Positions 1-64,000 of a stretch of DNA of 64,000 nt are shown piece by piece. The notes beneath the pieces are model-generated. The model did no database searches. It was not told the origin of the DNA and saw nothing but the letters and a program-made list of their open reading frames with translations. Numbering within the stretch: the stretch's first letter is position 1; each line of letters starts with the position of its first letter. The stretch is from the NCBI RefSeq assembly GCF_058153355.1, contig NZ_CM177019.1. The stretch is one strand, 5' to 3'. Made by a program: the position numbers and the translations under genes.

Positions 1-791
1 TCAGGAACTGCACCGCTTCACGTACTTCAACCGCGTTACCGGCACTGGAGGCCAGCACCTGATTCATGTCGGTGAGTAGCGCGGTGGTGCGCACGCCAGC
101 GCCGTTAGCCACGCCAACAATCGCTTCGGCAAGGGCTTCAGAGAGTTCGTAGGTCGGCATAAATGCACCGCTACCGACTTTCACGTCCATCACCAGTGCA
201 TCCAGACCTTCCGCCAGTTTCTTCGCCAGGATCGAGGCAGTGATCAGCGGGATGGAATCCACGGTTGCGGTAATATCGCGGGTCGCATAGAAACGTTTAT
301 CCGCCGGAGCCAGTGAACTGGTCTGGCCAATAATCGCCACGCCGACGTCTTTAATAATTTCGCGGAAACGGTTGTCATCTGGGAAGATGTCGAAGCCAGG
401 GATGGATTCCAGTTTGTCGAGCGTACCACCAGTATGGCCGAGGCCGCGACCGGAGATCATCGGAATATAGCCGCCGCAGGCAGCGACCATTGGCCCCAAC
501 ATCAGCGAAGTCACATCGCCGACGCCGCCGGTCGAGTGTTTATCAACAATCGGGCCATTCAGATGCAGGCTTTTCCAGTCGAGAACGGTTCCTGAATCTC
601 GCATCGCCATCGTCAGCGAGACACGCTCCGGCATTGTCATATCGTGGAAGAAAATGGTCATCGCGAGGGCGGCAATCTGCCCTTCGGAGATAGTGTTGTC
701 GCGAATGCCGTTGATAAAGAAGCGAATTTCTTCATCGCTCAGCGCATGACCATCACGTTTTTTACGAATAATTTCTTGTGCGAGAAACAAG
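1..791 (-). CDS. deoA: thymidine phosphorylase, N-terminal ~263 codons (3' end lies before window start)
   Basis: Minus-strand translation from a TTG at 789-791 reads [24 protein letters not shown]..., and bases 1-200 translate to ...[45 protein letters not shown], both matching DeoA as remembered. Sits directly downstream of deoC as in the deoCABD operon. Confidence 0.9.
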
Positions 792-957
792 GTAACCTCC
801 CGTGGAATAAGTTTGAAGGCGTTGTTGCCAGATGGCGGATGTTGTTATTGCCTGATGCGATGCTGACGCATCTTACAAGGCCTACACGGCACTCGACCCG
901 TAGGCCGGATAAGGCGTTCGCGCCGCATCCGGAATCCACCCTCTGGCAAAAGGCAGC

Positions 958-1737
958 TTAGTAGCTGCTGGCGCTCTTACCGTCGCCGTGGCCCAGCGCT
1001 TTCAGCAGGCTTGCCAGCAGGCTGGAAGCACCAAAGCGGTAGTGACGCGCATCTGCCCAGTCAGCACCGAACAGTTCATCTGCAATCGCGAGATATTTCT
1101 GCGCATCTTCCGCAGTACGCACGCCGCCCGCCGGTTTGAAACCAACGGTTTTCTCTACGCCCATATCACGGATCACTTCCATCATGATGCGCGCGCTTTC
1201 CGGCGTCGCGTTCACTGCTACTTTACCGGTAGAGGTTTTGATGAAATCAGCACCCGCTTTGATGGAGATTTCAGACGCTTTGCGGATCAGCGCTTCGTCT
1301 TTCAGTTCGCCGGTTTCAATAATCACTTTCAGCAGTACGTTCGCTGCTGCGCAAGCCTCTTTACAGGCTTTCACCAGATCAAAACCAACCTGCTCGTTAC
1401 CCGCCATCAGCGCACGGTACGGGAACACCACATCAACTTCATCGGCACCGTAGGCGATTGCCGCGCGGGTTTCGGCCAGCGCGATTTCGATATCGTCGTT
1501 ACCGTGTGGGAAGTTGGTTACCGTAGCGATACGGATTTCCGGGGTACCCTGCTCTTTCAGCGTTTTGCGAGCAATCGGGATAAAGCGAGGATAGATACAG
1601 ATAGCGGCGGTATTACCTACCGGAGTTTTGGCCTGATGACACAGGGCGATCACTTTCTCGTCGGTATCGTCGTCATTCAGGGTGGTCAGGTCCATCAATT
1701 TCAGTGCACGCAGGCTGCTTGCTTTCAGATCAGTCAT
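958..1737 (-). CDS. deoC: deoxyribose-phosphate aldolase
   Basis: ORF 958..1761; internal ATG at 1735-1737 gives the 259-aa DeoC sequence ([35 protein letters not shown]...). Confidence 0.95.
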
Positions 1738-1781
1738 TTCATTCTCCTGGCTTGTCGCCAATAAAATTCACCTTGCGAGTT

Positions 1782-1797
1782 TGTTAGTATTCTAACA
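1782..1797. promoter_or_regulatory. DeoR operator-like 16-bp palindrome TGTTAGTATTCTAACA (deoP2 region)
   Basis: Near-perfect match to the DeoR operator consensus TGTTAGAA/TTCTAACA, 45 bp upstream of the deoC start. Confidence 0.7.
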
Positions 1798-1995
1798 TCG
1801 ACTCCGCAACACACTTCGATATACATCACAATTAAGGAAATCTACTTACAAAATTGCATTACTGTAATGCGATCTGGTTCAAATAATTCACTTTCAAATG
1901 AATGCGTCAGTGGTGGCAAACGCATCAGGATCAAAGTGAACATCACGAAACTTCTTACAATGGCGCATCACCTTCGGCATAAAAAGGAACAGAAG

Positions 1996-3546
1996 ATGCC
2001 CACTTCTCATGAAAATGCACTGCAACAACGTTGCCAGCAAATTGTCACCAGTCCGGTACTTAGCCCGGAGCAGAAGCGCCATTTTCTGGCGCTGGAAGCA
2101 GAAAACAATCTGCCTTACCCACAGCTTCCTGCCGAAGCCCGCCGCGCGCTGGATGAAGGTGTAATCTGCGATATGTTTGAAGGTCATGCGCCGTATAAAC
2201 CGCGCTATGTCTTACCCGATTACGCCCGTTTTTTGGCCAACGGTTCCGAATGGCTGGAGCTGGAAGGCGCAAAAGATCTTGATGACGCACTCTCTCTGCT
2301 GACCATTCTTTACCACCACGTTCCTTCGGTCACATCGATGCCGGTCTACCTGGGGCAACTGGATGCGTTGTTGCAACCGTATGTTAGAATTCTAACACAA
2401 AACGAGATCGATATTCGAATAAAACGTTTCTGGCGTTACCTCGACAGAACCCTGCCAGACGCCTTTATGCACGCCAATATTGGCCCATCTGATTCACCCA
2501 TTACCCGTGCGATTTTACGCGCAGACGCAGAGCTGAAGCAGGTTTCACCGAACCTGACTTTTATCTACGATCCTGAAATCACCCCTGATGACCTGCTGCT
2601 GGAAGTGGCGAAAAACATCTGTGAATGTAGCAAACCGCACATCGCCAACGGTCCCGTGCATGATAAAATTTTCACAAAAGGGGGCTACGGGATTGTGAGC
2701 TGTTACAACTCACTGCCGTTAGCGGGTGGTGGCAGTACGCTGGTACGCCTTAACCTGAAAGCCATTGCCGAGCGCAGTGAATCGCTGGATGATTTCTTTA
2801 CGCGCACTCTACCGCACTACTGCCAGCAGCAAATCGCCATCATCGATGCGCGGTGTGAATTCCTCTATCAACAATCACACTTCTTTGAGAATAGCTTCCT
2901 GGTGAAAGAAGGGCTGATTAACCCTGAACGTTTTGTGCCAATGTTTGGCATGTACGGACTGGCAGAAGCGGTTAACTTGTTGTGTGAGAAAGAAGGAATT
3001 GCCGCACGTTACGGTAAAGAAGCCGCTGCGAATGAAGTGGGTTATCGCATTAGCGCGCAACTGGCGGAGTTTGTCGCCAATACCCCCGTGAAATATGGCT
3101 GGCAAAATCGCGCCATGCTACACGCACAGTCGGGGATAAGTTCCGATATCGGCACCACGCCGGGCGCGCGTTTGCCGTATGGCGATGAGCCAGATCCGAT
3201 CACCCATCTGCAAACTGTCGCCCCGCATCATGCTTATTATTATTCCGGCATCAGCGACATTTTGACGCTCGACGAAACCATCAAACGTAATCCGCAGGCG
3301 CTGGTACAGCTTTGCCTCGGTGCCTTTAAAGCCGGAATGCGTGAATTTACCGCCAATGTCAGCGGTAACGATCTGGTTCGCGTTACCGGTTATATGGTGC
3401 GTTTGTCGGATTTAGAAAAATATCGTGCCGAAGGTTCACGTACCAATACCACCTGGCTGGGAGAAGAAGCCGCACGCAACACTCGTATTCTGGAACGCCA
3501 GCCGCGCGTGATAAGCCATGAACAGCAGATGCGCTTTAGTCAGTAA
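1996..3546 (+). CDS. yjjI: glycyl-radical-enzyme-like protein YjjI
   Basis: ORF 1867..3546; start at the [15 protein letters not shown] Met gives 516 aa as remembered for YjjI; followed by an overlapping radical-SAM activase gene. Confidence 0.85.
2382..2397. promoter_or_regulatory. DeoR operator-like perfect palindrome TGTTAGAATTCTAACA (deoP1 region)
   Basis: Perfect 16-bp palindrome exactly 600 bp from the 1782..1797 site, matching the known ~599 bp spacing of deo O1/O2; lies inside the yjjI reading frame. Confidence 0.7.
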
Positions 3547-4381
3547 GATTATCCCCTTCTCCTGCGTTGACGGGCCAGGCAGTCGTCTGGCTCTGTTTTT
3601 ACAGGGCTGTAATCTGCGCTGCAAAAACTGTCACAATCCGTGGACAATGGGGCGCTGTAATGATTGCGGGGAGTGCGTGCCACAGTGTCCGCATCAGGCG
3701 TTGCAGATTGTTAACAGCAAAGTAGTGTGGAACGCAGCCGTCTGCGAGCAGTGTGATACCTGCCTGAAGATGTGTCCACAACACGCTACGCCGATGGCGC
3801 AATCCATGAACGTGGACGAGGTGCTTAGTCACGTCCGCAAAGCGGTGCTGTTTATTGAAGGGATAACGGTAAGCGGCGGTGAAGCCACGACCCAGTTGCC
3901 GTTTGTGGTGGCGCTGTTTACTGCTATCAAAAATGATCCACAACTGTGTCATCTCACCTGTCTGGTGGACAGTAACGGCATGTTGAGCGAAACCGGCTGG
4001 GAAAAATTACTCCCAGTGTGCGACGGCGCGATGCTCGACCTCAAAGCGTGGGGTGGCGCGTGTCATCAACAGCTAACCGGACGCGATAATCAGCAGATCA
4101 AGCGCAGCATTAGTCTGCTTGCCGAGCGCGGCAAACTGGCAGAACTGCGTTTGCTGGTAATCCCAGGCCACGTGGATTATTTGCAGCATATCGATGAGCT
4201 GGCGGCGTTTATCAAGGGACTTGGCGATGTTCCGGTACGCCTGAACGCGTTTCATGCCCACGGCGTGTATGGCGAGGCGCAAAGCTGGGCGAGCGCCACG
4301 CCGCAAGACGTTGAGCAATTGGCTGATGCGTTACGGGAGCGCGGGGTGAGCCGGTTGATATTTCCGGCGCTGTATTTGTGA
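3518..4381 (+). CDS. yjjW: glycyl-radical enzyme activating protein (radical SAM, ferredoxin-like Cys clusters)
   Basis: 287-aa ORF with CxxxCxxC-type and multiple CxxC clusters; overlaps the yjjI stop; K-12 synteny. Confidence 0.85.
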
Positions 4382-4382
4382 C

Positions 4383-4510
4383 ATGCCGGATGTGGCCTAC
4401 GGTTCGGCACAGACCTGTAGGCATGATAAGACGCGTCAGCGTCGCATCAGGCATTGTGCGCCAACTGCCGGATGCGGCGTGAACGCCTTATCCGGCCTAC
4501 GAAGGGCAGA
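4383..4510. repeat. BIME: two REP palindromic units in the yjjW/yjjV convergent intergenic region
   Basis: Contains GCCGGATGCGGCGTGAACGCCTTATCCGGCCTAC (4467..4500) and a GATAAGACGCGTCAGCGTCGCATCAGGC unit, both canonical E. coli REP sequences. Confidence 0.85.
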
Positions 4511-5293
4511 CTACCCACGAACGTTAAACACCGCATACGTGTTATTAAGCAACACTTCGGCAATCTCATCCGCGGGTTCCGGGCGTAACTCGCACAGCAC
4601 GGCAAACACACGGGCGGCCTGTTCAGGGCGATTAGGCTGCCCCTGAAAACCATTGAGCGGCATATCTGGTGCGTCGGTCTCCAGCAACAACGATGCCAGC
4701 GGCAGCTTTGCGATGACATCGCGGGTTTTACTGGCGCGTGGATAGGTGATAGTACCGCCTACGCCAATTTTGTAGCCCAGCTGCACAAACCGTTCGGCCT
4801 GTTGCAGGCTGCCAGAAAAACCATGAACCACACCAGTGCGTGGCAAATTTTGGCGTTTAAGATGCATCGCCAGTTTGTCGTGCGTGCGCCGTGAATGAAG
4901 GATCACCGGCAGATCGTAGCGTTTCGCCAGTTTCAGTTGTTCATCAAGCAACCACTGCTGCCTCTCAAATTGCGGATCGTCACCAAAGAGATCCAGGCCG
5001 ATCTCCCCCACCGCCACCACCTTCGTCGGACGTCTTCCCAACGCCTGCTGTAACTGATCCAGCGATGCATCGTTATGTTTTTCCAACATCCCCGGATGCA
5101 ACCCTAAAGCGGCATACAGCGGTTGATAATTTTCCGCTAACGCCTGCACGCGGGCAAAATTTGCCGCCTCGGTGGCCGGAACAATGATCTTGCCTACGCC
5201 CGCTTGTGCCGCGCGTTGCAGGCTGGCCTCTTCATCGCCACTAAACGGCGGGAAATCAAAATGGCAGTGGGTGTCGATAAAACGGCAAATCAA
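4511..5293 (-). CDS. yjjV: TatD-family metal-dependent DNase/hydrolase
   Basis: 260-aa ORF (MICRFIDTHCHFDFPPF...), TatD-like HxH motif at the N-terminus; K-12 synteny. Confidence 0.85.
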   Translation of the reverse strand: MICRFIDTHCHFDFPPFSGDEEASLQRAAQAGVGKIIVPATEAANFARVQALAENYQPLYAALGLHPGMLEKHNDASLDQLQQALGRRPTKVVAVGEIGLDLFGDDPQFERQQWLLDEQLKLAKRYDLPVILHSRRTHDKLAMHLKRQNLPRTGVVHGFSGSLQQAERFVQLGYKIGVGGTITYPRASKTRDVIAKLPLASLLLETDAPDMPLNGFQGQPNRPEQAARVFAVLCELRPEPADEIAEVLLNNTYAVFNVRG

Positions 5294-6363
5294 GCCAAAT
5301 CCTCATTGTTAAATGTCGGGTCGTTCGCCTGTGGAGCGTCTATCACCTCGGTAACCAGCGTATCGTTGGCGACGGGTGCAGGCGGAATAACGATCGACTC
5401 CGGCGTCACCACCGGCACCAGATGGCGGCTCAGCGGCGCTTTTTCAGTCAATAACTTACCGACCGTTGCCAGAAAATAACGCCCGCATAAACGCCCAAGT
5501 TTATAGTCTTCACGCAGCGCCGGAATCCGACTGCCGAGCGCGATACTATGTAATGGCTTCGGCGGATAAATTTCGAATATCCTCAACTGGCCCGGTGGTT
5601 TCTCAATAAATTGCTGAATCTCACGATAGCTGGTTTCATGATGCTGCACCAGATTGACCAGCGGCTGCAGGCTACTGTCACCCAGCCAGCGTTCCATGCG
5701 TTTGAACCACTGCGGCGTGTAGTACATTTGTGACGGCACAGTGCGGATGACGACTAACGTTTTTGCGCCCTGCCTTGCTGCCTCTTTAACCGGGATCGCA
5801 TCACTGATCCCGCCATCCAGGTAATTAATGCCTTCCAGCGACACTCCGCTACGATAAAAGCCCGGTATCGCACTGGAGGCGCGAATCACATCCAGCCAGT
5901 TCTGTTTGTTTGGCAAAAAGTAATTCGGCGCATAGTCATCCTGACGACAAGCGCACATATAAAACGATTTGCCGCTGTCAAATAGCCGCGCTGCGGTGTC
6001 CATTTGCAACGGCATCTGGCTTGCGGTGGCCTCCACCAGCCAGTCGAGATCGATAAGATTTCCTCCACGGACAAAGCGCAATGGATCGAAAAATTCGCGT
6101 TTTGTGGTATAGCGCATGATGACTTTGCGCGCGTAACCGGGCTGATTGCAGATATACGCCGAGAGGTTCTGCGCCCCGGCAGATGTGCCGAGATAAAGAT
6201 CGAAAGGATTAAACTGCGCGCGCATAAACTCATCCAGCACGCCAGCTGTGAAAATTCCACGCTGTCCGCCGCCTTCGCACACCAGAGCAATCCGTCCAGG
6301 CTGGAACGGCCTTAGCGACAACGGCGCAATATTACCAAGCGTTACAGGTATTCGCTGCCCCAC
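5290..6363 (-). CDS. yjjU: patatin-like phospholipase
   Basis: ORF 5290..6399; GxGxxG (CEGGGQRGIFTAGVL) and GTSAG serine motif typical of patatin family; start trimmed to the GTG giving ~357 aa. Confidence 0.8.
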   Translation of the reverse strand: MGQRIPVTLGNIAPLSLRPFQPGRIALVCEGGGQRGIFTAGVLDEFMRAQFNPFDLYLGTSAGAQNLSAYICNQPGYARKVIMRYTTKREFFDPLRFVRGGNLIDLDWLVEATASQMPLQMDTAARLFDSGKSFYMCACRQDDYAPNYFLPNKQNWLDVIRASSAIPGFYRSGVSLEGINYLDGGISDAIPVKEAARQGAKTLVVIRTVPSQMYYTPQWFKRMERWLGDSSLQPLVNLVQHHETSYREIQQFIEKPPGQLRIFEIYPPKPLHSIALGSRIPALREDYKLGRLCGRYFLATVGKLLTEKAPLSRHLVPVVTPESIVIPPAPVANDTLVTEVIDAPQANDPTFNNEDLA

Positions 6364-6484
6364 CTCTGCCTTCCTGTTTTTGTTGTGAAAGAATGACAAA
6401 GTAACGCAATTTATTATTCGCTAAAACCACAAAAGCCAGTCCGTTGGACTGGCTTTGGATAAAATTTTCTTAATGGTCTGAAAT

Positions 6485-6646
6485 CTAGGGTCGTTTTCGG
6501 CCCATGAACAAACTCACCAGGAACAGAATAATCCCGACGACAAAGACAATTTTAGCTGCGCCTGCAGCAGTACCGGCCAGACCACCAAACCCAAGTGCGG
6601 CGGCAATTAACGCGATAACCAGAAATATGATGCCCCAACGAAACAT
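6485..6646 (-). CDS. ytjA: small membrane protein (UPF0391)
   Basis: ORF 6485..6676; internal start [22 protein letters not shown] gives the 53-aa hydrophobic protein expected between yjjU and osmY. Confidence 0.7.
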
Positions 6647-6772
6647 AAGCGTCTCCTTTACCATAGTTAATGTCACCGCTTGATATGAGCGTGAAAATCA
6701 CTCAATGCGATATTTTTAGTGTGGTGCACATCGCGCCTCCCGACAAAGTTCGGGAGGTCGAATTACGACGAA

Positions 6773-7378
6773 TTACTTAGTTTTCAGATCATTTTTAACG
6801 CTTTTCACACCATCTACCGCTTTGGCGATACTTTCAGCACGGTCGCTCTGTGCCTGAGAATCTACGGTACCGGAGAGCTGAACCACACCATCGGTGGTTT
6901 CAACTTTCACTTTACGTGAAGGGACGATATCGTCCGCCAGCAGCTTGGCTTTGATTTCACTGGTGGTGGCGGTGTCACCCGCGTAGCCCTTCACAGAGCC
7001 TTCTTTAGCGTCGCGAACGTGCAGTTTGTCGCTGACAGAGGTCACGCCTTCAACGCCTTTCGCCACTTTCACTGCCTCTTCGGCCTGGGCCTGGCTTTCA
7101 ACGAAACCGCTCAGGGTCACGACTTTTTGATCGGTTTTGACAGAGATATCGGTGCTCTTGATGTTGTCATGATCCACCAGGGCCGCCTTCACTTTCGCGG
7201 TGATAGCGCTGTCATCCATGAAATTACCGACTTTATTCATAGAGCTATCGACTTTTTGCCCTGCACTTTCATTGGTTGTCTGCGCGTTGTTTTCTGCGTA
7301 GGCAGAGCCGGTCGCGACGGCAGAGGTCAACATTACAGCCAGCAGAGTTTTCGAAATCTTCAGTCTTGTCATAGTCAT
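6773..7378 (-). CDS. osmY: osmotically inducible periplasmic protein OsmY (two BON domains)
   Basis: ORF 6773..7456; start at [28 protein letters not shown] (signal peptide) gives 201 aa. Confidence 0.9.
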
Positions 7379-7770
7379 CGATTTATTCCTGTATGTTTGC
7401 TCGTAATTTGAGCCTGGCAACACGAGGTTGCATTGCTGAATAGGGAGAGGCTTCACCCTCTACAGAAGTCAATGGTCGCTATCACAAAAGCGATGGCTGA
7501 TGAATAACGACCATTACAGCCTCTGAATCAGTTATTAATATCGGTAGAATGACAATCGACGGCTTTAGATACTGATATCTACGCATTGAACGGTATTTAA
7601 CGCCGTCAGAAATGTCATTACTTTGTTAAATATAGATCACAATTTTGAAACCGCTCGGGATATCCCCTAAAACATAAGCAAAAGTGAATGTTTTAAGAAC
7701 ATTCCGTAAGCGGCTAATAAGGAAGGGAAATTGACAGGGCGCAGCGGCTACCGCGCCCTGGAGGCAAGAA

Positions 7771-9357
7771 TTAATGCTCGCGAGTCTGGTGGAACTGAAC
7801 GTCCGGATAACGTTCCTGCGCCAGGCGCAGGTTGACCATGCTGGTAGCGATGTAAGCGAGGTTATCGCCGCCATCAAGCGCCAGTTGGCTTTCGTTCTTA
7901 CGCTTGAACTCTTCGAATTTCTTCGCGTCCGCACATTCTACCCAGCGTGCAGTGGCAACGTTGACTGACTCATACACTGCTTCAACGTTGTATTCGCTCT
8001 TCAGGCGCGCTACCACCACATCAAACTGCAGCACACCAACCGCACCAACGATCAGGTCGTTGTTGGAGATCGGACGGAACACCTGCACCGCGCCCTCTTC
8101 GGAAAGCTGTACCAGCCCTTTGAGCAGCTGTTTTTGCTTCAGCGGATCTTTCAGGCGGATACGACGGAACAGTTCCGGCGCAAAGTTCGGAATACCGGTG
8201 AACTTCATCATCTCCCCCTGGGTAAAGGTGTCGCCGATCTGAATAGTGCCGTGGTTGTGCAGACCAAGGATGTCGCCCGGATACGCTTCCTCAACATGCG
8301 AACGGTCGCCCGCCATAAAGGTCAGCGCGTCGGAGATCACCACATCTTTCGCGGTGCGCACCTGGCGCAGCTTCATGCCTTTTTCATATTTACCGGATAC
8401 CACGCGCATAAACGCCACGCGGTCGCGGTGTTTCGGGTCCATGTTGGCCTGAATTTTAAATACGAAGCCGGTAAATTTATCTTCGCTCGCCTCTACGGTA
8501 CGGGTATCAGTCTGACGCGGCATCGGCGCAGGTGCCCACTCTACCAGGCCATCCAGCATATGATCGACGCCGAAGTTACCCAGCGCAGTACCAAAGAACA
8601 CTGGAGTAATTTCGCCCGCAAGGAACAATTCTTTGTCGAACTCGTTAGACGCGCCTTTCACCAGTTCCAGTTCGTCACGCAGCTGCTGTGCCAGATCTTC
8701 ACCAACCGCAGCATCGAGATCCGGGTTATTCAGCCCTTTAACAATACGGACTTCCTGAATGGTGTGACCTTTACCGCTCTGATAGAGATAGGTTTCGTCT
8801 TTATAAAGGTGGTAAACGCCTTTAAACAGCTTGCCGCAGCCAATCGGCCAGGTGATCGGCGCACAGCCGATTTTCAGCTCGTTCTCAACTTCATCGAGCA
8901 GCTCCATCGGGTCGCGGATATCACGGTCAAGTTTGTTCATAAAGGTGAGGATCGGCGTGTCGCGCAGACGGGTAACTTCCATCAGCTTGCGGGTACGATC
9001 TTCAACACCTTTTGCGGCGTCGATAACCATCAGGCAGCAGTCCACCGCCGTCAGAGTACGATAGGTATCTTCCGAGAAGTCTTCGTGCCCCGGGGTGTCG
9101 AGCAGGTTAACCAGGCAGTCGTGATACGGAAACTGCATCACAGACGTAGTAATGGAGATCCCACGCTGCTTTTCCATCTCCATCCAGTCCGACTTAGCGT
9201 GCTGGTTGGAACCACGGCCTTTTACTGTACCGGCAGTCTGAATGGCCTGTCCGAACAGCAGCACCTTCTCGGTGATGGTCGTTTTACCGGCGTCCGGGTG
9301 AGAAATAATTGCAAAGGTTCTTCTTTTCGCTACCTCTGCGGCCAAAAGGCTTGTCAT
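7771..9357 (-). CDS. prfC: peptide chain release factor 3 (hybrid: first ~16-21 codons supplied by the prophage)
   Basis: GTPase motifs [20 protein letters not shown] and NKLD; start ATG at 9355-9357 reads [15 protein letters not shown], whereas the displaced host version [16 protein letters not shown] is found at 48839..48913. Confidence 0.9.
9296..9309. repeat. prophage attL core (14-bp identity ATTATTTCTCACCC on the prfC coding strand)
   Basis: Identical 14-mer at 48848..48861; flanking prfC-homologous sequence diverges on one side and phage/host sequence on the other. Confidence 0.7.
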
Positions 9358-9374
9358 AATTGTTGTCTCTTTGA

Positions 9375-9395
9375 TTATGTACAATCATATGTACA
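9375..9395. repeat. integrase arm-type site cluster (TTATGTACAATCATATGTACA)
   Basis: 20/21 identical to 48664..48684; further (A/T)TGTACA copies nearby on both arms; both lie inside the prophage ends. Confidence 0.55.
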
Positions 9396-9517
9396 AAGAA
9401 AAATTCATGCCGCTGATTGTACATTTTGGAGGTATCAGAGCATAGCAGAACATGATCAGTAGGTGTATTTGTAGCCAAAGAACATTTGTATATGCAGCAA
9501 TCTTTGCTCTATTGACA

Positions 9518-9533
9518 CTGTTTATTCATACAG
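9518..9533. promoter_or_regulatory. LexA (SOS) box CTGT-N8-ACAG overlapping a TTGACA -35 element upstream of the dinI-like gene
   Basis: CTGTTTATTCATACAG immediately after TTGACA (9512..9517); a weaker second copy at 9546..9561. Confidence 0.55.
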
Positions 9534-9577
9534 TTAAAAATAATACTGTATAAAAACGCAGTAGAGAGGGGTTTTTT

Positions 9578-9826
9578 ATGCGTATTGAGATCTGCATAGC
9601 CAAAGAGAAAATGACTAAAATGCCAAACGGTGCTGTGGATGCGTTAAAGGAAGAATTAACTCGGCGCATCAGTAAGCGTTATGACGATGTAGAAGTGATC
9701 GTAAAAGCCACCAGCAATGATGGGCTTTCTGTTACACGCACCGCAGATAAGGATTCTGCAAAAACATTTGTTCAGGAGACTCTGAAAGATACCTGGGAGT
9801 CTGCTGACGAGTGGTTTGTTCACTAA
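9578..9826 (+). CDS. DinI-family damage-inducible protein (prophage-encoded)
   Basis: 82-aa [13 protein letters not shown]...[16 protein letters not shown] resembling DinI (conserved C-terminal TWESADxWFV); SD GAGAGGGG upstream. Confidence 0.8.
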
Positions 9827-9856
9827 TTAACACGTAAAATCTGTAACGGCTGGAAA

Positions 9857-10060
9857 TCATTCAATACTCGCACTATCGAAAGTTCGCCAGCCAACCGCAG
9901 CACGTTCTTGCATACGACGTGTCTGCGGTTTTATATAATCCCAGCCGGTCCAGTTTCCAGACAACCAGCGTGTCACCTGCCGATAATGTCCTGTCAACGC
10001 ATTACGTTGTAGATCGATTTTCTGGTCATTTGTTGATACGCAAACATAGCCAATAAGCAT
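9857..10060 (-). pseudogene. Gin/Pin/Hin-family serine DNA invertase, degraded remnant
   Basis: N-terminus MLIGYVCVSTNDQKIDLQRNAL matches the invertase catalytic N-terminus, then the frame breaks; a second frame encodes GDTLVVWKLDRLG (a Gin motif); only ~200 bp of a ~580 bp gene remains. Confidence 0.8.
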
Positions 10061-10126
10061 GGTAGCTCCCTCTGACAAAAGCAGGAATGATGCCATTTAC
10101 TCGTTATTTCTGCATTTTCATAAACA

Positions 10127-10148
10127 TTGGTTTACAGGAAGCGGTAAA
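10127..10148. repeat. gix-like recombination site (right), TTGGTTTACAGGAAGCGGTAAA
   Basis: Inverted repeat of 13182..13203 (21/22 bp); contains the GGTTTACAGGAA half-site characteristic of Gin/Cin/Pin crossover sites. Confidence 0.75.
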
Positions 10149-11085
10149 TCAGGCTTCTGGCGCATTACAGAAAAACCAGAACGGTGCAGATATTCCAGGA
10201 AAAGATACCTTCACCAAAAATATTGGTGCCTGTCGCGCATATAGCGCATGGGTGGATATTGGTGGCGATAGTCAGGTCTGGACAACTGCGCAATTTATTT
10301 CGTGGCTGGAGAGTCAGGGAGCATTTAACCATCCTTACTGGATGTGCAAAGGCTCATGGGCTTATGCAAATAATAAGGTCATTACAGATACAGGTTGCGG
10401 AAATATTTGTCTTGCAGGTGCTGTGGTGGAAGTTATTGGCACCCGCGGCGCAATGACCATACGCGTTACCACGCCGGGCACGTCCAGCGGCGGCGGAATC
10501 ACTAACGCTCAATTCACTTATATTAATCATGGTGATGCTTACGCTCCTGGCTGGCGACGAGACTACAACACGAAAAACCAGCAGCCTGCATTTGCTTTAG
10601 GGCAAACAGGAAATACCGTCGGAAACGACAAAGCCGTTGGCTGGAACTGGAATAGCGGGGTCTATAACGCAAATATTGGTGGCGCAACAACATTAATCCT
10701 CCACTTCAATATGAATACGGGGAGTTGCCCTGCCGTACAGTTCCGTGTGAATTACAGGAACGGCGGTATTTTTTATCGTTCAGCGCGTGATGGTTATGGA
10801 TTTGAGGCTGGCTGGTCAGAGTTTTACACCACAACACGCAAGCCATCAGCGAGAGATGTTGGCGCATATACGCAGGCAGAATGTAACTCAAGGTTTATTA
10901 CAGGTATTCGCCTTGGTGGTCTGTCATCTGTTCAGACATGGAATGGTCCCGGCTGGTCTGACAGGTCAGGTTATGTTGTTACCGGTTCCGTTAACTCAAA
11001 CAGAGATGAACTAATTGATACAACTCAGGCAAGGCCAGTTCAGTATTGCATTAATGGGACGTGGTATAACGCGGGGAGTATTTAA
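10149..11085 (+). CDS. alternative (currently silent) tail-fibre C-terminal cassette, no own start codon
   Basis: Begins at the gix site with GLQEAVNQ, homologous to GLQETVNR in the expressed fibre; ends ...RPVQYCINGTWYNAGSI like the expressed fibre C-terminus. Confidence 0.7.
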
Positions 11086-11087
11086 CG

Positions 11088-21254: not shown

Positions 21255-22730
21255 CTAAAGACGGAACTGGTTAACCACGGCAAAGACACGCAACTGGTTA
21301 ACATAGTCAGGCGGGAACAGCGTGTTCAGGCGGTTCGGATCGCTGGCATCACGCTCCACAACCAGGTACTGCTTAAACAGTTCGTAGTTTTCCACGATCC
21401 CCGCACGCTCAAGCTGACGGTAGGTTGCCAGCAGTTCCCCTTTGATCACCGCCGGGGTGACAATCGCCTGACCGGGACCAAAGCGGGTACCGTCACTGGC
21501 AAGCTTGTGACGCCCGTACTTACTGGTAATGACGGATTTCAGTTTGCGCAGTACATACGCGCTGGTATGCAGCGTCTCACTGTCGAGGTAGCTGTTATCC
21601 GCAACCCCGTAAGCGTTTTTCCTGTACGTGGTGACATCACGCTGAATGCGCAGTACCCCACTTTCGACATACGCCGTTGCCACGCCATGAGACAGCAGGG
21701 TCTGTTGCTCGGTCATCGTGAACCGTTTCCCCTTCGGTGCAGGCAGCATACCCACCAGCTCACCGGTCTGCGTGGGACGTGCCGGATCGTTGCGAATAAA
21801 CACCGCTGCGCGGGCGGTACGGCTTGCCGCCAGCTCGTCGGCTGGCGTCTGAGTGTCTTTTTCGTATCCCGCCAGGGTAATGTGCTGCTGGTTAAACTGG
21901 TCACCTGCGGTCACCAGTTCTGACAGCGTGCCGATCTTTGCCGTATACACATGACCATACAGCTGACGCGCATAGCTCCAGCGACCGCTGGTATCGTTCA
22001 TCTCGGTCACCAGCGTGTTAACGGAGGCCGTGTCGTTGAACGGCAAGCCAATATAATCAAACGGCTCATCCGCCATTGCAGCCACCGCGCCGGTGAGAAC
22101 CGGAGCGCCCGTTCCGGCGCTCCCCGTCGCCACGGCAATCTGTACGCCCGCTGGCAGCACTTCGCCCCCACCAAAGCCGTAGTAATTGAGGCTGACAGGA
22201 ATTTCATTCCCGCAAAGCCCCTTATGACGCGCGGTCAGTGTGACCACGCCTGCCGAAGATGAGGCCGTAAACGGCAGGGCCGGAACGGCATTGATGGCAT
22301 CTTTGATACTGCTGGCAATCGTCGTGACGTTATCGCCGTTGGTCACCGGTGCCTGCACGCGGGTACGTCCCACATAAACATTCACCGTGCCGGTTTCGGT
22401 TGCTGCTCCGGTCACCGTCAGCGTAACCGTTGCCGCCGCGCCTGTGGCTTCCGGAACGGCAATCACATACAGCTCGCCAAACGGGTCGGTCTGGCGATAA
22501 GCCTCGACCATACGCGCCAGCTGACTTCCCACACCACAAATCTGGCGTGCATAGTCTGCCGACGGCATCAGCACCAGACTGTTGGCAACAATCTCTGCAC
22601 CGTTATTGGCGTGACCAATCAGCAACGATGCCCCGCTGTCCTGTGCAGTATTCGCCGCCGAGTTATCCATTTCCGCATAAAACAGCGGAACCAGCGTATT
22701 CGACGGAATGGTGTTAAAGCTTATCGTCAT
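21255..22730 (-). CDS. contractile tail sheath protein
   Basis: 491 aa; size and position typical of myovirus sheath. Confidence 0.8.
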   Translation of the reverse strand: MTISFNTIPSNTLVPLFYAEMDNSAANTAQDSGASLLIGHANNGAEIVANSLVLMPSADYARQICGVGSQLARMVEAYRQTDPFGELYVIAVPEATGAAATVTLTVTGAATETGTVNVYVGRTRVQAPVTNGDNVTTIASSIKDAINAVPALPFTASSSAGVVTLTARHKGLCGNEIPVSLNYYGFGGGEVLPAGVQIAVATGSAGTGAPVLTGAVAAMADEPFDYIGLPFNDTASVNTLVTEMNDTSGRWSYARQLYGHVYTAKIGTLSELVTAGDQFNQQHITLAGYEKDTQTPADELAASRTARAAVFIRNDPARPTQTGELVGMLPAPKGKRFTMTEQQTLLSHGVATAYVESGVLRIQRDVTTYRKNAYGVADNSYLDSETLHTSAYVLRKLKSVITSKYGRHKLASDGTRFGPGQAIVTPAVIKGELLATYRQLERAGIVENYELFKQYLVVERDASDPNRLNTLFPPDYVNQLRVFAVVNQFRL

Positions 22731-22884
22731 CGGTGTTCACCTTTTTATTCACGCGCCGGATATCACCCGCTGCTTCACGGCGCAGCCAGTAGTTGTTCTC
22801 GTCAACATTTCGCCCTTCGGTGGGCAAAAGGTCACCGCGGGCAGGGTCAGGCACTGACCGCCCTTTAACAGGTTTCACAAACAT
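22714..22884 (-). CDS. small tail-associated protein (below the ORF-track length cutoff)
   Basis: 56 codons MFVKPVKGRSVPDPARGDLLPTEGRNVDENNYWLRREAAGDIRRVNKKVNTDDDKL read from the minus strand; its stop overlaps the sheath start. Confidence 0.45.
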   Translation of the reverse strand: MFVKPVKGRSVPDPARGDLLPTEGRNVDENNYWLRREAAGDIRRVNKKVNTDDDKL

Positions 22885-22892
22885 GAAGATTC

Positions 22893-23453
22893 TCAGGAAG
22901 GAAGGGTTATTTCGGTGTGATGTTCGATATCGCCGTCAGGCCCGTTACCGGGATCGAGATAATCAACATCAATCGCCAGCGTTCGCAGTTCATCCAGACT
23001 GTTCAGCTCATCCTGCTGGCGGGTATCGTCTTCGGTCAGCTCGCTGATGACCGAAAAATCGAACTGATAAATCAGCTCATGACGATTCAGATCCAGCAGC
23101 GTGCCGCCGTCATAGGTAATCGGGTTACCGCACGCTTCCGGGTTCCAGCCCAGCAGGGCCTTAAAGAGCATCTGCCGGACATCGTCCACCACATCATACG
23201 AGGCAAACTGACCGCGCTCATCACGCCCGTTACTCAGTATGACAACCACGGAGAAGCCCTCTTTCAGCTCCTGCCAGTAGTCGGTCTGGCTTTTGTTTTC
23301 TCCCGGAGAATCATCCCCCGGTACCACATATGCCGCCGGGAGTTTCAGCTTTCCGACCTCCGGCAGATTTTTGAACTGGGCCGCGCCTGCCACCCGGTTT
23401 TCAAAATACGGGCAGCGGGCACGCAGCGCAGCAATAACAGGCGTCAGTTTCAT
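22893..23453 (-). CDS. tail completion/neck protein (Mu gp37-like)
   Basis: 186 aa; position between head-tail joining genes and the sheath. Confidence 0.5.
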   Translation of the reverse strand: MKLTPVIAALRARCPYFENRVAGAAQFKNLPEVGKLKLPAAYVVPGDDSPGENKSQTDYWQELKEGFSVVVILSNGRDERGQFASYDVVDDVRQMLFKALLGWNPEACGNPITYDGGTLLDLNRHELIYQFDFSVISELTEDDTRQQDELNSLDELRTLAIDVDYLDPGNGPDGDIEHHTEITLPS

Positions 23454-24001
23454 GTTTTTTTCCTTCTTACAGGACGTAATGACCGCTGTAACTCACGGGA
23501 CAGTAACTTTTGTGTCCAGTAACGACGCTGGTCGATGACATCAGCCATAAAGTTATTACGTGGTGCCAGCCGCCAGCGGGATGAATGCTGCTTTTTCTGG
23601 CGCTTATCCTTTTTGCTCATCCCGTATGCGGCATGACGCACACCGTAATACAGAAACGCCGGATAATACGCAGAACCTTCAGGAAAACGCCGGTTACCCT
23701 GCCCGTTTTTCTGGTTAGGGGAAATCCTGACCATCAGGCCAGAACGACGGGAGCTTTTACGGGGGACGTAATAACCTATAGAACGCGCAAGTCGTCCGGT
23801 CTGATAGCCGGGGTTTTCACCTGGAGCAGACCGACCACGTCGCATCACCAGCCGCCGGGCATCACGCATATAGACACGCCCGATTTGAACAAATGCCCTT
23901 CGGAGCCTGGCACGATTAAACTCCATCTCCTCCGGTTGTTTGAAATCAACGTGTAAAAATGCTGTCTGCTCCACTGCGTCCTCCCATTTGTTCTTCGGCA
24001 C
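23450..24001 (-). CDS. neck/tail terminator-like protein
   Basis: 183 aa, basic; overlapping-start arrangement within the structural operon. Confidence 0.45.
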   Translation of the reverse strand: MPKNKWEDAVEQTAFLHVDFKQPEEMEFNRARLRRAFVQIGRVYMRDARRLVMRRGRSAPGENPGYQTGRLARSIGYYVPRKSSRRSGLMVRISPNQKNGQGNRRFPEGSAYYPAFLYYGVRHAAYGMSKKDKRQKKQHSSRWRLAPRNNFMADVIDQRRYWTQKLLSRELQRSLRPVRRKKT

Positions 24002-24356
24002 CCAGTTCCGTACACTCCAGCAGCAGAAAGCGCCGCGCCCCGTTCAGATCACGCTGACGTTTCACCCGGTACACACTGTCATCACAGACCACCTCATAAT
24101 CAGCAGTGATCCCCCGGCGGTAGCGAATGGTGATGTAATGGGTGATGGCGTCTCCGATCTGCGCGGTTTCCTGCCAGGTGGTGGCACTGGTCTGGATAAC
24201 CTTCGCCCATGCCCGGAACGCAACCGGGTATTGAGGCTCCACGCCAAAGTTATCCGCGGGCATATCCACCCGCTGGCGGATCAGGACGCGTTTATTCAGC
24301 TCGCCTGGGTCAGGCAGAATGTAGGTTGCGCTGGTCTGCGCCTGACGAATTTTCAT
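23946..24356 (-). CDS. head-tail adaptor protein
   Basis: 136 aa; position after the connector gene in an HK97-type head module. Confidence 0.5.
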   Translation of the reverse strand: MKIRQAQTSATYILPDPGELNKRVLIRQRVDMPADNFGVEPQYPVAFRAWAKVIQTSATTWQETAQIGDAITHYITIRYRRGITADYEVVCDDSVYRVKRQRDLNGARRFLLLECTELGAEEQMGGRSGADSIFTR

Positions 24357-24721
24357 AGTGGTATAAGGCGATAAGGAGCAACCAACCAGTTAAAGCTCAT
24401 TGGCAACTCCATTTTCTCAACGTCTGTAACCGTTGAGCGGTTTTCGTAGAAATGGCTGACAAGTAGCAGGAGCGCCAGCTTCACATCATCAGATATCACA
24501 AGCCCATCAGGATCATCCGCAGGCCTGTCATCTGCGGTTGCATACAACGTACGGTTAAGGAAGTTTTCCGTCCGACTCTGAGCGGCCTTCCCAAGTAGTT
24601 CAAGCAACTCATCTTCATCAGAGAAATCATCATCCAGACGAAGCTGAAGCTTAATCTCTTCCATTTTTAACAGCATAAAACCTCCTGTGCCCGCCAGAAC
24701 GCGGGCACAAAAAAACCGCAT
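24353..24721 (-). CDS. head-tail connector (gp6-like)
   Basis: 122 aa, acidic; immediately downstream of the major capsid gene. Confidence 0.55.
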   Translation of the reverse strand: MRFFCARVLAGTGGFMLLKMEEIKLQLRLDDDFSDEDELLELLGKAAQSRTENFLNRTLYATADDRPADDPDGLVISDDVKLALLLLVSHFYENRSTVTDVEKMELPMSFNWLVAPYRLIPL

Positions 24722-24754
24722 TACGCGGCGTGCTGTATTACGTAAAAAGACTAA

Positions 24755-25984
24755 TCAACCACCAACGCTACCTTTCCCCACCAGCGCTTTAATGGCAGAG
24801 GTGTCTTCCAGGATACAGTCAAAACGATGGAAGGCCAGAAAACCGGTCTGATCATATTCCGCGTAACGCTCAACCAGACGTTTAAGAATCATGTATCGCA
24901 CACGACGGATAATGAAGCGATCAAAGTCACCACAGAACATGAATTTTTTACCCGCCCCGATATCATCAATTTCCTGATCAATGACATACGGTACATTCAA
25001 CACTGAAGCAGGTGCCACACCAACAATATCCGGCAACCATAAAGGGCGTCCCTGACCGTCTTCCATCTCACTGATCAGTTTCAGCGTATTATCGTTAAAC
25101 GCCAGGCGGAATTTCGGTCCGCGACGATATGCAGGATCAATGCTGTGTTTCAGAGCCAGAATTTCCTGCCACTTCACCGCATTTGCCGCGGCAGTCTGTG
25201 TTGTGCCGGTCACTGATGCTGCCAGCCCTTTGGGTTGTTTAGGCGTACCAGCACCAGTCCCCTGAATCAGATAACGGGCTTCACCACGACCAATACGTTC
25301 AGCAATGCGACGGGCAAGATAAGCTTCCATATCGATCGCGCTGTCCTGCAGCAACTCATTAGACACACGAATGATTTTCGATGTCATTTTGAGCGCCCCA
25401 AGGCTTCCCATACCGAAATCGGTGTCTTCTTCACCGGCTTCTTCATTTTCGCCCAGCAGAACACCAACTTCGGAAGTACCATCAGCTGTTGCCCACTCCA
25501 TAGTGCGACCGTCAGAAGTGGTAAGAATCTGCGCCACACTGGCGATGCCACCGTAGGATTTCATCTTCTCAACAACTTTCGCCAGGAATGTTTCTGGTAC
25601 GGTATATCCGCCCTTTTCATCCTGAGCTACGCCCTGGGCACGAAGTTCACGCAACGCCTTTCGTTCTTCTGATGTCAGCTCACTGGCACCGTGACGCATC
25701 CACTTATCAAAAACCTGAGCTCGTTTCTCATCCTGTTGCGGATTGTTTTCCGGCTCAAGATTCTGACGCTGCTCTTCCTCATTGCTTTCAATGTACGCCT
25801 GATCCTGACGACGCAGTTCTTCTTCGCGTGCAATTCGTTCATCAAGCGCTTCCAGTTCGGATTTTGCTTTGTTCCACTCAGTGCGCTGCTCTTCCGTCCA
25901 TGCGTTATCACCAATTTTTTCATTCAGGGCGCGCATGTCAGTTGCGATAGTATTACGTTTCTGTTTCAGTTCATGCAGTTTCAT
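24755..25984 (-). CDS. major capsid protein, HK97 family, with N-terminal coiled-coil delta domain
   Basis: 409 aa; N-terminal ~100 aa charged coiled coil (MKLHELKQKRNTIATDMRALNEKIG...), then a capsid fold region; follows the prohead protease gene. Confidence 0.8.
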   Translation of the reverse strand: MKLHELKQKRNTIATDMRALNEKIGDNAWTEEQRTEWNKAKSELEALDERIAREEELRRQDQAYIESNEEEQRQNLEPENNPQQDEKRAQVFDKWMRHGASELTSEERKALRELRAQGVAQDEKGGYTVPETFLAKVVEKMKSYGGIASVAQILTTSDGRTMEWATADGTSEVGVLLGENEEAGEEDTDFGMGSLGALKMTSKIIRVSNELLQDSAIDMEAYLARRIAERIGRGEARYLIQGTGAGTPKQPKGLAASVTGTTQTAAANAVKWQEILALKHSIDPAYRRGPKFRLAFNDNTLKLISEMEDGQGRPLWLPDIVGVAPASVLNVPYVIDQEIDDIGAGKKFMFCGDFDRFIIRRVRYMILKRLVERYAEYDQTGFLAFHRFDCILEDTSAIKALVGKGSVGG

Positions 25985-25994
25985 GATGTTTCCT

Positions 25995-26654
25995 TTACGC
26001 GTTAAGAAGGGTCAGGACGCGTTCACGCGCCATACGTTGATTAATGGCTTTCTGTAGCGCGCCGCTGTTGCGCGCCTCCTGCCATGCTTTCATGGAGCGA
26101 ACAGCCGAGTCAGCCTCCTGATAGGCAGGATATGTCACAGGACTGACATCCAGCAGACGGGAAAAGCGGGTTATCTCGCGAATAACAACCCCGTCCTCAT
26201 CCTGATACCACTCCTCGCCGTCACGGGCGACACGGAAAGCAAAAGATGACTGGTTAATATCTCCACGTTGCATCGGGGCCAGCACCAGATCACGAATGGT
26301 CTGTGTCTCCGGAGCCTGGATGTCATAGCGTAATCCGCGCTCATCAACTGAAAGATTCAGCGTGCCTGCTGCACTACGCCCAAGAATAAAATTAGGATCG
26401 TGGTTAAACAGTGCGCGTACATCATCACCAAGCACATCGTCAAAAGCGCCGGGCCGGATGATTTCGCGGAATGAACCAAATATCAGCTCAGAACGACAGT
26501 CAAACACCGATCCATAACCGATAATGTGCGCAGGGTTATCGTCATGCCGCTCAGCACGCACCTCACCGCTGTAACAACGGATTTCACGGTCATTCATTGG
26601 TTTTTCCCTCATCATTTTTTGGGGGCTTAAAATCTCCTGCCGGGTTAGCAGCAT
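25995..26654 (-). CDS. prohead protease, HK97 family
   Basis: 219 aa between the portal and capsid genes. Confidence 0.75.
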   Translation of the reverse strand: MLLTRQEILSPQKMMREKPMNDREIRCYSGEVRAERHDDNPAHIIGYGSVFDCRSELIFGSFREIIRPGAFDDVLGDDVRALFNHDPNFILGRSAAGTLNLSVDERGLRYDIQAPETQTIRDLVLAPMQRGDINQSSFAFRVARDGEEWYQDEDGVVIREITRFSRLLDVSPVTYPAYQEADSAVRSMKAWQEARNSGALQKAINQRMARERVLTLLNA

Positions 26655-27846
26655 TCACGCTTACCAGCATCTCATCCAGCCCTTCAACCGGATTCATATC
26701 CTCGAATGCGCGGGCCTCATTACGGCTCATCCATCCATCGGTAATAGCGAAGTGATAGAATTGCGCGCGCTCCTGCGGAGTTCCGCGTAAAAGCCCCGTC
26801 AGATTGAACCTGACGTAATACCCGGCGGCTAACTCAGCGCGGGTAAACAAGCGACGGTTAAGCTCCTGCTCCCAGTTCGTCACCCACGGCATCATCGTGT
26901 AGCGGACAAACTGAATCGCCTGCGCAGAAATATTGGAGAAGGTGGCTTTTTCGAGGTCATTAATCATGTGCGCAGGAATATTGAAAATACCGGCAATCAT
27001 TGAACGGTTCAGTTTCATCATGTCAATGATCTGAGCGTCAACTGGCGACACAGTCAGTGCCTTGTAATCCAGATCGGCTGGCAACAGCATGGTTTTGTTT
27101 TCCTGGCTGCGTAACGCCTGCGATGCCTTCTGCCACTGATCTTTAAGCCAGCCCCAGCTGTCCTTATTGAGTCCGCTTTTAACGGATACTATCCCCGCCG
27201 GACGGGCATTACCGCTGAAGAAGCTTTCTGTGTATTTCTGACCGCTCATCCCCATGCCTATTGTTTCGGCATGTTGCATAATCGGACTCAGCCCCATCTT
27301 CTGATTATTACCCAGCGCACGAATGTGGATCATATCGTCGGGGCTGATCGCAAACGCCCCATATTCGTTGTACAAACCGTAGGTGTATCGGCCACCAGTA
27401 TTCATCAGCGTCGTTTCCCACGGCATACAGCAATCCAGGGATATGACTTCACCGCGACGATTACGTTTCACCCAGGTATACCCATTCCCCCAGCCAAGGA
27501 TGTGACGTTGCTTCAGTTCGCGCCATTTGTAACTGGTTTGCCAGGTATTGGGCTCATCATGAACCAGATAAAACGCCGGATGATCGCGTGCGGGCTCAAC
27601 CTTCCCATTGTGCCTGCGCATAACATGCAACGGCATCTGGGCAAGGCTGGAAGACAGGACATAGATACAGGAATACACCGCAGCCAGTTTCATCGCAGTT
27701 TCAGGACTGACATAAACGTCTGCCCGGAACAGCCCATCAGTATCAACGGCATCCCCGGTTATCGGGGTGGAAGGATTCTCCAGTGCTTTACTTCTGAACA
27801 GAGCATCAAGCAGCACGCGTCCCCCTTCTGGCCATAGCCAGTGCAC
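26590..27846 (-). CDS. portal protein, HK97 family
   Basis: 418 aa downstream of the terminase large subunit; the true start may be an internal Met. Confidence 0.8.
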   Translation of the reverse strand: MHWLWPEGGRVLLDALFRSKALENPSTPITGDAVDTDGLFRADVYVSPETAMKLAAVYSCIYVLSSSLAQMPLHVMRRHNGKVEPARDHPAFYLVHDEPNTWQTSYKWRELKQRHILGWGNGYTWVKRNRRGEVISLDCCMPWETTLMNTGGRYTYGLYNEYGAFAISPDDMIHIRALGNNQKMGLSPIMQHAETIGMGMSGQKYTESFFSGNARPAGIVSVKSGLNKDSWGWLKDQWQKASQALRSQENKTMLLPADLDYKALTVSPVDAQIIDMMKLNRSMIAGIFNIPAHMINDLEKATFSNISAQAIQFVRYTMMPWVTNWEQELNRRLFTRAELAAGYYVRFNLTGLLRGTPQERAQFYHFAITDGWMSRNEARAFEDMNPVEGLDEMLVSVNAANPAGDFKPPKNDEGKTNE

Positions 27847-27967
27847 CCACCAGCAGTAAACCGCCGGACAGCATCAGAGCCGGAGCCATACCAAACTGCA
27901 GGTAAAACCCGCACGCAAGCAGGCCAAAACCAGCCAGCCCGATAACATCAGCAATTAGTGATTTCAT
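27806..27967 (-). CDS. small hydrophobic protein translationally coupled to the terminase (not in ORF track)
   Basis: 53 codons [53 protein letters not shown]; its ATG overlaps the terminase TGA. Confidence 0.35.
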
Positions 27968-29697
27968 AGAATTAAGAGAGCATCGTCCGGATCAAGAGAT
28001 GAGAGGAAATCGTCGGGTTCTTTGAGCATTGCCCGACCGATCGCCATAATCAGTGCAACCGCACCATCGATTTTGTTTTCCGCCTGCTCCTTGACAGGCT
28101 TCACCACATCATCGTTACCCGGAATAGTTTTGCCGACCACGTTGCCGATACACCAGGTCATGATGGGATTGCCGTCATGATGAAAGCGCCCCGATTCAAT
28201 CGCCGCTTCCAGCTCTTTCATCGGATCGGACATGTTGGTGTAGTTCTGAATGATGGTGATGGGGTTCAGGTCTTCATCAGCAAGGTCATGCGACAGCCCG
28301 GTCGCCCCGAAGGGGTCGATGGGTGACTCACTGACCGGGCTGATTTTGTTCGCCGCTTTGGCCTCCTCGAGGATGTAGCGATAATCCACCTCCGCACCAG
28401 CGGTAACAGTCAGAACGCCCATTTCCACCCATTTCTGAAAGCGTTCGGCTGTCCGGCGATCTTCATTTTTCTCGACGCTGTACACCGTGTCATACGGTAC
28501 CCAGAAACGCGGAGCCACACTGTAGTAATGCGTTTTACCGTCAATCTCGCGGGTATAAAGTCGCGCCATGCTGTTCATATCCAGCTTACGCGCCAGGTCA
28601 AAGGCCAGAATGCACGGCTGCCCCTCGAACTGCTCAAGGGACAGTGATTTATCCTCGCAGCTCTGCCAGCTCACCAGGTTGAAATACGCCGAACGCGCCG
28701 ACACCCAGATATTGAGGTGTTTTGTTTTAAAGACGTTTGCCAGACGGGCGTTATTTTTCGCACGCTGCTGCTGACTTAACAAAAATTCGCGATAAACCGA
28801 CACGCCAATATTCGGGTTAGCTTTTTCCAGCACCTGCGGGTCGGTCCAGTCATCGCCTTCGTCAACGGTATAGATGATCCCGAACAATTCATCGTTGGGT
28901 ACCGACCCGTTGAGCATCTCGATAACTTCCCGCCGCTTGTCGTAGCACGGCCCCTCAATGTTGTACCCGGCGGTGGTGATGGCCCACATCAGTGGCTGAC
29001 GTCGCGCCCCCATCCCGGTAAGCATCGTGGTATAAAGCGCATCGGTGGCGTGCTCGTGATATTCATCCACGACGGCACAGTGGGGTGATGAACCATCACC
29101 GGGGTTACCGATCAGCGGTTCAAACCGCGCGCCATCCTCCGGACGGTTCATGTTTGAGGCGTTAACCTCAATCCCGAACGCTTCCGTCAGCATGGGTGTG
29201 CGTTTACACATCAGTCGAGCCGGGCGAAAGACTTCCCACGCCTGTTTCTCTGTCGTGGCACCGGAATACACTTCCGCGCCAAACTCGTTATCACAGGCAA
29301 AACAATACAGGGCAACACCGGCAGAGATTGCCGATTTGCCGTTCTTACGGGGGATTTCGGTATACACCTCCCTGAAGCGGCGCAGCCGGGAGCCTTTATT
29401 GACCCAGCCAAACGCACAGCAGATCACAAAGAGCTGCCACGGTTCCAGCGTGATGGGCATCCTCTTGAATGCCCACTCCCCCTTGGTGTGTGGCAACAGC
29501 TGAATAAATTTCGCGGCCCGTTCAGCCAGGTCCTTGTCGAAGCGGTAACGAAACGACTTACTTTTTTCCGCCATCAGGTCATCAAGATGGCGCTGGCAGG
29601 CCTGAATCACAAACTGGCAGGCCACAATCTTTCCGCGCACGACATCACGGGCATACTGATTGGCAGCATTTACGTTGGGGTAAGATTTCCGGCTCAT
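27964..29697 (-). CDS. terminase large subunit
   Basis: 577 aa; ATPase/nuclease size and position; overlaps the small subunit gene. Confidence 0.85.
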
Positions 29698-30197
29698 GAT
29701 TCGATGATTTTCAGAAACGGGTTAGTGGCTTTCTTCTGCCCCGCCAGGCCAATCAGACGCTGGCGGCTGCTGGGGTCGAGTCCGAGCATTGCCCCCGTGC
29801 TGCTCATCTCGGACTCCTGTTCTTTTTTGGCTGTCAGCTCCGGATTTTTGACCCTGCCGCCCATTGCGCCGGTGATGGTGTTGCCCTGTATGGCAATATT
29901 TTTCACGGCACGTCGCCAGAACTCATAGGCCACGCACCACCGCTCAAGCACCGCGAGGTCAGTCACGCACAGCAGGCCCTGACCGCAGAGTTCTTTGGTT
30001 GTCAGTTGCCACATGATCGTGGCGAGAGTGAGATCTTCTTCAGCGAACCACTCCGGTGGCTCAACACCTTTGATGGGCGTAAAAACAGGTTCATCTTTGT
30101 TCAGGGCTCGCTTGCCGGGGTTTCCGGCCAGCGCCTTGCGCGCCGTTGGCTTGGGGCGACGCCCGGAACGCCCCGCCGTTCCAGCCATATGCGGCAC
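29694..30197 (-). CDS. terminase small subunit (P27-family-like)
   Basis: 167 aa, basic N-terminus; precedes the large subunit. Confidence 0.7.
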
Positions 30198-30313
30198 TCC
30201 TGGTTAAATTTCATTTTTCGCGGGTATAAAAAAACGATGGGGCGGGCAGTCCGGAAGACGTCAGGTCACAGAGATTTGACCCGCCCCTCCCCTCAGACAG
30301 TTGAGAATTATTA

Positions 30314-30664
30314 TCACTTAAGTCGTTCACGGGCCGTCTTCGCCTTATGACACGGCCAGCACAGACTCTGCAGATTACAGTCGGCATCAGTGCCGCCATG
30401 CGCTTTAGGGATGATGTGGTCAACGGTTTTCGCCTCACGCACCACACCAGCACGCAGACATAACTGACACAGGCCTTTGTCACGCTTCAGGACACGCGCG
30501 CGGATACTGTCCCACTTCGAACCATAGCCGCGCTGATGACGGGACTGACCTGGCTTGTATTGCTTCCAGCCTTCACTTTTGTGGCTTTCGCAATAGCCTG
30601 ACGGGTCAGTGGTTGTAGAGCTGCAGCCGCGAATACGGCAGGCCTTTGGGATTCGTGGTGGCAT
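30314..30664 (-). CDS. HNH endonuclease (terminase-associated)
   Basis: 116 aa with CQLCLRAG...DHIIPKAHGGTD...CWPCHKAK (HNH with zinc-binding Cys pairs); sits upstream of the terminase genes as in HK97-type phages. Confidence 0.85.
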   Translation of the reverse strand: MPPRIPKACRIRGCSSTTTDPSGYCESHKSEGWKQYKPGQSRHQRGYGSKWDSIRARVLKRDKGLCQLCLRAGVVREAKTVDHIIPKAHGGTDADCNLQSLCWPCHKAKTARERLK

Positions 30665-30689
30665 TTATCAATCTCCACTCAATTCCTTT

Positions 30690-31214
30690 CTACTTCGTCA
30701 TCATTTTACTAAGTTCCTGAGGAGTCAATTCCCATGTAATAAACCGAGAAGACTCCAAAACATCATCTTCTCCGAGCAAGTATTTACGTATATTCTTCAT
30801 GAAGACCCTATAATCTGGGGCATCATTCTTGTGCGACAGAATTTTAGACAATTCCGTTGCTAGATCAGCTGGTAACCATAAAAAAGCCTCATTTGTTAAT
30901 TGTCTTAATCTTTTTCTGTCATAGGGATTTGTCATCCATTCAGACATAAGCTCGGCAATTAATGCCGACTTCATTCTTATCTCATGTTGCCTTTTTTGCT
31001 TATCCAGAATAACAGTGTTTGCTGTTTTTATTGTTTCAAGCATAACATCGTATTCATGCTTGACTGCATTCTGCACAGTGCTTTGTAGCCAAGTTCTCCC
31101 AATAAAAAACATTAAAGGGAGTATTACAACCCAAGCGATTACATTTGCTATCCAACCAGCGTCCATATCTATCCTCATGAAAATAAAAATGATTAACACA
31201 CAAGCTGTTAGCAT
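30690..31214 (-). CDS. hypothetical membrane-anchored protein, AT-rich cargo gene
   Basis: 174 aa; two N-terminal hydrophobic helices followed by a charged soluble domain; clearly lower GC than neighbours; no family recognised. Confidence 0.6.
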   Translation of the reverse strand: MLTACVLIIFIFMRIDMDAGWIANVIAWVVILPLMFFIGRTWLQSTVQNAVKHEYDVMLETIKTANTVILDKQKRQHEIRMKSALIAELMSEWMTNPYDRKRLRQLTNEAFLWLPADLATELSKILSHKNDAPDYRVFMKNIRKYLLGEDDVLESSRFITWELTPQELSKMMTK

Positions 31215-31225
31215 ATAACATTATT

Positions 31226-31483
31226 TCAATGATTACTTCTTTTGCTTTCTATTTTGCGGATTGCAACTTTATCTTGATTACATTGATTTAATGCTGATAA
31301 CAAATTCACATTCAAATCAAGACTTGCACCATACGTCAGTGGGTTGGGTATAAACGGTACAGGAGTATCAGAAGTCAAGCTGACTGGTAGTGGTGTCTTC
31401 GGAATGCTCACGTAAACTGTTCGCGTACTTCCGCAACCTGTCAGCAGCGGCAGCAGGTACAGGACGGGCAGCACAATCATCAT
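31226..31483 (-). CDS. o-spanin Rz1 (outer-membrane lipoprotein), embedded in the Rz gene in another frame
   Basis: MMIVLPVLYLLPLLTGC lipobox; Pro-rich mature part; lies within/overlapping 31368..31760. Confidence 0.65.
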   Translation of the reverse strand: MMIVLPVLYLLPLLTGCGSTRTVYVSIPKTPLPVSLTSDTPVPFIPNPLTYGASLDLNVNLLSALNQCNQDKVAIRKIESKRSNH

Positions 31484-31760
31484 CCGCAACAGCCACTTTA
31501 ATATCTTCCTGGGTTCTCTGTGACTCCAGTGCGATCTGCTGTTTTGCATGCTGGTTAGCCTCCAGAACTGTATTGACGATTTGCATTGATTGCAGGACGT
31601 TATTGGTAATGGCAGTTGCTGATTCAGCATTTTGTACAGCCTCATCAGCACGTTTCTTTTCGTACTGATATTTGCTGTAGTAGTAGTTGGCTGACCAGAT
31701 GAAAGAACCAATGGCAGTAACGAAAAAAGCAGCGATAATCAGCTTATAACTCAACTTCAT
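31368..31760 (-). CDS. i-spanin Rz
   Basis: 130 aa; N-terminal transmembrane segment plus coiled coil; follows the endolysin gene. Confidence 0.7.
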   Translation of the reverse strand: MKLSYKLIIAAFFVTAIGSFIWSANYYYSKYQYEKKRADEAVQNAESATAITNNVLQSMQIVNTVLEANQHAKQQIALESQRTQEDIKVAVADDDCAARPVPAAAADRLRKYANSLREHSEDTTTSQLDF

Positions 31761-32220
31761 TTACCACCCCACCAGCCTCTTTAAATCGGGCAATCAGGTC
31801 ACCGATTTTATGTTCATACTGACCGTAACCTGCGCCCGGCAGTGAAGCCCAGATATTGCTGCAACGATCGATAGCCTGACGGATATCACCGCGATCAATC
31901 ATCGGTAAAGCGCCACGCTCTTTAATCTGCTGCAATGCCACTGCGTCCTGGCTTTTGGGGGAGAAGTCTTTCAGACCAAGCTGTTTACGGTAAGCATCCC
32001 ACCATCGGGAAAGAATCTGGTAGCGTCCAGCAGCCGTTGATTTAAGTTTTGGGTTTAGCGTGACAAGTTTGCGAGGGTGGTCGGAGTAATCAGTGAAGAG
32101 TTCACCACCGACAATAACGTCATAACCGTGGTTACATGTCGGTTGCCGTCCATTATCCGTTCCTTCTGACCATGCCACCATATCGAGGAAAGCTTTACGC
32201 TGGGAATTTAGTACCTGCAT
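31744..32220 (-). CDS. endolysin (lambda R-type lytic transglycosylase)
   Basis: 158 aa; near-identical over long stretches to lambda R as remembered (NQRKAFLDM.AWSEGTDNGRQ...NHGYDVIVGGELFTDYSDHPRKLVTLNPKLKST). Confidence 0.9.
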   Translation of the reverse strand: MQVLNSQRKAFLDMVAWSEGTDNGRQPTCNHGYDVIVGGELFTDYSDHPRKLVTLNPKLKSTAAGRYQILSRWWDAYRKQLGLKDFSPKSQDAVALQQIKERGALPMIDRGDIRQAIDRCSNIWASLPGAGYGQYEHKIGDLIARFKEAGGVVNEVEL

Positions 32221-32223
32221 AAA

Positions 32224-32559
32224 TTACTCCTTAGAGCCACCAAACTTGTTACCGATTACTCTCATTGCAGCCCCACGAATTGCATCGACCCCAATCAGCC
32301 CCACCCCACCACCAATGGCAACAGAAAGCGATTTAGGCCATCCGACATACTCAAGCGCGGATGCAAAGGTCAGCGTCAGAGCGCCACAGAGCAAAATTTC
32401 GAGTGTTTTTCGTTTCCAGCCGCCACCACCACCAAAATAGGCAATACGCAAACCAGCCATAACAATCGACATAATCACTGCGCCCAGCGGCGTATCTCCA
32501 CGCCACCAGCTCTGGAACAACTCCAGCCAGTCCGGCCAGGTATTTGGGTTATGAGGCAT
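32224..32559 (-). CDS. putative holin
   Basis: 111 aa with 2-3 hydrophobic helices and a charged C-terminus, immediately upstream of the endolysin. Confidence 0.6.
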   Translation of the reverse strand: MPHNPNTWPDWLELFQSWWRGDTPLGAVIMSIVMAGLRIAYFGGGGGWKRKTLEILLCGALTLTFASALEYVGWPKSLSVAIGGGVGLIGVDAIRGAAMRVIGNKFGGSKE

Positions 32560-32636
32560 TTAGTCATCTCTCACCTCGCGATTATTTGCGGGTGCTGTGT
32601 TGGAAATAAAAAGGCCAAGCAACGTGGCCACCAGAA

Positions 32637-33689
32637 TTATTTCCCCACCAGTTCACTTACCTCTTTCACCGTCTGGTTAAACCGATCTGACTCAAACTCA
32701 ACACCTAACGCCCGACGCCCCAGCGCCATTGCTGCTTTTATTGTGGAACCGGATCCCATAAAGAAATCAGCAACCAGATCGCCTGGTCGACTACTGGCAT
32801 TGATTATTTGCCGGAGCATATCCGCAGGCTTCTCACACGGATGTTTACCCGGGTAGAACTGAACGGGTTTATGCGTCCAGACGTCGGTATAAGGCACGGA
32901 AACTGATACGGAGAAATAGCGCCGGAGAGTTTTAAACTCATCCAGCAATTCAGAATATTTGCGATTCAGTGAATCATAAGATGCCACCAGCTGGTGGTGT
33001 GTGTGTTCCAGTTGTTGTTCCTGAAACTTCTCTGCCGCTATACGGGAAAACAGTGCCTGCAACTTTCGGTAGTCAGCCTCGTTCGGCAACTGCCACTGAC
33101 TGGCACCAAACCAGTGGGAAACCATATTTTTCTTACCAGTGGCTTCGGCAATCTGTTTTGCCGTTATCCCCAGTTCGGCACGAGCATCCCTGAAATACGA
33201 AATCAGCGGTGCCATTATGTGCTGTTTGAGTTCCCTTTCTTTTGCCGCATAGCCGTCACTTTTGCCGCGATATGGCCCCTGGTAATGTTCAGCAAACAGA
33301 ACGCGCTCTGTTGCGGGAAAATATGCGCGCAGACTTTCTTTATTACACCCGTTCCATCGTCCGGACGGCTTCGCCCAGATGATATGGTTAAGCACGTTGA
33401 AACGTTCACGCATCATGATCTCGATATCAGATGCGAGGCGATGTCCACAGAACAGGTAAAGGCTTCCGGCAGGTTTCAACACCCGCCAGAACTGGGCCAG
33501 ACAATGGTCCAGCCACTTAAGGTAATCTTCGTCCCCTTTCCACTGATTGTCCCAGCCGTTGGGTTTCACCTTGAAGTACGGCGGATCGGTAACAATCAGG
33601 TCAATGGAATCATCAGGCAGGGACTGAATAAAATACAGGCAATCAGCGTTGATTAAATCAGCACTGTTTATTTTTACAGTATTTTTCAT
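32637..33689 (-). CDS. DNA methyltransferase (N6-adenine or N4-cytosine, beta-class)
   Basis: 350 aa; motif IV TDPPYF near the N-terminus and AdoMet motif FFMGSGST near the C-terminus. Confidence 0.8.
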   Translation of the reverse strand: MKNTVKINSADLINADCLYFIQSLPDDSIDLIVTDPPYFKVKPNGWDNQWKGDEDYLKWLDHCLAQFWRVLKPAGSLYLFCGHRLASDIEIMMRERFNVLNHIIWAKPSGRWNGCNKESLRAYFPATERVLFAEHYQGPYRGKSDGYAAKERELKQHIMAPLISYFRDARAELGITAKQIAEATGKKNMVSHWFGASQWQLPNEADYRKLQALFSRIAAEKFQEQQLEHTHHQLVASYDSLNRKYSELLDEFKTLRRYFSVSVSVPYTDVWTHKPVQFYPGKHPCEKPADMLRQIINASSRPGDLVADFFMGSGSTIKAAMALGRRALGVEFESDRFNQTVKEVSELVGK

Positions 33690-33838
33690 GGATCAGTAAG
33701 CGTAACTCTGGTAGGCTCACTCTGCTTTTGCGCTAAAGCAGTGGGCCGAGGTTCGCTTGTGACCAGTAAGCATGAGCGAATGGCTGGCAGGTGCTACCAA
33801 CACCCACCAGCCGCCCATTTTCACAAATTAAAAGCCCT

Positions 33839-34057
33839 TCATTGCTGAAGGCGTCTGTAACAGCCGAACTGGTAATCTGCCAGCCCCGCCATAACCAGCT
33901 GGGTCAGTATTAACTGACAGCGTTCGCGTGAAAGGTATGTGTTTTGTGCTATCTCCCCGACTGTTGCCGGTTCGACGCTTAATTCATTAAAAACAACTTT
34001 CGCCGTTTCTGTCATATCTAGCTGTTTTAGCATGTCTTTTTTCCTTCTGGTTAACAT
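33839..34057 (-). CDS. small hypothetical protein, possible winged-helix DNA-binding fold
   Basis: 72-aa ORF first downstream of the late promoter/terminator; SD present; no family recognised. Confidence 0.45.
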   Translation of the reverse strand: MLTRRKKDMLKQLDMTETAKVVFNELSVEPATVGEIAQNTYLSRERCQLILTQLVMAGLADYQFGCYRRLQQ

Positions 34058-34156
34058 GACATACCAATAACTCTTGTCTAAAAAGCCAGCAAGATAAAAA
34101 GTCAGTATTCACGACCACCAGCGTGTTTACCGTACTGCCAACATCAAGGCACAAAA

Positions 34157-34180
34157 AAACCCGCTCAGCGGCGGGTTCTT
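34157..34180 (-). terminator. intrinsic terminator (tR'-like) downstream of the late promoter
   Basis: Minus-strand CCCGCCGCTGAGCGGG hairpin followed by a T7 run. Confidence 0.65.
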
Positions 34181-34223
34181 AAATCTTATCAACGGTAGAC
34201 ATACAAAGCCCATCGTTGGGACA

Positions 34224-34252
34224 ATCTTATCCATATTTTTTGAAAAATGCAA
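34224..34252 (-). promoter_or_regulatory. late promoter (PR'-like): -35 TTGCAT, 17-bp spacer, -10 TAAGAT
   Basis: Sigma70-like elements on the minus strand immediately downstream of the Q-like gene and ~45-60 nt upstream of the terminator. Confidence 0.5.
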
Positions 34253-34283
34253 GAATTATGTCGTCATCTTCGGCGAAAATCAT

Positions 34284-35036
34284 TTATCTCGTCACTTTTC
34301 TTAATTGCGTCTCAGCATATGCTTCTTCCTGCCAGCACTTTGTCACCAGTTTATCAATGACATCTGCATATCCTTTGTACCACTGATAATCCGTCAAATC
34401 TGGTACCAGTTTCTGTACATGACACCGCGCCAGTGTCGTTGGTAAACGGCTAAACCGGTTTCCATTGCAACGTCCACAAATCTTATAAACAGGCCTGCCA
34501 TGAAGCCGGGTCCTTTTTTCATCCAGGACAATACCTTTACCCTTACACCCTCTGCACGCTGTGCTGACTTCTCCCTTACCATGGCAATGCTGACACAGTT
34601 CCTTTACCCACTCTTCCTTGATAACAGATTCCCCGCTTCTGGAGTGTTTCACCACTTCGCGCAATACATTATGAAATCCAGTACCAGCACAATGCTCACA
34701 GCAAGCCTTACTTGCCGCAGACCTGGAATAATCAGCAAAGGCAAAATTCACAAGGTAAGGAATGATCTGTAGCCGGGTTTCTTCACTCAATTTGTTCAAT
34801 GTCGGGTTATCCAGTGCCATCGCGTAATTGAGCAGACCTTCAATCGCAAACTGAGGATCCTGAATACCAAGTTTTGCCAGGAATAAGGCAAACCCAAGCG
34901 GTGCTTTCGACTGCACCATCCCCTGCGCAGCCATTACATCCGTAATTGTTAAACCACCAGAGCCTGTCGCCGGTGCGTCATCGCTCAATATTGGAGATTT
35001 TGGGGAGTAATATTTCGGTAAGGCTTCAAGGTTCAT
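34284..35036 (-). CDS. antitermination protein Q-like (Cys-rich zinc-binding)
   Basis: 250 aa with CEHCAGTG...CQHCHGKGE...CRGCKGKG...CGRCNG motifs; located just upstream of the late promoter/terminator pair. Confidence 0.65.
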   Translation of the reverse strand: MNLEALPKYYSPKSPILSDDAPATGSGGLTITDVMAAQGMVQSKAPLGFALFLAKLGIQDPQFAIEGLLNYAMALDNPTLNKLSEETRLQIIPYLVNFAFADYSRSAASKACCEHCAGTGFHNVLREVVKHSRSGESVIKEEWVKELCQHCHGKGEVSTACRGCKGKGIVLDEKRTRLHGRPVYKICGRCNGNRFSRLPTTLARCHVQKLVPDLTDYQWYKGYADVIDKLVTKCWQEEAYAETQLRKVTR

Positions 35037-35049
35037 GCTCGTTCTCCAC

Positions 35050-36045
35050 TTACGCCAGTACGCCTATTGCCAGCGCACGATCGATAAAACGAAATATCAG
35101 CTCCAGCTGGGAGCCATACTTCTCTTCAAATGCCGCGGTATCCGCATGCAACTCGTCGTGATGCTTTCTGCACAAAGGCAACACAAAGAGGTCATGCGCT
35201 TTTGTACCCATTCCGCCCTGACCGTGGCCTATCAGGTGGTGGGGATCATCAGCAGGCTTTCCACAACATGCACACGGCTGTGTCTTAACCCAGCGCGTGT
35301 ACTTTTCGTTAACCCAGCGGCGACGTTTTGGGCGTAACATAAAAGACTCCGGCGACTCCGGATCCACTTTCAGCGCCAGCACCTTTTTCACTTTATCCTG
35401 GATGATGCTGGTGGCAGGAACCGAAGGAACAAGGTCACTTTCCCGGGTGACAGACGGCACAACAGGCTTCGGTAATCTCAGTGCCTTACGGGCTGCACTT
35501 TCCGGCAAGGCACCCGCCAGGTCATTACGAACCAGCCACCAGCACAGTTCCGGCATTGTCACAACGTGACTATCATCAAAACCGAGATCCCGACGCACGA
35601 CAGACAACACCCAGCGGGCACAGTTATCCGTTGCCATTGATTCCAGCCGTTCCGTGAACTGATCGCGCAGCTGGTTATCGCAGTGCCAGCACAGACGGAT
35701 TGCGCCCGGCGCGTGTCGCATTGTGGTCATGTTCTCGCTGTGCCAGTCGGAATGAGGCCACTGACAGCCATTTTCACGAAGTAACCAGCTTTCAAGACAT
35801 TCCACGCCACCAGCACGACGGATCACTGCCTCATTGCGGAACACGCCCCGAACGGCAGGATCATCCGCCAGCGGTTGTGATACCGCCGGAACGGCACCAC
35901 TGGCGAAAGATGAATAACGTTCCGGCTCAGGCTCCAGCAGGACACGCCCCTGCATAAACAGGGGCATCAGCTCTGAACCTGGTCTGAACAATACGATCCC
36001 CATACGCGGGGCAATTTCAGGGGTCAGTAATGCTCTCACGGTCAC
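35050..36045 (-). CDS. DUF968-like prophage protein (HNH-like C-terminus)
   Basis: 331 aa; C-terminal CACCGKPADDPHHLIGHGQGGMGTKAHDLFVLPLCRKHHDELH. Confidence 0.6.
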   Translation of the reverse strand: MTVRALLTPEIAPRMGIVLFRPGSELMPLFMQGRVLLEPEPERYSSFASGAVPAVSQPLADDPAVRGVFRNEAVIRRAGGVECLESWLLRENGCQWPHSDWHSENMTTMRHAPGAIRLCWHCDNQLRDQFTERLESMATDNCARWVLSVVRRDLGFDDSHVVTMPELCWWLVRNDLAGALPESAARKALRLPKPVVPSVTRESDLVPSVPATSIIQDKVKKVLALKVDPESPESFMLRPKRRRWVNEKYTRWVKTQPCACCGKPADDPHHLIGHGQGGMGTKAHDLFVLPLCRKHHDELHADTAAFEEKYGSQLELIFRFIDRALAIGVLA

Positions 36046-36046
36046 C

Positions 36047-36874
36047 TCAATGAACGGTATCGAGCAGCTTTAACAGCTCAGGGAATCGGGATTCGAAGAA
36101 ATGCGGCTGCGTCTCGCGCGGATTTGCGGGACTGGTGATGTTCTTGCCGAACATGCAGCCTTTCGCTGTCAGCGACCAGAATTTTTTGATGTTGTTAATC
36201 GCGGTACGGCTGTATCGTTCGCGTTGTTCGACGATCCCCAGCTTCGCCATCTGGTGATATGCCTGATTAGCCGTCAGGCGGATACCATACTGTTTCAGCA
36301 GTGCACTCAGCGACAGCGTAGGGCGGCTTGAACCATCTGGCGCATCAGCAGGGGCATCAATGGCATAGATCGGCATAAGTTCAGGAAGACCAGCTACCTT
36401 TGATAATTTCTGGTATGCACCAAGTTTCGAGGAGTTTGACAGATTTAGAGTCTTTGCTGCTGATTCAAGCAGAATGACCCCGGATTTGATTTTGTCGGAT
36501 ATGGTTTCTTCTGGTGATGAATTATGAAGCGCATCAAAAGTACGTATCACTTTTAAGCTGAATGCCGGGCTGATCCACATTGCATATGCATAGACCAGCT
36601 CTTTACAGACATACGTCCCACCATTGCGCCCCTGAATGGTGATGACAGGAATACTACGGGAATCTCCCGTAGTTTCTTCTTCCAATAATTCCACAAGAGC
36701 CTTCGTTTCAGGACGACGCATAAACTCGTGAACTTCCAGCGAACGGGAGGAGCGATTCTCACCAGCAGCAAGAAGAGCAGCTTTCTGAAGGTCGTTAAGA
36801 CAGTAGTTAGATTCGAAGTACTGGCGCACAGAAACGCCATCAATTACAAGCAACTGATTCATTGGTTTCTCCAC
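36047..36874 (-). CDS. KilA-N domain protein (putative antirepressor)
   Basis: 275 aa; N-terminal region with ELVYAYAMWISPAFSLKVIRTF resembles KilA-N/Bro-N; preceded by a consensus SOS box. Confidence 0.6.
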   Translation of the reverse strand: MEKPMNQLLVIDGVSVRQYFESNYCLNDLQKAALLAAGENRSSRSLEVHEFMRRPETKALVELLEEETTGDSRSIPVITIQGRNGGTYVCKELVYAYAMWISPAFSLKVIRTFDALHNSSPEETISDKIKSGVILLESAAKTLNLSNSSKLGAYQKLSKVAGLPELMPIYAIDAPADAPDGSSRPTLSLSALLKQYGIRLTANQAYHQMAKLGIVEQRERYSRTAINNIKKFWSLTAKGCMFGKNITSPANPRETQPHFFESRFPELLKLLDTVH

Positions 36875-36959
36875 AAATTTTTATCCACGAGCGGGACTGC
36901 ACTCCCTTTTCGTTGATGCAGGATGCACTTACTGCGATTTTTAATAGTTATCAAGGGCA

Positions 36960-36979
36960 TACTGTTCATAAATACAGTA
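36960..36979. promoter_or_regulatory. LexA (SOS) box TACTGTTCATAAATACAGTA
   Basis: 20-bp palindrome matching TACTGT-N8-ACAGTA at both ends; ~85 bp upstream of the KilA-N gene start, in the RusA/KilA-N intergenic region. Confidence 0.6.
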
Positions 36980-37024
36980 TCTTTAACGAGGTAATACCCA
37001 AATTTAGGGTGTTGCTCAATTCCG

Positions 37025-37420
37025 TTACCGAGTTGCTAATTTGCAACTCGCTTTTTCGTACTTACTGATAGTGATCTCGACCTTCCCTTCCGGGATAACC
37101 GGTCCCCACTCCACCAGCATTCTTTTCACCTGACTGTCGTCTTCCCACACACCCGCGTGGGTCAGAGCGTCAAACAGCGCCTTGTTATAGTTGTCCAGAT
37201 CGCGGATCCGGTTATCCGGAGGAAACAACACGATCTCCACTGAAGCAGGTGCCGACGTTGGTTTCGGCAGACGACGTAACTGCTCAACTATTGCTGCGCA
37301 CGCCGCGCTCTGGAATTTGCGCCCCGCCGCGCTTATCAGGCTTTTACCAGCAAACGCCCCTTTGTTAGGGTGTCGCCAGTACGTATTCACGCTGGGCGGG
37401 AAAGGCAGGATCAGTTTCAT
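37025..37420 (-). CDS. Holliday junction resolvase RusA-like
   Basis: 131 aa; conserved RusA pattern (PPSVNTYWRH..., DLDNYNKALFDALTHAGVWEDDSQV). Confidence 0.8.
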   Translation of the reverse strand: MKLILPFPPSVNTYWRHPNKGAFAGKSLISAAGRKFQSAACAAIVEQLRRLPKPTSAPASVEIVLFPPDNRIRDLDNYNKALFDALTHAGVWEDDSQVKRMLVEWGPVIPEGKVEITISKYEKASCKLATR

Positions 37421-37743
37421 ACTTTCAGGCCTCTCTCATGTAACCAGTGGGTTGCACGCAGCCTTGCGTTTTCCTCACCGGCAAGCAGTGAGCGGATAAT
37501 CCCGACAGCCTCGCTGTCGTCGTCCTTCACCGCGGTATGAAGCGTTATCCCCCGGGCCACGCCACGCTTTATCGTGATGACGCCTTTTTTCTCCAGTGCG
37601 CGAAGATGCTCCACCGCTGCATTCACTGAACGGTATCCCAGCATGGTTGCCACCTCCTGATTGGTTGGCGGGAAGCCACGTTCTTTCTGGTAAGAAATCA
37701 GCATATCCAGCACCTGCTGCTGGCATTGAGTTAATGTCGTCAT
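37417..37743 (-). CDS. LexA N-terminal DNA-binding-domain homologue (no peptidase domain)
   Basis: 108 aa; LTQCQQQVLDMLISYQKERGFPPTNQEVATMLGYRSVNAAVEHLRALEKKGVITIKRGVARGITL aligns with the E. coli LexA N-domain at roughly half identity; there is no S24 peptidase region. Confidence 0.7.
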   Translation of the reverse strand: MTTLTQCQQQVLDMLISYQKERGFPPTNQEVATMLGYRSVNAAVEHLRALEKKGVITIKRGVARGITLHTAVKDDDSEAVGIIRSLLAGEENARLRATHWLHERGLKV

Positions 37744-38393
37744 GCCGCCATCTCCCTGACCAGTTTTTCCGCCTGCTGGCGAACCTGCGCCAGAAAGGCC
37801 TCACCACATGCCTCAAGTTCATCGCGCCCGATGTAGCTGATTGCCGGTCCCTTCCAGGTCTTGTCGAAAACAACAATAGCACCAGCGAAGAAAGCGCCTG
37901 TCGGCACCTGCTTCTCGTCCTTCGGTATAAACCAGGCAGGCAGTTCAAAACCAATACGCCCGCGAATAAAAGCAATATGATCTGCATCTTCCGGCCACCA
38001 CACTTCGCTGGTGGCAGCTTTGATCAGGAAAACATAGCGCCCGCCTTTATCACGCATGGCACTGGCATGTTTCATGATGTAACGCATGCCGGTGATGTAT
38101 TGCCCCTCATGCTGACTGGCGCGGCTGTATGGGGGATTACCAAAGGCAGCACCTTTAAGCTCCGCAAGACGTTCTGACCAGTCATGCGCCAGCGCGTTGT
38201 CTTCCGCCGTGTAATACGCGGCACATTTGGCGTTATCACCGTCAGTGAACAGATCCAGAACAAACGGACCAAACAAGGTGTTAATTCCCCAGAAAATGTT
38301 GTCCGGCGTGCGCCACTGATCGCCCACTTCCTTCAGTTCATGGGCTGGTTTGTTCCGCAGTTCTACCAGCGCCTGGCAATATTTATTACTCAT
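37740..38393 (-). CDS. phage N6-adenine DNA methyltransferase (Dam-like)
   Basis: 217 aa with FGNPPYS catalytic motif; typical lambdoid nin-region methylase. Confidence 0.8.
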   Translation of the reverse strand: MSNKYCQALVELRNKPAHELKEVGDQWRTPDNIFWGINTLFGPFVLDLFTDGDNAKCAAYYTAEDNALAHDWSERLAELKGAAFGNPPYSRASQHEGQYITGMRYIMKHASAMRDKGGRYVFLIKAATSEVWWPEDADHIAFIRGRIGFELPAWFIPKDEKQVPTGAFFAGAIVVFDKTWKGPAISYIGRDELEACGEAFLAQVRQQAEKLVREMAA

Positions 38394-38487
38394 TAAGCCC
38401 CCACGTAAAAAGCATCCGCAATGTCTCCGGAAGTACAGCCCGGATGGGCTTCAATGAATTTCTGAACGTCATTTAACAGACTCATGA

Positions 38488-39480
38488 TCACCCCCTGAAT
38501 CCTGCCGGGATCTGGCTGTAGTCCACGTTGTCGTAACTGGCTTTGAAGTACGGGTCTTCACGTTTTTCTGTGTGCGTGCTGACGGACGGCGATAAGCGCA
38601 GGGAAAGCTCATCCCATTTTTCCCGCAACTTCGACGGGCTGAGCACGTTACGGCACCAGAACGGATCGCGGCTGACGCGGCTGTACATCTCGCAGATTTG
38701 TTTGTGAGTACGACCATCCTGCACACACATCAGGCGAATTTCGTTTGCCCATGCTGTCCAGTTCGGTTCTTTGGGACGAACCACCTCGCCGTCACATTCG
38801 GCGGCCTGCTCGTACAGGGCGATGATTTTTTTCCAGAGCCACTGTGCGCAGGTCAAATCATCCTGCGTTCCCCACTGGCGCTTTTTAGGGCTGAATACAA
38901 CCGCATCAGGATGGCGAGTTAAAAACTCCTGTTCAGCCGTTTGCGTGTCCGGTTGCGAAGCGTCCGGACGAGAAGAGGTTTTATTCTCTGTAGTAATCTC
39001 TGTTGTATTCTCTGTAAGATCATTGGGCCATTTTGACCCGATGACAGCGTGTCGTTTTGAACCAATGGATCGTGTCATTTTGCGCCCATCCATCAGGTCA
39101 CTTTGACCCGATGGAGAAGTGCATTTTGACCTGATGGATTCGTTCACTTTGACCTCTTCTAAAAGCTCACTTTCATAGTTGATCGTGTAGAAGTTGGTCA
39201 TGTCACGCTTCGATTTATTGAGTTGCTCGCGACGCAAAACCCCAAGTGATTTCAAGCTTGCAAATGTGCGTTTCAGAGTGGACTCTGACCAGAACGGAAA
39301 CTGCTCCAGCCACTGTTCTGTCGTGTTATAAACCCAGCGAATTCCGCCATGCTCTGTGCCTGAATTCGTTTCATTCAGCCAGTAATGAAGCTGCTGCAAC
39401 ACAATTGCCTCATTCAGACCAATACGGCATGCAAGATCACGATTTATCACAATGGGCTGGGATGTCATTAACAGGCTCAT
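38488..39480 (-). CDS. replication initiator/replisome organiser with DnaT-like C-terminus; origin iterons embedded
   Basis: 330 aa; internal iterons; C-terminus ...NVDYSQIPAGFRG mirrors the host DnaT C-terminus ...[10 protein letters not shown] present in this window. Confidence 0.7.
   Translation of the reverse strand: MSLLMTSQPIVINRDLACRIGLNEAIVLQQLHYWLNETNSGTEHGGIRWVYNTTEQWLEQFPFWSESTLKRTFASLKSLGVLRREQLNKSKRDMTNFYTINYESELLEEVKVNESIRSKCTSPSGQSDLMDGRKMTRSIGSKRHAVIGSKWPNDLTENTTEITTENKTSSRPDASQPDTQTAEQEFLTRHPDAVVFSPKKRQWGTQDDLTCAQWLWKKIIALYEQAAECDGEVVRPKEPNWTAWANEIRLMCVQDGRTHKQICEMYSRVSRDPFWCRNVLSPSKLREKWDELSLRLSPSVSTHTEKREDPYFKASYDNVDYSQIPAGFRG
39028..39157. repeat. phage replication origin iterons: six direct repeats, core TTTGACC(C/T)GATGG, ~23.5 bp period
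   Basis: Repeat cores start near 39031, 39055, 39078, 39101, 39125 and 39148; located inside the initiator gene as lambda ori is inside O. Confidence 0.7.
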
Positions 39481-39489
39481 GACCGACCT

Positions 39490-39828
39490 CTATTTCCCTG
39501 AATTTACGACGAAACTGTTCGAGCGGACTGAAGCATTCATGTTCATAGCCTTCACGGAGGTAGATAACCCGTTGTGTTTCCGGCTCCCAACGAATGACTC
39601 TGACGGGCACTCCGTAGTGATCTTTGAACCAGCGGTTAACTTGTCGCAAAGGACTGTCTCCTTCTGCCGGTTGAAATCACCCACAGCCCACTCTGCAAAG
39701 CTGTGGGTTACAATTTCCCTGTCACCTGGTACATTCACTGCATAGCAATACTCCACCTTCGCTTTTCCACCCGGTACAGGAAGCGCAATCAGTTGCGAGC
39801 GACGGTAGTGTGTTGTTAAACTGTTCAT
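39490..39828 (-). CDS. hypothetical early protein
   Basis: 112 aa; ATG overlaps the stop of the upstream gene (ATGA coupling) and the stop lies 9 bp before the initiator start. Confidence 0.5.
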
Positions 39829-40409
39829 GCGTTAGTTTCTCCACAGACACAAAACGCCACGACGCCCGGAGCTGCACACTCGCGGGCGTCACTCTTTTCT
39901 GGAGCGCAAAAGATTTTGTAGACCAGTGCTGCATGCTCCTGGAGCTTCGAAATTGACAGATACAACTCATCATTAATTACTGTCTGCTCGTGTGGCTCCA
40001 CTACCCCATCTTCGATTGCCGAACGAATCTGCTTTGAGTAACTCCCGATCTGTTCGATGACTTCCAGCAGACGCTGGTTTATATCGGCGTTCTCTACTTC
40101 CTCAATTTCAGGAAGCGATACAAACACCCCACCAGCAGACTGTGCGACAGCATCCGCAATGTAGTGAGTGCCAGCCGCGCGCTGTAAAATCATTGCCCAT
40201 CCCAGCGGGAAAATCTGATCGCCATCTGCACGAAGGCGGTTGAATAAAGCGTTCTCTGTTACATCCAGCCACTCAGCAGCTTCAGCGTAACCTCCCGGCA
40301 ACGCCGCGATAGTTTTTCTGACAGCTTTCACGTACCACTCAGGCTGTTTTTCTACTTTCCAGTGATGCTTACCCACGGCTATCTCCTTAAAACTGTGGTT
40401 ACTTTCCAT
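39825..40409 (-). CDS. early regulatory protein (YdaT/CII-like position)
   Basis: 194 aa directly downstream of the Cro-like gene; resembles Rac-type YdaT as far as memory allows. Confidence 0.5.
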
Positions 40410-40647
40410 CAGATAAGTCTTTAATCTTTTGAAAAATATCTGGACGTAATTTTTCTTTTGATACGCCAGTGGTCATTTCAATGAATATCGAGAGCTTTGC
40501 AGGGGGACGCTTTTCTCTGTTCAACCAGTTCCAGACATGTTGTTGCTTTACTAAACGACCACTGCTGGCTGTGAGCTTCCGAGCCAATTCTGATTGACCA
40601 CCAGCCAGAGCGATTGCCTCTGATAAGGCTAATTGCTCAGGTGTCAT
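40399..40647 (-). CDS. Cro-like HTH regulator (YdaS-like)
   Basis: 82 aa, divergent from the CI-like repressor across an operator region. Confidence 0.7.
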   Translation of the reverse strand: MTPEQLALSEAIALAGGQSELARKLTASSGRLVKQQHVWNWLNREKRPPAKLSIFIEMTTGVSKEKLRPDIFQKIKDLSDGK

Positions 40648-40650
40648 AGC

Positions 40651-40784
40651 TTTCTCCTATCTGTAAGTAGTAAAGTTGTTGATAACTTCGATTATACAAC
40701 TACAACAACTTTTATTACAACTTTTAGATGTTGGAAAGCTAAAACATAAAGTTGTAACCTCAATAAAAACGAGGGGGATATGTT
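40651..40784. promoter_or_regulatory. OR-like operator/promoter region with repeated AAGTTGT / ACAACTT half-sites
   Basis: Divergent intergenic region between cro-like and cI-like genes with at least four copies of the heptamer in both orientations; the same motif recurs at 41650..41700. Confidence 0.55.
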
Positions 40785-41471
40785 GTGAAAACATTGGCAG
40801 AAAGACTAAAAAGCGAAAGAGAAAAAGCAGGAATGAGTCAGGCGCAACTAGCTGAAAAAATTGGACTTTCACAACAATCCGTAGCGAAAATCGAGAATGG
40901 AGAAACTCAACAGCCTCGGAAAATTAAAGAGATTGCTAAAGTGTTAGGGGTTTCTCAAAAGTGGTTGCAATTGGGCATTGAGGATAACGCGTCTTTCCCA
41001 AACCTTGTTGTAAAGGAGGCTGAAAGTACAACATTAGATCCTGACATTTTTGCAAACATTCCTGTCCTAGATGTCGAATTATCAGCGGGTAATGGATGTT
41101 TGGCTGAAATAGTTGAATCAACTGTAGACTGGTTCCCGCTAAGAAGGATTGATTTAAGGAAAGCTGGTGTATGTGTCTCCAATGCAAAGATCGTAAAAAT
41201 TTGGGGTAATAGTTTACTACCTGTACTTAACAATGGAGATTTTGTTGCTGTTGATGTTTCCCAAACAGTTCCTATTCGTGATGGGGATCTTTATGCTATA
41301 CGTGATGGCGTATTACTTAGAGTTAAAATATTGATCAATTTACCTGACGGTGGTCTGATTCTAAGAAGTTTCAATAAAGATGAGTATCCAGATGAAATAC
41401 TCACCTTCGAAGATAGGCGTTCCAGAATTCACGTTATAGGTAGAGTATTCTGGTCATCGCGCACTTGGTAA
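40785..41471 (+). CDS. CI-like repressor (HTH_XRE N-domain + S24 LexA-type peptidase C-domain)
   Basis: 228 aa; GMSQAQLAEKIGLSQQSVAKIENG HTH; C-terminal domain with Ser (GNSLLP) and Lys (RVKIL) typical of autocleaving repressors; GTG start with SD GAGGGGG. Confidence 0.85.
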   Translation: MKTLAERLKSEREKAGMSQAQLAEKIGLSQQSVAKIENGETQQPRKIKEIAKVLGVSQKWLQLGIEDNASFPNLVVKEAESTTLDPDIFANIPVLDVELSAGNGCLAEIVESTVDWFPLRRIDLRKAGVCVSNAKIVKIWGNSLLPVLNNGDFVAVDVSQTVPIRDGDLYAIRDGVLLRVKILINLPDGGLILRSFNKDEYPDEILTFEDRRSRIHVIGRVFWSSRTW

Positions 41472-41649
41472 TGCATCAAAAACATTCCTTCAGAAATTTA
41501 GTTACCATTATTACCCGCCTTTTCAATCTTCCTCCCGTGATTTGAGAGTTTCCAATCACGGAAGGAAAGTGTCCATTGTGTAATTAAAAGCGCATCGTCC
41601 ATACAACCTCCTTTTTTGATAACCCTAGCCCCCATTTAACATCCGTCAA

Positions 41650-41700
41650 AACCACATAAAGTTGTTGACAACAACCAAAACAACAACTAGATTACAACTT
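41650..41700. promoter_or_regulatory. OL-like operator region (AAGTTGTTGACAACAACC palindrome and further ACAACTT copies)
   Basis: Same heptamer family as the OR region, located downstream of cI and upstream of the plus-strand early-left genes. Confidence 0.5.
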
Positions 41701-41803
41701 AAAGATGTTGCAGTAACGAACAGGCAGGACGCCCACGAAGTAGCCGCCGGTGGCGTATGAATGACCGGATGATTCGTTAAATACTATGTGTAAGAGAGCG
41801 CAA

Positions 41804-42006
41804 ATGAACCGTTATTTCACATGCTCGTTTTGTGGCGCAAACGAGCTGCAGGCAAAAAAATCATCGCCAAAGGCGGAAAAGATGAAGTTGCTATCTGCTC
41901 TGAGTGCGTAGTCTTGTGTGTTGGGGCATTAATCAATATCAGCACAACTATTCAGTTCACACCAAATGAGAATGCGCCTTTAGATGCGCGGAAATCTGGA
42001 GGTTAA
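41804..42006 (+). pseudogene. ClpX-N-type C4 zinc-ribbon protein, reading frame split at an A7 tract (41854..41860)
   Basis: Frame A: MNRYFTCSFCGANELQAKK...; frame B continues ...IIAKGGKDEVAICSECVVLCVGALI. The joined sequence has CxxC-N18-CxxC; a -1 shift at A_AAA_AAA connects the frames. Confidence 0.5.
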
Positions 42007-42098
42007 AGAACAAAATGAAAGTCCAGATTTTAAACAATAACTGTGAAGTCGTTTGGGCGTAAAACATGACCGCGCGTAGACCAAGGGAGGAAAAAGTG

Positions 42099-42272
42099 GG
42101 AATAGTTAGAAATCAAGCAGATATATTGAAAATCAGCTCTGAATTGCTTGGAGTTTTGAAAAGTGAGCTCACCGCACATGGCATCGAGCCCACTGACGAA
42201 AATTTAAGTTGGGTTTTGTCGATTATTCAACAATCACTCAAGCCCAGCCTCAGCAAACTTTTTATCGAGTAG
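42099..42272 (+). CDS. small hypothetical early protein
   Basis: GTG start with strong SD AAGGGAGG; 57 aa; 3' end overlaps a convergent minus-strand ORF. Confidence 0.4.
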   Translation, partial: GIVRNQADILKISSELLGVLKSELTAHGIEPTDENLSWVLSIIQQSLKPSLSKLFIE

Positions 42273-42425
42273 TGCTTCGAACTTATCGTAAAGCTTGCTT
42301 ATGTCGTCTATCGGGTTTTCTGACGTACTGTAATTTTTATCTGATGTCATGGCAGCAGTCTGATATGCAGTGTGAGTCTTAACCGATAGTTGGAATAAAT
42401 AAAGAATTTTTTCTTCTTTGGTCAT
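42234..42425 (-). CDS. small hypothetical acidic protein, convergent and 3'-overlapping
   Basis: 63 aa (MTKEEKILYLFQLSVKTHTAYQ...), SD AAGGAA, low GC. Confidence 0.45.
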   Translation of the reverse strand: MTKEEKILYLFQLSVKTHTAYQTAAMTSDKNYSTSENPIDDISKLYDKFEALLDKKFAEAGLE

Positions 42426-42863
42426 AACTATTTCCTTCTTGGCTATATGAAAACACCAAGATACCACCGAGCCTGAAGTGGTGAAAAGACAGGCACATAA
42501 CAGCTAAGTATTTTCAACCAGAGAGAATCCTTAGCGTTGTGGTGAATGCGGCTCAGCGCACGCGGGTTAAGGTTGAGGTTGACAGTCGACCTTCTGTGGA
42601 TACCCACCCGCCTGGTGTGCAACCTTCGCCAGGCACCGGGAGGCACCCGGCACCACAACTTTATGCTGTGTGTAGTCCTCGCGGTACCAGTTTGTACACT
42701 TGCTTCCGGCTGGTACCGCTCTTTTTACAAAACAGAGAAGGGCATCACCGGACGACGGGCTCATAACCCAATCCATCCGGGCGGCTGCCACCGCAGGTGT
42801 TCTTCTCTGTTTTGTGGAGAAACCAACCGACCTTGCAGGGTCGATATGATGAGGAGCAGCAAA

Positions 42864-43226
42864 ATGGCTAGCGAACGCAGTACTGATGTGCAGGCATTTA
42901 TCGGGGAGCTGGACGGCGGCGTATTTGAAACCAAAATCGGCGCAGTTCTCAGTGAAGTCGCTTCCGGTGTGATGAACACGAAAACCAAAGGTAAGGTCTC
43001 GCTCAACCTGGAAATCGAACCATTTGATGAGAACCGTGTGAAAATCAAACACAAACTCTCATATGTTCGCCCGACTAACCGCGGGAAAATTTCCGAAGAA
43101 GACACCACCGAAACACCGATGTATGTCAATCGCGGTGGTCGCCTGACTATTCTGCAGGAAGACCAGGGACAATTACTGACTCTTGCCGGTGAACCTGACG
43201 GAAAACTACGCGCAGCAGGTCATTAA
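42864..43226 (+). CDS. hypothetical early protein (YfdP-like size and position)
   Basis: ATG at 42864 with SD GAGGAG; 120 aa MASERSTDVQAFIGELDGG...; the upstream part of the track ORF is judged non-coding. Confidence 0.6.
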   Translation: MASERSTDVQAFIGELDGGVFETKIGAVLSEVASGVMNTKTKGKVSLNLEIEPFDENRVKIKHKLSYVRPTNRGKISEEDTTETPMYVNRGGRLTILQEDQGQLLTLAGEPDGKLRAAGH

Positions 43227-43291
43227 TATCGTTCTTAATTAACTGATTATTTATCTCATCACTGAATATCTTTATATAGTGAGGACTTATT

Positions 43292-44116
43292 ATGTCTCAG
43301 AACTTAGACGCAACCGCAATTAATCAAATCCATGCCCTTATTTCTGCTCAGGGTGTTAATGAAATTATTAGTAAGATTGGTGCCGATGCTGTGGCATTGC
43401 CTGAGAATTTCCGCATTCATGATCTGGAAAAATTTAATTTAAATCGCTTCCGTTTCCGTGGTGCGCTTTCCACTGCCAGCATCGATGACTTTACCCGTTA
43501 TTCTAAAGATCTTGCAGATGAAGGCACCCGCTGCTTTATCGATGCCGATAATATGCGTGCCGTCAGTGTGCTTAACCTGGGTACTATTGATGAACCAGGT
43601 CACGCAGATAACACCGCCACTCTCAAACTGAAAAAGACAGCACCGTTCTCTGCTCTGTTGTCTGTTAATGGCGAGCGTAACTCCCAAAAGTCACTGGCAG
43701 AATGGATTGAAGACTGGGCCGACTACCTTGTGGGCTTTGATGCTAATGGTGACGCCATTCAGGCAACCAAAGCGGCTGCGGCGATCCGTAAAATCACAAT
43801 TGAAGCGAACCAGACCGCTGATTTTGAAGACAATGACTTCAGCGGCAAACGCTCCCTGATGGAGTCTGTCGAAGCGAAGACCAAAGACATTATGCCAGTG
43901 GCATTTGAATTTAAATGCGTTCCGTTTGAAGGCCTGAAAGAACGTCCGTTTAAATTACGCCTCAGCATTATCACTGGCGATCGTCCTGTACTGGTTCTGC
44001 GCATTATTCAGCTGGAAGCGGTGCAGGAAGAAATGGCTAACGAATTTCGTGATCTGCTTGTTGAGAAATTTAAAGACAGCAAAGTAGAAACCTTTATTGG
44101 TACTTTCACCGCCTGA
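43292..44116 (+). CDS. YfdQ-family protein (DUF2303-like)
   Basis: 274 aa, the same length as CPS-53 YfdQ; part of a YfdP/Q/R/S-like gene set. Confidence 0.6.
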
Positions 44117-44243
44117 TTTCATTACTGCAAATGCCCCTGCGGGGGCATTTATGGAAACATAATTTACTCAATAATCGCCGGATGGTGAGGGCTTCCTTTT
44201 ACCAGAATTCAGCGCGGTGCAGCGCATATACGTGGAGAACAAA

Positions 44244-44780
44244 ATGTCATTTATTAAAACTTTTTCCGGGAAGCATTTTTATTATGACAAGATAAATAAA
44301 GACGACATCGTTATTAACGATATCGCGGTTTCCCTTTCAAATATCTGTCGCTTTGCAGGGCATCTTTCACACTTCTACAGCGTCGCCCAACATGCGGTGC
44401 TTTGCAGCCAGCTGGTACCGCAGGAATTTGCTTTTGAAGCGTTAATGCATGATGCAACAGAAGCATATTGCCAGGACATCCCCGCACCACTGAAACGACT
44501 TCTTCCTGACTATAAACGGATGGAAGAAAAAATAGACGCCGCAATCCGTGAGAAATACGGGTTACCCCCAGTTGTGAGTACGCCCGTGAAATATGCCGAT
44601 CTCATCATGCTGGCAACCGAACGCCGCGATCTCGGGCTTGATGATGGCTCTTTCTGGCCTGTACTGGAAGGCATCCCGGCAACAGAGATGTTCAACGTGA
44701 TTCCACTGGCACCGGGTCATGCCTACGGGATGTTTATGGAACGTTTTAACGATTTATCGGAGTTACGCAAATGCGCATGA
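44244..44780 (+). CDS. HD-domain 5'-deoxynucleotidase (YfdR-like)
   Basis: ORF 44217..44780; start MSFIKTFSGKHFYYD gives 178 aa; HD-like residues (HAVLCSQ...MHDATEAYCQD). Confidence 0.7.
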   Translation: MSFIKTFSGKHFYYDKINKDDIVINDIAVSLSNICRFAGHLSHFYSVAQHAVLCSQLVPQEFAFEALMHDATEAYCQDIPAPLKRLLPDYKRMEEKIDAAIREKYGLPPVVSTPVKYADLIMLATERRDLGLDDGSFWPVLEGIPATEMFNVIPLAPGHAYGMFMERFNDLSELRKCA

Positions 44781-45133
44781 ATGTTTTCGAAATGGAAGGG
44801 TTTCTTCGCGGGAAATGTGTACCGCGAGATCTGAAAGTGAACGAAACAAATGCTGAGTACCTGGTACGTAAATTCGACGCGCTTGAAGCTAAATGTGCGG
44901 CACTGGAAAACAAAATAATACCAGTGTCAGCTGAACTGCCACCAGCAAATGAAAGTGTTCTGTTATTTGATGCTAATGGAGAAGGCTGGCTGATTGGCTG
45001 GCGTTCTCTCTGGTACACCTGGGGACAAAAAGAAACCGGAGAATGGCAGTGGACATTTCAGGTCGGGGACCTTGAAAACGTCAATATCACTCACTGGGCA
45101 GTAATGCCAAAAGCACCGGAGGCTGGAGCATAA
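44771..45133 (+). CDS. hypothetical protein (YfdS-like)
   Basis: 120 aa; overlaps the upstream stop. Confidence 0.5.
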   Translation: MRMNVFEMEGFLRGKCVPRDLKVNETNAEYLVRKFDALEAKCAALENKIIPVSAELPPANESVLLFDANGEGWLIGWRSLWYTWGQKETGEWQWTFQVGDLENVNITHWAVMPKAPEAGA

Positions 45134-45912
45134 TGACCACATTTACCAATAAAGAACTGATTAAAGAAATCAAAGAACGAATCAGCAGCCTAGAGGTTCG
45201 AGACGATATTGAGCGCCGTGCTTATGAAATTGCTCTGGCATCGCTAGAAGAGGAGCCGGTGGCATGGCTGCATTCAGAAAATGGCTTAGGTATTCCGGCA
45301 ATAACGAGGTGTAAAAACATTGCTGACAGTTGGTTATCAAAGGGCTGGTATGTTCAGCCGCTATATATAGCCAAGCCAGTGCCGGTAGTGCCAGATGCTC
45401 GTCCGTCTTTAAATAATGGCATAGTCGGTTTTGATGAAGGCTGGAACGCCTGCCGCGCCGCCATGCTTCATGGTGCCGAACCTGTAAACCAAACTTACAA
45501 GTCACCACACACGCAGTTTGAACAAGTTGCTGACCTCTACGAAATGCAATTTGATGACGGTCGCACTTGTGCCTTTCACACTGATGCGCAAAAGGCTGCG
45601 CAATGGCTTCAGGTGTGCGACGGAAACAGGGTTCAGGAATACGTTAAGCTGGAACGGCTGCAGAACGCGCTGTCTGGCAACTCTCCGGTAAGTCCGGGTG
45701 GTTGGATAAGCTGTAGTGAGCGAATGCCGAATGATAAACAGTATGTTTGGTGTTGGGGGAAGTCTTACGGCTGGACTGAGTGCGATACCTTCGAAGGGTA
45801 TTATGATTGGTCGAGAAACAAATGGTGGGCAGTTACTGACAATGAGGAAGAACAGGCATCGAAAGTAACCCACTGGATGCCACTACCGGAGCCGCCGCAG
45901 GAGGTGAAGTAA
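45133..45912 (+). CDS. hypothetical protein with Trp-rich C-terminal domain (DUF551-like)
   Basis: 259 aa; C-terminus WISCSERMPNDKQYVWCWGKSYGWTECDTFEGYYDWSRNKWWAVTD. Confidence 0.5.
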   Translation: MTTFTNKELIKEIKERISSLEVRDDIERRAYEIALASLEEEPVAWLHSENGLGIPAITRCKNIADSWLSKGWYVQPLYIAKPVPVVPDARPSLNNGIVGFDEGWNACRAAMLHGAEPVNQTYKSPHTQFEQVADLYEMQFDDGRTCAFHTDAQKAAQWLQVCDGNRVQEYVKLERLQNALSGNSPVSPGGWISCSERMPNDKQYVWCWGKSYGWTECDTFEGYYDWSRNKWWAVTDNEEEQASKVTHWMPLPEPPQEVK

Positions 45913-46106
45913 TGAACAACTTAATGACAACTAAACAAGTCGCCGATTTCTGTGGTGTTTCAGTATCGACAGTTCTTCGCTGGAACAGCGTAAACAGGAG
46001 AACTGGTCAGAAATATAGGCCTGACTTTCCAGATCCTGATATTAAATCCTGCCCAAATAAATGGGCATCACACAAGATTTACAGATTTGCGGGAGTGATT
46101 GAGTAA
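45912..46106 (+). CDS. excisionase/AlpA-like HTH protein
   Basis: 64 aa; TTKQVADFCGVSVSTVLRW helix-turn-helix; located near the integrase. Confidence 0.6.
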   Translation: MNNLMTTKQVADFCGVSVSTVLRWNSVNRRTGQKYRPDFPDPDIKSCPNKWASHKIYRFAGVIE

Positions 46107-46388
46107 TATGTATTAGCTTAGATGTGAGCTGACACATCTATGCTTAGATGCCAAACCTAATCTGAGCGTCCACTCTTTACCAAGAGCGGACGTTACCAAT
46201 GACCATATGACATGAATCGATAAGATCAAAACATTATCACCAAGAAATGTCATACCATTGATACAAATAAAATTGATTACCCCCTTACTCTTGTTGAAAA
46301 GTTAGTCGTAGAGTACCTATCGCAATGTAATCAGCTTTAATCATCTTAAAATTACTCCTTAAAAATTAGCTTTTATATACTGAACAAA

Positions 46389-47108
46389 TTAAATCTCTGT
46401 TTCTTTTCCTGCTCGGCTCAACCAATACTCCATTGTTTGAGTATGAATCTTTTCAGCGTATATTTTATCAATTAATTTATCTTGTTTTTCTTTAATGACT
46501 TCACGCAGTGAATCATATAACATAAAAAAACGTTCATCATCTTCCTCATTATTACCGTAATTTATTTGATTGAGCTCTGAAAAAATATGATAGTACCTTT
46601 TCTTCTTGGTCCCCGGCAATATTAAAACCAAGCCACATTGATCATATTCGAATTCACCTTTATGGGCAGCAAAGTTATGTCTAACATTCATAATAGAATC
46701 ATGTAAATCTCTGTATTTTTCTGGCACATGCTTTCTCTGCAATGTGAATCGACGCCCTTTCGCCTCTGTAAAACACTTACCGTAAGTAACAACTTTTGAT
46801 ATAAATAAAGACTTTAATATTAGATTCTTTTCTAAATCCGGATAAATAAAGTGTTGTTCTTTATTAATGTTATTACAAATGTTTTTTATTATATTCTCCC
46901 AACCAATAACATTCCGAAGATCTTTATCAAGCAACTGTAAGGCCACATATTGTTCTACAAAGCGGCCTTTTAAAGGTATTCGTGGTAATATTACACCTTT
47001 CTGCTTATAAATTCTTTCTATCGTATTATCTGGATATTGGATCTTCCTTATTTCTATTCCGTCTTCTTCTGATACCCTTACTAATGGTTCATTTTTTAAC
47101 TTTGACAT
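46389..47108 (-). CDS. hypothetical protein, AT-rich cargo gene between xis and int
   Basis: 239 aa; markedly AT-rich relative to flanks; own intergenic regions on both sides; no family recognised. Confidence 0.6.
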   Translation of the reverse strand: MSKLKNEPLVRVSEEDGIEIRKIQYPDNTIERIYKQKGVILPRIPLKGRFVEQYVALQLLDKDLRNVIGWENIIKNICNNINKEQHFIYPDLEKNLILKSLFISKVVTYGKCFTEAKGRRFTLQRKHVPEKYRDLHDSIMNVRHNFAAHKGEFEYDQCGLVLILPGTKKKRYYHIFSELNQINYGNNEEDDERFFMLYDSLREVIKEKQDKLIDKIYAEKIHTQTMEYWLSRAGKETEI

Positions 47109-47394
47109 GTTAACCCTCTTAAATAAAAAACTAACTTTATCCAGATAGTGTCCGTTAAGAAGTTTTCGTTACAACTAAGTTTCTAGGTAAATCATGAATC
47201 GACCTATAGTATCAAAAACATTTGGTGGTAAACATCTGCATTTATCAAATGGCAGGAGCGATTTAGGGGCATAGGGATAGTGATGATATCGATACTCGCC
47301 CCCCTCTTATGTCAACACAATGGCGTAAACTTAACGCTCACATCTCGCTCAAAGTGTGCTAGGAGATTTGGTTATGTTCAGGTGATACAAACCG

Positions 47395-48618
47395 TCAGTT
47401 TGAATCAGAGATAGTACAATTAACAATCGATTCAACCCTCTTCCACCATGCCAGGTAAGCTTTACGCTGTTCTTCTAGATAATCGCTCTTATCATAAACT
47501 TGCCATACCCCTGGCAGCTTATGACCAAGCATAATTTCTGCGATATGAGGCGCAGTAAGATCAGAAAAATTTGTTCGAGCTGTACGTCTCAAGTCATGAA
47601 GAGACCAATGAGGGAATTGATATCCTAAACACCGCCATGCGTACTGCATTAAATTGTAAGGCAGCGACTGCAATGATGTCCGACCAACGGGTTCCCTGCT
47701 TCCTTCCTTAGTAAAAAGCATATCGGAACCATTGTTCATAGAGATAGCGTACTTTATAAGCTCTTCAACCGGTTCAATAATGGGCCGCTTTAGCGGTTCG
47801 CCTGTTATCTCCCCTGTCTTATGTCGTTCTGGTGGTACAGTCCATACTTTATTAATGAAATCAAAATCGTCCACCCGGGCGGTAATTAGCTCTGAACTAC
47901 GGCAACCAAAATGCAGCAATAGTTTAATGAAGGCCCGGTATTTAGGAACCATTCGAGAACCATCGATCGCAGCATAAAGGATTTTAATTTCATCATGTGT
48001 CAGAAACCGTTTCTTCTGACCTTTACGGATATCCATATCTTTACCCGTGATATCCGACAGCGGGCGAGTTTCAATGAGCTTTCTCTTATACGCCCAGACA
48101 TGGGCCTGCTTTGCGTTAATTAGCAATCGGTCTGCTATTGCTGGAGTCTTAGTGCTAAGAGGCTCCAGGACTTCTAACCAATCATGCAATGTAGCTGCAT
48201 CGTGAGGGATATTCCCGATTTTAGAGAACAGGTGCAGCTCAAACGAGCGAAGTATCTGTTCAGAACCTTTTTTATTTTTTACACAATATGCTTCATACCA
48301 AGCACGGATCACAGACTCTACCGTCATGGCTTCAGTAGCTTTTCGTTTTTCAGCCTGCTTGACCAATCGTGGATTACGGTTTGACTCGAGTTCACCACGA
48401 AGACGGATAACTTCTTCTCTGGCCTCTTTTAATCCAGTTGCCGGGTAAGTTCCGATATCAAGACGCTCACCTTTCCCTGCCCATTGATAACGATATTGGA
48501 ACACTACGCGACCTTTCGGTGATACTCTGACAGACAGACCATCACGATCGGATTTAACCAAAACCTTATCACGTTCCTTTCCAACGACTGAACGCAACCA
48601 CGCATCAGACAGCGCCAT
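47395..48618 (-). CDS. tyrosine integrase (P4-type)
   Basis: 407 aa; C-terminal catalytic region with HDLRRTARTNF and a downstream Tyr; adjacent to attR and the arm-type sites. Confidence 0.9.
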   Translation of the reverse strand: MALSDAWLRSVVGKERDKVLVKSDRDGLSVRVSPKGRVVFQYRYQWAGKGERLDIGTYPATGLKEAREEVIRLRGELESNRNPRLVKQAEKRKATEAMTVESVIRAWYEAYCVKNKKGSEQILRSFELHLFSKIGNIPHDAATLHDWLEVLEPLSTKTPAIADRLLINAKQAHVWAYKRKLIETRPLSDITGKDMDIRKGQKKRFLTHDEIKILYAAIDGSRMVPKYRAFIKLLLHFGCRSSELITARVDDFDFINKVWTVPPERHKTGEITGEPLKRPIIEPVEELIKYAISMNNGSDMLFTKEGSREPVGRTSLQSLPYNLMQYAWRCLGYQFPHWSLHDLRRTARTNFSDLTAPHIAEIMLGHKLPGVWQVYDKSDYLEEQRKAYLAWWKRVESIVNCTISDSN

Positions 48619-48663
48619 TACTCACCTTGTACAAATCGCAAAACACCTCTGCTGTTTTGTACA

Positions 48664-48684
48664 TTATGTACAAGCATATGTACA
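48664..48684. repeat. integrase arm-type site cluster (TTATGTACAAGCATATGTACA)
   Basis: Pairs with 9375..9395; additional TTGTACA copies at ~48626 and ~48655. Confidence 0.55.
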
Positions 48685-48838
48685 GATTTTTGATGAAAGC
48701 AAGCTGATCGATTTAAAGTTACATGAAAGAGTTTTCAATTAAAGAAGCTACATAAGCAAATGTATTTAAATGAGTTATATAGCTCAACTTCAATTAACTG
48801 AAAGGATTTTGAAAGAGTAAAAGAGCTTTAATTTGGAC

Positions 48839-48913
48839 TTAATTATTGGGGTGAGAAATAATGGCAAAAGTGCGGCGCTTCGCCACCTCTTGCAAATAAG
48901 GAGACAACGTCAT
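48839..48913 (-). pseudogene. prfC: orphaned original 5' end of prfC (24 codons) displaced by prophage integration
   Basis: Minus strand reads ATG ACG TTG TCT CCT TAT TTG CAA GAG GTG GCG AAG CGC CGC ACT TTT GCC ATT ATT TCT CAC CCC AAT AAT TAA = [24 protein letters not shown]. Confidence 0.85.
48848..48861. repeat. prophage attR core (ATTATTTCTCACCC)
   Basis: Identical to 9296..9309. Confidence 0.7.
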
Positions 48914-49003
48914 AATTCTTTCTTCTTGAGTAAGCGGCATCGCGCCGCGCTTGTTGAAAACGAAAAATTGCGGCTATTTTACCCATCAACGGGGGGGAGG
49001 CAA

Positions 49004-49681
49004 TCAGTGTTTACACAGGAGCTGCTCCAGTTCGTGCAACGAAGAAACGGTCCAGGTAGGCGCGATGCCTTCTGGTTGCTCGCGATTGTGCGCATTCAGC
49101 CAGCAGGTCGCAAGCCCGGCGTTGATGCCACCGAGAATATCGGACTCGGCAGTGTCGCCAACCATCAGCACGCGTGAACGGTCAGGATTGCCCGCCTGTT
49201 CCAGCGCATAATCGAAAATTTTCTTATTCGGTTTGGCTACGCCAACTTCTTCGGAAATCACCAACAAATCGAAATAATCACGCAGGCCCGTGCGTTCCAG
49301 ACGCACTTGCTGCAAGGCGCTAAAGCCGTTGGTGATGATGCCGATTTTGGCGTTGCCGCGAATGGCATTAAGCAGGGAAACCGCGCCCGGCAGCGGTGTG
49401 CAAATTTCCGCCATCGCATTAATGAAGGCCTCGTTGAGTTTACCTGGCTCGACGTTCAGCCGTTCGGCCCAGCTCTCAAAACGCCCGTGCTGAAGCTGTA
49501 ATGAAGTGATCGCACCGTTTTGATAATCTACCCACAGGGGCTTGTTAACGGCCTGATAGTCCTGAAAATCTTCAGCGGTAAAAGTGACGCTGTAATCAAG
49601 AAACATCCGCTGCAGGCCGGTGAATGAGTCAAAGGTAAACAGCGTTTCATCGGCATCAAAGAAAATCCAGTCCCACTTCAT
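49004..49681 (-). CDS. yjjG: HAD-family pyrimidine 5'-nucleotidase
   Basis: 225 aa, DxD HAD motif (IFFDADETL); K-12 synteny. Confidence 0.9.
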
Positions 49682-49695
49682 TATTCCACCTTGTC

Positions 49696-50142
49696 TTACA
49701 TACTGATTGGCAACGCCATGATGATGGCGTCTTCGCGACCGTCCTTGGTGGGGTAGTAATTGCGGCGAATCGTCGCCTCGTTAAAGCCTAAACTTTCGTA
49801 CAGGGCAATGGCGGCAGCGTTTGAGGCACGGACTTCCAGCCATAGCGTCGCCACGCCGCGTTTTTCCAGTTCGTCGATCAGATGTTCCAGCAGCGCCCTT
49901 CCCAGTCCCTGACGCTGATAGTCAGGATCGACCGCAATATTGAACAATGTAGCTTCATCCAGCACCACTTGCGTAATCGCAAACGCCGCCATTTTGCCGT
50001 TTTGCGTTAACTGAAAGTTGAGATAACGCTCGCCCTGATTACTGGCAAAGGTTTTTTCACTCCACGGAAAGGCGTGGGCGCGTTGTTCAATGTGGAAAGC
50101 CGTTGGTAAATCAGTCGTTTCGAGGGAAGAAATCGTGTTCAT
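49696..50142 (-). CDS. rimI: ribosomal protein S18 alanine N-acetyltransferase
   Basis: 148 aa GNAT fold ([13 protein letters not shown]); K-12 synteny. Confidence 0.9.
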
Positions 50143-50524
50143 ATGTGCAAATTTGTTGCCATAACGCGGCGCGTGCCGTTGGGTTTGCCCGTAATTCGGT
50201 GAGCGCCGGTGATGCCACCTGAGCGCCTTCCAGTGATAGCGGTTCGTCAGTACCCAACCGCCAGCTGTTGCAGCGACTGCCTTGCGGCAGCATCGCGATT
50301 TTTTCTGGCGTCAGTTGCAGCACTTGATCGGGGCTGACGGTTAATGCACGCAGAACATCGCTCACCAGAGGATCGGTCAGGGCGGGAAGATCGTTTGCCA
50401 CCATCACCAGACGGACGTGTGCCGGGATCGCAATGGCAATCTCCCCCTGCAACGCGCCAGGGCGACGCAGCGACCACTGGGTAATGCCCAGTTGCTGTAA
50501 CTGCCAGTCTCGTCGGGATGTCAT
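50111..50524 (-). CDS. holD: DNA polymerase III psi subunit
   Basis: 137 aa MTSRRDWQLQQLGITQW...; overlaps rimI as in K-12. Confidence 0.9.
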   Translation of the reverse strand: MTSRRDWQLQQLGITQWSLRRPGALQGEIAIAIPAHVRLVMVANDLPALTDPLVSDVLRALTVSPDQVLQLTPEKIAMLPQGSRCNSWRLGTDEPLSLEGAQVASPALTELRANPTARAALWQQICTYEHDFFPRND

Positions 50525-50626
50525 AGCGAATCGCTCCTGTTGTCAGGGGCGCAAATATAGCAAATTCGTCGATACCGCGCCAACATATGGCTATAATCGC
50601 CGCCAGTATCAATTGAGGAGCATTCC

Positions 50627-51658
50627 ATGTCTGCATTTACCCCGGCAAGTGAAGTCTTGCTGCGTCACAGTGATGATTTCGAACAAAGCCGTATTCTTTT
50701 TGCCGGAGACTTACAGGATGACCTGCCCGCGCGTTTAGATACCGCGGCCAGCCGTGCTCATACCCAGCAGTTCCACCACTGGCAGGTATTAAGCCGCCAA
50801 ATGGGTGATAACGCCCGTTTTAGTCTGGTCGCCACGGCGGATGACGTCGCAGATTGCGATACGCTGATTTACTACTGGCCGAAGAACAAACCGGAAGCCC
50901 AGTTTCAGTTGATGAATTTACTTTCTCTGCTGCCGGTGGGAACGGATATTTTTGTCGTTGGCGAGAACCGAAGCGGCGTGCGCAGCGCCGAGCAGATGCT
51001 GGCAGATTATGCACCGTTGAATAAGGTGGACAGCGCCCGTCGCTGTGGCCTCTATTTTGGTCGTCTGGAAAAACAGCCGGTATTTGATGCCGATAAATTC
51101 TGGGGCGAATACAGCGTCGATGGCCTGACGGTCAAAACGTTGCCGGGCGTGTTTAGCCGCGACGGTCTGGATGTCGGTAGCCAGTTGCTGCTTTCGACGT
51201 TAACCCCGCACACGAAAGGTAAAGTGCTGGATGTCGGCTGCGGTGCAGGCGTTCTTTCAGTTGCCTTTGCACGCCACTCACCGAAGATTCGTCTCACGTT
51301 GTGCGATGTTTCTGCGCCAGCAGTTGAAGCCAGCCGTGCAACACTTGCGGCCAACGGTATTGAAGGTGAAGTCTTTGCCAGCAACGTCTTTTCTGAGGTG
51401 AAAGGTCGTTTTGATATGATCATCTCCAATCCGCCGTTCCACGATGGGATGCAAACCAGTCTGGATGCAGCACAAACGCTGATTCGCGGCGCGGTGCGTC
51501 ATCTTAACAGCGGCGGCGAGCTGCGAATTGTAGCGAACGCCTTCCTGCCTTACCCGGACGTGCTGGATGAGACATTTGGCTTCCACGAAGTGATCGCGCA
51601 AACCGGGCGCTTCAAGGTGTATCGCGCCATTATGACCCGCCAGGCGAAGAAAGGTTAA
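50627..51658 (+). CDS. rsmC: 16S rRNA (guanine1207-N2)-methyltransferase
   Basis: 343 aa with AdoMet motif VLDVGCGAG and NPPFH. Confidence 0.9.
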
Positions 51659-51677
51659 GTATCCCGCCGCAAGCCTT

Positions 51678-51711
51678 GCCGGATGCGGCGTGCTTGCCTT
51701 ATACAACCTAC
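51678..51711. repeat. REP-like palindromic unit with conserved tail
   Basis: GCCGGATGCGGCGTGCTTGCCTTAT...; a paralogous copy with the same downstream tail (CCTA.AAAACCTGCA.GTTAG) occurs at 54148..54189. Confidence 0.6.
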
Positions 51712-51727
51712 AAAACCTGCAAGTTAG

Positions 51728-54090
51728 CCCTGTCGGGTAGCAGCGATTCATTACTGTCTCGCCGCCCCCTAAGAACGGTACGTGCGAGTTTCCCCGCATA
51801 CCGCTCAAGCCTTTATAAGCCTCCACCTTGTGGGAGACCAGCGTCATTACTATGTAGTTGTCGATGGCAGTTGGGATGGAGTAGGACTAAATTGCTCACA
51901 TCATCGCTACCGCCAAGAGATTTCTTGAGCAAATGATGAACATTCCATCCTGTATCGCGATTAATCGGTTGCTCACATAAAGGGCAGCGCGATCCTTGCC
52001 TTTTCCATATAGCGAGAATCCTTTTCTGCCCCTGTTGGGATTTCTTCCATGAGTAGTCCAGCCTTCTTTCGAAGTATGTTTCCCACTCGGGATCATATGG
52101 ATTTGCCGTTCCCTTTATTTTTATATAGCGATTAATATGGATGTCGCTGGCCCGGGACAGAACATATTTCCTACCCTCCGGATCGACTCCATAAAATCGA
52201 CCATGACACATTTTTATTGTCGTGTGGTACTTTCGGAAGATCCATCTCCGGCCTTTGCCGGGATGTCTCCTTCTGCACCACTGCCAGATTTTGCGCCAGA
52301 TTTGGTTGTCGACATAGTTAAATGTCTCTGCCGATGCTACATGTTGGTGATAGTTTGCCCACCCGGTGATGATTGGATTAAGCAGATTTATTAGCACCCA
52401 TGCAGGAACCGTTCGGTTACCTTCAATAGTCTCTCTGATCTTGCTAAGAAATTGTTTAACGTTTTTCTTGGCTGGTCTGATTATGAGTTTTCTACCGAAG
52501 CGTCGGACGTGCTGCCCAAGGAAATCAAATCCGTCAGTAATGTGAGTGATGACCGTTTTCTCTTCGGATAACGTCAGCCCTCTTTCTGCAAGAAATGATT
52601 TCACCAACGGAAGAACATTCTCCTCCAGAAGTTCTTTCGACTTTCCGGAAATGATGAAATCATCAGCATACCGGACGAAGTGAACCTGATGTTTCCTGAA
52701 TGTTTTTGAGCGTTTCGGACCAAAGCGATTTTGCAGCAGTCTTTCCAGTCCATCCAGGGCCATGTTTGCCAGAACTGGAGATATGATTCCTCCCTGGGGT
52801 GTACCCGAGAGAGTTTTGCTGAATATGCTTTTTTCGATGATCCCGGCTTTCAACCAATTACGGAGTATTTGCTTGTCCATAGGAATATTTTCAAGCAGCC
52901 ACTCGTGGCTAATGTGTTCAAAGCATCCTTTAATATCGCCTTCCAGAACCCATTTCGAGGCGTTCCGGGAACTATACATATTACATACCTGTTGAATGGC
53001 GTCAGCCGTACATCGCGCTGGTCTGAAACCATAACTGTTGTGATCTGCATTAGTTTCCGATACAGGCTCCAATCCCAGCAGATGCAGGGCCTGCATTGCC
53101 CTGTCAAGCATGACGGGGATTCCTAATGGTCTTTTCTTGCCATTAGATTTGGGTATAAAAACTCTTTTTAGCGGTAGGGGCTTGTACCCTTTTCGCCTGA
53201 GTTTGAATATCGCTTCCCATTTTGATTCTGGAGTACTCCAGATTTGACCATCAACTCCGGGGGTTTTACGCCCGCTATTTTCCGTAACTCGTTTCACCGC
53301 CAGTGCTCTGGCGCTGAATGAGCGAACCAGCAATCGTTGCAATCTACCGACTGTACGCCATTGCTGGTTACATGCCGCCTTTGCGATTCTTGTCTGTATG
53401 GTTTTAACGTGTTGATGGCATTTCTTCCAGTTAATGGAATGCCAACCTTTTCCGTTGATGACCGCAGTTACATTGTTAGATGTAATTTTCATACATGTCA
53501 TCCAAAGAAACCTTCGCAGATGTTTCGCAATTAAAGACCAGATGGAAGTCAGCACGGTTTCCCGTTAAGGCAAATATTGAACCTCTATCCGCACGATTAC
53601 AGTCCGGCTTTCGCTTTTTCCATCCTCCTTTACCCGCATTCTCATCAGTTTGCCTTACGGTGCCCCTGCCACTAGGGCGAGAATTCGGGCTTACCAAGTT
53701 CCGACCAACATACAAAGAACGGGTTAGGTTCTGTCTATCCGCCGGGGGAGTTATTGTCCATGTATTCCCACTACGAACAGGAATAGCCTTACCCCTTACC
53801 TTTTGGTGCAAGCCTATCAGCATCTTTGGCTCGTTCTCTGTTACGACGTTTAACGACAGTTCACTATGTTAACCATACCGCCCAGCCTAGCGCTCTCGCC
53901 GCATGATGCTTGTAGCGATCAGGTTTTCTCACGATTAACTGAAGCAATATTTGCTAAGCTACATTGTCCCAAGGGCTTCAGACAGAGCCGTTACCAGCTT
54001 TGCCTGCCTCAGTAGGCTACAACTAATGGAATAGTTGGTTTTATATAAATAATTTATCAAAACAATATGTTGGACGACTTCTTGTCGCAC
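51728..54090 (-). mobile_element. group II intron (~2.36 kb), boundaries approximate at the 3' end
   Basis: 5' end GTGCGACAAG (reverse complement of 54081..54090); RT/maturase/HNH ORF; canonical domain V GAGCGGTATGCGGGGAAACTCGCACGTACCGTTC (reverse complement of 51773..51806) 7 nt after the ORF stop. Confidence 0.75.
51813..53492 (-). CDS. group II intron reverse transcriptase/maturase with C-terminal HNH endonuclease domain
   Basis: ORF 51813..53555; RT motifs including YADDFII; maturase (X) region; C-terminal CPLCEQ...HH...NCHRQLH; likely start at MKITSNNVT. Confidence 0.85.
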   Translation of the reverse strand: MKITSNNVTAVINGKGWHSINWKKCHQHVKTIQTRIAKAACNQQWRTVGRLQRLLVRSFSARALAVKRVTENSGRKTPGVDGQIWSTPESKWEAIFKLRRKGYKPLPLKRVFIPKSNGKKRPLGIPVMLDRAMQALHLLGLEPVSETNADHNSYGFRPARCTADAIQQVCNMYSSRNASKWVLEGDIKGCFEHISHEWLLENIPMDKQILRNWLKAGIIEKSIFSKTLSGTPQGGIISPVLANMALDGLERLLQNRFGPKRSKTFRKHQVHFVRYADDFIISGKSKELLEENVLPLVKSFLAERGLTLSEEKTVITHITDGFDFLGQHVRRFGRKLIIRPAKKNVKQFLSKIRETIEGNRTVPAWVLINLLNPIITGWANYHQHVASAETFNYVDNQIWRKIWQWCRRRHPGKGRRWIFRKYHTTIKMCHGRFYGVDPEGRKYVLSRASDIHINRYIKIKGTANPYDPEWETYFERRLDYSWKKSQQGQKRILAIWKRQGSRCPLCEQPINRDTGWNVHHLLKKSLGGSDDVSNLVLLHPNCHRQLHSNDAGLPQGGGL

Positions 54091-54093
54091 TCG

Positions 54094-54181
54094 TAGGCCA
54101 GATAAGACGCGCCCGCGTCGCATCTGGCATCTGCACCCAAATACCGTGTCGGATGCGGCATGAACGCCTTATCCGACCTAT
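54094..54181. repeat. BIME: two REP units abutting the intron 5' end
   Basis: TAGGCCAGATAAGACGCGCCCGCGTCGCATCTGGCA and GTCGGATGCGGCATGAACGCCTTATCCGACCTAT. Confidence 0.7.
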
Positions 54182-54248
54182 AAAACCTGCACGTTAGTTT
54201 CCTGATGGACATTTTTCCAGCAATTACACCTCCGTCGATAATTAACTA

Positions 54249-54276
54249 TTGACGAAAAGCTGAAAACCACTAGAAT
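54249..54276 (+). promoter_or_regulatory. leu tRNA operon promoter (-35 TTGACG, 16-bp spacer, -10 TAGAAT)
   Basis: Strong sigma70 elements ~40 bp upstream of the first tRNA. Confidence 0.6.
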
Positions 54277-54317
54277 GCGCCTCCGTGGTAGCAATTCTTT
54301 TTAAGAATTGATGGTAT

Positions 54318-54404
54318 GCGAAGGTGGCGGAATTGGTAGACGCGCTAGCTTCAGGTGTTAGTGTCCTTACGGACGTGGGGGTTCAAGTCCCCCCCCTCGC
54401 ACCA
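54318..54404 (+). tRNA. leuQ: tRNA-Leu (anticodon CAG), copy 1
   Basis: 87-nt sequence GCGAAGGTGGCGGAATTGGTAGACGCGCTAGCTTCAGGTGTTAGTGTCCTTACGGACGTGGGGGTTCAAGTCCCCCCCCTCGCACCA, matching E. coli tRNA-Leu1 with encoded CCA. Confidence 0.95.
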
Positions 54405-54432
54405 AAAACCACGTTGATATTGCTCGCACTGG

Positions 54433-54519
54433 GCGAAGGTGGCGGAATTGGTAGACGCGCTAGCTTCAGGTGTTAGTGTTCTTACGGACGTGGGGGTTCA
54501 AGTCCCCCCCCTCGCACCA
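54433..54519 (+). tRNA. leuP: tRNA-Leu (CAG), copy 2 (one C to T difference in the variable arm)
   Basis: Same 87-nt sequence except GTGTTCTTACGG instead of GTGTCCTTACGG. Confidence 0.95.
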
Positions 54520-54552
54520 AACGAGGCGATATCAAAAAAGTAAGATGACTGT

Positions 54553-54639
54553 GCGAAGGTGGCGGAATTGGTAGACGCGCTAGCTTCAGGTGTTAGTGTC
54601 CTTACGGACGTGGGGGTTCAAGTCCCCCCCCTCGCACCA
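54553..54639 (+). tRNA. leuV: tRNA-Leu (CAG), copy 3
   Basis: Identical to copy 1. Confidence 0.95.
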
Positions 54640-54677
54640 ATTATCTTTACTTCCTTTCTTGTTTCTTCCCTGTTTTG

Positions 54678-54914
54678 TCATCCCTGATTCAAATTCATTA
54701 TCATCAGCATGATGCCAGCAATAAGCGCCAGGCATGATGGTAGCAAAATGTAATGCCGTAACTGTTTGTGATACAACATCACTGGCGTCATCACCAATCC
54801 CATCAGAATGACAATCCGCCACTGATCCGGCGATAAATCCGCATACATCAGCCCTGCAATCAGCAATCCCGGCAGCAACACTCCCCAACCACTGCCCAGC
54901 ATACGTTGCAACAT
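54678..54914 (-). CDS. yjjZ: small inner-membrane protein
   Basis: ORF 54678..55025; start MLQRMLGSGWGVLLPGLLIAGL gives 78 aa; divergent from fhuF. Confidence 0.7.
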   Translation of the reverse strand: MLQRMLGSGWGVLLPGLLIAGLMYADLSPDQWRIVILMGLVMTPVMLYHKQLRHYILLPSCLALIAGIMLMIMNLNQG

Positions 54915-54932
54915 GGTTTCATCTCTTTTATT

Positions 54933-55040
54933 GATAATGATAACTAATATCATATGATAATTTTTATCATTTGCAAGCCAGAGAAATCCCTTGCTATCGG
55001 GTAAACCTATCGTTAGGATTAGCAATCATTATCATTTAGA
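54933..55040. promoter_or_regulatory. Fur-box-rich regulatory region between yjjZ and fhuF
   Basis: GATAATGATAACTAATATCATATGATAAT (54933..54961) and GCAATCATTATCATTT (55022..55037) match the Fur consensus GATAATGATAATCATTATC. Confidence 0.7.
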
Positions 55041-55054
55041 TTACTATCACGATT

Positions 55055-55843
55055 ATGGCCTATCGTTCCGCACCGCTCTATGAAGATGTTATCTGGCGAA
55101 CGCATCTCCAGCCGCAGGATCCTGGACTTGCAGAAGCAGTACGGTCGACGATCGCAGAAAATCGTGAACATTTGCTGGAGTTTATCCGCCTGGATGAACC
55201 CGCCCCATTTAGTGCCCTGACGCTGGCGCAATGGTCATCACCGAATGCGTTAAGTTCTCTGTTAGCTGTTTATTCCGATCATATCTACCGCAATCAACCA
55301 ACGATGATCCGCGAGAATAAGCCGCTGATCTCCCTGTGGGCGCAATGGTACATCGGCCTGATGGTGCCGCCATTAATGCTGGCCCTGTTAACGCAGGAAA
55401 AAGCATTAGATGTGTCGCCGGAACATTTCCACGTTGAGTTTCACGAAACCGGACGCGCCGCCTGTTTCTGGGTCGATGTGTATGAAGATAAAAACGCAAC
55501 ACCACATTCACCGCAGCAGCGAATGGAAACGTTAATTAGCAAGGCGCTTGTTCCGGTTGTGCAAGCATTAGAAGCGACTGGAGAAATTAACGGTAAACTT
55601 ATCTGGAGTAATACCGGTTATTTGATCAACTGGTATCTGACTGAGATGAAACAGTTGCTCGGCGAGGCGACAGTTGAATCGCTGCGCCATGCCCTCTTTT
55701 TTGAGAAAACGCTCACTACCGGTGAAGATAATCCACTCTGGCGTACCGTGGTGCTGCGCGACGGCCTGCTGGTGCGCCGCACTTGCTGCCAGCGTTATCG
55801 CTTGCCGGATGTGCAGCAATGTGGTGACTGTACGCTGAAATAG
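55055..55843 (+). CDS. fhuF: ferric-siderophore reductase (2Fe-2S)
   Basis: 262 aa, C-terminal CCQRYRLPDVQQCGDC cluster motif. Confidence 0.9.
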   Translation: MAYRSAPLYEDVIWRTHLQPQDPGLAEAVRSTIAENREHLLEFIRLDEPAPFSALTLAQWSSPNALSSLLAVYSDHIYRNQPTMIRENKPLISLWAQWYIGLMVPPLMLALLTQEKALDVSPEHFHVEFHETGRAACFWVDVYEDKNATPHSPQQRMETLISKALVPVVQALEATGEINGKLIWSNTGYLINWYLTEMKQLLGEATVESLRHALFFEKTLTTGEDNPLWRTVVLRDGLLVRRTCCQRYRLPDVQQCGDCTLK

Positions 55844-55881
55844 AAAAATTTGCCGGGGAAGTAAACCCGGCATTAAGCGTA

Positions 55882-56559
55882 TTAATAGGGGTGCAACACG
55901 TTACTTGCTTCGCAATGACGCATACATAACAGAATGTCTGCGGCCTCCAACAACCCTGCATCAGAACTGACGCCCAGTTTCGACATTACATTAAATTTAT
56001 GCGCGCGGATCGTTTTGATATTGCGTTTAAGCTGCTCGGCAATTTGTGTCATTGAGTAGCCACGCGACATAAAGCGCAATATTTCTCTCTCCGTCGGGCT
56101 TAGCGTCCGGCTTTGGTTAATGTACCACTGATTGTTCAATCGGTCGGTCGCCTGACGCACACCATTTAATGACAAAAAGAGTTCCTGATGAAAAATCTCC
56201 AGCGTCGACGCTTTACTTAATACACCGTCCAGCGGTGATGGCGACAATGAACCAATCAGCCGAGCTTCAATATCATCATCCGCAATAACTAAACGGCGAG
56301 TACGCGGAAACTTAATCGCCAGTTCAGTCAGGCAAGATAATCCCTCTCTGCGTTTACTTCTCATGGCAGAAAAAGAAAAAATGACCGCCGCAAATGAGAT
56401 CCGCGACATGGCATCCTGAAATGACTCCTGACTGGTATAGATATGGAGCTTATAAGGGTTACCTGCAAACCTTCTGAATAAACTCTCAATACCGATACTG
56501 CTCATGACGCATTTTTCTATGAGTGCGACATTTCTCTTCTTAATTCGGCTGTGTTCCAT
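55882..56559 (-). CDS. bglJ: LuxR-family transcriptional activator
   Basis: 225 aa, C-terminal LuxR-type HTH ([25 protein letters not shown]); downstream of and overlapping yjjQ. Confidence 0.85.
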
Positions 56560-57242
56560 TCTGCGGCATCTCCATAAACAGAAGGCAAGTTAAGTTCTCT
56601 TGCACCCTGCGCGCTATTTATCCATGCATACATTTCAGCGTTGCTGTGAATTGCCAGTCGACGCATCGCACTGTTTTTTTGGGCGCTGATAGTTTTATTA
56701 CTTTTCTTAAGCAATGAAGCTATCTGGTTGATGCCCCATCCTTTACCTAATAGCCGCAGCACTTTGCGCTCTGAAAGAGTGAGAATGACGGAGCGATAGC
56801 TAAAATCATGCGTTTCAGTCATTGCCGGAGAGGTCAGCATGGCGCTGATACGCTCTGCGTGCGTATTGCCAGAACGCACGGTCTTAACCAGATTCTCAAT
56901 GGGTTCAACATCAGACAATAATGTCGCCGTAGGGCACATGAGAAGTTCTACCGCCTGGGAATACCAGGAGCGTGACACCATGAAAACCCAGTGAATTTCC
57001 CGATATTGTGAGATTAAAGAATAATAATGTTCACAAACAAAACGTGGATCTTCACTTTCACCGGCTAAATCAGCAATGACTAATCCGGAACGACGTAATT
57101 GTAATAAAGTAAGGTCCTCCGCAGAGGCGCTGGATATTATTTTATATTCAGGGAAGTGAGTCCTCATGACCTCTTTTAACCCTGCTTGCATAACAGGTAT
57201 TTTACTGATAACAATTCCATTTTTGCAGCATCCTGGCAACAT
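56517..57242 (-). CDS. yjjQ: LuxR-family transcriptional regulator
   Basis: 241 aa, LuxR HTH ([23 protein letters not shown]). Confidence 0.85.
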
Positions 57243-57860
57243 ATTTCCTCCACATCCACTGTCTAAAAATCATGATGGTCTATTCAGGATATTCATTCCT
57301 TAAATGTTTCCAGCAAATTAATAGATTAAGCGAATAAATTATCCTTTGCATTCACTTTCATATCAGCATACTCCTGCTGCACAATAACTCCACTGCATGT
57401 GTCAGAAGGTTAGCATCAAATGATAACCTGGTGAAATAGCCTGGAGACATTTAAAATATCTACATTAAGTTGTTAGAAATACTTAATGAAAAACAGAATC
57501 TTCATTCATTTAATTTATAATTAACTGATATCCCTTCCCGCAGGATGCAAAATCACACAATCAATATTTATTCAATAAAATCTGATAGTTTTAACTTGTT
57601 AAAATTAAAAAACGCGCCCAGTTATCTTTTATCCTGATTCGTAAGGGCTAAACAATAAATTCATTATAGTGATAATATTCATGCGATAATTTGTTTGCGG
57701 CGAGAGATAATTCGCTTTTTAACACCGAGCTTCTCCCGATAACCAGGATTAATCAGCGCAATTTTGATCTTAACCTGCCGCAAAACAACCGCGCTTCATG
57801 ATACAAATGGATTCTCATTATCTGAACAATACGCAGCACGTCTATGACAAAGGGCGAATT

Positions 57861-59095
<1,235 letters not shown>

Positions 59096-59202
59096 AATTG
59101 CCTCACTTAAAGCACGCGGATGAGAGACAGCCTCCTCTCCTCCGTGTGTTACTATAAAAGTTATCTCCCTTCTCGTTCATCGTTCCATATTTGAGAAACA
59201 GT

Positions 59203-59742
59203 ATGTCTTCCAGAGTTTTGACCCCGGACGTCGTTGGTATTGACGCCCTGGTACACGATCACCAAACCGTTCTGGCAAAAGCTGAAGGCGGTGTGGTTGC
59301 CGTATTTGCTAACAATGCCCCGGCGTTTTATGCCGTCACGCCTGCGCGCCTGGCTGAACTGCTGGCGCTGGAAGAAAAGCTGGCGCGTCCAGGAAGCGAT
59401 GTCGCTCTGGACGATCAACTCTATCAGGAACCGCAAGCCGCTCCCGTTGCTGTACCCATGGGGAAATTCGCCATGTATCCGGACTGGCAACCCGATGCCG
59501 ACTTTATCCGCCTGGCGGCGCTATGGGGCGTGGCGCTAAAAGAGCCGGTGACCACCGAAGAACTGGCCTCATTCATTGCCTACTGGCAGGCGGAAGGTAA
59601 AGTCTTTCACCATGTACAGTGGCAACAAAAACTGGCGCGCAGCCTGCAAATCGGCCGTGCCAGCAACGGCGGACTGCCGAAACGAGATGTGAATACGGTC
59701 AGCGAACCTGACAGCCAAATTCCACCAGGATTCAGAGGGTAA
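59203..59742 (+). CDS. dnaT: primosomal protein DnaT
   Basis: ORF 59191..59742; start [17 protein letters not shown] gives 179 aa; directly upstream of dnaC. Confidence 0.9.
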
Positions 59743-59744
59743 CG

Positions 59745-60482
59745 ATGAAAAACGTTGGCGACCTGATGCAACGCCTGCAAAAAATGATGCCTGCCCATAT
59801 CAAACCCGCATTCAAAACGGGCGAAGAACTGCTGGCCTGGCAGAAAGAACAAGGGGCAATCCGCTCCGCCGCTCTCGAACGTGAAAACCGGGCGATGAAA
59901 ATGCAGCGCACCTTTAACCGCTCCGGTATTCGTCCACTGCATCAGAACTGCTCCTTTGAGAACTATCGCGTTGAGTGTGAAGGGCAGATGAATGCGTTAA
60001 GCAAAGCGCGCCAGTATGTCGAAGAGTTTGACGGCAACATCGCCAGCTTCATCTTTTCTGGCAAGCCAGGAACCGGCAAAAACCATCTGGCGGCGGCAAT
60101 CTGCAACGAGCTACTGCTACGCGGTAAATCCGTATTGATCATCACCGTGGCCGATATTATGTCGGCGATGAAAGATACCTTCAGGAATAGCGGTACCAGC
60201 GAAGAACAACTGCTTAACGATCTGAGCAACGTTGATCTGCTGGTGATCGATGAGATCGGTGTGCAGACCGAATCGAAATACGAAAAAGTGATCATCAACC
60301 AGATCGTCGATCGCCGCTCTTCTTCCAAACGCCCAACCGGAATGCTGACCAACAGTAATATGGAAGAGATGACCAAGTTGCTGGGCGAACGCGTGATGGA
60401 TCGTATGCGCCTGGGTAACAGTTTGTGGGTGATCTTCAACTGGGATAGCTACCGTAGCCGGGTAACGGGTAAAGAGTATTAA
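59745..60482 (+). CDS. dnaC: helicase loader DnaC
   Basis: 245 aa; Walker A GKPGTGKNHLAAA; AAA+ loader. Confidence 0.95.
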   Translation: MKNVGDLMQRLQKMMPAHIKPAFKTGEELLAWQKEQGAIRSAALERENRAMKMQRTFNRSGIRPLHQNCSFENYRVECEGQMNALSKARQYVEEFDGNIASFIFSGKPGTGKNHLAAAICNELLLRGKSVLIITVADIMSAMKDTFRNSGTSEEQLLNDLSNVDLLVIDEIGVQTESKYEKVIINQIVDRRSSSKRPTGMLTNSNMEEMTKLLGERVMDRMRLGNSLWVIFNWDSYRSRVTGKEY

Positions 60483-60520
60483 TCCCCGTTTCTGGCGGTA
60501 TACTGCGACACAATTCCACA

Positions 60521-61024
60521 TTGAGTAATAATGATAAAACTGTTAAACACCTTCTGTGCTGTGCCCTTGCCGCCAGCGCATTAATTTCCACCGGGGTGCA
60601 TGCTGCATCCTGGAAAGATGCGCTCTCCAGCGCCGCCAGCGAACTTGGCAACCAAAACAGCACGACACAAGAAGGCGGTTGGTCGCTCGCTTCATTAACT
60701 AGCTTGCTTAGCAGCGGGAACCAGGCCTTAAGCGCAGATAACATGAACAATGCCGCAGGCATACTGCAATACTGCGCCAAGCAAAAGCTAGCTTCGGTAA
60801 CCGATGCCGAAAACATCAAGAACCAGGTGCTGGAAAAGCTGGGCCTGAACAGTGAAGAGCAAAAAGAAGACACCAACTATCTGGATGGCATTCAGGGTTT
60901 GCTGAAAACCAAAGATGGTCAGCAACTCAATCTGGATAACATCGGAACGACTCCGCTGGCAGAAAAGGTGAAAACCAAAGCCTGCGATCTGGTGTTAAAG
61001 CAGGGGCTAAACTTCATTTCCTGA
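60521..61024 (+). CDS. yjjA: secreted hypothetical protein (DUF2501)
   Basis: 167 aa with signal peptide; K-12 synteny. Confidence 0.8.
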   Translation: MSNNDKTVKHLLCCALAASALISTGVHAASWKDALSSAASELGNQNSTTQEGGWSLASLTSLLSSGNQALSADNMNNAAGILQYCAKQKLASVTDAENIKNQVLEKLGLNSEEQKEDTNYLDGIQGLLKTKDGQQLNLDNIGTTPLAEKVKTKACDLVLKQGLNFIS

Positions 61025-61277
61025 TCCGCGAAACGCCGCGTTTTAGCTGTTACCCGGCTGACGCGGCTCTCTCCTGCCCTTTTCCCTGCTCCTGGACGGT
61101 TTTCCCCCTGTTACACGGGAAGCGACCGTAATCAAAAAAGTCTGTTTATAAACTAATTCCTAACAACATCGCATTTTTTTGACACTAGAATTGCAGCAAT
61201 ATGGCGACGCCATTACATTGTGCTTCTCAAAAAGCTTAAACGTTGGCTAAACGGCCCGGTTTAGTGAGGATCGCCCG

Positions 61278-63569
61278 TTGTCAGAACTACTCTCTTTCGC
61301 CCTTTTTCTCGCCTCTGTGCTGATTTACGCATGGAAAGCGGGACGTAACACCTGGTGGTTTGCAGCCACGTTAACGGTGCTGGGGCTATTTGTCGTTTTA
61401 AATATCACCCTGTTTGCCAGCGACTATTTTACTGGTGATGGTATTAACGACGCGGTTCTCTATACCTTAACCAACAGCCTGACCGGTGCTGGCGTCAGCA
61501 AATACATCCTGCCGGGTATCGGCATTGTGCTGGGGCTGACGGCGGTGTTCGGTGCGCTGGGCTGGATCCTGCGCCGTCGTCGTCATCATCCGCACCATTT
61601 TGGTTACAGCCTGCTGGCGCTCTTACTGGCGCTGGGTTCGGTGGACGCCAGCCCGGCATTTCGTCAGATAACAGAACTGGTGAAATCCCAGTCACGCGAC
61701 GGCGACCCGGACTTCGCGGCTTATTATAAAGAGCCGTCGAAAACTATCCCTGACCCGAAACTCAACCTGGTTTATATCTACGGCGAAAGCCTCGAGCGGA
61801 CCTATTTTGATAACGAGGCTTTCCCGGATCTCACACCTGAACTGGGCGCGTTGAAAAATGAAGGACTGGATTTCAGCCATACGCAGCAGCTGCCGGGAAC
61901 GGATTACACGATTGCTGGCATGGTGGCTTCTCAGTGCGGCATTCCGCTGTTTGCTCCCTTTGAAGGCAACGCCTCCGCTTCTGTTTCCAGCTTCTTCCCA
62001 CAGAACATCTGTCTGGGCGATATCCTGAAAAACTCGGGTTATCAGAACTATTTCGTGCAGGGCGCGAATCTGCGTTTTGCCGGTAAAGATGTGTTCCTGA
62101 AGTCGCACGGCTTCGACCATTTATATGGCTCAGAAGAGCTGAAAAGCGTGGTGGCAGACCCACACTATCGCAACGACTGGGGATTCTACGACGATACCGT
62201 GCTGGATGAAGCGTGGAAAAAGTTTGAAGAGCTTTCCCGCTCTGGCCAGCGATTCTCACTGTTTACCCTGACGGTCGATACCCATCACCCGGATGGTTTT
62301 ATCTCGCGCACCTGTAACCGCAAAAAATATGATTTTGACGGTAAGCCAAATCAGTCATTCAGTGCGGTAAGTTGCAGCCAGGAGAACATCGCAACGTTTA
62401 TCAACAAAATCAAAGCGTCACCGTGGTTTAAAGATACCGTTATCGTCGTCTCGTCTGACCATTTAGCGATGAACAACACGGCGTGGAAATACCTCAATAA
62501 GCAAGATCGCAATAATCTGTTTTTCGTCATTCGTGGCGACAAGCCGCAGCAAGAAACGCTGGCGGTGAAGCGTAATACGATGGATAACGGCGCGACGGTG
62601 CTGGACATTCTCGGTGGCGATAACTATCTCGGACTTGGTCGTAGCAGTTTATCCGGGCAGTCAATGTCGGAAATCTTCCTCAATATCAAAGAGAAAACGT
62701 TGGCGTGGAAGCCGGATATCATCCGCCTGTGGAAATTCCCTAAAGAGATGAAAGAGTTCACCATCGACCAGCAGAAAAACATGATTGCCTTCTCAGGTAG
62801 CCATTTCCGTTTGCCGCTGCTGTTGCGGGTTTCAGACAAACGCGTGGAACCGCTGCCGGAAAGTGAATACTCAGCACCGCTGCGTTTCCAGTTGGCCGAT
62901 TTTGCTCCACGCGACAATTTCGTCTGGGTTGACCGTTGCTATAAGATGGCACAACTCTGGGCTCCGGAACTGGCACTTTCCACCGACTGGTGTGTCTCGC
63001 AAGGGCAGCTTGGCGGTCAGCAAATTGTCCAGCATGTTGATAAAACAACATGGAAGGGCAAAACGGCATTTAAAGATACGGTCATCGACATGGCGCGTTA
63101 CAAAGGCAATGTCGATACGCTGAAGATTATTGATAACGATATTCGCTACAAAGCCGACAGTTTCATCTTTAACGTCGCCGGTGCGCCAGAAGAGGTGAAA
63201 CAGTTTAGCGGGATTTCTCGTCCGGAGTCGTGGGGCCGCTGGTCCAACGCACAGCTGGGCGACGAAGTAAAAATCGAGTACAAGCATCCGCTGCCGAAGA
63301 AATTTGACCTGGTGATTACCGCCAAAGCATACGGCAATAACGCCAGCCGTCCTATTCCGGTACGCGTAGGCAATGAAGAACAAACCCTTGTGCTGGGCAA
63401 TGAAGTAACCACCACCACGCTGCATTTCGATAACCCAACCGATGCCAACACGCTGGTGATTGTGCCACCTGAACCCGTCTCAACCAACGAAGGGAATATC
63501 CTCGGACACTCGCCGCGTAAGCTTGGTATCGGCATGGTGGAAATTAAAGTGGTGGAACGTGAAGGGTAA
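61278..63569 (+). CDS. opgB: phosphoglycerol transferase I (osmoregulated periplasmic glucan biosynthesis)
   Basis: 763 aa, TTG start, N-terminal transmembrane helices plus sulfatase-like domain. Confidence 0.9.
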
Positions 63570-63703
63570 TTCCTGACTGATTTGTAGGTCGCATAAGGTG
63601 CGACCTACACACCTTCTCCGGCTCACAACACATTATTAAGAAACAAAAAAAACAGCGCCCAACACTTCCCCGGACGCTGCATGGCAACTTTAATAATCTC
63701 GCC

Positions 63704-64000
63704 TTATAAGAAAGTAATTACACCCTTAATCAACTCACGATTGTTAATCACATCGCGCTCATAGGTTTCTGCCAGCGTGGCGAACGGATAGCGATGGGTT
63801 AACATCATGTAGGCAGTGATTTTTCCTTCCGCCATCAGTCGACCGACTTTAGCGAAATCTTCCGGCGTGGCGTTGCGGCTGCCCATCATCGTCGTTTCTT
63901 TTTTATGGAATTCCGGATCGGAGAACTGCAACTCACCTTTAAACAGACCGACAAATACCACCGTGCCGCCGTGACGAATCAGATTCACGGTGTTATTCAT
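63704..64000 (-). CDS. lgoD: zinc-type alcohol dehydrogenase, C-terminal part only (5' end beyond window)
   Basis: C-terminal 98 aa of an MDR-family dehydrogenase (GGTVVFVGLFKGELQ...); K-12 neighbour yjjN/lgoD. Confidence 0.7.
   Translation of the reverse strand: MNNTVNLIRHGGTVVFVGLFKGELQFSDPEFHKKETTMMGSRNATPEDFAKVGRLMAEGKITAYMMLTHRYPFATLAETYERDVINNRELIKGVITFL

Follow-up and report, generated by a model that had tools for sequence, protein, structure and literature searches.

The window that we analyzed, a 64,000-nucleotide stretch of contig NZ_CM177019.1, carries a prophage in which a gene for a 108-amino-acid LexA-like protein lies between genes for a Dam-type methyltransferase and the RusA resolvase (Table 1). 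The early rightward operon runs in the order cro, cII-like, O-like, dam, LexA-like gene and rusA, and ATGA overlaps with dam and rusA couple the LexA-like gene translationally within this pR-driven nin operon. Given this position, the LexA-like protein would be made only after CI inactivation (prophage derepression) or on infection. The CI-type repressor, which the initial annotation had called apparently cleavable, does combine HTH_3 and Peptidase_S24 domains, and it sets the timing of early-operon expression, including that of the LexA-like gene. Placement upstream of (rusA)-DUF968-Q is lambdoid, and the same order is found in distant relatives; rusA follows the LexA-like gene in 77 of 80 IMG/VR loci. 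Across the range of 38-100% identity, DUF968 and Q rather than an SOS box are the most constant neighbors of the gene.

Table 1. Features of the window that bear on the LexA-like gene (positions are those of the window).
Feature	Coordinates	Strand	Remarks
Tandem SOS boxes (starts 9516, 9544)	9516..9563	.	22.6 and 18.5 bits; upstream of dinI-like gene
Prophage dinI-like gene	9578..9826	+	PHROG DinI, E 4e-31
Late-operon DNA methyltransferase gene	32637..33689	-	Holds the 33662..33681 box in its first codons
Second strong SOS box	33662..33681	.	22.5 bits; codons 3-9 of methyltransferase gene
Q-type late-gene antiterminator	34284..35036	-	Last gene of KilA-N-DUF968-Q transcription unit
DUF968/HNH protein	35050..36045	-	Downstream partner conserved in all relatives
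KilA-N domain protein, 271 aa	36047..36862	-	Pfam E 2e-15; PHROG_129 'transcriptional regulator'; first gene after SOS box
Consensus LexA (SOS) box, TACTGTTCATAAATACAGTA	36960..36979	.	23.7 bits, LexA weight matrix
Weak promoter-like element	36991..37019	-	-35 TTGAGC (37019..37014), 17-nt spacer, -10 TATTAC (36996..36991); read by eye
RusA Holliday-junction resolvase	37025..37420	-	Downstream gene; ATG overlaps LexA-like stop (ATGA)
LexA-DBD-only gene, 108 aa	37417..37743	-	Pfam, NCBIfam, PHROG, 1lea match, AF2 model
Phage N6-adenine (Dam-type) methyltransferase	37740..38393	-	Upstream gene, same operon; TGA overlaps LexA-like ATG (ATGA)
CI operators	40672..40757		Inverted-repeat search
CI-type prophage repressor	40785..41471	+	HTH_3 and Peptidase_S24 (cleavable type)

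Domain content of the LexA-like protein

The initial annotation had described the 108-amino-acid protein as a LexA DNA-binding domain that lacks a peptidase domain, and profile searches bore this out. Residues 1-65 match the whole of the Pfam LexA_DNA_bind model (PF01726, 1-65/65, E 3.8e-19), the Pfam search returned no Peptidase_S24 match, and the protein stops at residue 108. The NCBIfam lexA profile (TIGR00498) aligned over positions 1-91 of 203 only, with a score of 70.8 bits (cut-off 110.95 bits), and the E. coli LexA N-terminal domain (1lea) was matched with an E-value of 7e-16. An AF2 model of the protein superposed on the LexA-DNA complex 3JSO at 1.0 Å over 67 columns (51% identity). 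In this model a winged HTH (residues 1-68) is followed by a low-confidence linker (71-74) and two helices (76-87 and 93-103). Over its full length, C-terminal tail included, the protein matches PHROG_362 (1-108 against 1-106/106, E 1.1e-59); the gene is that called orf42 in phage SfV, whose copy is 98% identical.

Similarity to LexA at the profile level extends through the hinge as far as the cleavage-site position, where A88-G89 aligns with LexA A84-G85. This autocleavage pair is not kept across the PHROG_362 family, which has AK, VG, AN, ER, TR and others instead, and the catalytic Ser/Lys dyad is absent from the 108-amino-acid protein. Compared with LexA as defined by the TIGR00498 equivalog, the protein therefore has the winged-helix domain but neither the S24 domain nor a conserved Ala-Gly site. 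As it lacks both the catalytic residues and a conserved cleavage site, activated RecA cannot trigger its self-cleavage, and it would in this respect resemble LexA(Ind-) proteins such as lexA3. Uncleavable LexA is known to block the SOS response and Gifsy induction (PMC3121763).

The initial annotation had not recognized the combination as a characterized module; the gene itself is a recognized one. PGAP names the product 'LexA family transcriptional regulator' (WP_000210151), SfV orf42 and PHROG_362 genes are annotated as LexA-like in many phage records (by similarity only), and a truncated LexA homolog of another phage, GIL01 gp6 (discussed below), has been characterized. A literature search that covered few of the subscription journals turned up no experiments on SfV orf42 or its enterobacterial relatives, which does not prove that such work is absent. 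Since these genes encode no protease, the label 'LexA repressor / SOS-response repressor and protease' is partly wrong for them.

We tentatively favor the reading that the protein is a LexA surrogate: being insensitive to RecA, it may restore repression at SOS boxes after host LexA has been cleaved.

SOS boxes and gene neighborhoods

The 20-bp palindrome TACTGTTCATAAATACAGTA, reported upstream of the KilA-N gene, is exact, and it lies 438 bp from the 3' end of the LexA-like gene and 98 bp upstream of the KilA-N start codon (ATG at 36862). It was scored with a LexA-box weight matrix whose training sites reach 12-27 bits, which in shuffled windows gave 0.3 matches per 64 kb at a threshold of 15 bits, and which recovered the published LexA box of Gifsy-2 dinI, 19 bp before that gene. 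A CTGT-N8-ACAG motif had also been noted before the prophage dinI-like gene, where we found tandem boxes. This motif occurs three times in the window (0.7 expected, with 4 of 100 shuffles reaching three), a count that by itself is weak evidence. The 36960..36979 box starts 11 nt downstream of a putative TTGAGC-17-TATTAC element, and a consensus scan of 36700..37200 called no sigma-70 site. The slot that follows the box is antirepressor-like, being occupied by KilA-N, ANT/pRha or ORF6N in relatives.

The initial annotation had treated the LexA-like gene and this box as a combination; their distributions do not support such a module. The LexA-like gene is common in E. coli, where 2232 of the 5426 complete genomes (~40%) carry it, with Stx2a and Stx2c phages among its carriers, and the box-bearing intergenic region is present in 184. 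Only 1 of 80 IMG/VR loci with a 98-100% identical LexA-like gene has the SOS box, and the box is absent from 76 of the 77 such loci in which a KilA-N homolog follows the same gene. Instead, the box region and the KilA-N N-terminus form a mosaic insert, shared by SfIV, VIT_AJPSC, PhiR49_1 and the 184 E. coli genomes. We conclude that the LexA-like gene and the 36960 box do not form a conserved module, and that the box with its KilA-N neighborhood is a minority mosaic of the phage SfIV type. Within the short clade, to which the window's gene belongs, no SOS box falls between -1600 and +1200 bp of the gene at any of 12 related loci. That the short-clade relatives lack a nearby box, and that the window's own is a minority mosaic, count against the surrogate reading.

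SOS-controlled induction through antirepressor-like genes is a feature of Gifsy, 186 and N15-type phages. The gene and the box may be unrelated neighbors, the box serving as a host-LexA operator over KilA-N (and DUF968-Q) and the LexA-like protein acting elsewhere or on the host only. The mosaic insert and the 76 box-less loci fit this alternative, as does the established mechanism of antirepressor loci that lie outside the immunity region under LexA control (PMC3121763). We nevertheless consider it somewhat doubtful, as it leaves the role of the LexA-like protein unexplained, and it is compatible with the surrogate reading, since a general SOS-box binder would act on the 36960 box too.

A different arrangement was seen in an N-extended (long) clade that also belongs to PHROG_362. 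In all eight loci examined (seven lineages), the operon that includes the gene starts with an SOS box (20.5-27.1 bits), where the background for such boxes in prophage DNA is 0.043 per kb. A terminator-like hairpin stands just before the box in all four loci whose upstream sequence was read, and the first gene of the operon encodes DinI, a RecA_C fragment or full RecA in five of the eight. Production of the LexA-like protein from such an operon would coincide with LexA cleavage, as in the wiring of an autoregulated replacement repressor. Host LexA would bind these boxes anyway, so their co-occurrence with the gene is no proof of binding by the phage protein. When genome contigs were scanned with a long-clade profile, most matches were true host lexA genes, and family members were found only at loci L094, L095, L097, L098, L099 and L111.

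The long-clade operon has the same layout as the Gifsy operon, in which a terminator and a LexA box precede dinI, an antirepressor gene and irsA (PMC3121763), and a 66-67-amino-acid gene downstream in Gifsy is homologous to its long-clade counterpart (45% identity, E 4e-20). In the long clade the LexA-like gene replaces STM1020, the irsA homolog that is the third gene of the Gifsy-2 operon. We rejected the idea that irsA itself belongs to the LexA-like family, as STM1020 is an unrelated 200-amino-acid protein that is not LexA-like and is equivalent only in its slot. No BLASTP similarity to the GftA antirepressor was seen for the small ORF ahead of the long-clade gene, which occupies the antirepressor position. 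Deleting irsA, the unrelated Gifsy gene at the position of the LexA-like gene, left induction without measurable change (PMC3121763), an observation that weighs against the surrogate reading. The eight N-extended loci have the Gifsy-type layout, whereas the window's LexA-like gene has no box upstream of it, follows replication and dam genes, and sits, within the pR operon of a cleavable-CI phage, upstream of an SOS box. The pieces of the window that are analogous to Gifsy are the SOS box before the antirepressor-like KilA-N gene and the SOS-controlled dinI.

These neighborhoods also bear on whether the protein acts on DNA at all. Its winged helix or hairpin could instead contact another protein (RusA, DUF968, RecA filaments, or the S24 domain of LexA or CI), or the gene could be a decaying, functionless LexA fragment. 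The close start/stop overlap with rusA among short-clade members, the DinI or RecA homologs that share the long-clade operon, and the LexA similarity that runs through the hinge to the cleavage-site position all agree with such a role or origin. We regard it as improbable, because several operons keep the LexA-like gene without RusA, the Ala-Gly pair is not conserved, and the conserved residues are the DNA-reading ones; the persistence of PHROG_362 in thousands of genomes, at identities of 38-100%, argues against decay. A functional partnership with RusA was set aside, as three long-clade lineages hold the gene without rusA.

Recognition helix and C-terminal hairpin

E. coli LexA contacts DNA through S39, N41, A42, E44 and E45 (PMC3091678). 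The window's protein, which shares the LexA fold and ~50% identity over residues 1-69, keeps four of these five base contacts (S39, N41, A42 and E45) and has valine in place of E44. Among 229 family cluster representatives, S39 is conserved in 226, N41 in 225, A42 in 209 and H46 in 207, and position 45 is Glu in 169 (74%) and Asp in 24; aligned members show no variation at R64, G65 and I66 of the wing. Position 44 is never Glu in PHROG_362 but A, V, N, L or F, always uncharged. E45 gives way to L, T, A, G or I in some lineages and N41 to Y in one, and position 43 is also lineage-variable, whereas true gamma-proteobacterial LexA retains NAAEEHL. Such looser constraint at positions 44, 45 and 41 than in true LexA has the appearance expected of drifting specificity, as in GIL01 gp6, and it counts against the surrogate reading. 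Judged by its residues, the recognition helix of the window's protein is nearer to that of host LexA than changed specificity would require.

GIL01 gp6 is a truncated LexA homolog from a Bacillus thuringiensis tectivirus that activates the late promoter and recognizes GaCACAnnTGTGaC, a palindrome that differs from the LexA box of the host (PMC6182141). The 108-amino-acid protein resembles gp6 in being phage-encoded, in having a LexA DNA-binding domain without a protease, and in its LexA ancestry. As an early gene product that is active after LexA is lost, gp6 also has the timing that we propose for the PHROG_362 protein. It differs in being essentially a bare domain, where PHROG_362 adds a conserved tail of ~40 amino acids; in addition, PHROG_362 proteins keep most LexA contact residues and are found in lambdoid prophages of Enterobacteriaceae.

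The gp6 precedent points to the main rival of the surrogate reading, namely that the protein is a LexA-derived factor with a diverged, phage-specific operator, tuning DUF968-Q and the late region as an activator or repressor. Consistent with this are the variation at positions 41, 43 and 45, the absence of Glu at position 44, and the constancy of DUF968 and Q rather than an SOS box as neighbors. Yet S39, N41 and A42 hardly vary and most representatives retain E45, the N-extended clade always lies downstream of an SOS box, and a search of 33600..41000 found no conserved palindrome besides the SOS boxes, the CI operators and a hairpin at the 3' end of rusA. On this evidence, we think a diverged operator somewhat unlikely.

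Where LexA has its S24 protease and dimerization domain, the phage protein has a family-conserved two-helix hairpin of 35 amino acids (pLDDT ~88 in the AF2 model). The tail consensus EAVxxIRxLLAxExxARxRAxxxL is common to members down to 38% identity, and A97 and L101 are invariant in 14 aligned sequences over the same range. LexA dimerizes via its C-terminal domain. Without an S24 domain, the phage protein has neither this dimer interface nor the RecA docking surface, and the missing dimerization domain speaks against the surrogate reading. A linked-tandem AF2 model of two copies (30-residue Gly-Ser linker, matched tandem alignment) had a pTM of 0.35 and a pLDDT of 64.6 and yielded no confident dimer, a result that speaks neither for nor against dimerization through the hairpin.

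Candidate roles in the SOS response

The LexA fold and homology, the kept contact residues, the missing protease, the selected tail and the long-clade SOS operons speak for the surrogate reading. The initial annotation had proposed a non-cleavable LexA mimic that keeps SOS-box-controlled phage genes repressed during SOS. As SOS-box promoters accompany relatives of the gene and four of the five DNA contacts are kept, the mimic itself is a reasonable hypothesis, in line with the domain content. Repression at SOS onset does not fit: unlike lexA, a chromosomal autoregulated gene, this is a phage gene of the pR-driven nin operon, its product is absent from a lysogen when SOS begins, and it could re-repress only after prophage derepression.

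As we propose, the LexA-like protein would appear from the early operon after CI loss or on infection, and would bind CTGT-N8-ACAG boxes, probably as a dimer or cooperatively via its hairpin. Within the prophage, it may act on the box that separates rusA from KilA-N-DUF968-Q, on the boxes before dinI and on the one in the methyltransferase gene; elsewhere in the cell, its targets may be the host SOS regulon and the LexA-controlled antirepressors of co-resident prophages. Repression at SOS boxes would then be restored at the time of host LexA destruction, and the phage could in this way time a shut-off of SOS-driven transcription, or exert negative feedback on it.

The surrogate reading has a precedent in phages that are known to alter LexA occupancy, in one case holding a rival prophage in check. 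GIL01 gp7, which is not a DNA-binding LexA homolog, binds host LexA and inhibits its autocleavage (PMC4551915, PMC9700832), and it holds LexA-type repression under DNA damage, down-regulating host genes and a co-resident prophage (PMC9700832). That outcome is the one proposed here for the PHROG_362 protein, by a different mechanism.

In its broadest form, which we put forward as speculation and judge unlikely, an uncleavable surrogate in ~40% of E. coli genomes, Stx2a and Stx2c phages included, would switch SOS off after phage commitment, cap SOS mutagenesis and repair, and silence the LexA-controlled antirepressors of rival prophages in an induction hierarchy, and the Klebsiella/Enterobacter clade would supply the negative-feedback arm of a Gifsy-type operon.

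The surrogate reading is directly testable, as the protein is small and soluble-looking and the operators are defined. If the protein binds another site, it would be a second independent case, after GIL01 gp6, of a LexA head recycled as a new regulator. If it binds SOS boxes, many enterobacterial prophages, Shiga-toxin phages included, carry their own damage-proof LexA; the SOS response, prophage-prophage competition and possibly the timing of toxin production would then come under an added layer of phage control that current models of lambdoid induction lack.

A LexA DNA-binding domain without a protease

The 108-aa ORF carries a complete LexA DNA-binding domain (PF01726, 1-65/65, E 3.8e-19) and a domain search returned no S24 peptidase match in the protein, as the initial annotation had proposed. 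The NCBIfam lexA model aligned over profile positions 1-91 of 203 only, at 70.8 bits, below its curated cut-off of 110.95. The protein shares ~50% identity with the N-terminal domain of E. coli LexA (1lea; E 7e-16), and its AF2 model (pLDDT 84) superposed on LexA of the LexA-operator crystal structure at 1.0 Å over 67 columns. HMM alignments with LexA extend through the hinge up to the cleavage-site position, where the aligned 'AG' is not conserved across the family (PHROG_362). The C-terminal extension is retained in homologues down to 38% identity (consensus EAVxxIRxLLAxExxARxRAxxxL), with A97 and L101 invariant in 14 aligned family sequences, and is modeled as two helices (76-87 and 93-103, pLDDT ~88) after a floppy linker. 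As the HMM similarity spans the hinge and the tail is conserved and helical, the protein resembles LexA truncated shortly after the hinge, with its tail turned into a small helical module. A linked-tandem AF2 model of a possible tail dimer gave a pTM of 0.35.

The gene is orf42 of phage SfV and is found in SfII, SfIV, cdtI, mEp460, Stx2a/Stx2c-converting phages and 2232 of 5426 complete E. coli genomes (megablast); its product aligns over the full length of PHROG_362 ('transcriptional repressor'; E 1e-59). In PGAP annotation it is a 'LexA family transcriptional regulator', and phage records use names including 'LexA-like protein' and 'LexA DNA binding domain protein'. The names 'SOS-response repressor and protease LexA' or 'LexA repressor' (KF030445.1, LR595862.1 and MT225100.1, among others) are misleading, since the protein has no protease domain. 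A full-text literature search found no experimental work on the SfV orf42-type gene, which agrees with the earlier description of an uncharacterized combination; the family itself, however, is widespread and already annotated, with one characterized analogue in another phage group. This analogue, GIL01 gp6, is a truncated phage LexA homologue that binds a non-LexA palindrome and activates a late promoter (PMC6182141), and was the only characterized phage-encoded truncated LexA homologue that our literature search found.

E. coli LexA contacts DNA through S39, N41, A42, E44 and E45 (PMC3091678). Among 229 family cluster representatives carrying the tail, S39 is kept in 226, N41 in 225, A42 in 209, H46 in 207 and E45 in 169 (D in 24), and residue 44 is Glu in none (A 106, V 66, N 20, L 20, F 6); residue 41 or 45 is also altered in some lineages. 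The window protein reads S-V-N-A-A-V-E-H where LexA has S-P-N-A-A-E-E-H. The CTGT-reading surface of the family is mostly under selection, with one acidic contact systematically lost. This pattern agrees with continued recognition of LexA boxes, possibly at higher affinity or with a slightly shifted preference, and is also compatible with the family having drifted to another DNA site. The latter would suit the main rival to LexA-box binding, a factor of the gp6 kind that acts on the Q/late region through an operator of its own, which we consider rather unlikely. Quite improbable are a function through protein-protein contacts and a gene in decay.

SOS boxes and gene order around the LexA-like gene

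The window contains an SfV/SfIV-like lambdoid prophage of E. coli, and many E. coli chromosomes are 97.5-98.2% identical to the 3.5 kb around the 108-aa ORF. As ATGA start/stop overlaps join this ORF to dam and to rusA, its translation is coupled to that of its neighbours in the early operon, and it lacks its own promoter. The prophage also encodes the cleavable-type CI first noted (HTH_3 plus Peptidase_S24). The idea of a non-cleavable LexA mimic is reasonable, but repression at SOS onset in a lysogen is not possible because the gene lies downstream of CI-repressed pR.

Features of the window and of related loci
Feature	Position	Strand	Remark
cro-like	40399..40647	-	Early rightward operon, first gene
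cII/YmfL-like	39825..40409	-	Early rightward operon
O-like replication gene	38488..39480	-	Early rightward operon
Dam-type methyltransferase (dam)	37740..38393	-	Directly before 108-aa ORF
108-aa ORF	37417..37743	-	Between dam and rusA
rusA	37025..37420	-	Directly after 108-aa ORF
Intergenic region, 162 bp	36863..37024		Between rusA and KilA-N gene
KilA-N protein	36047..36862	-	After 162-bp intergenic region
DUF968/HNH	35050..36045	-	After KilA-N gene
Q antiterminator	34284..35036	-	Then late genes
SOS box, 22.5 bits	33662..33681		Codons 3-9 of late-operon N4/N6 DNA methyltransferase ORF 32637..33689(-)
Tandem SOS boxes, 22.6 + 18.5 bits	9516..9563		Precede DinI homologue 9578..9826, prophage end adjoining prfC
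SOS box in CI-type gene	L011 5546..5565		ORF 5082..5774, minus strand
SOS box in CI-type gene	L084 836..855		Gene 369..1064, minus strand
Full-length RecA homologue, 361 aa	L177 2598..3683		First gene after SOS box, Klebsiella-type relative
95-aa protein matching RecA_C only	L174 4310..4597		First gene after SOS box, another lineage
75-85-aa ORF (PHROG_1813)	L088 5713..5961; L093 4724..4951; L094 about 5697..5950; L177 3725..3958; L179 3703..3960		

Boxes were scored with a symmetrised weight matrix built on 19 E. coli LexA boxes, a basis that calls for caution; the matrix recovered the published Gifsy-2 dinI box at its published 19-bp distance, and shuffled windows gave 0.3 matches per 64 kb at 15 bits or more. 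The palindrome upstream of the KilA-N gene (36960..36979; the 36960 box) has exactly the sequence first reported and scores 23.7 bits, which places it among the best training sites. Three further strong sites were found (9516, 9544 and 33662). The box reported before the dinI-like gene is there as a tandem pair, a known arrangement for phage dinI genes. The methyltransferase-gene box, downstream of Q and pR', recurs at the equivalent position in SfV and many IMG/VR loci, and in the Salmonella locus L093 it falls shortly before the annotated start codon. In Buttiauxella and Kosakonia relatives its spacer changes from AAAAATAA to AAATTTAA; as spacer and amino acids differ while CTGT/ACAG stay, this suggests selection acting on the DNA motif.

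Near-perfect SOS boxes (25.5-26.8 bits) also lie inside CI-type (HTH + S24) repressor genes of relatives, across at least two immunity types; in the two loci with gene context checked, the box codons fall around repressor residue 70-76. Such boxes occur 3.2-4.8 kb upstream of the LexA-like gene in many other IMG/VR loci, and the window cI has no internal SOS box.

The suggested module of LexA-like gene and 36960 box is not conserved. Across 80 IMG/VR loci with a 98-100% identical LexA-like gene, rusA comes next in 77 and a KilA-N homologue follows in 77, of which 76 are of the SfV-orf44 type, starting ~15 bp past rusA and lacking both the intergenic region and the box. A single locus (L007) has the window-type intergenic region and box. 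Phages SfIV, VIT_AJPSC and PhiR49_1 contain the box-bearing region, as do 184 E. coli genomes, compared with 2232 for the LexA-like gene; it is a mosaic insert bringing a different KilA-N N-terminus. A weak putative promoter (TTGAGC-17-TATTAC), read by eye and not called by a consensus promoter scan, ends 11 nt before the box. A hairpin with 11-bp arms (CGAGTTGCTAA/TTTGCAACTCG, 37029..37050) overlaps the rusA 3' end just before the putative -35; since a T-run follows on the plus strand only, it is not a canonical nin-operon terminator, and its position before the box resembles that of the terminator-like palindromes preceding Gifsy LexA boxes. As LexA-controlled antirepressor loci are established (PMC3121763), the most economical interpretation would be SOS control of KilA-N, DUF968 and Q by host LexA in the window. 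That the box is merely such a host operator, unrelated to the LexA-like gene, is compatible with either model of the protein, and we give it a low probability.

The long clade and the Gifsy induction operon

Short-clade members (the window, mEp390 gp43, and prophages of Enterobacter, Kosakonia, Buttiauxella, Citrobacter and Atlantibacter) keep the order replication/methylase, LexA-like, rusA, (Ant/KilA-N), DUF968, Q; in 12 loci, the stretch at -1600..+1200 bp around the LexA-like gene contains no box scoring 20 bits or more. Long-clade proteins, also full-length PHROG_362 members, carry an N-terminal extension (118-165 aa) and are very abundant in Klebsiella, occurring also in Raoultella, Enterobacter, Cedecea and Salmonella. 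All 8 long-clade loci examined (7 lineages) share one layout headed by a 20.5-27.1-bit SOS box, which cannot be chance given a background of 0.043 boxes of this strength per kb of prophage DNA. The slot after the box is either empty or encodes DinI, a full RecA homologue or a RecA_C fragment; then come a 75-85-aa ORF, the LexA-like gene and a 67-aa ORF, and downstream RusA in some, DUF968, and finally an antiterminator gene of the Q type or, instead of it, an unannotated ORF. As full RecA, a RecA_C protein or DinI occupy the same slot, it seems reserved for RecA-filament modulators. Of four loci read for a terminator-like hairpin just upstream of the box, three have one (L088, L093, L177) and L094 was not clear. 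Just past the prophage late region, L093 carries an AcrVA2-like gene and a Cas1 gene (8794..10357).

The same arrangement is found in the LexA-controlled induction operon of Gifsy phages (dinI-antirepressor-irsA), which Lemire et al. demonstrated by experiment (PMC3121763). Gifsy-2 has the box, dinI, gftA and a relative of the 67-aa ORF (45% identity, E 4e-20) at the corresponding places. The 75-85-aa ORF (PHROG_1813; motif GYA.IRC.D..VVA..SFP..RA.MYR, GTG start in most loci) always lies between box and LexA-like gene, in the slot of the small Gifsy antirepressor; BLASTP found no similarity to GftA. The LexA-like gene takes the irsA slot, and in the long clade its product is made just at the time of host LexA cleavage, beside RecA/DinI-type SOS modulators. 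Membership of irsA itself in the LexA-like family was rejected, the Gifsy-2 STM1020 sequence being unrelated.

Proposed role of the LexA-like protein

A LexA head without protease, conserved in its reading residues and tail, is expressed from the early operon in the window and from an SOS operon in the long clade. We tentatively infer, at somewhat under even probability, that this protein would bind LexA boxes, could not be inactivated by RecA*, and would restore SOS-box repression once host LexA is lost. In the window, the KilA-N/DUF968/Q SOS promoter, dinI and the methyltransferase box would be turned back down once pR transcription runs, and the protein might also damp the SOS regulon of the host and antirepressors that LexA controls in other prophages; in the long clade it would exert negative feedback on its own promoter. 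GIL01 gp7 illustrates the benefit to a phage of controlling SOS and rival prophages (PMC9700832). As a lead the family is easy to test and might matter for prophage competition and SOS control in E. coli, Shigella, Klebsiella and Salmonella.

What the first reader, a model, noticed from the sequence alone, without database searches (positions are those of the whole stretch)
38488..39480. Replication initiator carrying internal iterons and a DnaT-like C-terminal tail
Six direct repeats (core TTTGACC(C/T)GATGG, ~23.5 bp period, 39028..39157) lie inside the gene, like lambda ori inside O. The protein C-terminus ...NVDYSQIPAGFRG closely mirrors the C-terminus of host DnaT (...[10 protein letters not shown], encoded at 59203..59742 in this window). 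The phage encodes no DnaC or P-like loader, which suggests the initiator mimics DnaT to recruit the host primosome or DnaC-DnaB.
Basis: partly seen in the sequence, partly recalled or inferred. Interest (0 to 1): 0.5.

Follow-up and report, generated by a model that had tools for sequence, protein, structure and literature searches.

The report
Phage initiator with DnaT-type docking tail
A prophage replication starter protein carries its own origin inside its gene and ends in the same short peptide as the host restart protein DnaT. Across phages this peptide goes with DnaC-type helicase loaders and never with lambda P-type ones, which points to how both proteins may summon the helicase.

Summary
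Window 38488..39480 (-) encodes a 330-aa lambda-O-like initiator (PHROG 391, E 1e-101). Six phased 13-bp iterons (23/24-bp spacing, 39032..39160) and an AT-rich stretch lie in the part of the gene that codes for a disordered linker. The protein ends in SQIPAGFRG, and host DnaT in the same window ends in SQIPPGFRG.

The likeness to DnaT is confined to the tail. The folded C-terminal domain is lambda-O type, not DnaT type (hhalign probability 0.2%, no Pfam, sequence or fold match).

The tail is a portable module. It follows four different C-terminal domain types, in initiators of at least seven PHROG families. It tracks the loader type:
- 79 of 79 loci with a phage dnaC-like gene have an upstream initiator ending in ...IPxGFRG, with the same stop-2 nt-ATG junction as host dnaT-dnaC.
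- 79 of 79 lambda-P loci have the ...NTDWIYGVDL tail instead.
- 93 of 103 tail-bearing initiators, like this prophage, have no loader nearby.

Best reading: the tail docks DnaC or DnaB-DnaC, so loader-less phages use host DnaC. DnaT may recruit the helicase the same way. The partner is inferred, not shown.

The parts
38488..39480 (-). Replication initiator gene (330 aa), lambda-O-like, PHROG 391
   Evidence: ORF. PHROG 391 'replication initiation O-like' over the full length, E 1.3e-101. 98.5% identical to the phage mEp460_4F5 protein annotated 'Primosomal protein I', and 67% to the SfII 'O protein family protein'.
39166..39453 (-). N-terminal winged-helix DNA-binding domain (aa 10-105), of DnaD-NTD / RepA_N type
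39032..39160 (.). Iteron array: six 13-bp cores (TTTGACCCGATGG family) at 24, 23, 23, 23, 23-bp spacing, plus one inverted copy at 39090..39102
   Evidence: All four copies in the window with at most 2 mismatches lie here. Klebsiella phage MC05, which has the same N-domain type, has GGTCAAA iterons at period 23. SfII and cdtI, with other N-domains, have different iterons at the same place in the gene.
38975..39020 (.). AT-rich stretch (GC 0.33) with two copies of GTTxTATTCTCTGTA. Presumed unwinding element, downstream of the iterons in the direction of transcription.
   Evidence: GC; repeat D9. The same TACAGAGAATACA repeats follow the iterons in the Klebsiella phage. The function is inferred by analogy with ori-lambda.
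38974..39147 (-). Coding region for the disordered linker (aa 112-169). It overlaps the iterons and the AT-rich stretch.
   Evidence: AF2 pLDDT below 50 for residues 112-162 and 166-169.
38590..38943 (-). Helical C-terminal domain (aa 180-297), lambda-O C-terminal-domain family
   Evidence: 38% identity to lambda O 171-270 (E 3e-22) and 49% to Proteus phage Brookers gp49. AF2 pLDDT above 90, all helical. No similarity to the DnaT C-terminal domain by hhalign.
38491..38589 (-). C-terminal tail (aa 298-330: PSVSTHTEKREDPYFKASYDNVDYSQIPAGFRG). The core IPxGFRG is shared with DnaT. Core SQIPAGFRG = 38491..38517.
   Evidence: pLDDT 52-71, with no secondary structure. The last 24 residues recur unchanged on cdtI orf46, whose other domains differ; related variants of the tail occur on Klebsiella MC05 gp40, SPN1S gp46 and others.
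38393..38485 (-). 30-aa remnant ORF. It is an in-frame deletion of the 162-aa PerC-like gene that follows the initiator in relatives.
   Evidence: PHROG 1324. 66 of 78 related loci have the 162-aa form and 9 of 78 have this 30-aa form. It is not a loader.
37740..38393 (-). Dam-type DNA methyltransferase. It is the next full gene after the initiator, in the position where lambda has P.
   Evidence: PHROG 111, E 4e-90.
40691..40720 (-). PR-like sigma-70 promoter upstream of cro. The early operon runs through the initiator gene and its origin.
   Evidence: 10 of 12 consensus match. Gene order is cro, CII-like, two small ORFs, initiator.
59203..59742 (+). Host dnaT. The tail motif SQIPPGFRG is at 59713..59739.
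   Evidence: NCBIfam NF002770, E 4e-105. The tail [KR]RD[VIL]N..SEPD..IPxGFRG is conserved across more than 100 DnaT orthologues.
59745..60482 (+). Host dnaC, the proposed partner of the tail. It starts 2 nt after the dnaT stop.
   Evidence: Phage dnaC-like genes (48% identity) sit behind tail-bearing initiators with the same junction, GFRG-stop-2 nt-ATG.

Best explanation
The gene encodes the replication initiator of a lambdoid prophage, and the phage origin lies inside the gene.

Proposed mechanism:
1. The N-terminal winged-helix domain binds the six phased iterons. These sit in the DNA that codes for the protein's own disordered linker.
2. The adjacent AT-rich stretch is opened, helped by transcription from the PR-like promoter. 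This step is inferred from lambda.
3. The last 10-25 residues act as a short docking peptide of the same kind as the C-terminus of host DnaT. They are preceded by a lambda-O-type helical domain.
4. The peptide recruits a DnaC-type helicase loader, most likely as the DnaB-DnaC complex. This phage has no loader of its own, so it would use host DnaC, encoded 20 kb away next to dnaT.

The peptide is a swappable module. Initiators that work with lambda P carry a different C-terminal peptide (...NTDWIYGVDL or ...WNTAEAWEN).

Shown here: the anatomy, the homologies, the modularity of the tail, and its strict association with loader type. Inferred: that the peptide physically binds DnaC or DnaB-DnaC, and that DnaT uses its tail in the same way.
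For: Initiator and origin:
- PHROG 391, E 1e-101.
- Iterons are unique to this site.
- Iteron sequence co-varies with N-domain type. 16 of 16 loci with the window-type N-domain have at least 2 cores, and 62 of 62 with the SfII-type N-domain have none, although all share a C-terminal domain and tail at least 98% identical.
- The AF2 domain map places the iterons and AT-rich stretch in the disordered linker.

The tail is a module:
- The same lambda-O-type domain is followed by alternative extensions: DnaT-like, lambda-like, WNTAEAWEN, or long W..IWK.
- The DnaT-like tail also follows a DnaD-C-like domain (cdtI orf46, Klebsiella ST11 phage), a Phg_2220_C-like domain (Klebsiella MC05) and a true DnaT-type domain (SPN1S).
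- A DNA pattern for IPxGFRG-stop hit 120 places in viral contigs. 103 of them end long ORFs, which form 10 clusters. The 6 cluster representatives scanned against PHROGs match families 428, 9773, 2509, 1032 and 345, all replication initiators, and 2418 (function unknown, with a weak 391 hit).

The tail tracks the loader:
- 79 of 79 loci with a phage dnaC-like gene have an upstream ORF ending RD.N.IS.PD..[IV]PxGFRG.
- 79 of 79 lambda-P loci have ...LDLTNTDWIYGV[DE]L.
- Single diverse cases agree. These include Rac-SA53 YdaU, which has a DnaT-type domain but a lambda-like tail and a P-like loader, and an Aeromonas phage (...PPGFN followed by a dnaC-like gene).
- Counting architectures rather than loci, 0 of 17 tail-bearing lineages have a P-like loader against 7 of 8 without the tail, Fisher p 1.7e-5.
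- P22 gp18, which works with its own DnaB-like helicase, lacks the tail.
- 93 of 103 tail-bearing initiators have no loader within 2.5 kb, 1 has a dnaC-like gene and none has P.

Junction homology and constraint:
- Host ...GGATTCAGAGGGTAACGATGAAAAAC and phage ...GGATTCAGGGGGTAAGCATGCAAAAC.
- The tail is about 65-70% identical between phage and DnaT, while the adjacent DnaC proteins are 48% identical. The tail is therefore under constraint.

Viability and host range:
- Published, named phages carry tail-bearing initiators: SfII, SfIV, SfV, mEp460, cdtI and Stx2c phages. Where I looked at the neighbourhood (SfII, mEp460_4F5, cdtI), no loader follows the initiator.
- The 94 Vibrio phage records match the C-terminal domain; the 7 listed stop at residue 295-297, before the tail. 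The one inspected (K63) has no such tail and is followed by a small P-like gene. From my own knowledge Vibrio uses DciA rather than DnaC.

Literature:
- How DnaT recruits DnaB/DnaC 'remains unknown' (PMC13377028).
- DnaT 154-179 is of unknown structure, and removing it only halves ssDNA affinity (PMC4132743).
Against: - No binding experiment exists.
- An AF2 model of host DnaC fused by linkers to the lambda-O tail (as control) and to this tail gave no confident docking. Tail pLDDT was 43-51 against 23-28 for the control, both below any useful threshold. Only 15 sequences were used, and DnaC was monomeric without DnaB.
- The loci counts are not phylogenetically independent. Many loci are near-identical prophages.
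- The tail-dnaC linkage could partly reflect joint inheritance of one DNA segment.
- The recent cryo-EM paper proposes the DnaT N-terminal domain, not the tail, as the DnaB/DnaC recruiter (PMC13377028).
- For this protein the similarity to DnaT covers only 9 residues.
- Whether this particular prophage is replication-competent is unknown.
Confidence: 0.6

Rival explanations
1. The tail binds DnaB itself, on a surface that is free in DnaB-DnaC but occupied or remodelled in DnaB-lambda P. The initiator and DnaT would then grasp the helicase rather than the loader.
For: The association with DnaC-type systems against P-type systems would also follow from this. Earlier authors suggested a direct DnaB-DnaT contact (PMC4132743).
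Against: In the lambda paradigm the initiator touches the loader, not the helicase (established knowledge). P22 gp18, which works with a DnaB-like helicase and no loader, lacks the tail. Phages that bring their own dnaC still use host DnaB, yet they keep the tail directly coupled to dnaC.
Confidence: 0.15
2. The tail docks on PriA or PriB. The phage initiator would then assemble a PriA-type restart primosome at its origin, and DnaB loading would need host PriA, PriB and DnaT.
For: DnaT contacts PriA and PriB in the preprimosome (PMC13377028).
Against: In the cryo-EM work the PriA contact is made by the folded DnaT C-terminal domain and the PriB contact by the acidic linker. This protein has neither. 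This reading gives no reason for the strict pairing of the tail with phage-encoded dnaC. Recruiting PriA would still leave the helicase-loading step unsolved.
Confidence: 0.1
3. The tail helps bind or coat single-stranded DNA, or promotes cooperative oligomerisation at the opened origin. It is not a protein-docking site.
For: DnaT 84-153 binds dT30 about twofold less well and less cooperatively than DnaT 84-179 (PMC4132743). The tail contains Arg and Phe.
Against: The effect in DnaT is small. The motif is a fixed 7-residue string at the extreme C-terminus, attached to four unrelated domain types. That is typical of a docking peptide. An ssDNA role does not explain the link to loader type.
Confidence: 0.07
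4. The tail is a leftover of an old capture of the host dnaT 3' end together with dnaC. It has no function of its own in phages that later lost dnaC.
For: The junction GFRG-stop-2 nt-ATG(dnaC) is the same in host and phage. This shows that the tail and dnaC travelled together at some time.
Against: The tail is better conserved than the neighbouring DnaC (about 65-70% against 48% identity). It is kept in frame at the exact C-terminus in 10 clusters of loader-less initiators. It has been moved onto different domains without dnaC.
Confidence: 0.05

Closest known systems
Lambda O protein and ori-lambda
   Same: The origin (phased iterons followed by an AT-rich stretch) lies inside the initiator gene, in the part coding for the interdomain linker. 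The C-terminal domain is homologous (38% identity over about 110 residues). The gene sits in the same place in the early right operon, after cro and a cII-like gene.
   Different: [quoted passage not shown] It is DnaD-NTD / RepA_N-like instead. There are six 13-bp cores at 23 bp here; lambda, from my own knowledge, has four 19-bp iterons. No P gene follows. Lambda's C-terminal peptide ...LDLTNTDWIYGVDL is replaced by ...DYSQIPAGFRG.
E. coli DnaT (primosomal protein I)
   Same: The extreme C-terminal peptide is shared: SQIPxGFRG here, and up to RD.N.ISxPD..IPxGFRG in sister initiators. Where the phage has a dnaC-like gene, the tail-coding end of the initiator gene directly precedes it, as in dnaT-dnaC.
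   Different: This protein has no DnaT N-terminal domain, acidic linker or three-helix C-terminal domain. DnaT is recruited by PriA and PriB to forks, whereas this protein binds its own origin sequence.
Phage initiators with a true DnaT-type C-terminal domain (Rac YdaU, SPN1S gp46, phiV10, epsilon15; PHROGs 1408, 2509, 1032), and DopC of Brezellec et al. 2017
   Same: They are initiators of temperate enterobacterial phages, are often annotated 'primosomal protein I', and some carry the same tail (SPN1S...RDVNAVPEPDSEIPPGFRG). The presence of a DnaT_C motif in an O-like protein was noted in PMC5509034.
   Different: In those proteins the folded DnaT domain is present. Here only the tail is. Rac-SA53 YdaU shows that the two are separable: it has the DnaT domain but a lambda-like tail and a P-like loader.
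RepA_N plasmid initiators (pSK41 / pTZ2162 RepA) and DnaD
   Different: There is no Pfam sequence match to these families. The C-terminal domains are unrelated. The hosts are Firmicutes, and from my own knowledge the host partner there is the primase or DnaD/DnaB-type proteins.

Membership tests
Lambda-O-type phage initiator (origin inside the gene) | Phased iterons and an adjacent AT-rich stretch inside the initiator's own coding sequence | tested here: met
   Position conserved in relatives.
Lambda-O-type phage initiator (origin inside the gene) | C-terminal domain homologous to the lambda O C-terminal domain | tested here: met
   tblastn with lambda O 171-270, 38% identity, E 3e-22. phmmer over the family.
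Lambda-O-type phage initiator (origin inside the gene) | N-terminal domain of the lambda O family (Pfam PF04492, Phage_rep_O) | tested here: not met
   No Pfam hit. tblastn with lambda O aligns only with the C-terminal domain.
Lambda-O-type phage initiator (origin inside the gene) | Cognate P-type loader encoded directly downstream | tested here: not met
   The next genes are a 30-aa remnant ORF and Dam. No P homologue in the window.
Lambda-O-type phage initiator (origin inside the gene) | Sequence-specific binding of the protein to the iterons and origin firing | not testable with these tools
   Only indirect support: N-domain type and iteron sequence co-vary in 78 of 78 loci.
PHROG 391 (replication initiation O-like) | Full-length profile match | tested here: met
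   E 1.3e-101, residues 1-330 on profile positions 1-298 of 298.
DnaT (NCBIfam NF002770; Pfam PF17948) | Match to the DnaT family model above its cut-off | tested here: not met
   No NCBIfam or Pfam hit for the phage protein. Host DnaT scores 349 bits.
DnaT (NCBIfam NF002770; Pfam PF17948) | Three-helix ssDNA-binding C-terminal domain (DnaT 84-153) | tested here: not met
DnaT (NCBIfam NF002770; Pfam PF17948) | N-terminal oligomerisation domain and acidic PriB-binding linker | tested here: not met
   BLASTP shows no similarity outside the tail.
DnaT (NCBIfam NF002770; Pfam PF17948) | Conserved extreme C-terminal peptide ...IPxGFRG | tested here: met
   8 of 9 identical. The motif is conserved in DnaT orthologues.
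Initiators carrying the DnaT-type docking tail (class proposed here) | A replication-initiator ORF ending in [IV]PxGFRG, with at most about 4 further residues | tested here: met
   The class spans 10 clusters, and the 6 scanned representatives match six PHROG families.
Initiators carrying the DnaT-type docking tail (class proposed here) | No lambda-P-type loader. Either a dnaC-like gene directly downstream or no loader at all. | tested here: met
   No loader in this prophage. For the class: 0 P-like, 1 dnaC-like and 93 none among 103, and 79 of 79 in the reverse direction.
Initiators carrying the DnaT-type docking tail (class proposed here) | Physical binding of the tail to DnaC or DnaB-DnaC | tested here: inconclusive
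   The AF2 fusion model gave tail pLDDT 43-51 and control pLDDT 23-28, so no confident complex. Biochemistry is needed.
RepA_N / DnaD-NTD winged-helix initiators | [quoted passage not shown] | tested here: met
RepA_N / DnaD-NTD winged-helix initiators | Sequence membership (Pfam RepA_N or DnaD-type families) | tested here: not met
   No Pfam hit. Only PHROG and tblastn similarity to 'DnaD-like helicase loader' phage proteins.

The most novel reading that the evidence does not exclude
The last roughly 20 residues of DnaT (...RDVNxxSEPDxxIPxGFRG) are the long-sought element that recruits DnaC or DnaB-DnaC to the restart primosome. The dnaT-dnaC operon descends from, or shares a module with, a phage initiator-loader pair. 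Many temperate enterobacterial phages have copied this peptide onto unrelated initiators, so they can load host DnaB through host DnaC without a loader of their own. More generally, the extreme C-terminal peptide of a phage initiator would be an exchangeable address label that specifies which loader it uses: IPxGFRG for DnaC, NTDW or WNTAEAWEN for lambda P.
Probability: 0.4. Interest if true: 0.8.

Novelty: new variant of a known kind. Interest (0 to 1): 0.68.

Why it matters
How the PriA-PriB-DnaT preprimosome hands over to DnaB-DnaC is still described as unknown in 2026 (PMC13377028). The data here single out one short, conserved and so far unassigned peptide of DnaT as the candidate contact. 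That makes the question testable with a few peptides and point mutants.

The result would also explain how the many loader-less ('initiator-only') lambdoid phages start replication. These include serotype-converting Shigella phages and several Shiga-toxin phages. For the non-lambdoid replication regions of Shiga-toxin phages, the literature says nothing is known about the proteins involved in replication (PMC8951638).

It gives a simple rule for predicting host-factor dependence from the last residues of an initiator. It also suggests that such a peptide, expressed alone, could compete with DnaT and block replication restart.

Tried and rejected
- Pfam scan of the protein: only noise.
- NCBIfam: no hit.
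- PDB sequence search: no hit even at E 10.
- Domain-level homology to DnaT: rejected. hhalign of alignments A1 and A2 without tails gave probability 0.2%. The DnaT alignment was shallow, with sequences more than 75% identical.
- AF2 fusion of DnaC, linker, lambda-O tail, linker and this tail: no confident docking, so uninformative.
- The search for homologous proteins with the C-terminal 148 residues: returned only short, mostly partial proteins.
- The search for homologous proteins with DnaT: returned only close orthologues. Both searches were useful for tail variants but not for deep profiles.
- First related-loci scan: returned 80 near-identical prophages. They served only for the iteron and N-domain co-variation and the remnant-ORF counts.
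- Literature searches for the motif (PGFRG, 'DnaT-like') and for 'initiator-solo': nothing relevant found.
- The SfV genome paper is not held, so an earlier passing mention of the DnaT similarity cannot be excluded.
- The small wHTH / PerC-like / DUF1627 gene that usually follows these initiators was considered as a hidden loader. I rejected this as unlikely. It also follows dnaC-like genes, and it is reduced to 30 aa here and in 9 of 78 relatives.
Full report
**1. What is there**

Window 38488..39480 (minus strand) is a 330-aa ORF. It lies in the early right operon of a lambdoid prophage of E. coli. The gene order, reading leftwards, is:
- CI-like repressor (40785..41471, +)
- PR-like promoter (40691..40720, -)
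- cro
- a CII-like gene
- two small ORFs
- this gene
- a 30-aa remnant ORF
- Dam methylase
- a LexA-like protein
- RusA
- a KilA-N-like regulator
- an HNH protein
- Q

The host genes dnaT and dnaC are in the same window (59203..59742 and 59745..60482).

The protein matches PHROG 391, 'replication initiation O-like', over its whole length (E 1.3e-101). It has no Pfam, NCBIfam or PDB sequence match. It is 98.5% identical to a protein of phage mEp460_4F5 that is annotated 'Primosomal protein I'. It is 67% identical to the SfII 'O protein family protein'. At least 598 viral contigs encode a relative of its C-terminal half, and the best 80 are 98-100% identical. It is therefore a very common E. coli prophage gene.

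**2. The origin inside the gene**

Six copies of a 13-bp core (TTTGACCCGATGG) start at 39032, 39056, 39079, 39102, 39125 and 39148, with spacing 24, 23, 23, 23, 23. Four have at most 2 mismatches. Two have 5 mismatches but are in exact phase. With at most 2 mismatches the core occurs four times in the whole 64-kb window on both strands, and all four are here, in one orientation. One inverted copy (39090..39102) forms a perfect 13-nt inverted repeat with the fifth copy. Immediately downstream in the direction of transcription lies a 46-bp stretch with GC 0.33, against 0.50 for the gene. It contains two copies of a 15-nt AT-rich repeat.

In the AlphaFold2 model (94-sequence alignment, mean pLDDT 80) the parts are:
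- residues 10-105: a confident winged-helix domain
- residues 112-169: disordered
- residues 180-297: a confident helical domain
- residues 298-330: unstructured, pLDDT 52-71

The iterons and the AT-rich stretch fall exactly in the DNA that codes for the disordered linker. This is the ori-lambda arrangement.

Relatives show the same logic:
- A Klebsiella phage with the same N-domain type has GGTCAAA iterons at period 23, followed by the same TACAGAGAATACA repeats.
- SfII has another N-domain and period-15 iterons of a different sequence.
- cdtI orf46 has an HTH_36 N-domain and 24/42-bp repeats.

Among 78 loci that share this C-terminal domain and tail at 98% identity or more, all 16 with the window-type N-domain have at least 2 iteron cores. 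All 62 with the SfII-type N-domain have none. This co-variation is the best available evidence that the N-domain reads these repeats. Binding itself is inferred.

**3. The C-terminal domain is lambda-O type, not DnaT type**

Residues 183-294 align with lambda O 171-270 (38% identity, E 3e-22). They align with Proteus phage Brookers gp49 at 49% identity. Against DnaT, BLASTP aligns only the last nine residues.

True DnaT-type domains do exist in other phage initiators, including Rac YdaU, SPN1S gp46, phiV10 and epsilon15. Such a motif in an O-like protein was noted by Brezellec et al. 2017 (PMC5509034).

**4. The tail is real, conserved and portable**

The protein ends PSVSTHTEKREDPYFKASYDNVDYSQIPAGFRG. 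DnaT ends ...[20 protein letters not shown]. In more than 100 DnaT orthologues the string [KR]RD[VIL]N..SEPD..IPxGFRG is nearly invariant. The residue between IP and GF is free, which is exactly the position where the phage protein differs. Only these two ORFs in the window end this way.

After one and the same lambda-O-type domain, different family members carry alternative C-terminal extensions:
- DnaT-like tails, such as ...DYSQIPAGFRG, ...RCVNHISEPDTEIPPGFRG and ...GGRDINRISRPDSSVPPGFRG
- lambda-like tails, ...LDLTNTDWIYGVDL
- ...GHWNTAEAWENTL
- long W..IWK extensions

The second and third DnaT-like variants align with DnaT over 30-43 residues (pairwise E 6e-8 to 7e-8). They bridge the short match seen here.

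The DnaT-like tail also ends initiators whose C-terminal domains are unrelated:
- DnaD-C-like in cdtI orf46 and a Klebsiella ST11 prophage
- Phg_2220_C-like in Klebsiella phage MC05
- DnaT-type in SPN1S

A DNA pattern for IPxGFRG-stop (CGN arginine codon only) hit 120 places in viral contigs. 103 of them terminate ORFs of at least 120 aa, most of them 250-370 aa, which fall into 10 clusters. The 6 cluster representatives I scanned match PHROGs 428, 9773, 2509, 1032 and 345, all replication initiators, and PHROG 2418, whose function is unknown but which gave a weak 391 hit. The same tail occurs in published, named phages: SfII, SfIV, SfV, mEp460, cdtI, and Stx2c and Stx2a phages.

**5. Tail type follows loader type**

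This is the main new result.

(a) Starting from a phage dnaC-like gene (48% identical to host DnaC over its full length), 79 of 79 evaluable viral loci have an upstream ORF ending RD.N.IS.PD..[IV]PxGFRG. The junction is the same as in host dnaT-dnaC: GFRG, stop, two bases, then the ATG of dnaC.

(b) Starting from lambda P, 79 of 79 loci have an O protein ending LDLTNTDWIYGV[DE]L. None has the DnaT-like tail.

(c) Diverse single cases agree:
- W-type or WNTAEAWEN tails are followed by Phage_lambda_P family genes: P0253, P0302, P0259 and Brookers.
- Rac-SA53 YdaU has a true DnaT-type domain but a lambda-like end (...LDCTDWRDD) and a P-like YdaV.
- A Vibrio phage has the O-type domain, no DnaT-like tail and a small P-like gene.
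- P0251 and L270 have DnaT-like tails followed by dnaC-like genes.
- P0260 (...IPEGAFDDDD) and an Aeromonas phage (...PPGFN) have degenerate versions followed by dnaC-like genes.
- P22 gp18, which works with its own DnaB-like helicase, has no such tail.

(d) Starting from the tail, 93 of 103 initiators have no DnaC-like or P-like gene within 2.5 kb downstream. One has a dnaC-like gene, none has P, and nine lack enough sequence to tell. The neighbourhoods of mEp460, SfII, cdtI, MC05, SPN1S, P0247 and P0282 look the same.

Counting architectures rather than loci, a P-like loader occurs in 0 of 17 tail-bearing lineages and in 7 of 8 lineages without the tail (Fisher p 1.7e-5). These lineages are not strictly independent.

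**6. Interpretation**

The simplest reading is that the extreme C-terminal peptide of these initiators specifies the loader. IPxGFRG goes with a DnaC-type loader, and NTDW-type peptides go with lambda P. Phages that carry the DnaC-type peptide but no loader, like this prophage, would then load host DnaB through host DnaC. By the same logic the tail of DnaT would be its contact to DnaC or DnaB-DnaC.

That contact is explicitly described as unknown in the literature (PMC5778457; PMC13377028, 2026, which proposes the DnaT N-terminal domain instead). DnaT residues 154-179 have no assigned structure or partner, and removing them only halves ssDNA affinity (PMC4132743).

The tail is at least as conserved between phage and host (about 65-70% identity) as the adjoining DnaC proteins (48%). 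This argues against a neutral leftover. The shared junction suggests that dnaT-dnaC and the phage initiator-dnaC module have a common origin.

**7. What is not shown**

No binding has been measured. My one attempt to dock the peptide gave no confident complex. It was an AF2 model of a DnaC-linker-control-linker-tail fusion with a 15-row paired alignment. Tail pLDDT was 43-51 and control pLDDT 23-28.

DnaB, PriA and PriB, ssDNA binding, and hitch-hiking remain as rivals. I rate them at 0.15, 0.10, 0.07 and 0.05. Whether this particular prophage still replicates is unknown. Its downstream PerC-like gene carries an in-frame deletion, also found in 9 of 78 relatives.

I found no paper describing the motif. 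Older phage genome papers are not in the library, and annotators already label such proteins 'Primosomal protein I'.

**8. Verdict**

The gene itself is ordinary and widespread: a lambda-O-like initiator with an internal origin. On follow-up it turns out to be a portable peptide whose presence predicts the helicase-loader system. This gives a concrete, testable candidate for the missing DnaT to DnaC-DnaB link.

Noticed in passing
window 38393..38485 (-): A 30-aa ORF (MSLLNDVQKFIEAHPGCTSGDIADAFYVGA) starts 2 nt after the initiator stop. It is an in-frame deletion of the 162-aa PerC-like gene (PHROG 1324) that follows the initiator in mEp460, SfII and 66 of 78 related viral loci. The same 30-aa allele recurs in 9 of 78 loci.
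   Followed up: yes
window 39437..39828 (-): Two ORFs on the same strand overlap by about 160 nt in different frames, and both match phage families over their full length. 39490..39828 (112 aa) matches PHROG 1170, E 1e-69. 39437..39649 (70 aa, DUF4222-like) matches PHROG 1343, E 5e-34. mEp460 annotates only the 112-aa one, while other relatives have a DUF4222 gene directly before the initiator. This is either a real gene overlap or a family built on a shadow ORF.
   Followed up: no
window 59713..59750, and loci L087:4945-4990, L152, L153, L156 around 2975-3015: The host dnaT-dnaC junction (GGATTCAGAGGGTAACGATGAAAAAC) and the junction between phage initiators and their dnaC-like genes (GGATTCAGGGGGTAAGCATGCAAAAC) are alike. 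In both, GFRG, a stop and 2 nt are followed by the ATG. This suggests that the dnaT 3' end plus dnaC, and the phage tail plus dnaC, are one inherited module.
   Followed up: partly
P0296 (locus L093:3001-4137), also P0326, P0264, P0266: A further class of initiators has the same lambda-O-type domain followed by a 70-80-aa extension ending in a W..IWK..A helix-like motif. In the one locus examined no loader follows (PerC, methylase, RusA). This would be another loader-less solution, unexplained.
   Followed up: no
loci L089:2687-3370, L091:4453-5109, L087:5733-6449, and the cluster representatives: A small winged-helix gene (DUF1627 or PerC-like, 130-240 aa) almost always follows the replication genes in these modules. 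It is often translationally coupled to the initiator (overlap of 4 nt), and it also comes after dnaC-like genes. Its function is unknown, and a role in replication is not excluded.
   Followed up: partly
window 47395..48618 (-), 49004..49681 (-), 54318..54639 (+): The prophage integrase gene lies next to host yjjG. The region beyond it carries rimI, holD and rsmC, then three tandem tRNA-Leu(CAG) genes. Tail-fibre-like ORFs start near 10 kb, so the prophage spans roughly 10-48.7 kb of the window. Its attachment sites were not mapped.
   Followed up: partly
locus L379:2117-3443 (Vibrio phage K63): The 94 Vibrio phage records match the lambda-O-type C-terminal domain; the 7 listed stop at residue 295-297, before the tail. 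In the one inspected (K63) the initiator ends ...SEGDPQFRF and is followed by a 143-aa P-like gene. This fits a host that, from my own knowledge, lacks DnaC.
   Followed up: partly
window 32637..33689 (-) and 37740..38393 (-): The prophage carries two DNA methyltransferase genes: a Dam-type gene right after the replication gene and a second 350-aa gene in the late-regulatory region.
   Followed up: no

Follow-up and report, generated by a model that had tools for sequence, protein, structure and literature searches.

A divergent cro–cI locus with predicted promoters

The window, which is the whole 64-kb stretch of DNA analysed here, carries divergent cro-like and cI genes separated by an intergenic gap of 137 bp (40648-40784), with a CII/CP76-like gene located 3′ of cro on the minus strand and replication genes beyond it. 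PR and PL were found by consensus scan as strong promoters; all transcription start sites are predicted, and we infer that PRM starts near 40768. The genes and promoters of the region are:

40399..40647, minus strand: cro-like gene, 82 aa, YdaS-family HTH (Pfam PF15943, E = 3.6e-14)
40785..41471, plus strand: cI repressor gene, 228 aa, GTG start; HTH_3 (1.2e-15) and Peptidase_S24 (1e-13)
40692..40720, minus strand: predicted PR, −35 TTGTAA (40720-40715), 18-nt spacer, −10 TATAAT (40697-40692); 10/12 match
40732..40761, plus strand: putative PRM, −35 TTGGAA (40732-37), 18-nt spacer, −10 TAACCT (40756-61)
41665..41693, plus strand: predicted PL, −35 TTGACA (41665-70), 17-nt spacer, −10 TAGATT (41688-93); 10/12 match

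Gene context together with predicted PR and PL identifies an immunity region made up of cI, cro, OR and OL/PL. This upholds the initial annotation, which had described a divergent cro–cI immunity region: a cI with HTH_3 and Peptidase_S24 domains faces a YdaS-type cro, and the CII/CP76-like gene comes next. The C-terminal domain of CI is S24 autopeptidase-like, and the motifs SAG|NG, GNSL and RVK can be read off its translation; by these motifs and the S24 domain, CI appears to match an autocleavable repressor with an Ala-Gly site and a Ser/Lys dyad. In a close E. coli relative (98.7% identity) an entire lambdoid prophage surrounds the region, flanked to one side by terminase, lysis genes and a Q-like antiterminator; yfdP/Q/R, an exonuclease and further genes lie to the other. 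An Rfam search of 40300-42300 matched no RNA family.

Both PR hexamers are retained among relatives, and the promoter is predicted to drive cro, the cII-like gene and the replication genes. The PL hexamers and their spacing are likewise conserved, and the spacer sequence is free. Putative PRM would be a weak promoter: its −35 hexamer TTGGAA does not vary, and its −10, which matches 3 of 6 consensus positions, is kept as TA..(C/A)T in relatives. Operators and hexamers are juxtaposed here as at annotated 434 pRM.

Heptamers cluster at OR and OL

The initial annotation had drawn attention to a heptamer, AAGTTGT/ACAACTT, with copies both in the cro–cI region and downstream of cI, and these copies are present at the positions given. 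Four lie between cro and cI (40673+, 40705−, 40717− and 40749+) and two lie 3′ of cI (41659+ and 41694−) inside a 45-bp stretch, placing 6 of the 13 copies in the window within two short AT-rich stretches, OR and OL/PL. Enrichment over background depends on the scale at which it is judged. Across the whole window the 13 copies compare with 8.65 ± 2.87 expected from shuffling, and 9 of 100 shuffles reach 13, so that whole-window enrichment is not significant. Locally, however, up to 4 copies fall within 100 bp, whereas 200 first-order Markov simulations never gave more than 2; only about 0.03 copies are expected in OR. The core pentamer ACAAC/GTTGT reaches at least 5 copies per 100-bp bin only at 40621-40800 and 41581-41760, and the remaining 100-bp bins across 64 kb hold at most 2 copies each. 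The OR and OL stretches have a GC content of 31-33%, compared with 50%, and we estimate that this AT-richness shifts the local heptamer expectation little. The heptamer clustering is far beyond chance.

Predicted operators of 15 bp

Within both clusters the conserved recognition unit appears to be a 15-bp convergent dyad, ACAAC-N5-GTTGT (that is, ACAACTT-n-AAGTTGT), with an A/T-rich centre. Four such dyads are found:

40717..40731, unstranded: OR-a, ACAACTTTTAGATGT, 9/10 match to ACAAC-N5-GTTGT; overlaps PR −35 and abuts the putative PRM −35; OR2-like
40741..40755, unstranded: OR-b, AAAACATAAAGTTGT, 9/10; inside the putative PRM spacer, abutting its −10; OR3-like
41651..41665, unstranded: OL-a, ACCACATAAAGTTGT, 9/10; abuts PL −35 with a 1-nt overlap
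41694..41708, unstranded: OL-b, ACAACTTAAAGATGT, 9/10; spans the predicted PL start site

With up to one mismatch, ACAAC-N5-GTTGT matches five times in 64 kb compared with 2.0 expected, and four of these matches lie in OR and OL, where simple arithmetic from the window-wide numbers gives an expectation of about 0.007 in the roughly 210 bp concerned. A scan of spacings from 0 to 18 in three orientations returned convergent N5 as the best arrangement in OR/OL, with four matches inside and one outside, and N8 as its sole competitor. We do not accept the outside match, at 42655-69, as an operator: the sequence around it is found in 2757 of 5426 E. coli genomes, e14 among them, compared with 71 genomes for this immunity type, and because the context is so widespread and about 2 chance matches are expected we treat it as chance. 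A search for a third full dyad in OR gave no credible candidate, the best extra 15-mer matching at 7/10 and not being conserved. Two 15-bp dyads overlap the PR −35 and the PRM spacer, and the OR1-like position holds conserved lone half-sites only.

To footprint the region we compared about 90 related prophages with CI 58-100% identical, 80 of the loci coming from IMG/VR, and built alignments of 34 OR and 39 OL sequences, all unique. Boxes and promoter hexamers are invariant in them, and the flanks vary freely. The invariant blocks of OR are AAGTTGT (40673-79), atacAac, aAcAACtttt, ACAACtTTTaG.TGTTGGAAAg and AAaACaTaAAGTTGTAa; in relatives with this cro type there are zero indels from the first to the last of these blocks, and OR-a and OR-b are 24 bp apart among the OR variants listed. 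The invariant OL pattern reads tcAAAC.ACATAAAGTTGTTGaca, then 12 variable nt, then acAacta.ATtACA.CttAAaG.tGTT, the fully variable 12 nt being the PL spacer, and the distance from OL-a to OL-b is 43 bp in 39 of 39 unique variants. At OL-b, 38 of the 39 unique variants carry exactly one mismatch, and the mismatch switches halves: 30 variants have ACAAC with G(A/G)TGT and 8 have ACACC with GTTGT, so that among these 38 both halves are never mismatched, nor is neither. This pattern would be expected if the 15-mer is a selected unit at sub-maximal affinity, and it argues for that reading. The suggestion that the same word serves OR and OL is thus borne out in that both regions share it and its boxes are footprinted in relatives, but the conserved unit is the convergent 15-mer.

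Conserved half-sites outside the dyads

Four further boxes are conserved as strongly as the dyads but lack an inverted partner at N5:

40673..40679, minus strand: B1, invariant lone AAGTTGT within the leader of cro, at about +6 to +13 of PR
40694..40700, plus strand: B2, conserved lone ATACAAC that overlaps the PR −10 at its upstream edge
40704..40713, plus strand: B3, conserved lone box AACAACTTTT, situated within the PR spacer and 12 bp upstream of the left half of OR-a
41683..41687, plus strand: LB2, conserved lone ACAAC overlapping the PL −10 and 11 bp upstream of the left half of OL-b

The proposal that the boxes stand in inverted arrangement consequently describes the four dyads and does not extend to B1, B2, B3 and LB2. 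B1 (the first OR block), B2 (atacAac) and B3 (aAcAACtttt) have a regular geometry: B1 and B2 are held at N16 around the PR −10/+1 with hypervariable sequence in between (14 bp between the two boxes), the right half of OL-a and LB2 bracket the PL −35/spacer with N17, and a three-box module of two arrows followed by a reverse arrow recurs in both regions as B3 with OR-a and LB2 with OL-b. A 15-mer that begins with B2 has its centre 21 bp from OR-a, the exact OR1–OR2 distance of 434, and its right half (CAACT) is no half-site. Relatives in Proteus and Providencia have a divergent palindrome, GTTGT-N4/5-ACAAC, at the OR1-like position, an arrangement that a rigid 434-like dimer should not bind. 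A simple model of one dimer per dyad leaves B1, B2, B3 and LB2 unexplained; the lone boxes leave room for half-operator binding stabilised by cooperativity.

One way to accommodate them is that the boxes are read singly by a higher-order CI (or Cro) oligomer whose flexibly linked DNA-binding domains contact half-sites of either orientation spaced by integral helical turns. The lone boxes that flank the promoter cores, as B1-N16-B2 and OL-a right half-N17-LB2, would then belong to a single large repressing complex. The lone boxes are indeed as conserved as the dyads, with strictly fixed spacing and free intervening sequence; box-to-box distances are 9-12 or 21-22 bp, and the same three-box module is found at OR and OL. 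Such an assembly would nevertheless be without precedent in the family of 434-like N-terminal domains, the half-swap compensation at OL-b points to a dimer-sized unit, LB2 and OL-b would overlap if both were 15-mers, and the OL spacing is partly forced by the promoter hexamers. We consider this oligomer unlikely.

A second reading takes divergent inverted heptamers, AAGTTGT...ACAACTT, as the operators, namely GTTGTTGACAACAAC at the PL −35 and AAGTTGTTGATAACTT in OR, and it is the arrangement that the initial annotation had quoted as its example. The quoted AAGTTGTTGACAACAACC is present at 41659-41676 and holds a perfect 15-bp palindrome, GTTGTTGACAACAAC, at 41661-41675; divergent N2 and N5 arrangements also score within OL in the spacing scan, and Proteus and Providencia loci have clean divergent palindromes just downstream of the PR −10 (for example AAAGTTGTTATTAACAACTTT in L081 and AAGTTGTAAAAAACAACTT in L083). 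The right arm of the quoted palindrome, however, falls in the PL spacer, which varies completely among relatives with an identical or near-identical CI recognition helix. Relatives in which that helix is identical have TTGACATTGTGC, TTGACACCTTAC, TTGACATGGTGA and others at the same site, the partner of B1 in OR is also unconserved, and the divergent orientation is inside-out relative to 434-type half-sites. Since its right arm lies in the freely varying 12 nt of the spacer, the palindrome is best regarded as lineage-specific and not as the conserved operator, and divergent heptamers as the operator unit are quite unlikely.

Highly improbable is an 18-bp operator ACAAC-N8-GTTG(G), with TGTTGG rather than GATGT as its right half: it has three matches (up to one mismatch) in OR/OL and zero elsewhere in the window, TGTTGGAAAG is invariant in OR, and in this window OR-a and OL-b also admit a reading as ACAAC-N8-GTTG(G/C), but the N8 right half varies in OL (GTTGC, GTTAA, GTTAC, GTTTT, GTTAT) where the N5 right half G.TGT is kept, the TTGGAA invariance in OR is accounted for by the PRM −35, and no such reading exists at OR-b or OL-a. 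Both the divergent palindrome and the N8 dyad were rejected on conservation among relatives.

Proteins predicted to read the boxes

The convergent 15-bp dyad would fit the repressor encoded beside it. Among solved structures the best relative of the CI N-terminal domain is 434 repressor (E = 7.7e-16, 45% identity over 66 aa); the CI recognition helix is SQQSVAKIEN, compared with TQQSIEQLEN in 434, and the Pro-Arg at the position of 434 R43 is retained. In the 434 co-crystals of Anderson 1987 and Aggarwal 1988, Gln28 and Gln29 reportedly read the outer ACA of ACAA, and Arg43 is said to lie in the minor groove of the A/T-rich centre. These contacts would match the ACAA(C) half-site and A/T-rich centre found here.

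The Cro recognition helix, VKQQHVWNWL, shows little or no variation in any of the relatives, even in the divergent Cro proteins of Proteus and Providencia, and in a weak HTH alignment it is set against VKQQS of 434 Cro. A 'Cro code' has been described in which an adenine seven bp from the dyad centre is the partner of a Gln in the first position of the helix (PMC6649833), and A1 of ACAAC would lie where that adenine is expected. In every group, Proteus and Providencia among them, conservation of the boxes goes together with conservation of the CI helix SQQS(V/I)xKIE and the Cro helix VKQQ(H/Q)(V/I)WNWL. A role of the boxes in repressor specificity, as first proposed, is consistent with this co-conservation, although the palindrome then quoted is not the conserved unit.

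The CII-like protein was ruled out as reader of the boxes by comparison with e14, the cryptic prophage of E. coli K-12, which has the same gene order (ymfK/cohE, ymfT/croE, ymfL). The CII-like YmfL is 88% identical, e14 has the same structured leader after PL, and its PL −35 is also TTGACA. CI and Cro, by contrast, show essentially no relationship (31% over 39 aa for CI, 34% over 61 aa for Cro), and the e14 operators are TGTAC-type palindromes, unlike the ACAAC boxes here. Because near-identical YmfL goes with unrelated CI and Cro and with different operators, the ACAAC boxes track CI and Cro. The predicted immunity module of e14 is a different one, on the same phage chassis.

Comparison with 434 and lambda

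The initial annotation had also proposed a lambda-like OL/OR layout, and order and distances agree nearly to the base pair with those of annotated 434, with an OL cluster at PL 3′ of cI. The annotated 434 record has the order OR2, pRM −35, OR3, pRM −10, and the same order is found here; in 434 the pRM start is 43.5 bp from the centre of OR2 and 20.5 bp from that of OR3, and the corresponding distances from the inferred PRM start here are about 44 and 20 bp. Further likenesses to 434 are half-sites that start with ACAA at their outer ends, A/T-rich operator centres and QQS at the helix start. From OR-a to OL-b there are 977 bp here, compared with an OR–OL distance of 1183 bp in 434 and about 1.73 kb in relatives with a gene for a BRCT-domain protein inserted between cI and OL, in which the OL cluster is still conserved. 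Looping between OL and OR, which the first reading of the sequence had considered, is geometrically possible.

The operators themselves differ. Those of 434 are 14 bp long in the annotated genome, ACAA-N6-TTGT or near variants, whereas those here span 15 bp (ACAA-N7-TTGT), their axis falls on a base pair, and their fifth base is a conserved C; the 14-bp ACAA-N6-TTGT operators that mark the 434 immunity group are thus not those of this region, and hetero-immunity with 434 is predicted because the operators here are 1 bp longer. Hetero-immunity is likewise predicted with e14, and homo-immunity with the group of relatives at 93% CI identity, which has the same helix and the same boxes. In step with the longer operator, the PRM spacer is 18 nt, compared with 17 in 434. 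Residue 33 is Lys here and Gln in 434, and the CI C-terminal domains could not be aligned by BLASTP. Each region here has two full dyads and lone half-sites, compared with three full dyads in 434, and PR is shifted such that OR-a overlaps its −35, whereas in 434 a site lies in the PR spacer. Cro belongs to the YdaS family here and is cI-derived in 434, and yet both recognition helices start with VKQQ. An N/nut system is not evident, unlike in 434. No real sequence similarity was found between the PL leader and HK022 putL, and an Rfam search of the HK022 PL-to-cII region found no RNA family.

With lambda the region shares divergent cI and cro, an S24 repressor (here predicted to be autocleavable), operators common to OR and OL, an odd operator length that puts the axis on a base pair, and a distance of 23-24 bp between neighbouring operators. 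Lambda operators are 17 bp long, with three in OR, and rexAB lies between cI and OL, a place occupied in relatives of the present prophage by the accessory BRCT-domain gene. Differences from lambda lie in operator sequence, in length (15 compared with 17 bp) and in the third full operator, which was not detected here. The lambda PRM transcript is leaderless, unlike the cI message here, which has a leader with a Shine-Dalgarno sequence. A search of the literature on e14/SfV operators and on 434 contacts found nothing usable.

Distribution of the immunity type

This immunity type is seen only as prophage, in complete E. coli genomes and in IMG/VR prophage contigs. The OR sequence is present in 71 of 5426 complete E. 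coli genomes, in sub-types of at least 95% and about 84% identity, and true relatives also occur in genomes of Citrobacter, Serratia, Rosenbergiella, Proteus and Providencia. A scan of genome contigs used the 16-mer ACATAAAGTTGTTGAC, a poor query for which about 140 chance matches are expected in 298 Gb, and true relatives made up 7 of 120 among the loci listed. INPHARED holds no phage record with this DNA, and a tblastn search of INPHARED gave a best repressor identity of 44.5%. The predicted immunity specificity is new among the sequenced phages searched, and it falls within the known kind of lambda/434 switch.

A proposed switch

We propose, with a probability of roughly 0.7, that the region is the operator set of a lambda/434-type CI–Cro switch with an uncharacterised immunity specificity. 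The half-site ACAAC(TT) would be the recognition unit, two of which converge around one central base pair to form the 15-bp operator. CI dimers would bind through the 434-like HTH, and the outer ACA would be read by the Gln-Gln with which the recognition helix begins. At OR-a, which is predicted to repress PR because it overlaps the PR −35, CI would block that hexamer from a position about 44 bp upstream of the PRM start, which is the activating position of OR2 in 434 and lambda, and might thereby activate PRM. CI or Cro at OR-b would occupy the PRM spacer and the edge of its −10 and shut off cI transcription, and CI at OL-b would cover the PL start, with OL-a abutting the PL −35. Cro likewise has Gln-Gln at the beginning of its recognition helix and probably binds these sites too. 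The prophage would be induced when the S24 domain cleaves itself under RecA stimulation.

There is a small but real chance that the switch logic differs from that of lambda and 434, given two one-mismatch dyads per region and half-sites bracketing the promoters, and involves a higher-order CI (or CI/Cro) complex. If true, repression would proceed through a complex reading half-operators in both orientations, and not through an OR1–OR2 dimer pair.

Under the proposed lambda/434-type switch the finding changes no principle. It supplies a likely operator code, ACAACTT-n-AAGTTGT, for an immunity group in prophages of Escherichia, Citrobacter, Serratia, Rosenbergiella, Proteus and Providencia, which would help to predict superinfection immunity and cross-talk between prophages and to annotate such regions. 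The CI protein would be a natural variant of 434 repressor that has the same Gln-Gln helix and an operator 1 bp longer, and may thereby offer a convenient case for the evolution of spacing specificity in HTH dimers.

Further operator-like matches in and beyond the immunity region

Outside the four proposed ACAAC-N5-GTTGT operators of this 434-like switch, two more sequences resemble the operator dyad, the second of them inside a match to an Rfam small RNA family.

40871-40885: ACAAC box within cI, created by the codons TCACAACAATCC
42655-42669: fifth operator-dyad match, ACAACTTTATGCTGT, 9 of 10 positions
42506-42728: match to the sRNA family STnc100, 49.8 bits (gathering threshold, 47 bits)

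The box within cI is made by the Gln-Gln codons of the CI recognition helix. Because it agrees with the dyad at only 8 of 10 positions and lacks a conserved partner, we regard it as a coding coincidence. The 200 bp around the 42655-42669 dyad are present in 2,757 of 5,426 E. coli genomes, including the K-12 cryptic prophage e14 (in ymfH), and this match is therefore probably due to chance. Rfam also identified elements elsewhere in the window.

51732-51808 (-): group II intron domain RF00029
53891-54038 (-): group II intron domain RF02012
54318-54636 (+): three tRNA matches in tandem with identical scores
4420-4497 and 54096-54178: two naRNA4/REP-like elements

Genes flanking OL and PL

41498-41635 (-): 45-aa ORF between cI and OL, N-terminal remnant of a BRCT-domain protein gene
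41821-42006 (+): 61-aa protein, first ORF of the PL operon

In L002, L003 and L004, related prophage loci of the 84% sub-type, a BRCT-domain gene lies intact between cI and OL on the strand opposite cI, and the full-length gene encodes a product of about 296 aa. The 45-aa ORF corresponds to the N-terminal part of this gene, and what the window holds is therefore an accessory ('moron') gene shortened by deletion. The first protein of the PL operon weakly matches a ClpX-type C4 zinc finger (E=1.8e-4, missing the Pfam cut-off), and in relatives its annotation reads 'ClpX C4-type zinc finger protein'.

A conserved leader at PL

41714-41779 (+): conserved leader of about 64 nt, AACGAACAGGCAGGACGCCCACGAAGTAGCCGCCGGTGGCGTATGAATGACCGGATGATTCGTT, beginning about 14 nt past the predicted PL start

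This leader is common to prophage e14 and phages SfV, SfII, SfIV, ST64B and mEp460, extends to Pantoea and Yersinia phages, and is present regardless of the immunity type. Directly 3′ of it the sequences diverge. As the immunity type itself occurs in only 71 genomes, most of the 1,395 matched E. coli genomes are probably matched through the leader. RNAalifold analysis of 19 variants yields a structure of outer stem and inner hairpin, with four covarying pairs, exemplified by CCGGU/ACCGG, CCUGG/CCAGG, CCCCA/UGGGG and CCGAU/AUCGG; the folding energy of the single sequence is unremarkable (z=0.86). The leader matched no family in an Rfam search, and comparison with HK022 putL revealed no real similarity. 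It may constitute an unclassified cis-acting leader RNA with a role in, for example, antitermination or stability, and its novelty may exceed that of the operators.

Follow-up and report, generated by a model that had tools for sequence, protein, structure and literature searches.

Within the window (the whole 64-kb stretch of DNA that was analysed), a prophage immunity region carries a very short ORF on the minus strand, which lies between a cI-type repressor gene and OL-like operators with the PL promoter (~41650-41710) and is convergent with cI. The features that define this setting are as follows.

40399-40647, minus strand: gene for a YdaS-type Cro.
40785-41471, plus strand: gene for a cI-type repressor of 228 aa, with HTH_3 and Peptidase_S24 domains.
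41498-41602, minus strand: ORF of 34 codons, translation MDDALLITQWTLSFRDWKLSNHGRKIEKAGNNGN*.
41529-41567, on both strands: stable hairpin with 17-nt arms and a 5-nt loop.
41607-41612, minus strand: Shine-Dalgarno (SD) sequence, AGGAGG.
41654-41710, plus strand: OL-like operator repeats and PL promoter, from the promoter scan and repeat families D2, D3, D4 and D7.

An earlier note on this DNA had drawn attention to the ORF for its near-perfect SD, for the 8-bp inverted repeat that it spans and for its place between cI and the OL-like operators, and each of these observations was confirmed. The ATG is located at 41602-41600 and is preceded by AGGAGG (41612-41607) at a spacing of 4 nt (TTGT), an arrangement (AGGAGG-N3-9-ATG) found four times in the whole window when both strands are counted. 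A longer version of the ORF, with 45 codons and a start ATG at 41635, was considered and rejected, as it has no SD and its ATG falls inside the spacer of a predicted promoter that is described below. On the plus strand, the promoter scan placed a PL-like promoter, TTGACA-17-TAGATT, at 41665-41693 (-35 at 41665-41670 and -10 at 41688-41693), and operator-like repeats were common to OL and OR, the latter region covering 40671-40755.

Several observations concern the early region on the far side of PL. The segment of about 60 nt just past PL (41715-41780) is invariant between E. coli and Citrobacter prophages, and this PL leader is the only part of the region common to about 1,400 E. coli records and phages SfII, SfV, ST64B and mEp460; it showed no unusual fold (z +0.6) and had no match in Rfam. 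The first gene of the PL operon (41804-42007, plus strand) encodes a ClpX C4-type zinc-finger protein, which has 67 aa in K-15KW01 and IR53017. In the window, one homopolymer of this gene reads A7 and not A8, and the resulting -1 frameshift splits the gene into ORFs 41786-41911 and 41821-42006; this represents either a real inactivation or a sequencing error. Further along, the sequence at 42506-42728 (plus strand) matched the Rfam sRNA STnc100 (RF02076), with 49.8 bits against a gathering score of 47 and an E value of 1e-8.

The 34-aa peptide had no match in Pfam, even at E<=10, and no hydrophobic segment was found in its sequence, and the 45-aa form matched phrog_3989 alone (positions 252-272, E 0.006). 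Rfam, searched at E<=1 across 38000-45000, gave no match at the ORF locus. When 50,697 phage records were searched by megablast and blastn, the interval from cI through the ORF was unmatched, and the PL leader from ~41715 onward was the only shared part. The cI-to-PL interval did match E. coli chromosomes, and some of those alignments were split by an insertion annotated as 'BRCT domain-containing protein'. PGAP annotated no gene at this place in any of the seven RefSeq loci inspected that carry the same form of the interval, and some other annotation pipelines label the 34-aa or the 45-aa ORF as a hypothetical protein.

In E. coli IR53017, whose cro-OR-cI-OL-PL region is the same, the slot of the tiny ORF is occupied by a BRCT gene of 296 aa. 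This gene uses the strand opposite cI in the interval from cI to PL, and its 3' end covers the final 18 nt of cI. Alignment of the window with IR53017 showed that the upstream region, an A-run, the SD, the ATG and the first codons are shared; a gap of about 710 nt then follows, beyond which the two are collinear again as far as the cI overlap. The anatomy of the remnant was taken from alignments to full-length alleles at two loci (L003 and L014), the second of which (P0003 type) is the closest full-length allele found, its cI differing at 40 of 687 nt and 5 aa.

According to these alignments, the window retains the promoter region of the BRCT gene together with its SD, its ATG and its first 4 codons. 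A deletion of 7 nt (gene positions 11-17), located between CGCTTT direct repeats, shifts the frame, and a second deletion of 713 nt takes out gene positions 34-748; the two add up to 720 nt, and the frame is therefore restored. After the 713-nt deletion, 58 nt are kept that code for original residues 251-269, and later deletions comprise 12 nt (in-frame), 4 nt, 5 nt and 1 nt, the last being specific to the window. The stop codon (GGT AAC TAA) is made by the 4-nt deletion. Read codon by codon, codons 1-4 of the ORF represent the start of the BRCT gene itself, codons 5-9 are original codons 6-11 read out of frame, codon 10 is the deletion junction, codons 11-29 correspond to residues 251-269, and codons 30-34 correspond to residues ~274-278. 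About 240 codons are gone, and with them the entire N-terminal helical domain and the greater part of the BRCT fold. The original stop codon TGA is found at 41456-41454; as in annotated relatives, the ancestral ORF ran into cI and covered its last 18 nt. Two more features belong to the remnant.

41454-41497, minus strand: untranslated remnant of the BRCT gene's 3' end (ISEEMLFDALPS.R*), interrupted by the 5-nt and 1-nt deletions.
41622-41649, minus strand: degenerate predicted promoter of the former gene, TTGACG-16-TAGGGT, based on conservation; it is back-to-back with PL and beside an operator repeat.

The position and orientation of the remnant are those of the gene family, which is convergent with a cI-type repressor of HTH + S24 type, overlaps it at the 3' end and lies upstream of PL. 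In addition, tblastn of the BRCT protein matched the alleles of this form (L097-L110 and L152) at residues 250-296, with E values of about 1e-8. We regard the tiny ORF as very probably a pseudogene relic of the BRCT gene, and not a small gene in its own right. What was observed directly is that the ORF is homologous to the BRCT gene, has undergone these deletions, carries substitutions at invariant residues and is confined to one lineage, and this bears out the idea of an incidental ORF, which the earlier note had kept as an alternative. Both the strong SD and the hairpin would then have come down from the 296-aa gene and would not be adaptations of a small gene.

The course of events may be reconstructed as follows. 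A prophage ancestor would have borne a minus-strand gene of ~296 aa between cI and PL, encoding an N-terminal helical-repeat domain and a C-terminal BRCT domain, with a promoter of its own, placed back-to-back with PL, with a strong SD and with a 3' end that overlapped that of cI. Slippage between the CGCTTT repeats would, in one lineage, have deleted 7 nt, and this loss and the internal deletion of 713 nt would have removed residues ~12-250, the frame being restored fortuitously (7 + 713 = 720 nt). Deletions of 12, 4 and 5 nt would have come subsequently, along with the 1 nt specific to the window, and the 4-nt loss would have created the present stop. What would remain of the gene is its old SD, its ATG and 34 codons.

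The parent gene belongs to phrog_3989, which is annotated as 'BRCT domain-containing protein' (for example, WP_000389078.1), and its match to phrog_3989 is full-length. The family includes 354 proteins at E<=1e-5 across Enterobacterales, the 120 best being 68-100% identical, and its members range from 279 to 304 aa. Pfam BRCT (PF00533) was assigned to residues 206-290 of the parent (E 1.3e-6). An AlphaFold model of the parent (pLDDT 84.6) consists of helices to residue ~180 and then a BRCT fold, which matches the BRCT domains of LigA, RFC1 and XRCC1; the N-terminal domain matches generic helical bundles only. The parent also showed a partial match to the PADLOC candidate PDC-S48 (residues 119-251 to model positions 239-377 of 411, E 2.4e-7), which may be taken as a hint and not as a classification. 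Literature searches on prophage or defence BRCT proteins, on the K139 BRCT protein and on PDC-S48 found nothing relevant.

In IMG/VR, loci with homologues of this cI (L097-L176, of which 79 were usable; 58-100% aa identity) carried downstream either the BRCT gene (64) or the same relic (15) in 79 of 79 cases, and Citrobacter koseri has the same convergent, overlapping pair of cI and BRCT genes. Such a distribution suggests that the BRCT gene is a fixed component of the immunity module and not a sporadic moron.

Compared with this family, the relic has neither a full-length protein of ~290-300 aa nor a recognisable BRCT domain (PF00533). Its retained residues read TLSFRDWKLSNHGRKIEKA where the family has TLSSRDWKFSSHGRKIEKA, and the family motif TLSSRDW(K/R)FSSHGRKIEKA is not intact. 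Three substitutions, S254F, F259L and S261N, fall on conserved positions: across 119 homologues, ranging from E. coli to Plesiomonas, neither S254 nor S261 varies, and conservation at F259 is 90% or more. The relic was found in 23 of 5,426 complete E. coli genomes, and the full gene in 47. All 23 of those relic-bearing genomes, as well as 15 IMG/VR contigs, have an identical junction, and since the junction is the same in every relic copy, the relic represents a single deletion event and a single lineage. Conservation of the reading frame in homologous phages, which the earlier note had named as the point on which its small ORF would stand or fall, was checked and is absent: every cI-homologue locus outside the relic lineage has a gene of ~290-300 aa instead.

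Nine haplotypes of the relic were distinguished. Among them, the SD was weakened twice independently (GGAGG to GTAGG and GGAGG to GAAGG) and the -35 element was mutated once, and the sole polymorphism within the ORF is a radical W/G change at the junction codon. Polymorphic sites thus number 1 in 105 nt inside the ORF, compared to about 9 in 84 nt of the immediate flanks. The ORF is intact in every relic copy found, and the SD keeps the consensus in most copies; since the copies differ by just 1-2.5%, the intact ORF carries little statistical weight. The lower diversity of the ORF may come from recombination, by which flank variants resembling full-length alleles would have been imported, and the restored frame weighs little, as its chance is one in three.

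A further copy of the same immunity region with the relic was seen in the 37.7-kb circular 'plasmid unnamed3' of E. coli CX04, where it contains many small insertions and a broken cI annotated as a 132-nt fragment, the CX04 chromosome carrying a clean copy. This record is probably an error-rich assembly of a circular phage copy.

As regards the SD, AAAAAAGGAGG(T/C)TGTATGGA is invariant upstream of the full-length alleles in E. coli and Citrobacter koseri. Full-length alleles across genera keep TTGAnn-17-TGcAAGGAT, with an extended -10 element, despite a variable spacer; in the relic, the TG is lost and G replaces A at position 5 of the -10 element. This promoter of the BRCT gene is predicted from conservation and was not listed by the consensus promoter scan. 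It is arranged back-to-back with PL, the predicted starts being about 85 bp apart, and an invariant operator repeat (TGTCAACAACTTTATGTGG) lies between the two -35 elements. Such a PR/PRM-like geometry suggests that the BRCT gene would be expressed in the lysogen in a repressor-dependent manner. The weakened promoter of the relic may still yield a short transcript antisense to the 3' region of cI, and the relic peptide itself is presumably functionless.

The inverted repeat spanned by the ORF needs to be considered separately. Its 8-bp part, CCGTGATT (41535) and AATCACGG (41554), is the core of a longer repeat with 17-nt arms (41529-41545 and 41551-41567, 88% complementary), which forms a stem of 15-17 bp. 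For the minus strand, the hairpin has a folding energy of -23.0 kcal/mol (z -5.2), and for the plus strand one of -18.4 kcal/mol (z -4.5); none of 200 shuffles was as stable. The window contains 52 perfect inverted repeats of 8 bp whose loops measure 3-20 nt, which amounts to about 0.09 per 105 nt. The hairpin comes from BRCT-coding residues L252-K265 and is inherited, being present in about 25 diverged full-length alleles of the parent gene, where it lies inside the coding sequence, 85-90 nt ahead of the stop codon.

Among the alternatives, the one that holds up best is compatible with a relic and adds to it: the ORF would be incidental, and the hairpin would be a functional RNA element serving the convergent cI and BRCT units, for example as a stem-loop for the 3' end or stability of cI mRNA, or as a site of pausing or processing by which antisense overlap is limited. 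This part of the relic would, in that case, be kept intact by selection on the hairpin. We put this forward tentatively, as a possibility with less than even chances. In its favour, natural alleles fold far more stably than synonymous recodings on both strands, the recodings having been drawn using the codon usage of the family itself. The 27 unique full-length alleles had a mean fold of -17.9 kcal/mol in the BRCT sense and -20.8 kcal/mol in the cI sense, compared to -8.8 and -6.7 kcal/mol for recodings of the hairpin segment, and the median fraction of recodings at least as stable was 0.01 and 0.00, respectively. On the cI-sense strand of 12 diverged alleles, the hairpin window was the most extreme, with z from -3.4 to -6.9, below every other window of the gene; the other windows average z about -0.1, which indicates that the window test is unbiased. 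Synonymous sites favour the hairpin, and do so more strongly on the cI-sense strand.

Covariation was looked for across the same stem. In the pair count, 80.8% of cells were paired, compared to 39-52% in slid controls, and one-sided C/U and A/G changes preserve G-U pairs on the cI-sense strand. However, compensatory two-sided changes were found in none of the pairs, and shuffling of the partners gave an equal percentage paired, so that there is no excess. RNAalifold, run on a 217-column alignment of 27 alleles, did not recover the hairpin and returned an implausible long-range structure, and 6 of the 10 inner pairs are fixed by the invariant amino-acid motif RDWK/SSHG. Within the relic, the hairpin is invariant in 9 of 9 haplotypes and all later indels lie outside it, but no more than 6 nt separate the hairpin foot from the end of the 713-nt deletion, an arrangement that fits a palindrome acting as deletion endpoint equally well as selective retention. 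Three substitutions specific to the relic fall in the stem and were considered as a sign of selection for greater stability. This argument was dropped: the cI-sense fold of the relic (-18.4 kcal/mol) is no stronger than that of the full-length alleles (about -21 kcal/mol), and the paired double change replaces a C-A mismatch by a G-U pair in only one of the two strands.

A functional hairpin would also find support in one locus, L083 (3203-3419), in which a canonical terminator (AGCCCGG-loop-CCGGGCT, flanked on both sides by A/T runs) separates the BRCT allele from a divergent cI homologue that does not overlap it. This is the only allele that has no internal hairpin (-8.7/-5.9 kcal/mol, p ~0.6 vs recodings), although the contrast is a single case. 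The hairpin is also present without a convergent cI in L096 (-17.9/-16.9 kcal/mol) and, in a weaker form, in K139. A link between the hairpin and a convergent cI is therefore not established: L083 fits it, L096 and K139 do not.

A bolder combination, which we regard as doubtful, would make the hairpin a selected RNA element, with a role at the 3' end, in stability or against collision, and the BRCT protein an obligatory partner of lysogeny, acting in rex-like exclusion or in the sensing of DNA ends. The partnership is suggested because every cI homologue recovered carries either the BRCT gene or the relic. If true, a selected hairpin would explain why this part of the relic stays intact.

The earlier note had also offered the hairpin as a cI terminator. 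Taken as a canonical Rho-independent terminator of cI, or a bidirectional one, which the ORF overlaps by chance, this is very unlikely. Such a very stable stem-loop, 56 nt past the cI stop and upstream of PL, does lie where PRM readthrough would need stopping. Nevertheless, past the stem the plus strand reads AAGUGUCC and the minus strand AUUGAAAAGG, and because neither strand has a U tract, the hairpin is not a canonical intrinsic terminator. The promoter/terminator scan was silent at the hairpin, giving just a weak 5-bp candidate within cI (41419-41402, minus strand), and since the ORF is homologous to a known gene, the overlap is not by chance. What stands of the proposal is a conserved feature of the parent gene that is favoured more strongly on the cI-sense strand and may have a role in the cI transcript.

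The least likely reading is the regulatory or exclusion peptide that the earlier note had envisaged, here taken as newly made from BRCT remains and kept by selection: it could draw on the consensus SD at 4-nt spacing, on an ORF intact in all relic copies with its frame restored by 7 + 713 nt, and on the hypothetical-protein labels of some pipelines, but the ORF is pieced together from parts of a 296-aa gene, some in frame and some not, with 5 codons out of frame and a stop due to a 4-nt deletion; it is confined to one young E. coli lineage; its SD is weakened in two haplotypes and its junction codon is polymorphic (W/G); its -10 has drifted from the family consensus and its -35 is mutated in one of nine haplotypes, translation signals thus not being under purifying selection; its 19 retained BRCT residues, changed at 3 conserved positions, cannot form the domain; and the peptide contains no hydrophobic segment.

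The ORF, as a relic of the BRCT gene, descends from an already known and annotated gene family and is ordinary in this respect; as a candidate small gene, it is of no importance. It does show that an internal deletion can leave behind a strong SD and a clean short ORF, which is a warning against calling micro-proteins on such features. We believe that two threads are worthwhile: the hairpin, which has synonymous-codon support and is a possible element for managing convergent transcription at the 3' end of a repressor gene, and the association of this cI family with the BRCT gene.

The closest known system is phrog_3989 itself (WP_000389078.1 and its relatives). The relic is the same in the upstream region, the SD, the ATG and the first four codons; it is homologous at residues 251-269 and in the degraded 3' end, and it occupies the same place and orientation relative to cI and PL. 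It differs by ~240 missing codons, further indels, a premature stop, changes at invariant residues and the absence of a Pfam BRCT domain. As for the hairpin, it resembles intrinsic and bidirectional terminators in being a stable, GC-containing stem-loop where convergent units meet, and is unlike them in having no U tract and, in the parent, in lying within coding sequence.

The position of the relic also invites comparison with lambda rexA-rexB, genes which lie between cI and OL/PL, are dispensable for repression and are co-transcribed with cI from PRM. The earlier note had recognised this as the rex slot, and in relatives of the window this slot indeed holds an accessory gene linked to lysogeny. 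The BRCT and rex genes agree in map position, and both are accessory genes, presumably lysogen-expressed in the case of the BRCT gene. Judging from its tight linkage to the repressor, the parent protein would be expressed in the lysogen and have an accessory role comparable in position to that of lambda Rex. There is no homology to RexA or RexB here, Pfam giving only BRCT on the parent and nothing on the relic. Unlike rex, the BRCT gene is on the strand opposite cI with its own predicted promoter and is not co-transcribed, and in the window it is dead.

Vibrio phage K139 provides a more distant relative. Its Orf2 is a homologue of the parent protein, with 32.6% identity across 95% of the length (E 1e-38), and no demonstrated function of Orf2 was found in the literature searched. 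The orf2 gene (3453-4358 in L010) is next to the repressor in the order cI-orf2-glo-int, annotated as the lysogenic operon, and adjoins the exclusion gene glo. It is intact and co-directional with cI, whereas the ancestral gene at the present locus was convergent with cI and is now only a relic. The order repressor-...-BRCT-integrase in L096 (2492-3367) resembles that of K139, in co-directional units of P2-like elements. The uncharacterised phrog_3989 accompanies one cI family at all of the recovered loci and, in P2-like phages, is associated with repressor-integrase operons, and this linkage makes it a reasonable candidate for a lysogen-expressed function in exclusion or defence.

Follow-up and report, generated by a model that had tools for sequence, protein, structure and literature searches.

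The window (the whole 64,000-nt stretch of DNA that was analysed) carries a small prophage gene that is broken across two reading frames at a run of seven A. Most probably this is a genuine frameshift allele of a dispensable prophage gene, one that has arisen recurrently by contraction of a run of eight A (A8) to seven (A7). The normal gene is one 204-nt frame with A8 (GCA AAA AAA ATC) encoding 67 aa, and the two-frame layout is a minority state. The gene is already known as the RefSeq 'ClpX C4-type zinc finger protein' of E. coli prophages (WP_033545897.1, WP_001083098.1, WP_024237502.1; phrog_5259), which is the same gene in the same place, after a cI-like repressor and a conserved leader. 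The RefSeq alleles, however, have A8 and a single frame, whereas the window has A7 and encodes the domain in no single ORF. Among the explanations listed in the earlier note, that of a genuine pseudogene is the one supported, in the form of a frameshift allele at a mutable tract.

Anatomy of the interrupted gene

Frame A (41804..41911, plus strand) supplies the true N-terminus, residues 1-19 with the first CxxC, and then continues for 16 out-of-frame residues to a TAG stop at 41909-41911 (translation MNRYFTCSFCGANELQAKK, then SSPKAEKMKLLSALSA*), giving a zero-frame product of 35 aa. Its start, ATG 41804, is the equivalent of the ATG chosen by PGAP for the intact gene in A8 genomes, and is preceded at a distance of 5 nt by a putative, Shine-Dalgarno-like GAGAG (41794..41798, plus strand). 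Frame B, lying at -1 relative to frame A (41860..42006, plus strand), carries residues 20-67 of the intact protein and the stop codon (42004-42006). It contains the second CxxC, the C-terminal helix and the tail, its translation from 41860 reading IIAKGGKDEVAICSECVVLCVGAL...; in the list of ORFs the open -1 frame extends over 41821..42006. In the annotation of some A7 genomes, frame B alone appears as a 'hypothetical protein'.

The lesion is the A7 tract itself (41854..41860, plus strand), which is A8 in the intact allele. The text at the junction is GCA AAA AAA TCA, with a run of exactly 7 A, and A_AAA_AAA (41854-41860) is a heptamer of the X_XXY_YYZ type in phase with ATG 41804. The 67-aa product is restored by a -1 shift or, equally, by one additional A in the mRNA, and no single ORF of the window contains all four Cys ligands. 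The split first described from the letters alone, with two frames meeting at an A7 heptamer where a -1 shift restores the protein, is thus confirmed in the sequence. An internal ATG at 41821 opens a 61-aa ORF that is sometimes called by PGAP; it was rejected as the start of a functional product, having no Shine-Dalgarno and only half the zinc site.

Domain and fold of the joined protein

The joined product matches the Pfam family zf-C4_ClpX (PF06689, i-E 2e-10, residues 6-40), phrog_5259 (E 2e-31) and the PDB chains of the ClpX zinc-binding domain (ZBD; E 2.5e-4), and aligns with the ClpX N-terminus in NCBIfam too. To proteins annotated from A8 alleles it is 99-100% identical, the range for the RefSeq prophage family as a whole being 93-100%. 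Because of this near-identity, together with the Pfam match, the split frames are not a chance juxtaposition. The ligands are laid out as C7-x2-C10-x21-C32-x2-C35, and all four Cys are invariant in 33 homologues. The ClpX-like C4 zinc ribbon proposed in the earlier note therefore holds as a domain but not in its spacing, which is CxxC-N21-CxxC rather than N18; N18 is the spacing in ClpX, from which the prophage protein differs by a 3-residue insertion.

Likeness to the E. coli ClpX ZBD (1OVX, 2DS5-2DS8) extends to the four Cys ligands, the CSFCG motif and a beta-hairpin followed by a C-terminal helix, at 35-40% identity. An AlphaFold2 model of the joined protein has a pLDDT of 77 overall and 80-95 over residues 1-50, and the top Foldseek matches are 2DS5/2DS6, again the ClpX ZBD (probability 1.00, TM 0.80-0.81, 1.6-1.7 Å). 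Residue F9, the counterpart of ClpX F16, is invariant among homologues; in ClpX, F16 is part of a hydrophobic ligand patch (PMC7804408). Unlike ClpX, the prophage protein has no AAA+ module and ends in an unrelated 25-residue tail that is of low confidence in the model. Identity as the ClpX unfoldase itself was rejected, since a 67-aa protein without the AAA+ module reaches only 25.8 bits for the NCBIfam ClpX equivalog, against a cut-off of 359. Among 1.8 billion representatives scanned, small proteins with one to four such ribbons are many, but close clusters number only about 15.

Tract length among relatives

The comparison of the tract in homologous prophages, suggested in the earlier note as a check, was run and finds most copies to be A8 in a single frame. 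The E. coli census used fixed 40-nt flanks joined by A7, A8 or A9 against all complete E. coli genomes, and gave 98 carrier records. Exact A8 is present in 64 of the 98, exact A7 in 24 and exact A9 in 5; the remaining 5 differ by a SNP, and the three of these that are listed span 88 bases, which corresponds to A8. In IMG/VR, 57 loci encode a relative, with in-frame A8 in 46, A7 in 5 and AAAAAAG-CTC in 6. The last group, reading GCA AAA AAG CTC, has a single frame and no long run. About 70% of the E. coli records and 81% of the copies on viral contigs are in frame.

Near-identical prophage regions of E. coli show a length difference of 1-2 bases exactly at the tract. Strains K-15KW01, Z1323PEC0011 and MLI105 have A8, and here PGAP calls one 204-nt CDS, 'ClpX C4-type zinc finger protein'; UPEC_U013 has A7 and CX21 has A9, with no annotation at the locus in either. 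Salmonella phage 118970_sal3, at 76% nucleotide identity, is A8 and in frame, and phage F1055 has an interrupted version without the long run.

The A9 records all belong to one clone (CX04, 05, 07, 15 and 21). The CX assemblies contain a second copy of the prophage region, 90.6% identical and riddled with indels (CX04 'plasmid unnamed3', L009 1-3437; L003), and also carry many 'frameshifted' features. Because of this indel-ridden duplicate and these features, the CX A9 tract may be a consensus artefact and not a true expansion.

Salmonella homologues occur in 57-, 101- and 112-aa forms (P0011, P0012, P0013), the first ~51 residues being common to all. In 118970_sal3 (L007 1587-1927) an overlapping ORF comes after the zinc-ribbon gene. 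These sequences suggest a second frame change downstream in the Salmonella clade.

Reality and recurrence of the A7 allele

A7 is present on at least six gene haplotypes, three of which also exist as A8 with identical flanks. The main A7 haplotype is no sequencing artefact and is stably inherited. This follows from its identity across records: 21 of the 24 A7 RefSeq records are 100% identical over 461 nt (gene plus prophage-specific flanks), the 21 assemblies representing about 16 strains isolated and sequenced in many laboratories, and four separate contigs of IMG/VR (L059-L062) carry this haplotype too. A8 copies in the same context are 1-2 SNPs apart from it. A7 also occurs on five further haplotypes or contexts, namely NCTC9038, strain 135, UPEC_U013, the IMG/VR locus L063 and the window.

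The simplest account of this distribution is a recurrent one-base contraction at a slippage-prone run. The independent events could be fewer, as the singleton A7 records (UPEC_U013, NCTC9038, strain 135 and L063) are possibly assembly errors, and short-patch recombination could have moved one A7 allele between haplotypes. In ~75 loci the gene showed no further disabling lesion, as expected for a 200-nt gene if no other site in it mutates nearly as readily as the tract. In E. coli genes the heptamer AAAAAAA occurs less often than expected, whatever the frame, for which transcriptional slippage or a high indel rate has been blamed (PMC4066793).

Under the contraction account, replication slippage would have removed one A from an A8 ancestor, and the event would have been repeated in related prophages, given a hot spot for mutation in a gene that can be dispensed with. 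Normal decoding of A7 would give only the 35-aa peptide with half the zinc site, so that the allele would be null, or weakly leaky at most by unprogrammed slippage of RNA polymerase or the ribosome on A_AAA_AAA. Such unprogrammed leakiness is plausible.

For the window's own record, an alternative is that the missing A is a homopolymer error of sequencing or assembly, the strain really being A8 and the gene intact. In long-read consensus sequences no error is commoner than an A7/A8 run miscounted by one base, and the A9 copies do stem from one clone with visibly noisy assemblies. The exact window haplotype, marked by a synonymous T at 41922, is moreover unique: no second copy of the allele was found in complete E. 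coli genomes, where identity to the best match reaches 99.3% for the locus and 98.9% for the backbone. The record of the window, however, does not look error-prone. Against the nearest genome, 12.6 kb of its chromosomal backbone shows only two indels, each of a single base and outside any long run; several other 7-nt homopolymers of the window sit within intact long ORFs, and no other homopolymer-linked frame breaks or indels were seen in it. With A7 a real allele elsewhere, in 21 identical assemblies from many laboratories and four IMG/VR contigs, the sequencing error entertained in the earlier note is unlikely.

Other readings of the tract

It is quite unlikely that A8 is maintained as a contingency locus, that is, as a reversible ON/OFF phase-variable switch in lysogen populations. 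The tract does mutate recurrently, with lengths A7, A8 and A9 all in existence and out-of-frame alleles on several haplotypes; it is kept in the Salmonella clade at 76% nucleotide identity, and it stands early in the ORF, as in classical phase-variable genes. Switching within a clone, on the other hand, was not seen. Clonal sets are concordant, the Ec-050 series being all A7, the five CX assemblies all A9 and the AR, DDG and Z1323 pairs also in agreement, although this is a weak test in that a consensus assembly does not show variants present in a minority. Across ~16 strains the A7 lineage is stable, and one clade has dropped the run with no compensation seen. An 8-nt A run is also short for an efficient switch in mismatch-repair-proficient E. 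coli. Furthermore, the run needs no special explanation, because KK is a conserved pair across the ZBD family, AAA is the preferred Lys codon, and the codons on either side are GCA and ATC; together these produce A8 without selection for slipperiness. Of the phase-variable tract suggested at the outset, the variability is retained and the switch is not.

A kindred idea, and a long shot, is that the A8 run is a maintained dosage or ON/OFF device for a ClpX-ZBD decoy, with A8 ON and A7 or A9 OFF or ~1% leaky. If this were true, it would tune the interference of the prophage with substrate and adaptor recognition by ClpXP at induction, and the widespread A7 lineage would be a selected attenuated state, not decay.

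The remaining option of the earlier note, that the gene is ordinarily expressed by programmed -1 ribosomal frameshifting or by programmed transcriptional slippage, is very improbable. As at the -1 sites of dnaX and IS elements (A_AAA_AAG, A_AAA_AAA), a slippery heptamer is present in the right phase, here A_AAA_AAA in phase with frame A; this heptamer shifts at >0.1% even unaided by stimulators, and some IS elements make use of it (PMC4066793). Unlike those sites, the layout in the window is unconserved and no clear stimulator stands out (unremarkable local fold, z = -0.6; only a short CGCC-AAA-GGCG hairpin, 5 nt downstream). The zero-frame product, a 35-aa fragment with half a zinc site, is not meaningful, and a frameshift would repair a lesion with no second product made. 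Slippage on poly-A does rescue interrupted genes, for instance tssM1 of C. rodentium, which resembles the window in being an interrupted gene whose frame is restorable by an A added on a poly-A run; but tssM1 has A11, slips at ~20-25% and needs both products (PMC4256274), whereas the window has A7, far shorter than proven transcriptional slippage sites, and its relatives are normally intact A8. The flanks are identical in A8 alleles, where no shift is required. Programmed recoding is refuted by the family comparison, the majority of homologues having an uninterrupted A8 frame and one clade having no long A run; homologues of these kinds had been named in the earlier note as refuting.

Leader RNA and operon context

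A cI-like S24 repressor gene (40785-41471) precedes the zinc-ribbon gene by 330 nt. Also in front of the zinc-ribbon gene is a predicted PL-like sigma-70 promoter, TTGACA-17-TAGATT (41665..41693, plus strand), with 10 of 12 consensus matches and a function suggested by its position. Coming after this strong promoter match and downstream of the cI-like repressor, the gene takes its place as first ORF in the early-left (PL-type) operon of a lambdoid prophage. A perfect 15-nt palindrome, GTTGTTGACAACAAC (41661-41675, plus strand), overlaps the -35 hexamer of the predicted promoter and has CAACAAC-like half-sites close to it; palindrome and half-sites are probably the left operators of this immunity type.

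Between promoter and gene is a conserved structured 5' leader RNA (41710..41785, plus strand), which its covariance model matches once in the window, at 91.6 bits; there is no second (PR-side) copy in the window. Three helices make up the structure. The outer one is accompanied by a 3-bp stem, whose 17-nt loop (AGGACGCCCACGAAGUA) is invariant, and by an inner hairpin of 5 bp with a conserved loop (12 nt; GGCRUAYGAA). A 60-nt stretch upstream of the gene is common to many phages, and viral contigs with the exact leader core, AGGACGCCCACGAAG, number at least 120 and come from several genera of enterobacteria. Over 44 distinct variants, 93.7% of cells are paired as against 69.9 ± 1.2% in shuffles, and 154 cells are changed on both sides as against 52 ± 7; slid controls of the structure reach at most 49%. 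RNAalifold independently recovers the outer and inner helices. The single-sequence fold (z = +0.39) misses the true helices, the structure being revealed only by comparative analysis.

Where a strong promoter match is present (56 contexts), the distance from the end of the -10 hexamer to the outer helix is 12-23 nt in 50 cases, which places the leader at the 5' end of the transcript. The putL RNA of HK022 is likewise at the 5' end of its transcript (PMC9378689), and by analogy it is an attractive guess that the leader may be a processive antiterminator. Homology to put was rejected at the level of sequence and structure, not of mechanism, since the covariance model has no match in HK022 21.5-32 kb, nor at the annotated putL-like RNA of HK639. 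Rfam gives no match to the leader even at E <= 10, and the core sequence is printed in no paper found in the literature. The leader is worth carrying forward, being strongly covarying, absent from Rfam and unlike the HK022/HK639 put RNAs, as a candidate for a new RNA element acting in cis in N-less lambdoid phages, be it an antiterminator or a regulator. Phage SfII shares the leader but not the zinc-ribbon gene, and thus the gene is regarded as accessory and dispensable.

Two further features of the window lie beyond the gene. A match to the STnc100 sRNA (42506-42728, plus strand) scores 49.8 bits in Rfam, the gathering score being 47. At the same place, PGAP calls a 'hypothetical protein, frameshifted' in nearly every related E. 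coli genome, and what underlies this recurrent pseudo-CDS is probably an RNA gene, not a damaged protein gene. A 2.36-kb insertion (51736-54090), between rsmC and the tRNA-Leu cluster, is absent from the nearest E. coli genome and includes an ORF for a group II intron reverse transcriptase/maturase (51813-53555, minus strand; TIGR04416, 371 bits against a cut-off of 300).

Proposed function and significance

An anti-ClpXP decoy role is proposed for the intact protein, because the ClpX ZBD is needed for degradation of lambda O and is the docking site of the adaptors SspB and RssB (PMC7804408). A free zinc-ribbon domain would act after induction as a decoy for ligands of the ClpX ZBD, and would thereby protect proteins of the phage, an O-like replication initiator for one, or stop delivery by adaptors. 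A search of the literature on phage ClpX-zinc-finger proteins found nothing relevant and nothing on a decoy role, and PADLOC has no match to the zinc-ribbon protein. A likeness to CIII of lambda is one of functional analogy only, both being small proteins of the early left operon possibly blunting a host AAA+ protease; there is no relationship in sequence or fold, and the protease effect of the zinc-ribbon protein is putative. Lambda CIII inhibits FtsH and is expressed from the PL operon.

The frameshift in itself is of little weight, being a homopolymer indel of the textbook kind in a prophage gene that is accessory. Its recognition is of value for annotation, as 24 RefSeq E. coli genomes leave the locus blank or call the downstream half only. 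Of wider interest is the family to which the gene belongs, a stand-alone ClpX zinc-binding domain that occupies the first position of the early left operon in many enterobacterial lambdoid prophages. Position and domain together suggest a testable anti-ClpXP decoy role for this family.

Follow-up and report, generated by a model that had tools for sequence, protein, structure and literature searches.

Excludons, that is, overlapping convergent or divergent transcription units, were first described in Listeria and are the subject of ExcludonFinder (PMC12288877). The RNA-seq list of the same study contains ymfI-ymfJ of prophage e14 in E. coli K-12 as a convergent excludon (PMC12288877). During SOS, ymfJ is induced late together with intE and ymfM (LFC 4.8) and the YmfJ protein has been detected, and ymfI rises by only about 2 log2 (PMC11002266); the late-SOS induction of ymfJ is also cited from PMC2634741. 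The ymfJ pattern is as expected of a pL gene under cI control. The gene pair we investigated occupies the position of ymfJ/ymfI in a related prophage, and its protein families, phrog_15476 for the plus-strand gene, phrog_2605 for the minus-strand gene and phrog_2982 for long forms of the plus protein, are listed as being of unknown function, their pairing and genomic context being unrecorded. We propose that the two genes form a conserved cassette that heads the pL operon and constitutes an excludon-like pair, with the minus gene expressed in the lysogen and the plus gene on induction. We give this reading a probability of roughly 0.55.

The window, by which we mean the whole stretch of 64,000 nucleotides that was analyzed, contains an E. 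coli lambdoid prophage of the SfII/SfV/e14 type that is SfII-like. Near the pair lie a CII-like gene (39825-40409) and a Cro/YdaS-like gene (40399-40647), both on the minus strand, and the gene of the cI repressor (40785-41471, plus strand), which has an HTH and an S24 peptidase domain; yfdP, the DUF2303/yfdQ gene and yfdR follow to the right of the pair on the plus strand. The segment from 42013 to 42560 matches Shigella phage SfII at 99.6% identity, and that from 42000 to 42500 is 100% identical to E. coli K-15KW01. Of 5,426 complete E. coli genomes, 62 (about 1%) contain SfII-type prophages that carry the pair proteins, and relatives are found in Shigella, Klebsiella, Enterobacter, Citrobacter, Kluyvera, and Edwardsiella. 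The minus ORF has a GC content of 38.5% and the plus ORF one of 40.7%, as against 50% for the whole window; at 38.8%, however, the module is not distinct in base composition from the adjacent phage gene cI (39.3%). Since cI is also at 39%, low GC is typical of the whole immunity region and not of the pair alone. Downstream of the conserved pair, and outside it, is the STnc100 (PasD-related) prophage sRNA (42506-42728, plus strand; 49.8 bits in Rfam against a gathering score of 47), whose terminator stem is at 42681-42719 and whose literature includes bioRxiv 10.64898/2026.05.13.724894. The literature on svsR and co293 deals with sRNAs at other sites, in the case of svsR at the 3' end of cI, and does not cover the pair.

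Because this region holds 55 ORFs of at least 30 aa in 5 kb, the length of an ORF alone is no proof that it is a gene. We compared 23 distinct copies of the module, from Escherichia, Shigella phage SfII, Klebsiella, Kluyvera, Atlantibacter, and Edwardsiella phage EPP-1. Only in the two proposed frames are stop codons absent from all 23 copies; the other ten combinations of frame and region are open in 0 to 5 of them. Outside the overlap of the two ORFs the median dN/dS is about 0.20 for the plus frame and about 0.10 for the minus frame, and variable columns are distributed over the three codon positions as 30/18/41 (plus) and 23/13/44 (minus), with third positions varying most. Among all six frames, pN/pS is lowest in the two proposed ones, and protein searches recover homologues of each protein down to about 64% identity. 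Judged by these substitution patterns, both small ORFs are genuine protein-coding genes under purifying selection. The initial annotation of this DNA had allowed for the case that one of the ORFs shows no coding constraint; the dN/dS values and the open frames indicate constraint on both. Two alternative ORFs, at 42209-42382 on the plus strand and at 42030-42179 on the minus strand, are interrupted in most copies and were rejected.

The minus ORF alone has been annotated, as a hypothetical gene, in the GenBank record of SfII (SfII_36) and by PGAP (WP_000159356.1), and the plus ORF carries no annotation in either. An alternative explanation for the open plus frame is that the minus ORF is the sole gene, and that the plus frame is open by chance and held by the constraint that the overlap or an RNA element imposes. 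The existing annotation agrees with this explanation, and so does the unusual conservation of the 3' half of the plus ORF at synonymous sites; synonymous variation is suppressed in alignment columns 38-56, which correspond to about 42189-42245 of the window. However, about 46 of the 58 plus codons lie outside the minus ORF, and these show the third-position bias, the low dN/dS, and the frame that stays open in every copy. The position of the plus start codon is kept in the short forms, together with SD-like sequences, gene callers predict the plus ORF in most of the metagenomic and genomic loci, and the plus domain recurs as the C-terminus of proteins of 92-201 aa. We consider it most improbable that the minus ORF is the only gene. 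The annotation, which so far records one of the two genes, should be corrected, as both are conserved here.

The plus gene (42096-42272, plus strand) encodes 58 aa and starts with GTG. The plus ORF listed by the program begins at an ATG at 42066 (68 aa), but this in-frame ATG is not conserved; the conserved start is the GTG at 42096, and homologues of 58-59 aa have ATG or GTG at this point. The initial annotation had placed the start at 42099, with a product of 57 aa, and was one codon off, whereas the strong Shine-Dalgarno sequence and the 3' end at 42272 that it reported both stand. The Shine-Dalgarno sequence, AAGGGAGG (42083-42090), lies 5 nt 5' of the GTG, and diverged copies keep a G-rich SD-like sequence before the start although the flanking sequence is not conserved. 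The protein is acidic (pI 5.2, GRAVY +0.21), has no hydrophobic segment, and is predicted to be helical and amphipathic. It matches phrog_15476 over the full length of the PHROG HMM (positions 1-68 of 68, E 7.4e-50) and, weakly, the C-terminal part of phrog_2982. An exhaustive profile search describes a narrow family, with 15 representatives at 50% identity, in which the domain either stands alone or forms the C-terminus of the longer proteins. In two of the fusions (P0073 and P0075) a ClpX-type C4 zinc finger is N-terminal to the plus domain, and beyond this zinc finger no recognized N-terminal domain was found in the long members of the family. In the window, a small ORF for a ClpX-type C4 zinc finger (41804-42006, plus strand; Pfam zf-C4_ClpX) lies immediately 5' of the plus gene and 3' of the leader RNA described below. 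A difference of 1 nt disrupts its frame, with A7 at 41854-41860 compared to A8 in strain K-15KW01, and the PHROG match of this ORF is split; in NZ_CP016358 the coding sequence is intact and encodes 67 aa. That the plus domain is fused with or adjoins a ClpX-type zinc finger hints, by Rosetta-stone reasoning, at a link to ClpX-dependent proteolysis.

The minus gene (42234-42425, minus strand; phrog_2605) starts with the ATG at 42425. The earlier description of it as an acidic 63-aa ORF with low GC and the Shine-Dalgarno sequence AAGGAA proved accurate. The Shine-Dalgarno sequence is at 42432-42437, 6 nt 5' of the ATG, and is kept as AAGGAA or AAGGGA in all copies. The protein has a pI of 5.0 and a GRAVY of -0.56, again without a hydrophobic segment, and matches positions 1-63 of 69 of the phrog_2605 HMM (E 1.4e-33). 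A profile search places 51 homologue clusters in the family, spread across the Enterobacterales. The AlphaFold2 model (pLDDT 84) has two helices, at residues 3-27 and 38-59, so that the protein is predicted to be a two-helix, amphipathic one. A fold search with this model returned no match in the PDB and only matches with E>7 in BFVD. Scans of both proteins, the Klebsiella versions included, against Pfam, NCBIfam, and PADLOC gave nothing significant, and profile searches of PDB sequences with both proteins gave no match.

The two genes converge, and their 3' ends share a dual-coding stretch (42234-42272, both strands) of exactly 39 nt, close to the initial estimate of about 39 bp. An overlap of 39 nt is found where the minus protein has 63 aa; it measures 27 nt in the forms with a minus protein of 59-60 aa (Klebsiella-type, L062), 33 nt in EPP-1, and 15 nt in L061. 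In all 23 distinct copies, the plus start and the minus start are separated by either 330 or 333 nt. In every one of the 56 loci examined, a match to the minus family is accompanied by a match to the plus family, on the opposite strand, convergent, and overlapping. Edwardsiella phage EPP-1 retains the pair although identity has dropped to about 40%; its plus domain forms the C-terminus of a 121-aa protein. Each of the distant fusion forms P0069 and P0073 has a convergent, overlapping partner of the minus family. Two loci (L019 and L061) have further convergent pairs in tandem. Co-occurrence without exception, even where other N-terminal domains have been joined to the plus domain, makes it probable that the two proteins have a process in common, in which they would most simply be antagonists or partners.

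Co-occurrence could also reflect mere physical linkage through the overlap. If this were the case, then the pair might be two unrelated morons placed tail to tail, with the overlap a product of compaction, the co-occurrence a consequence of 3' DNA that cannot be separated, and no coupling between the genes. The slot that separates cI from the left operon does vary in its cassette content and elsewhere contains SfV orf33, an 81-aa ORF in phage 720R4/strain 4973, or ymfJ/ymfI in e14; the length of the overlap varies, as listed above; and an AlphaFold2 model of a plus-linker-minus fusion, calculated from a 17-row paired alignment, does not support a complex (pLDDT 46, pTM 0.29). However, the pairing outlasts divergence to about 37-40% identity, and the N-terminal part of the plus protein has been replaced by three different domains, so that recombination has reshuffled everything up to the plus domain and yet never exchanged the partner. 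The length of the module is fixed, and the convergent layout recurs with other pairs in the slot (L019, L061, and e14). Two uncoupled morons are, in our judgment, somewhat unlikely.

The sole strong sigma-70 match in 41400-42900 is a promoter on the plus strand, TTGACA (41665-41670) and TAGATT (41688-41693) with a spacing of 17 nt, which scores 10/12 in the promoter scan and which we identify by sequence as pL/oL (41654-41710). It is overlapped by blocks of 12-20 nt that are 90-100% identical to blocks of the cI-cro intergenic region (oR); the blocks common to pL and oR are TAAAGTTGTTGA(T/C)AAC, ATTACAACTT(TT/AA)AGATGTTG, and ACATAAAGTTGT. Such sharing is what one expects of an oL and an oR. 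In 9 of the 10 other loci examined, a promoter with a score of 9-11/12 follows cI and is flanked by motifs that match the oR of the same locus. In L009 the promoter and the conserved leader are present, but the promoter region has no 8-mer in common with its oR. The order in these loci is the cI stop codon, usually an intrinsic terminator, and then the promoter, and their immunity specificities differ.

The pL transcript would start with a structured leader RNA (41718-41776, plus strand), which is conserved in most of the loci examined. In the consensus fold, 5 of 15 pairs have compensatory changes (CCGGT/ACCGG to CCGAC/GTCGG or CCCGG/CCGGG). With a permissive threshold, Rfam matched neither the leader nor the conserved block upstream of the minus gene that is described below, STnc100 being its sole match. 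In most other loci the leader is directly 5' of the plus gene; in the window the ClpX-type zinc-finger ORF and 430 nt stand between pL and the plus gene. The plus gene shares its strand with yfdP/Q/R and, in the syntenic SfII region, with xis and int; a scan for intrinsic terminators gave no plus-strand site between the genes. A pL promoter with oR-like blocks and a leader upstream argue that the plus gene is early-left. Read from this upstream region, the plus gene is a gene of the early-left (pL) operon and would be repressed by cI, in agreement with the initial annotation, which had assigned the pair to the early-left region.

The consequence for the minus gene reaches beyond the ORFs themselves. 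With ORFs that share 39 nt, expression of both genes would necessarily give overlapping transcripts, and the initial suggestion of an antisense-regulated pair is strengthened by the conservation of the overlap, which makes an antisense interaction unavoidable where both genes are transcribed. In terms of transcription units, the whole minus gene is probably antisense within the cI-controlled pL unit, and the overlap that matters would then be larger than 39 bp.

Directly 5' of the minus gene is a conserved block (42436-42493) that contains two dyads, CTTGG-N13-CCAAG and ACCAC-N10-GTGGT. On its minus strand it reads TTTTCA (42487-42482), a spacer of 18 nt, and TGgTATCTT, with the -10 element at 42463-42458, about 35 nt before the ATG. 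This candidate leftward promoter matches the consensus at 8/12 positions and has a TG motif, a score that is below the threshold of the consensus scan, which did not report it. In 11 copies the block is conserved more strongly than third positions of codons. It is unique in the 64-kb window and always adjoins a gene of the minus family; in other prophages, the same sequence is found at equal distance 5' of three unrelated minus-strand genes in the slot, namely ymfI of e14, the 81-aa ORF of phage 720R4/strain 4973, and a 69-aa ORF in L019. From this distribution we infer a leftward promoter that is common to the minus genes of the slot. Alternatively, the block could serve the plus strand, for example as the promoter of STnc100 or as an RNA element.

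The minus transcript may also have a defined 3' end. About 40 nt after the minus stop codon, inside the plus ORF, the minus-strand RNA can form a hairpin (42162-42194) that is followed by UUUUCAAAA. The 8-bp stem is kept in 11 of 11 copies, and several of its pairs are G-U, which correspond to A-C mismatches on the plus strand; the arms, however, encode invariant residues of the plus protein (KSEL and PT), and the conservation of the stem is therefore ambiguous. The U-tract is poor in most copies, and the scan for intrinsic terminators on the minus strand reported unrelated sites only. The hairpin might possibly act as a terminator or as a 3' stabilizer of the minus mRNA. Together with the suppressed synonymous variation in the plus ORF it is compatible with a minus mRNA that ends within the plus gene, but conserved codons coincide with its arms.

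These elements can be assembled into a model of reciprocal expression. In the lysogen, cI would shut off pL and the plus gene would be silent, whereas the minus gene would be transcribed leftward from the promoter in the conserved block. On induction, transcription from pL would yield the plus protein, and the same transcript would run antisense through the whole minus gene and onward to STnc100, yfdP/Q/R, xis, and int. Expression of the minus gene would then be lowered by collision of polymerases, by duplex RNA, or by both, which amounts to a reciprocal switch of the excludon type. The minus protein would be a factor of the lysogenic state, and the plus protein its early-lytic counter-factor.

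Opposite regulatory states of two tightly linked small genes might also be expected of a toxin-antitoxin or abortive-infection module, in which a toxic or phage-excluding protein is neutralized by the second protein or by its antisense transcript. The initial annotation had named a toxin/antitoxin-like module as one possible function. The pairing without exception in 56 loci agrees with it, and so does the position of the pair next to the immunity region, where exclusion genes of the lambda rexAB type sit. However, no model of a toxin, an antitoxin, or a defense system in Pfam, NCBIfam, or PADLOC matches either protein, the structure searches gave no match, and a DNA-binding antitoxin domain is absent. 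The genes are on opposite strands in all 56 loci and are not co-transcribed as in type II modules. Type I toxins are hydrophobic or membrane-like, which is true of neither protein. Moreover, the minus gene is a pseudogene beside an intact plus gene in L060, and truncated or frameshifted minus variants exist (P0008, P0010, and P0011), and none of these cases suggests addiction in an obvious way. We regard a module of this kind as quite improbable. A second early suggestion, a small anti-defense protein with a countertranscript, is not borne out either: no homology to anti-defense proteins was found, and the supposed countertranscript is a conserved protein-coding mRNA.

The excludon-like reading may be extended to the function of the two proteins. 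One could speculate that the pair is a two-protein prophage switch of a kind not described before, in which a 63-aa protein made in the lysogen is antagonized, or handed over to ClpXP, by a 58-aa protein that is repressed by cI, and in which convergent transcription enforces the either/or. The step controlled by such a switch would belong to prophage induction or to superinfection exclusion, and several unrelated systems that follow the same logic, such as ymfJ/ymfI and the additional pairs of L019 and L061, would occupy the slot. Hand-over to ClpXP would explain why the plus domain adjoins or is fused to a ClpX-type zinc finger. This extension is tentative, and taken as a whole we regard it as doubtful.

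The excludon-like reading gives two uncharacterized small proteins a testable regulatory logic, in which one heads the early operon and the other opposes it, and offers, by analogy, a way to understand the ymfJ/ymfI pair of E. coli K-12, which has lacked an explanation. The block with its counter-promoter and the structured pL leader may be general control elements of this group of phages. If the pair is in truth an accessory switch between lysogeny and lysis, or an exclusion system with self-relief, then it represents a new small-protein module in prophage biology; if it is neither, then it is an ordinary accessory gene pair.

Among known systems, the two classes of toxin-antitoxin modules offer a limited likeness. 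Type I modules such as par/fst of pAD1, which has convergent, 3'-overlapping transcripts, and type II modules likewise consist of two small, tightly linked genes, and the potential for 3' antisense pairing is a further point in common. Type I modules differ in that they have a hydrophobic toxin and a non-coding antisense RNA, whereas the opposite-strand partner is coding here; type II modules differ in that they are operons and have known toxin and antitoxin folds. Genes that are expressed in the lysogen and lie beside the repressor or counter to phage operons (lambda rexAB, P22 sieB, lambda bor; 'morons') resemble the pair in their position near the immunity region, here a hot spot of cassette exchange, and the minus gene may resemble them in having a candidate promoter, and possibly a terminator, of its own. 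There is, however, no similarity in sequence or structure, the GC content is like that of the neighboring cI, and the locus contains a pair of genes with opposite predicted regulation instead of a single gene.

A close likeness is that to e14. There, too, the slot is flanked by ymfK, which encodes a LexA-like cI repressor, and by the left operon (ymfH-xisE-intE); the plus gene, ymfJ, directly follows pL and a conserved leader; and the minus gene, ymfI, converges on it with a 3' overlap (63 nt in e14) and has its upstream sequence in common with our minus gene. The e14 proteins are larger, with 102 aa for YmfJ (plus) and 113 aa for YmfI (minus). Homology between the two pairs was considered and rejected, as BLASTP gave no alignment; only the N-terminus of YmfJ falls into the same PHROG (phrog_2982) as the long forms of the plus family. 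The e14 pair being a non-homologous analogue, its expression pattern can be transferred to our pair by architecture only. That the same architecture occurs with unrelated genes in e14, and that the minus gene would be wholly antisense in the pL unit, had escaped the initial annotation. With excludons in general the pair shares the expectation that an mRNA, here that of pL, doubles as a long antisense RNA to its opposite-strand neighbor, from which mutually exclusive expression is predicted. It differs in being predicted from sequence, in that the ORFs themselves overlap and not only the UTRs, and in that the two genes have been inherited together as a fixed module across genera.

Four unrelated minus-strand genes are each preceded, at equal distance, by sequence containing TGCCTGTCTTTTCACCACTTCAGGCTCGGTGGTAT, which lies at 42436-42505 in the window, where it is followed by the minus gene of the studied pair, and at 2484-2600, 3458-3580 and 3333-3450 in the comparison loci L021, L003 and L019, respectively. 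In the window this sequence also adjoins the 5' end of an STnc100 element on the opposite strand. The region may represent a back-to-back divergent promoter region that doubles as a recombination boundary for cassettes, with a breakpoint near 42460. Between cI and the left operon, where the studied pair lies, further convergent, 3'-overlapping pairs of small genes are arranged in tandem with it in L019 (2803-3335; 108 aa on the plus strand and a Cys-rich 69 aa on the minus strand) and in L061 (2366-2810; 77 aa on each strand), and the additional pair in L019 is followed by a separate copy of the conserved block found directly 5' of the minus gene.

Genes of the minus family are occasionally frameshifted or truncated (homologues P0008, P0010 and P0011, and L060 1522-1823); in L060 the plus gene is intact beside the frameshifted minus gene. 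A frameshift is also found in a small gene at window 41804-42006 that encodes a ClpX-type C4 zinc finger: the window carries a run of A7 (41854-41860), whereas E. coli K-15KW01 has A8 and an intact coding sequence of 67 aa. Possible sources of this difference are a genuine mutation, phase variation and sequencing error. In P0073 (L061 3001-3279) and P0075 a ClpX-type zinc finger is naturally fused to the plus-family domain; other long plus-family forms share an N-terminal region, 'M-KQEP-I...G-S-(D/E)EL--W', for which no Pfam match was found.

The STnc100 element (window 42506-42728) scores 49.8 bits, just over the Rfam gathering score of 47, with its terminator stem at 42681-42719; this sRNA family, a relative of PasD, is already known from prophages. 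An imperfect inverted repeat of 25 nt (42727-42815; ACAAAACAGAGAAG.../...CTTCTCTGTTTTGT, 80% complementary, 39-nt spacer) sits between this terminator and yfdP. Elsewhere the window contains group II intron domains (RF00029, RF02012; 51732-54038, minus strand), two naRNA4/REP-type elements (4420-4497 and 54096-54178) and three tandem tRNA-Leu(CAG) genes (54318-54639).

The probable pL/oL of the prophage lies at window 41654-41710, where a TTGACA-17-TAGATT promoter candidate is overlapped by TAAAGTTGTTGACAAC, ATTACAACTTAAAGATGTTG and ACATAAAGTTGT, blocks that share 90-100% identity with ones located between cI and cro (40660-40760). The early-left transcript would begin with a conserved leader of about 60 nt (41718-41776), also present in L009, L011, L013, L016, L019, L020 and L021. 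The leader matches no Rfam family, and its hairpin shows covariation (CCGGT/ACCGG, CCGAC/GTCGG, CCCGG/CCGGG). One possibility is that, in N-less lambdoid phages, the leader serves as an element for put-like antitermination or for processing.
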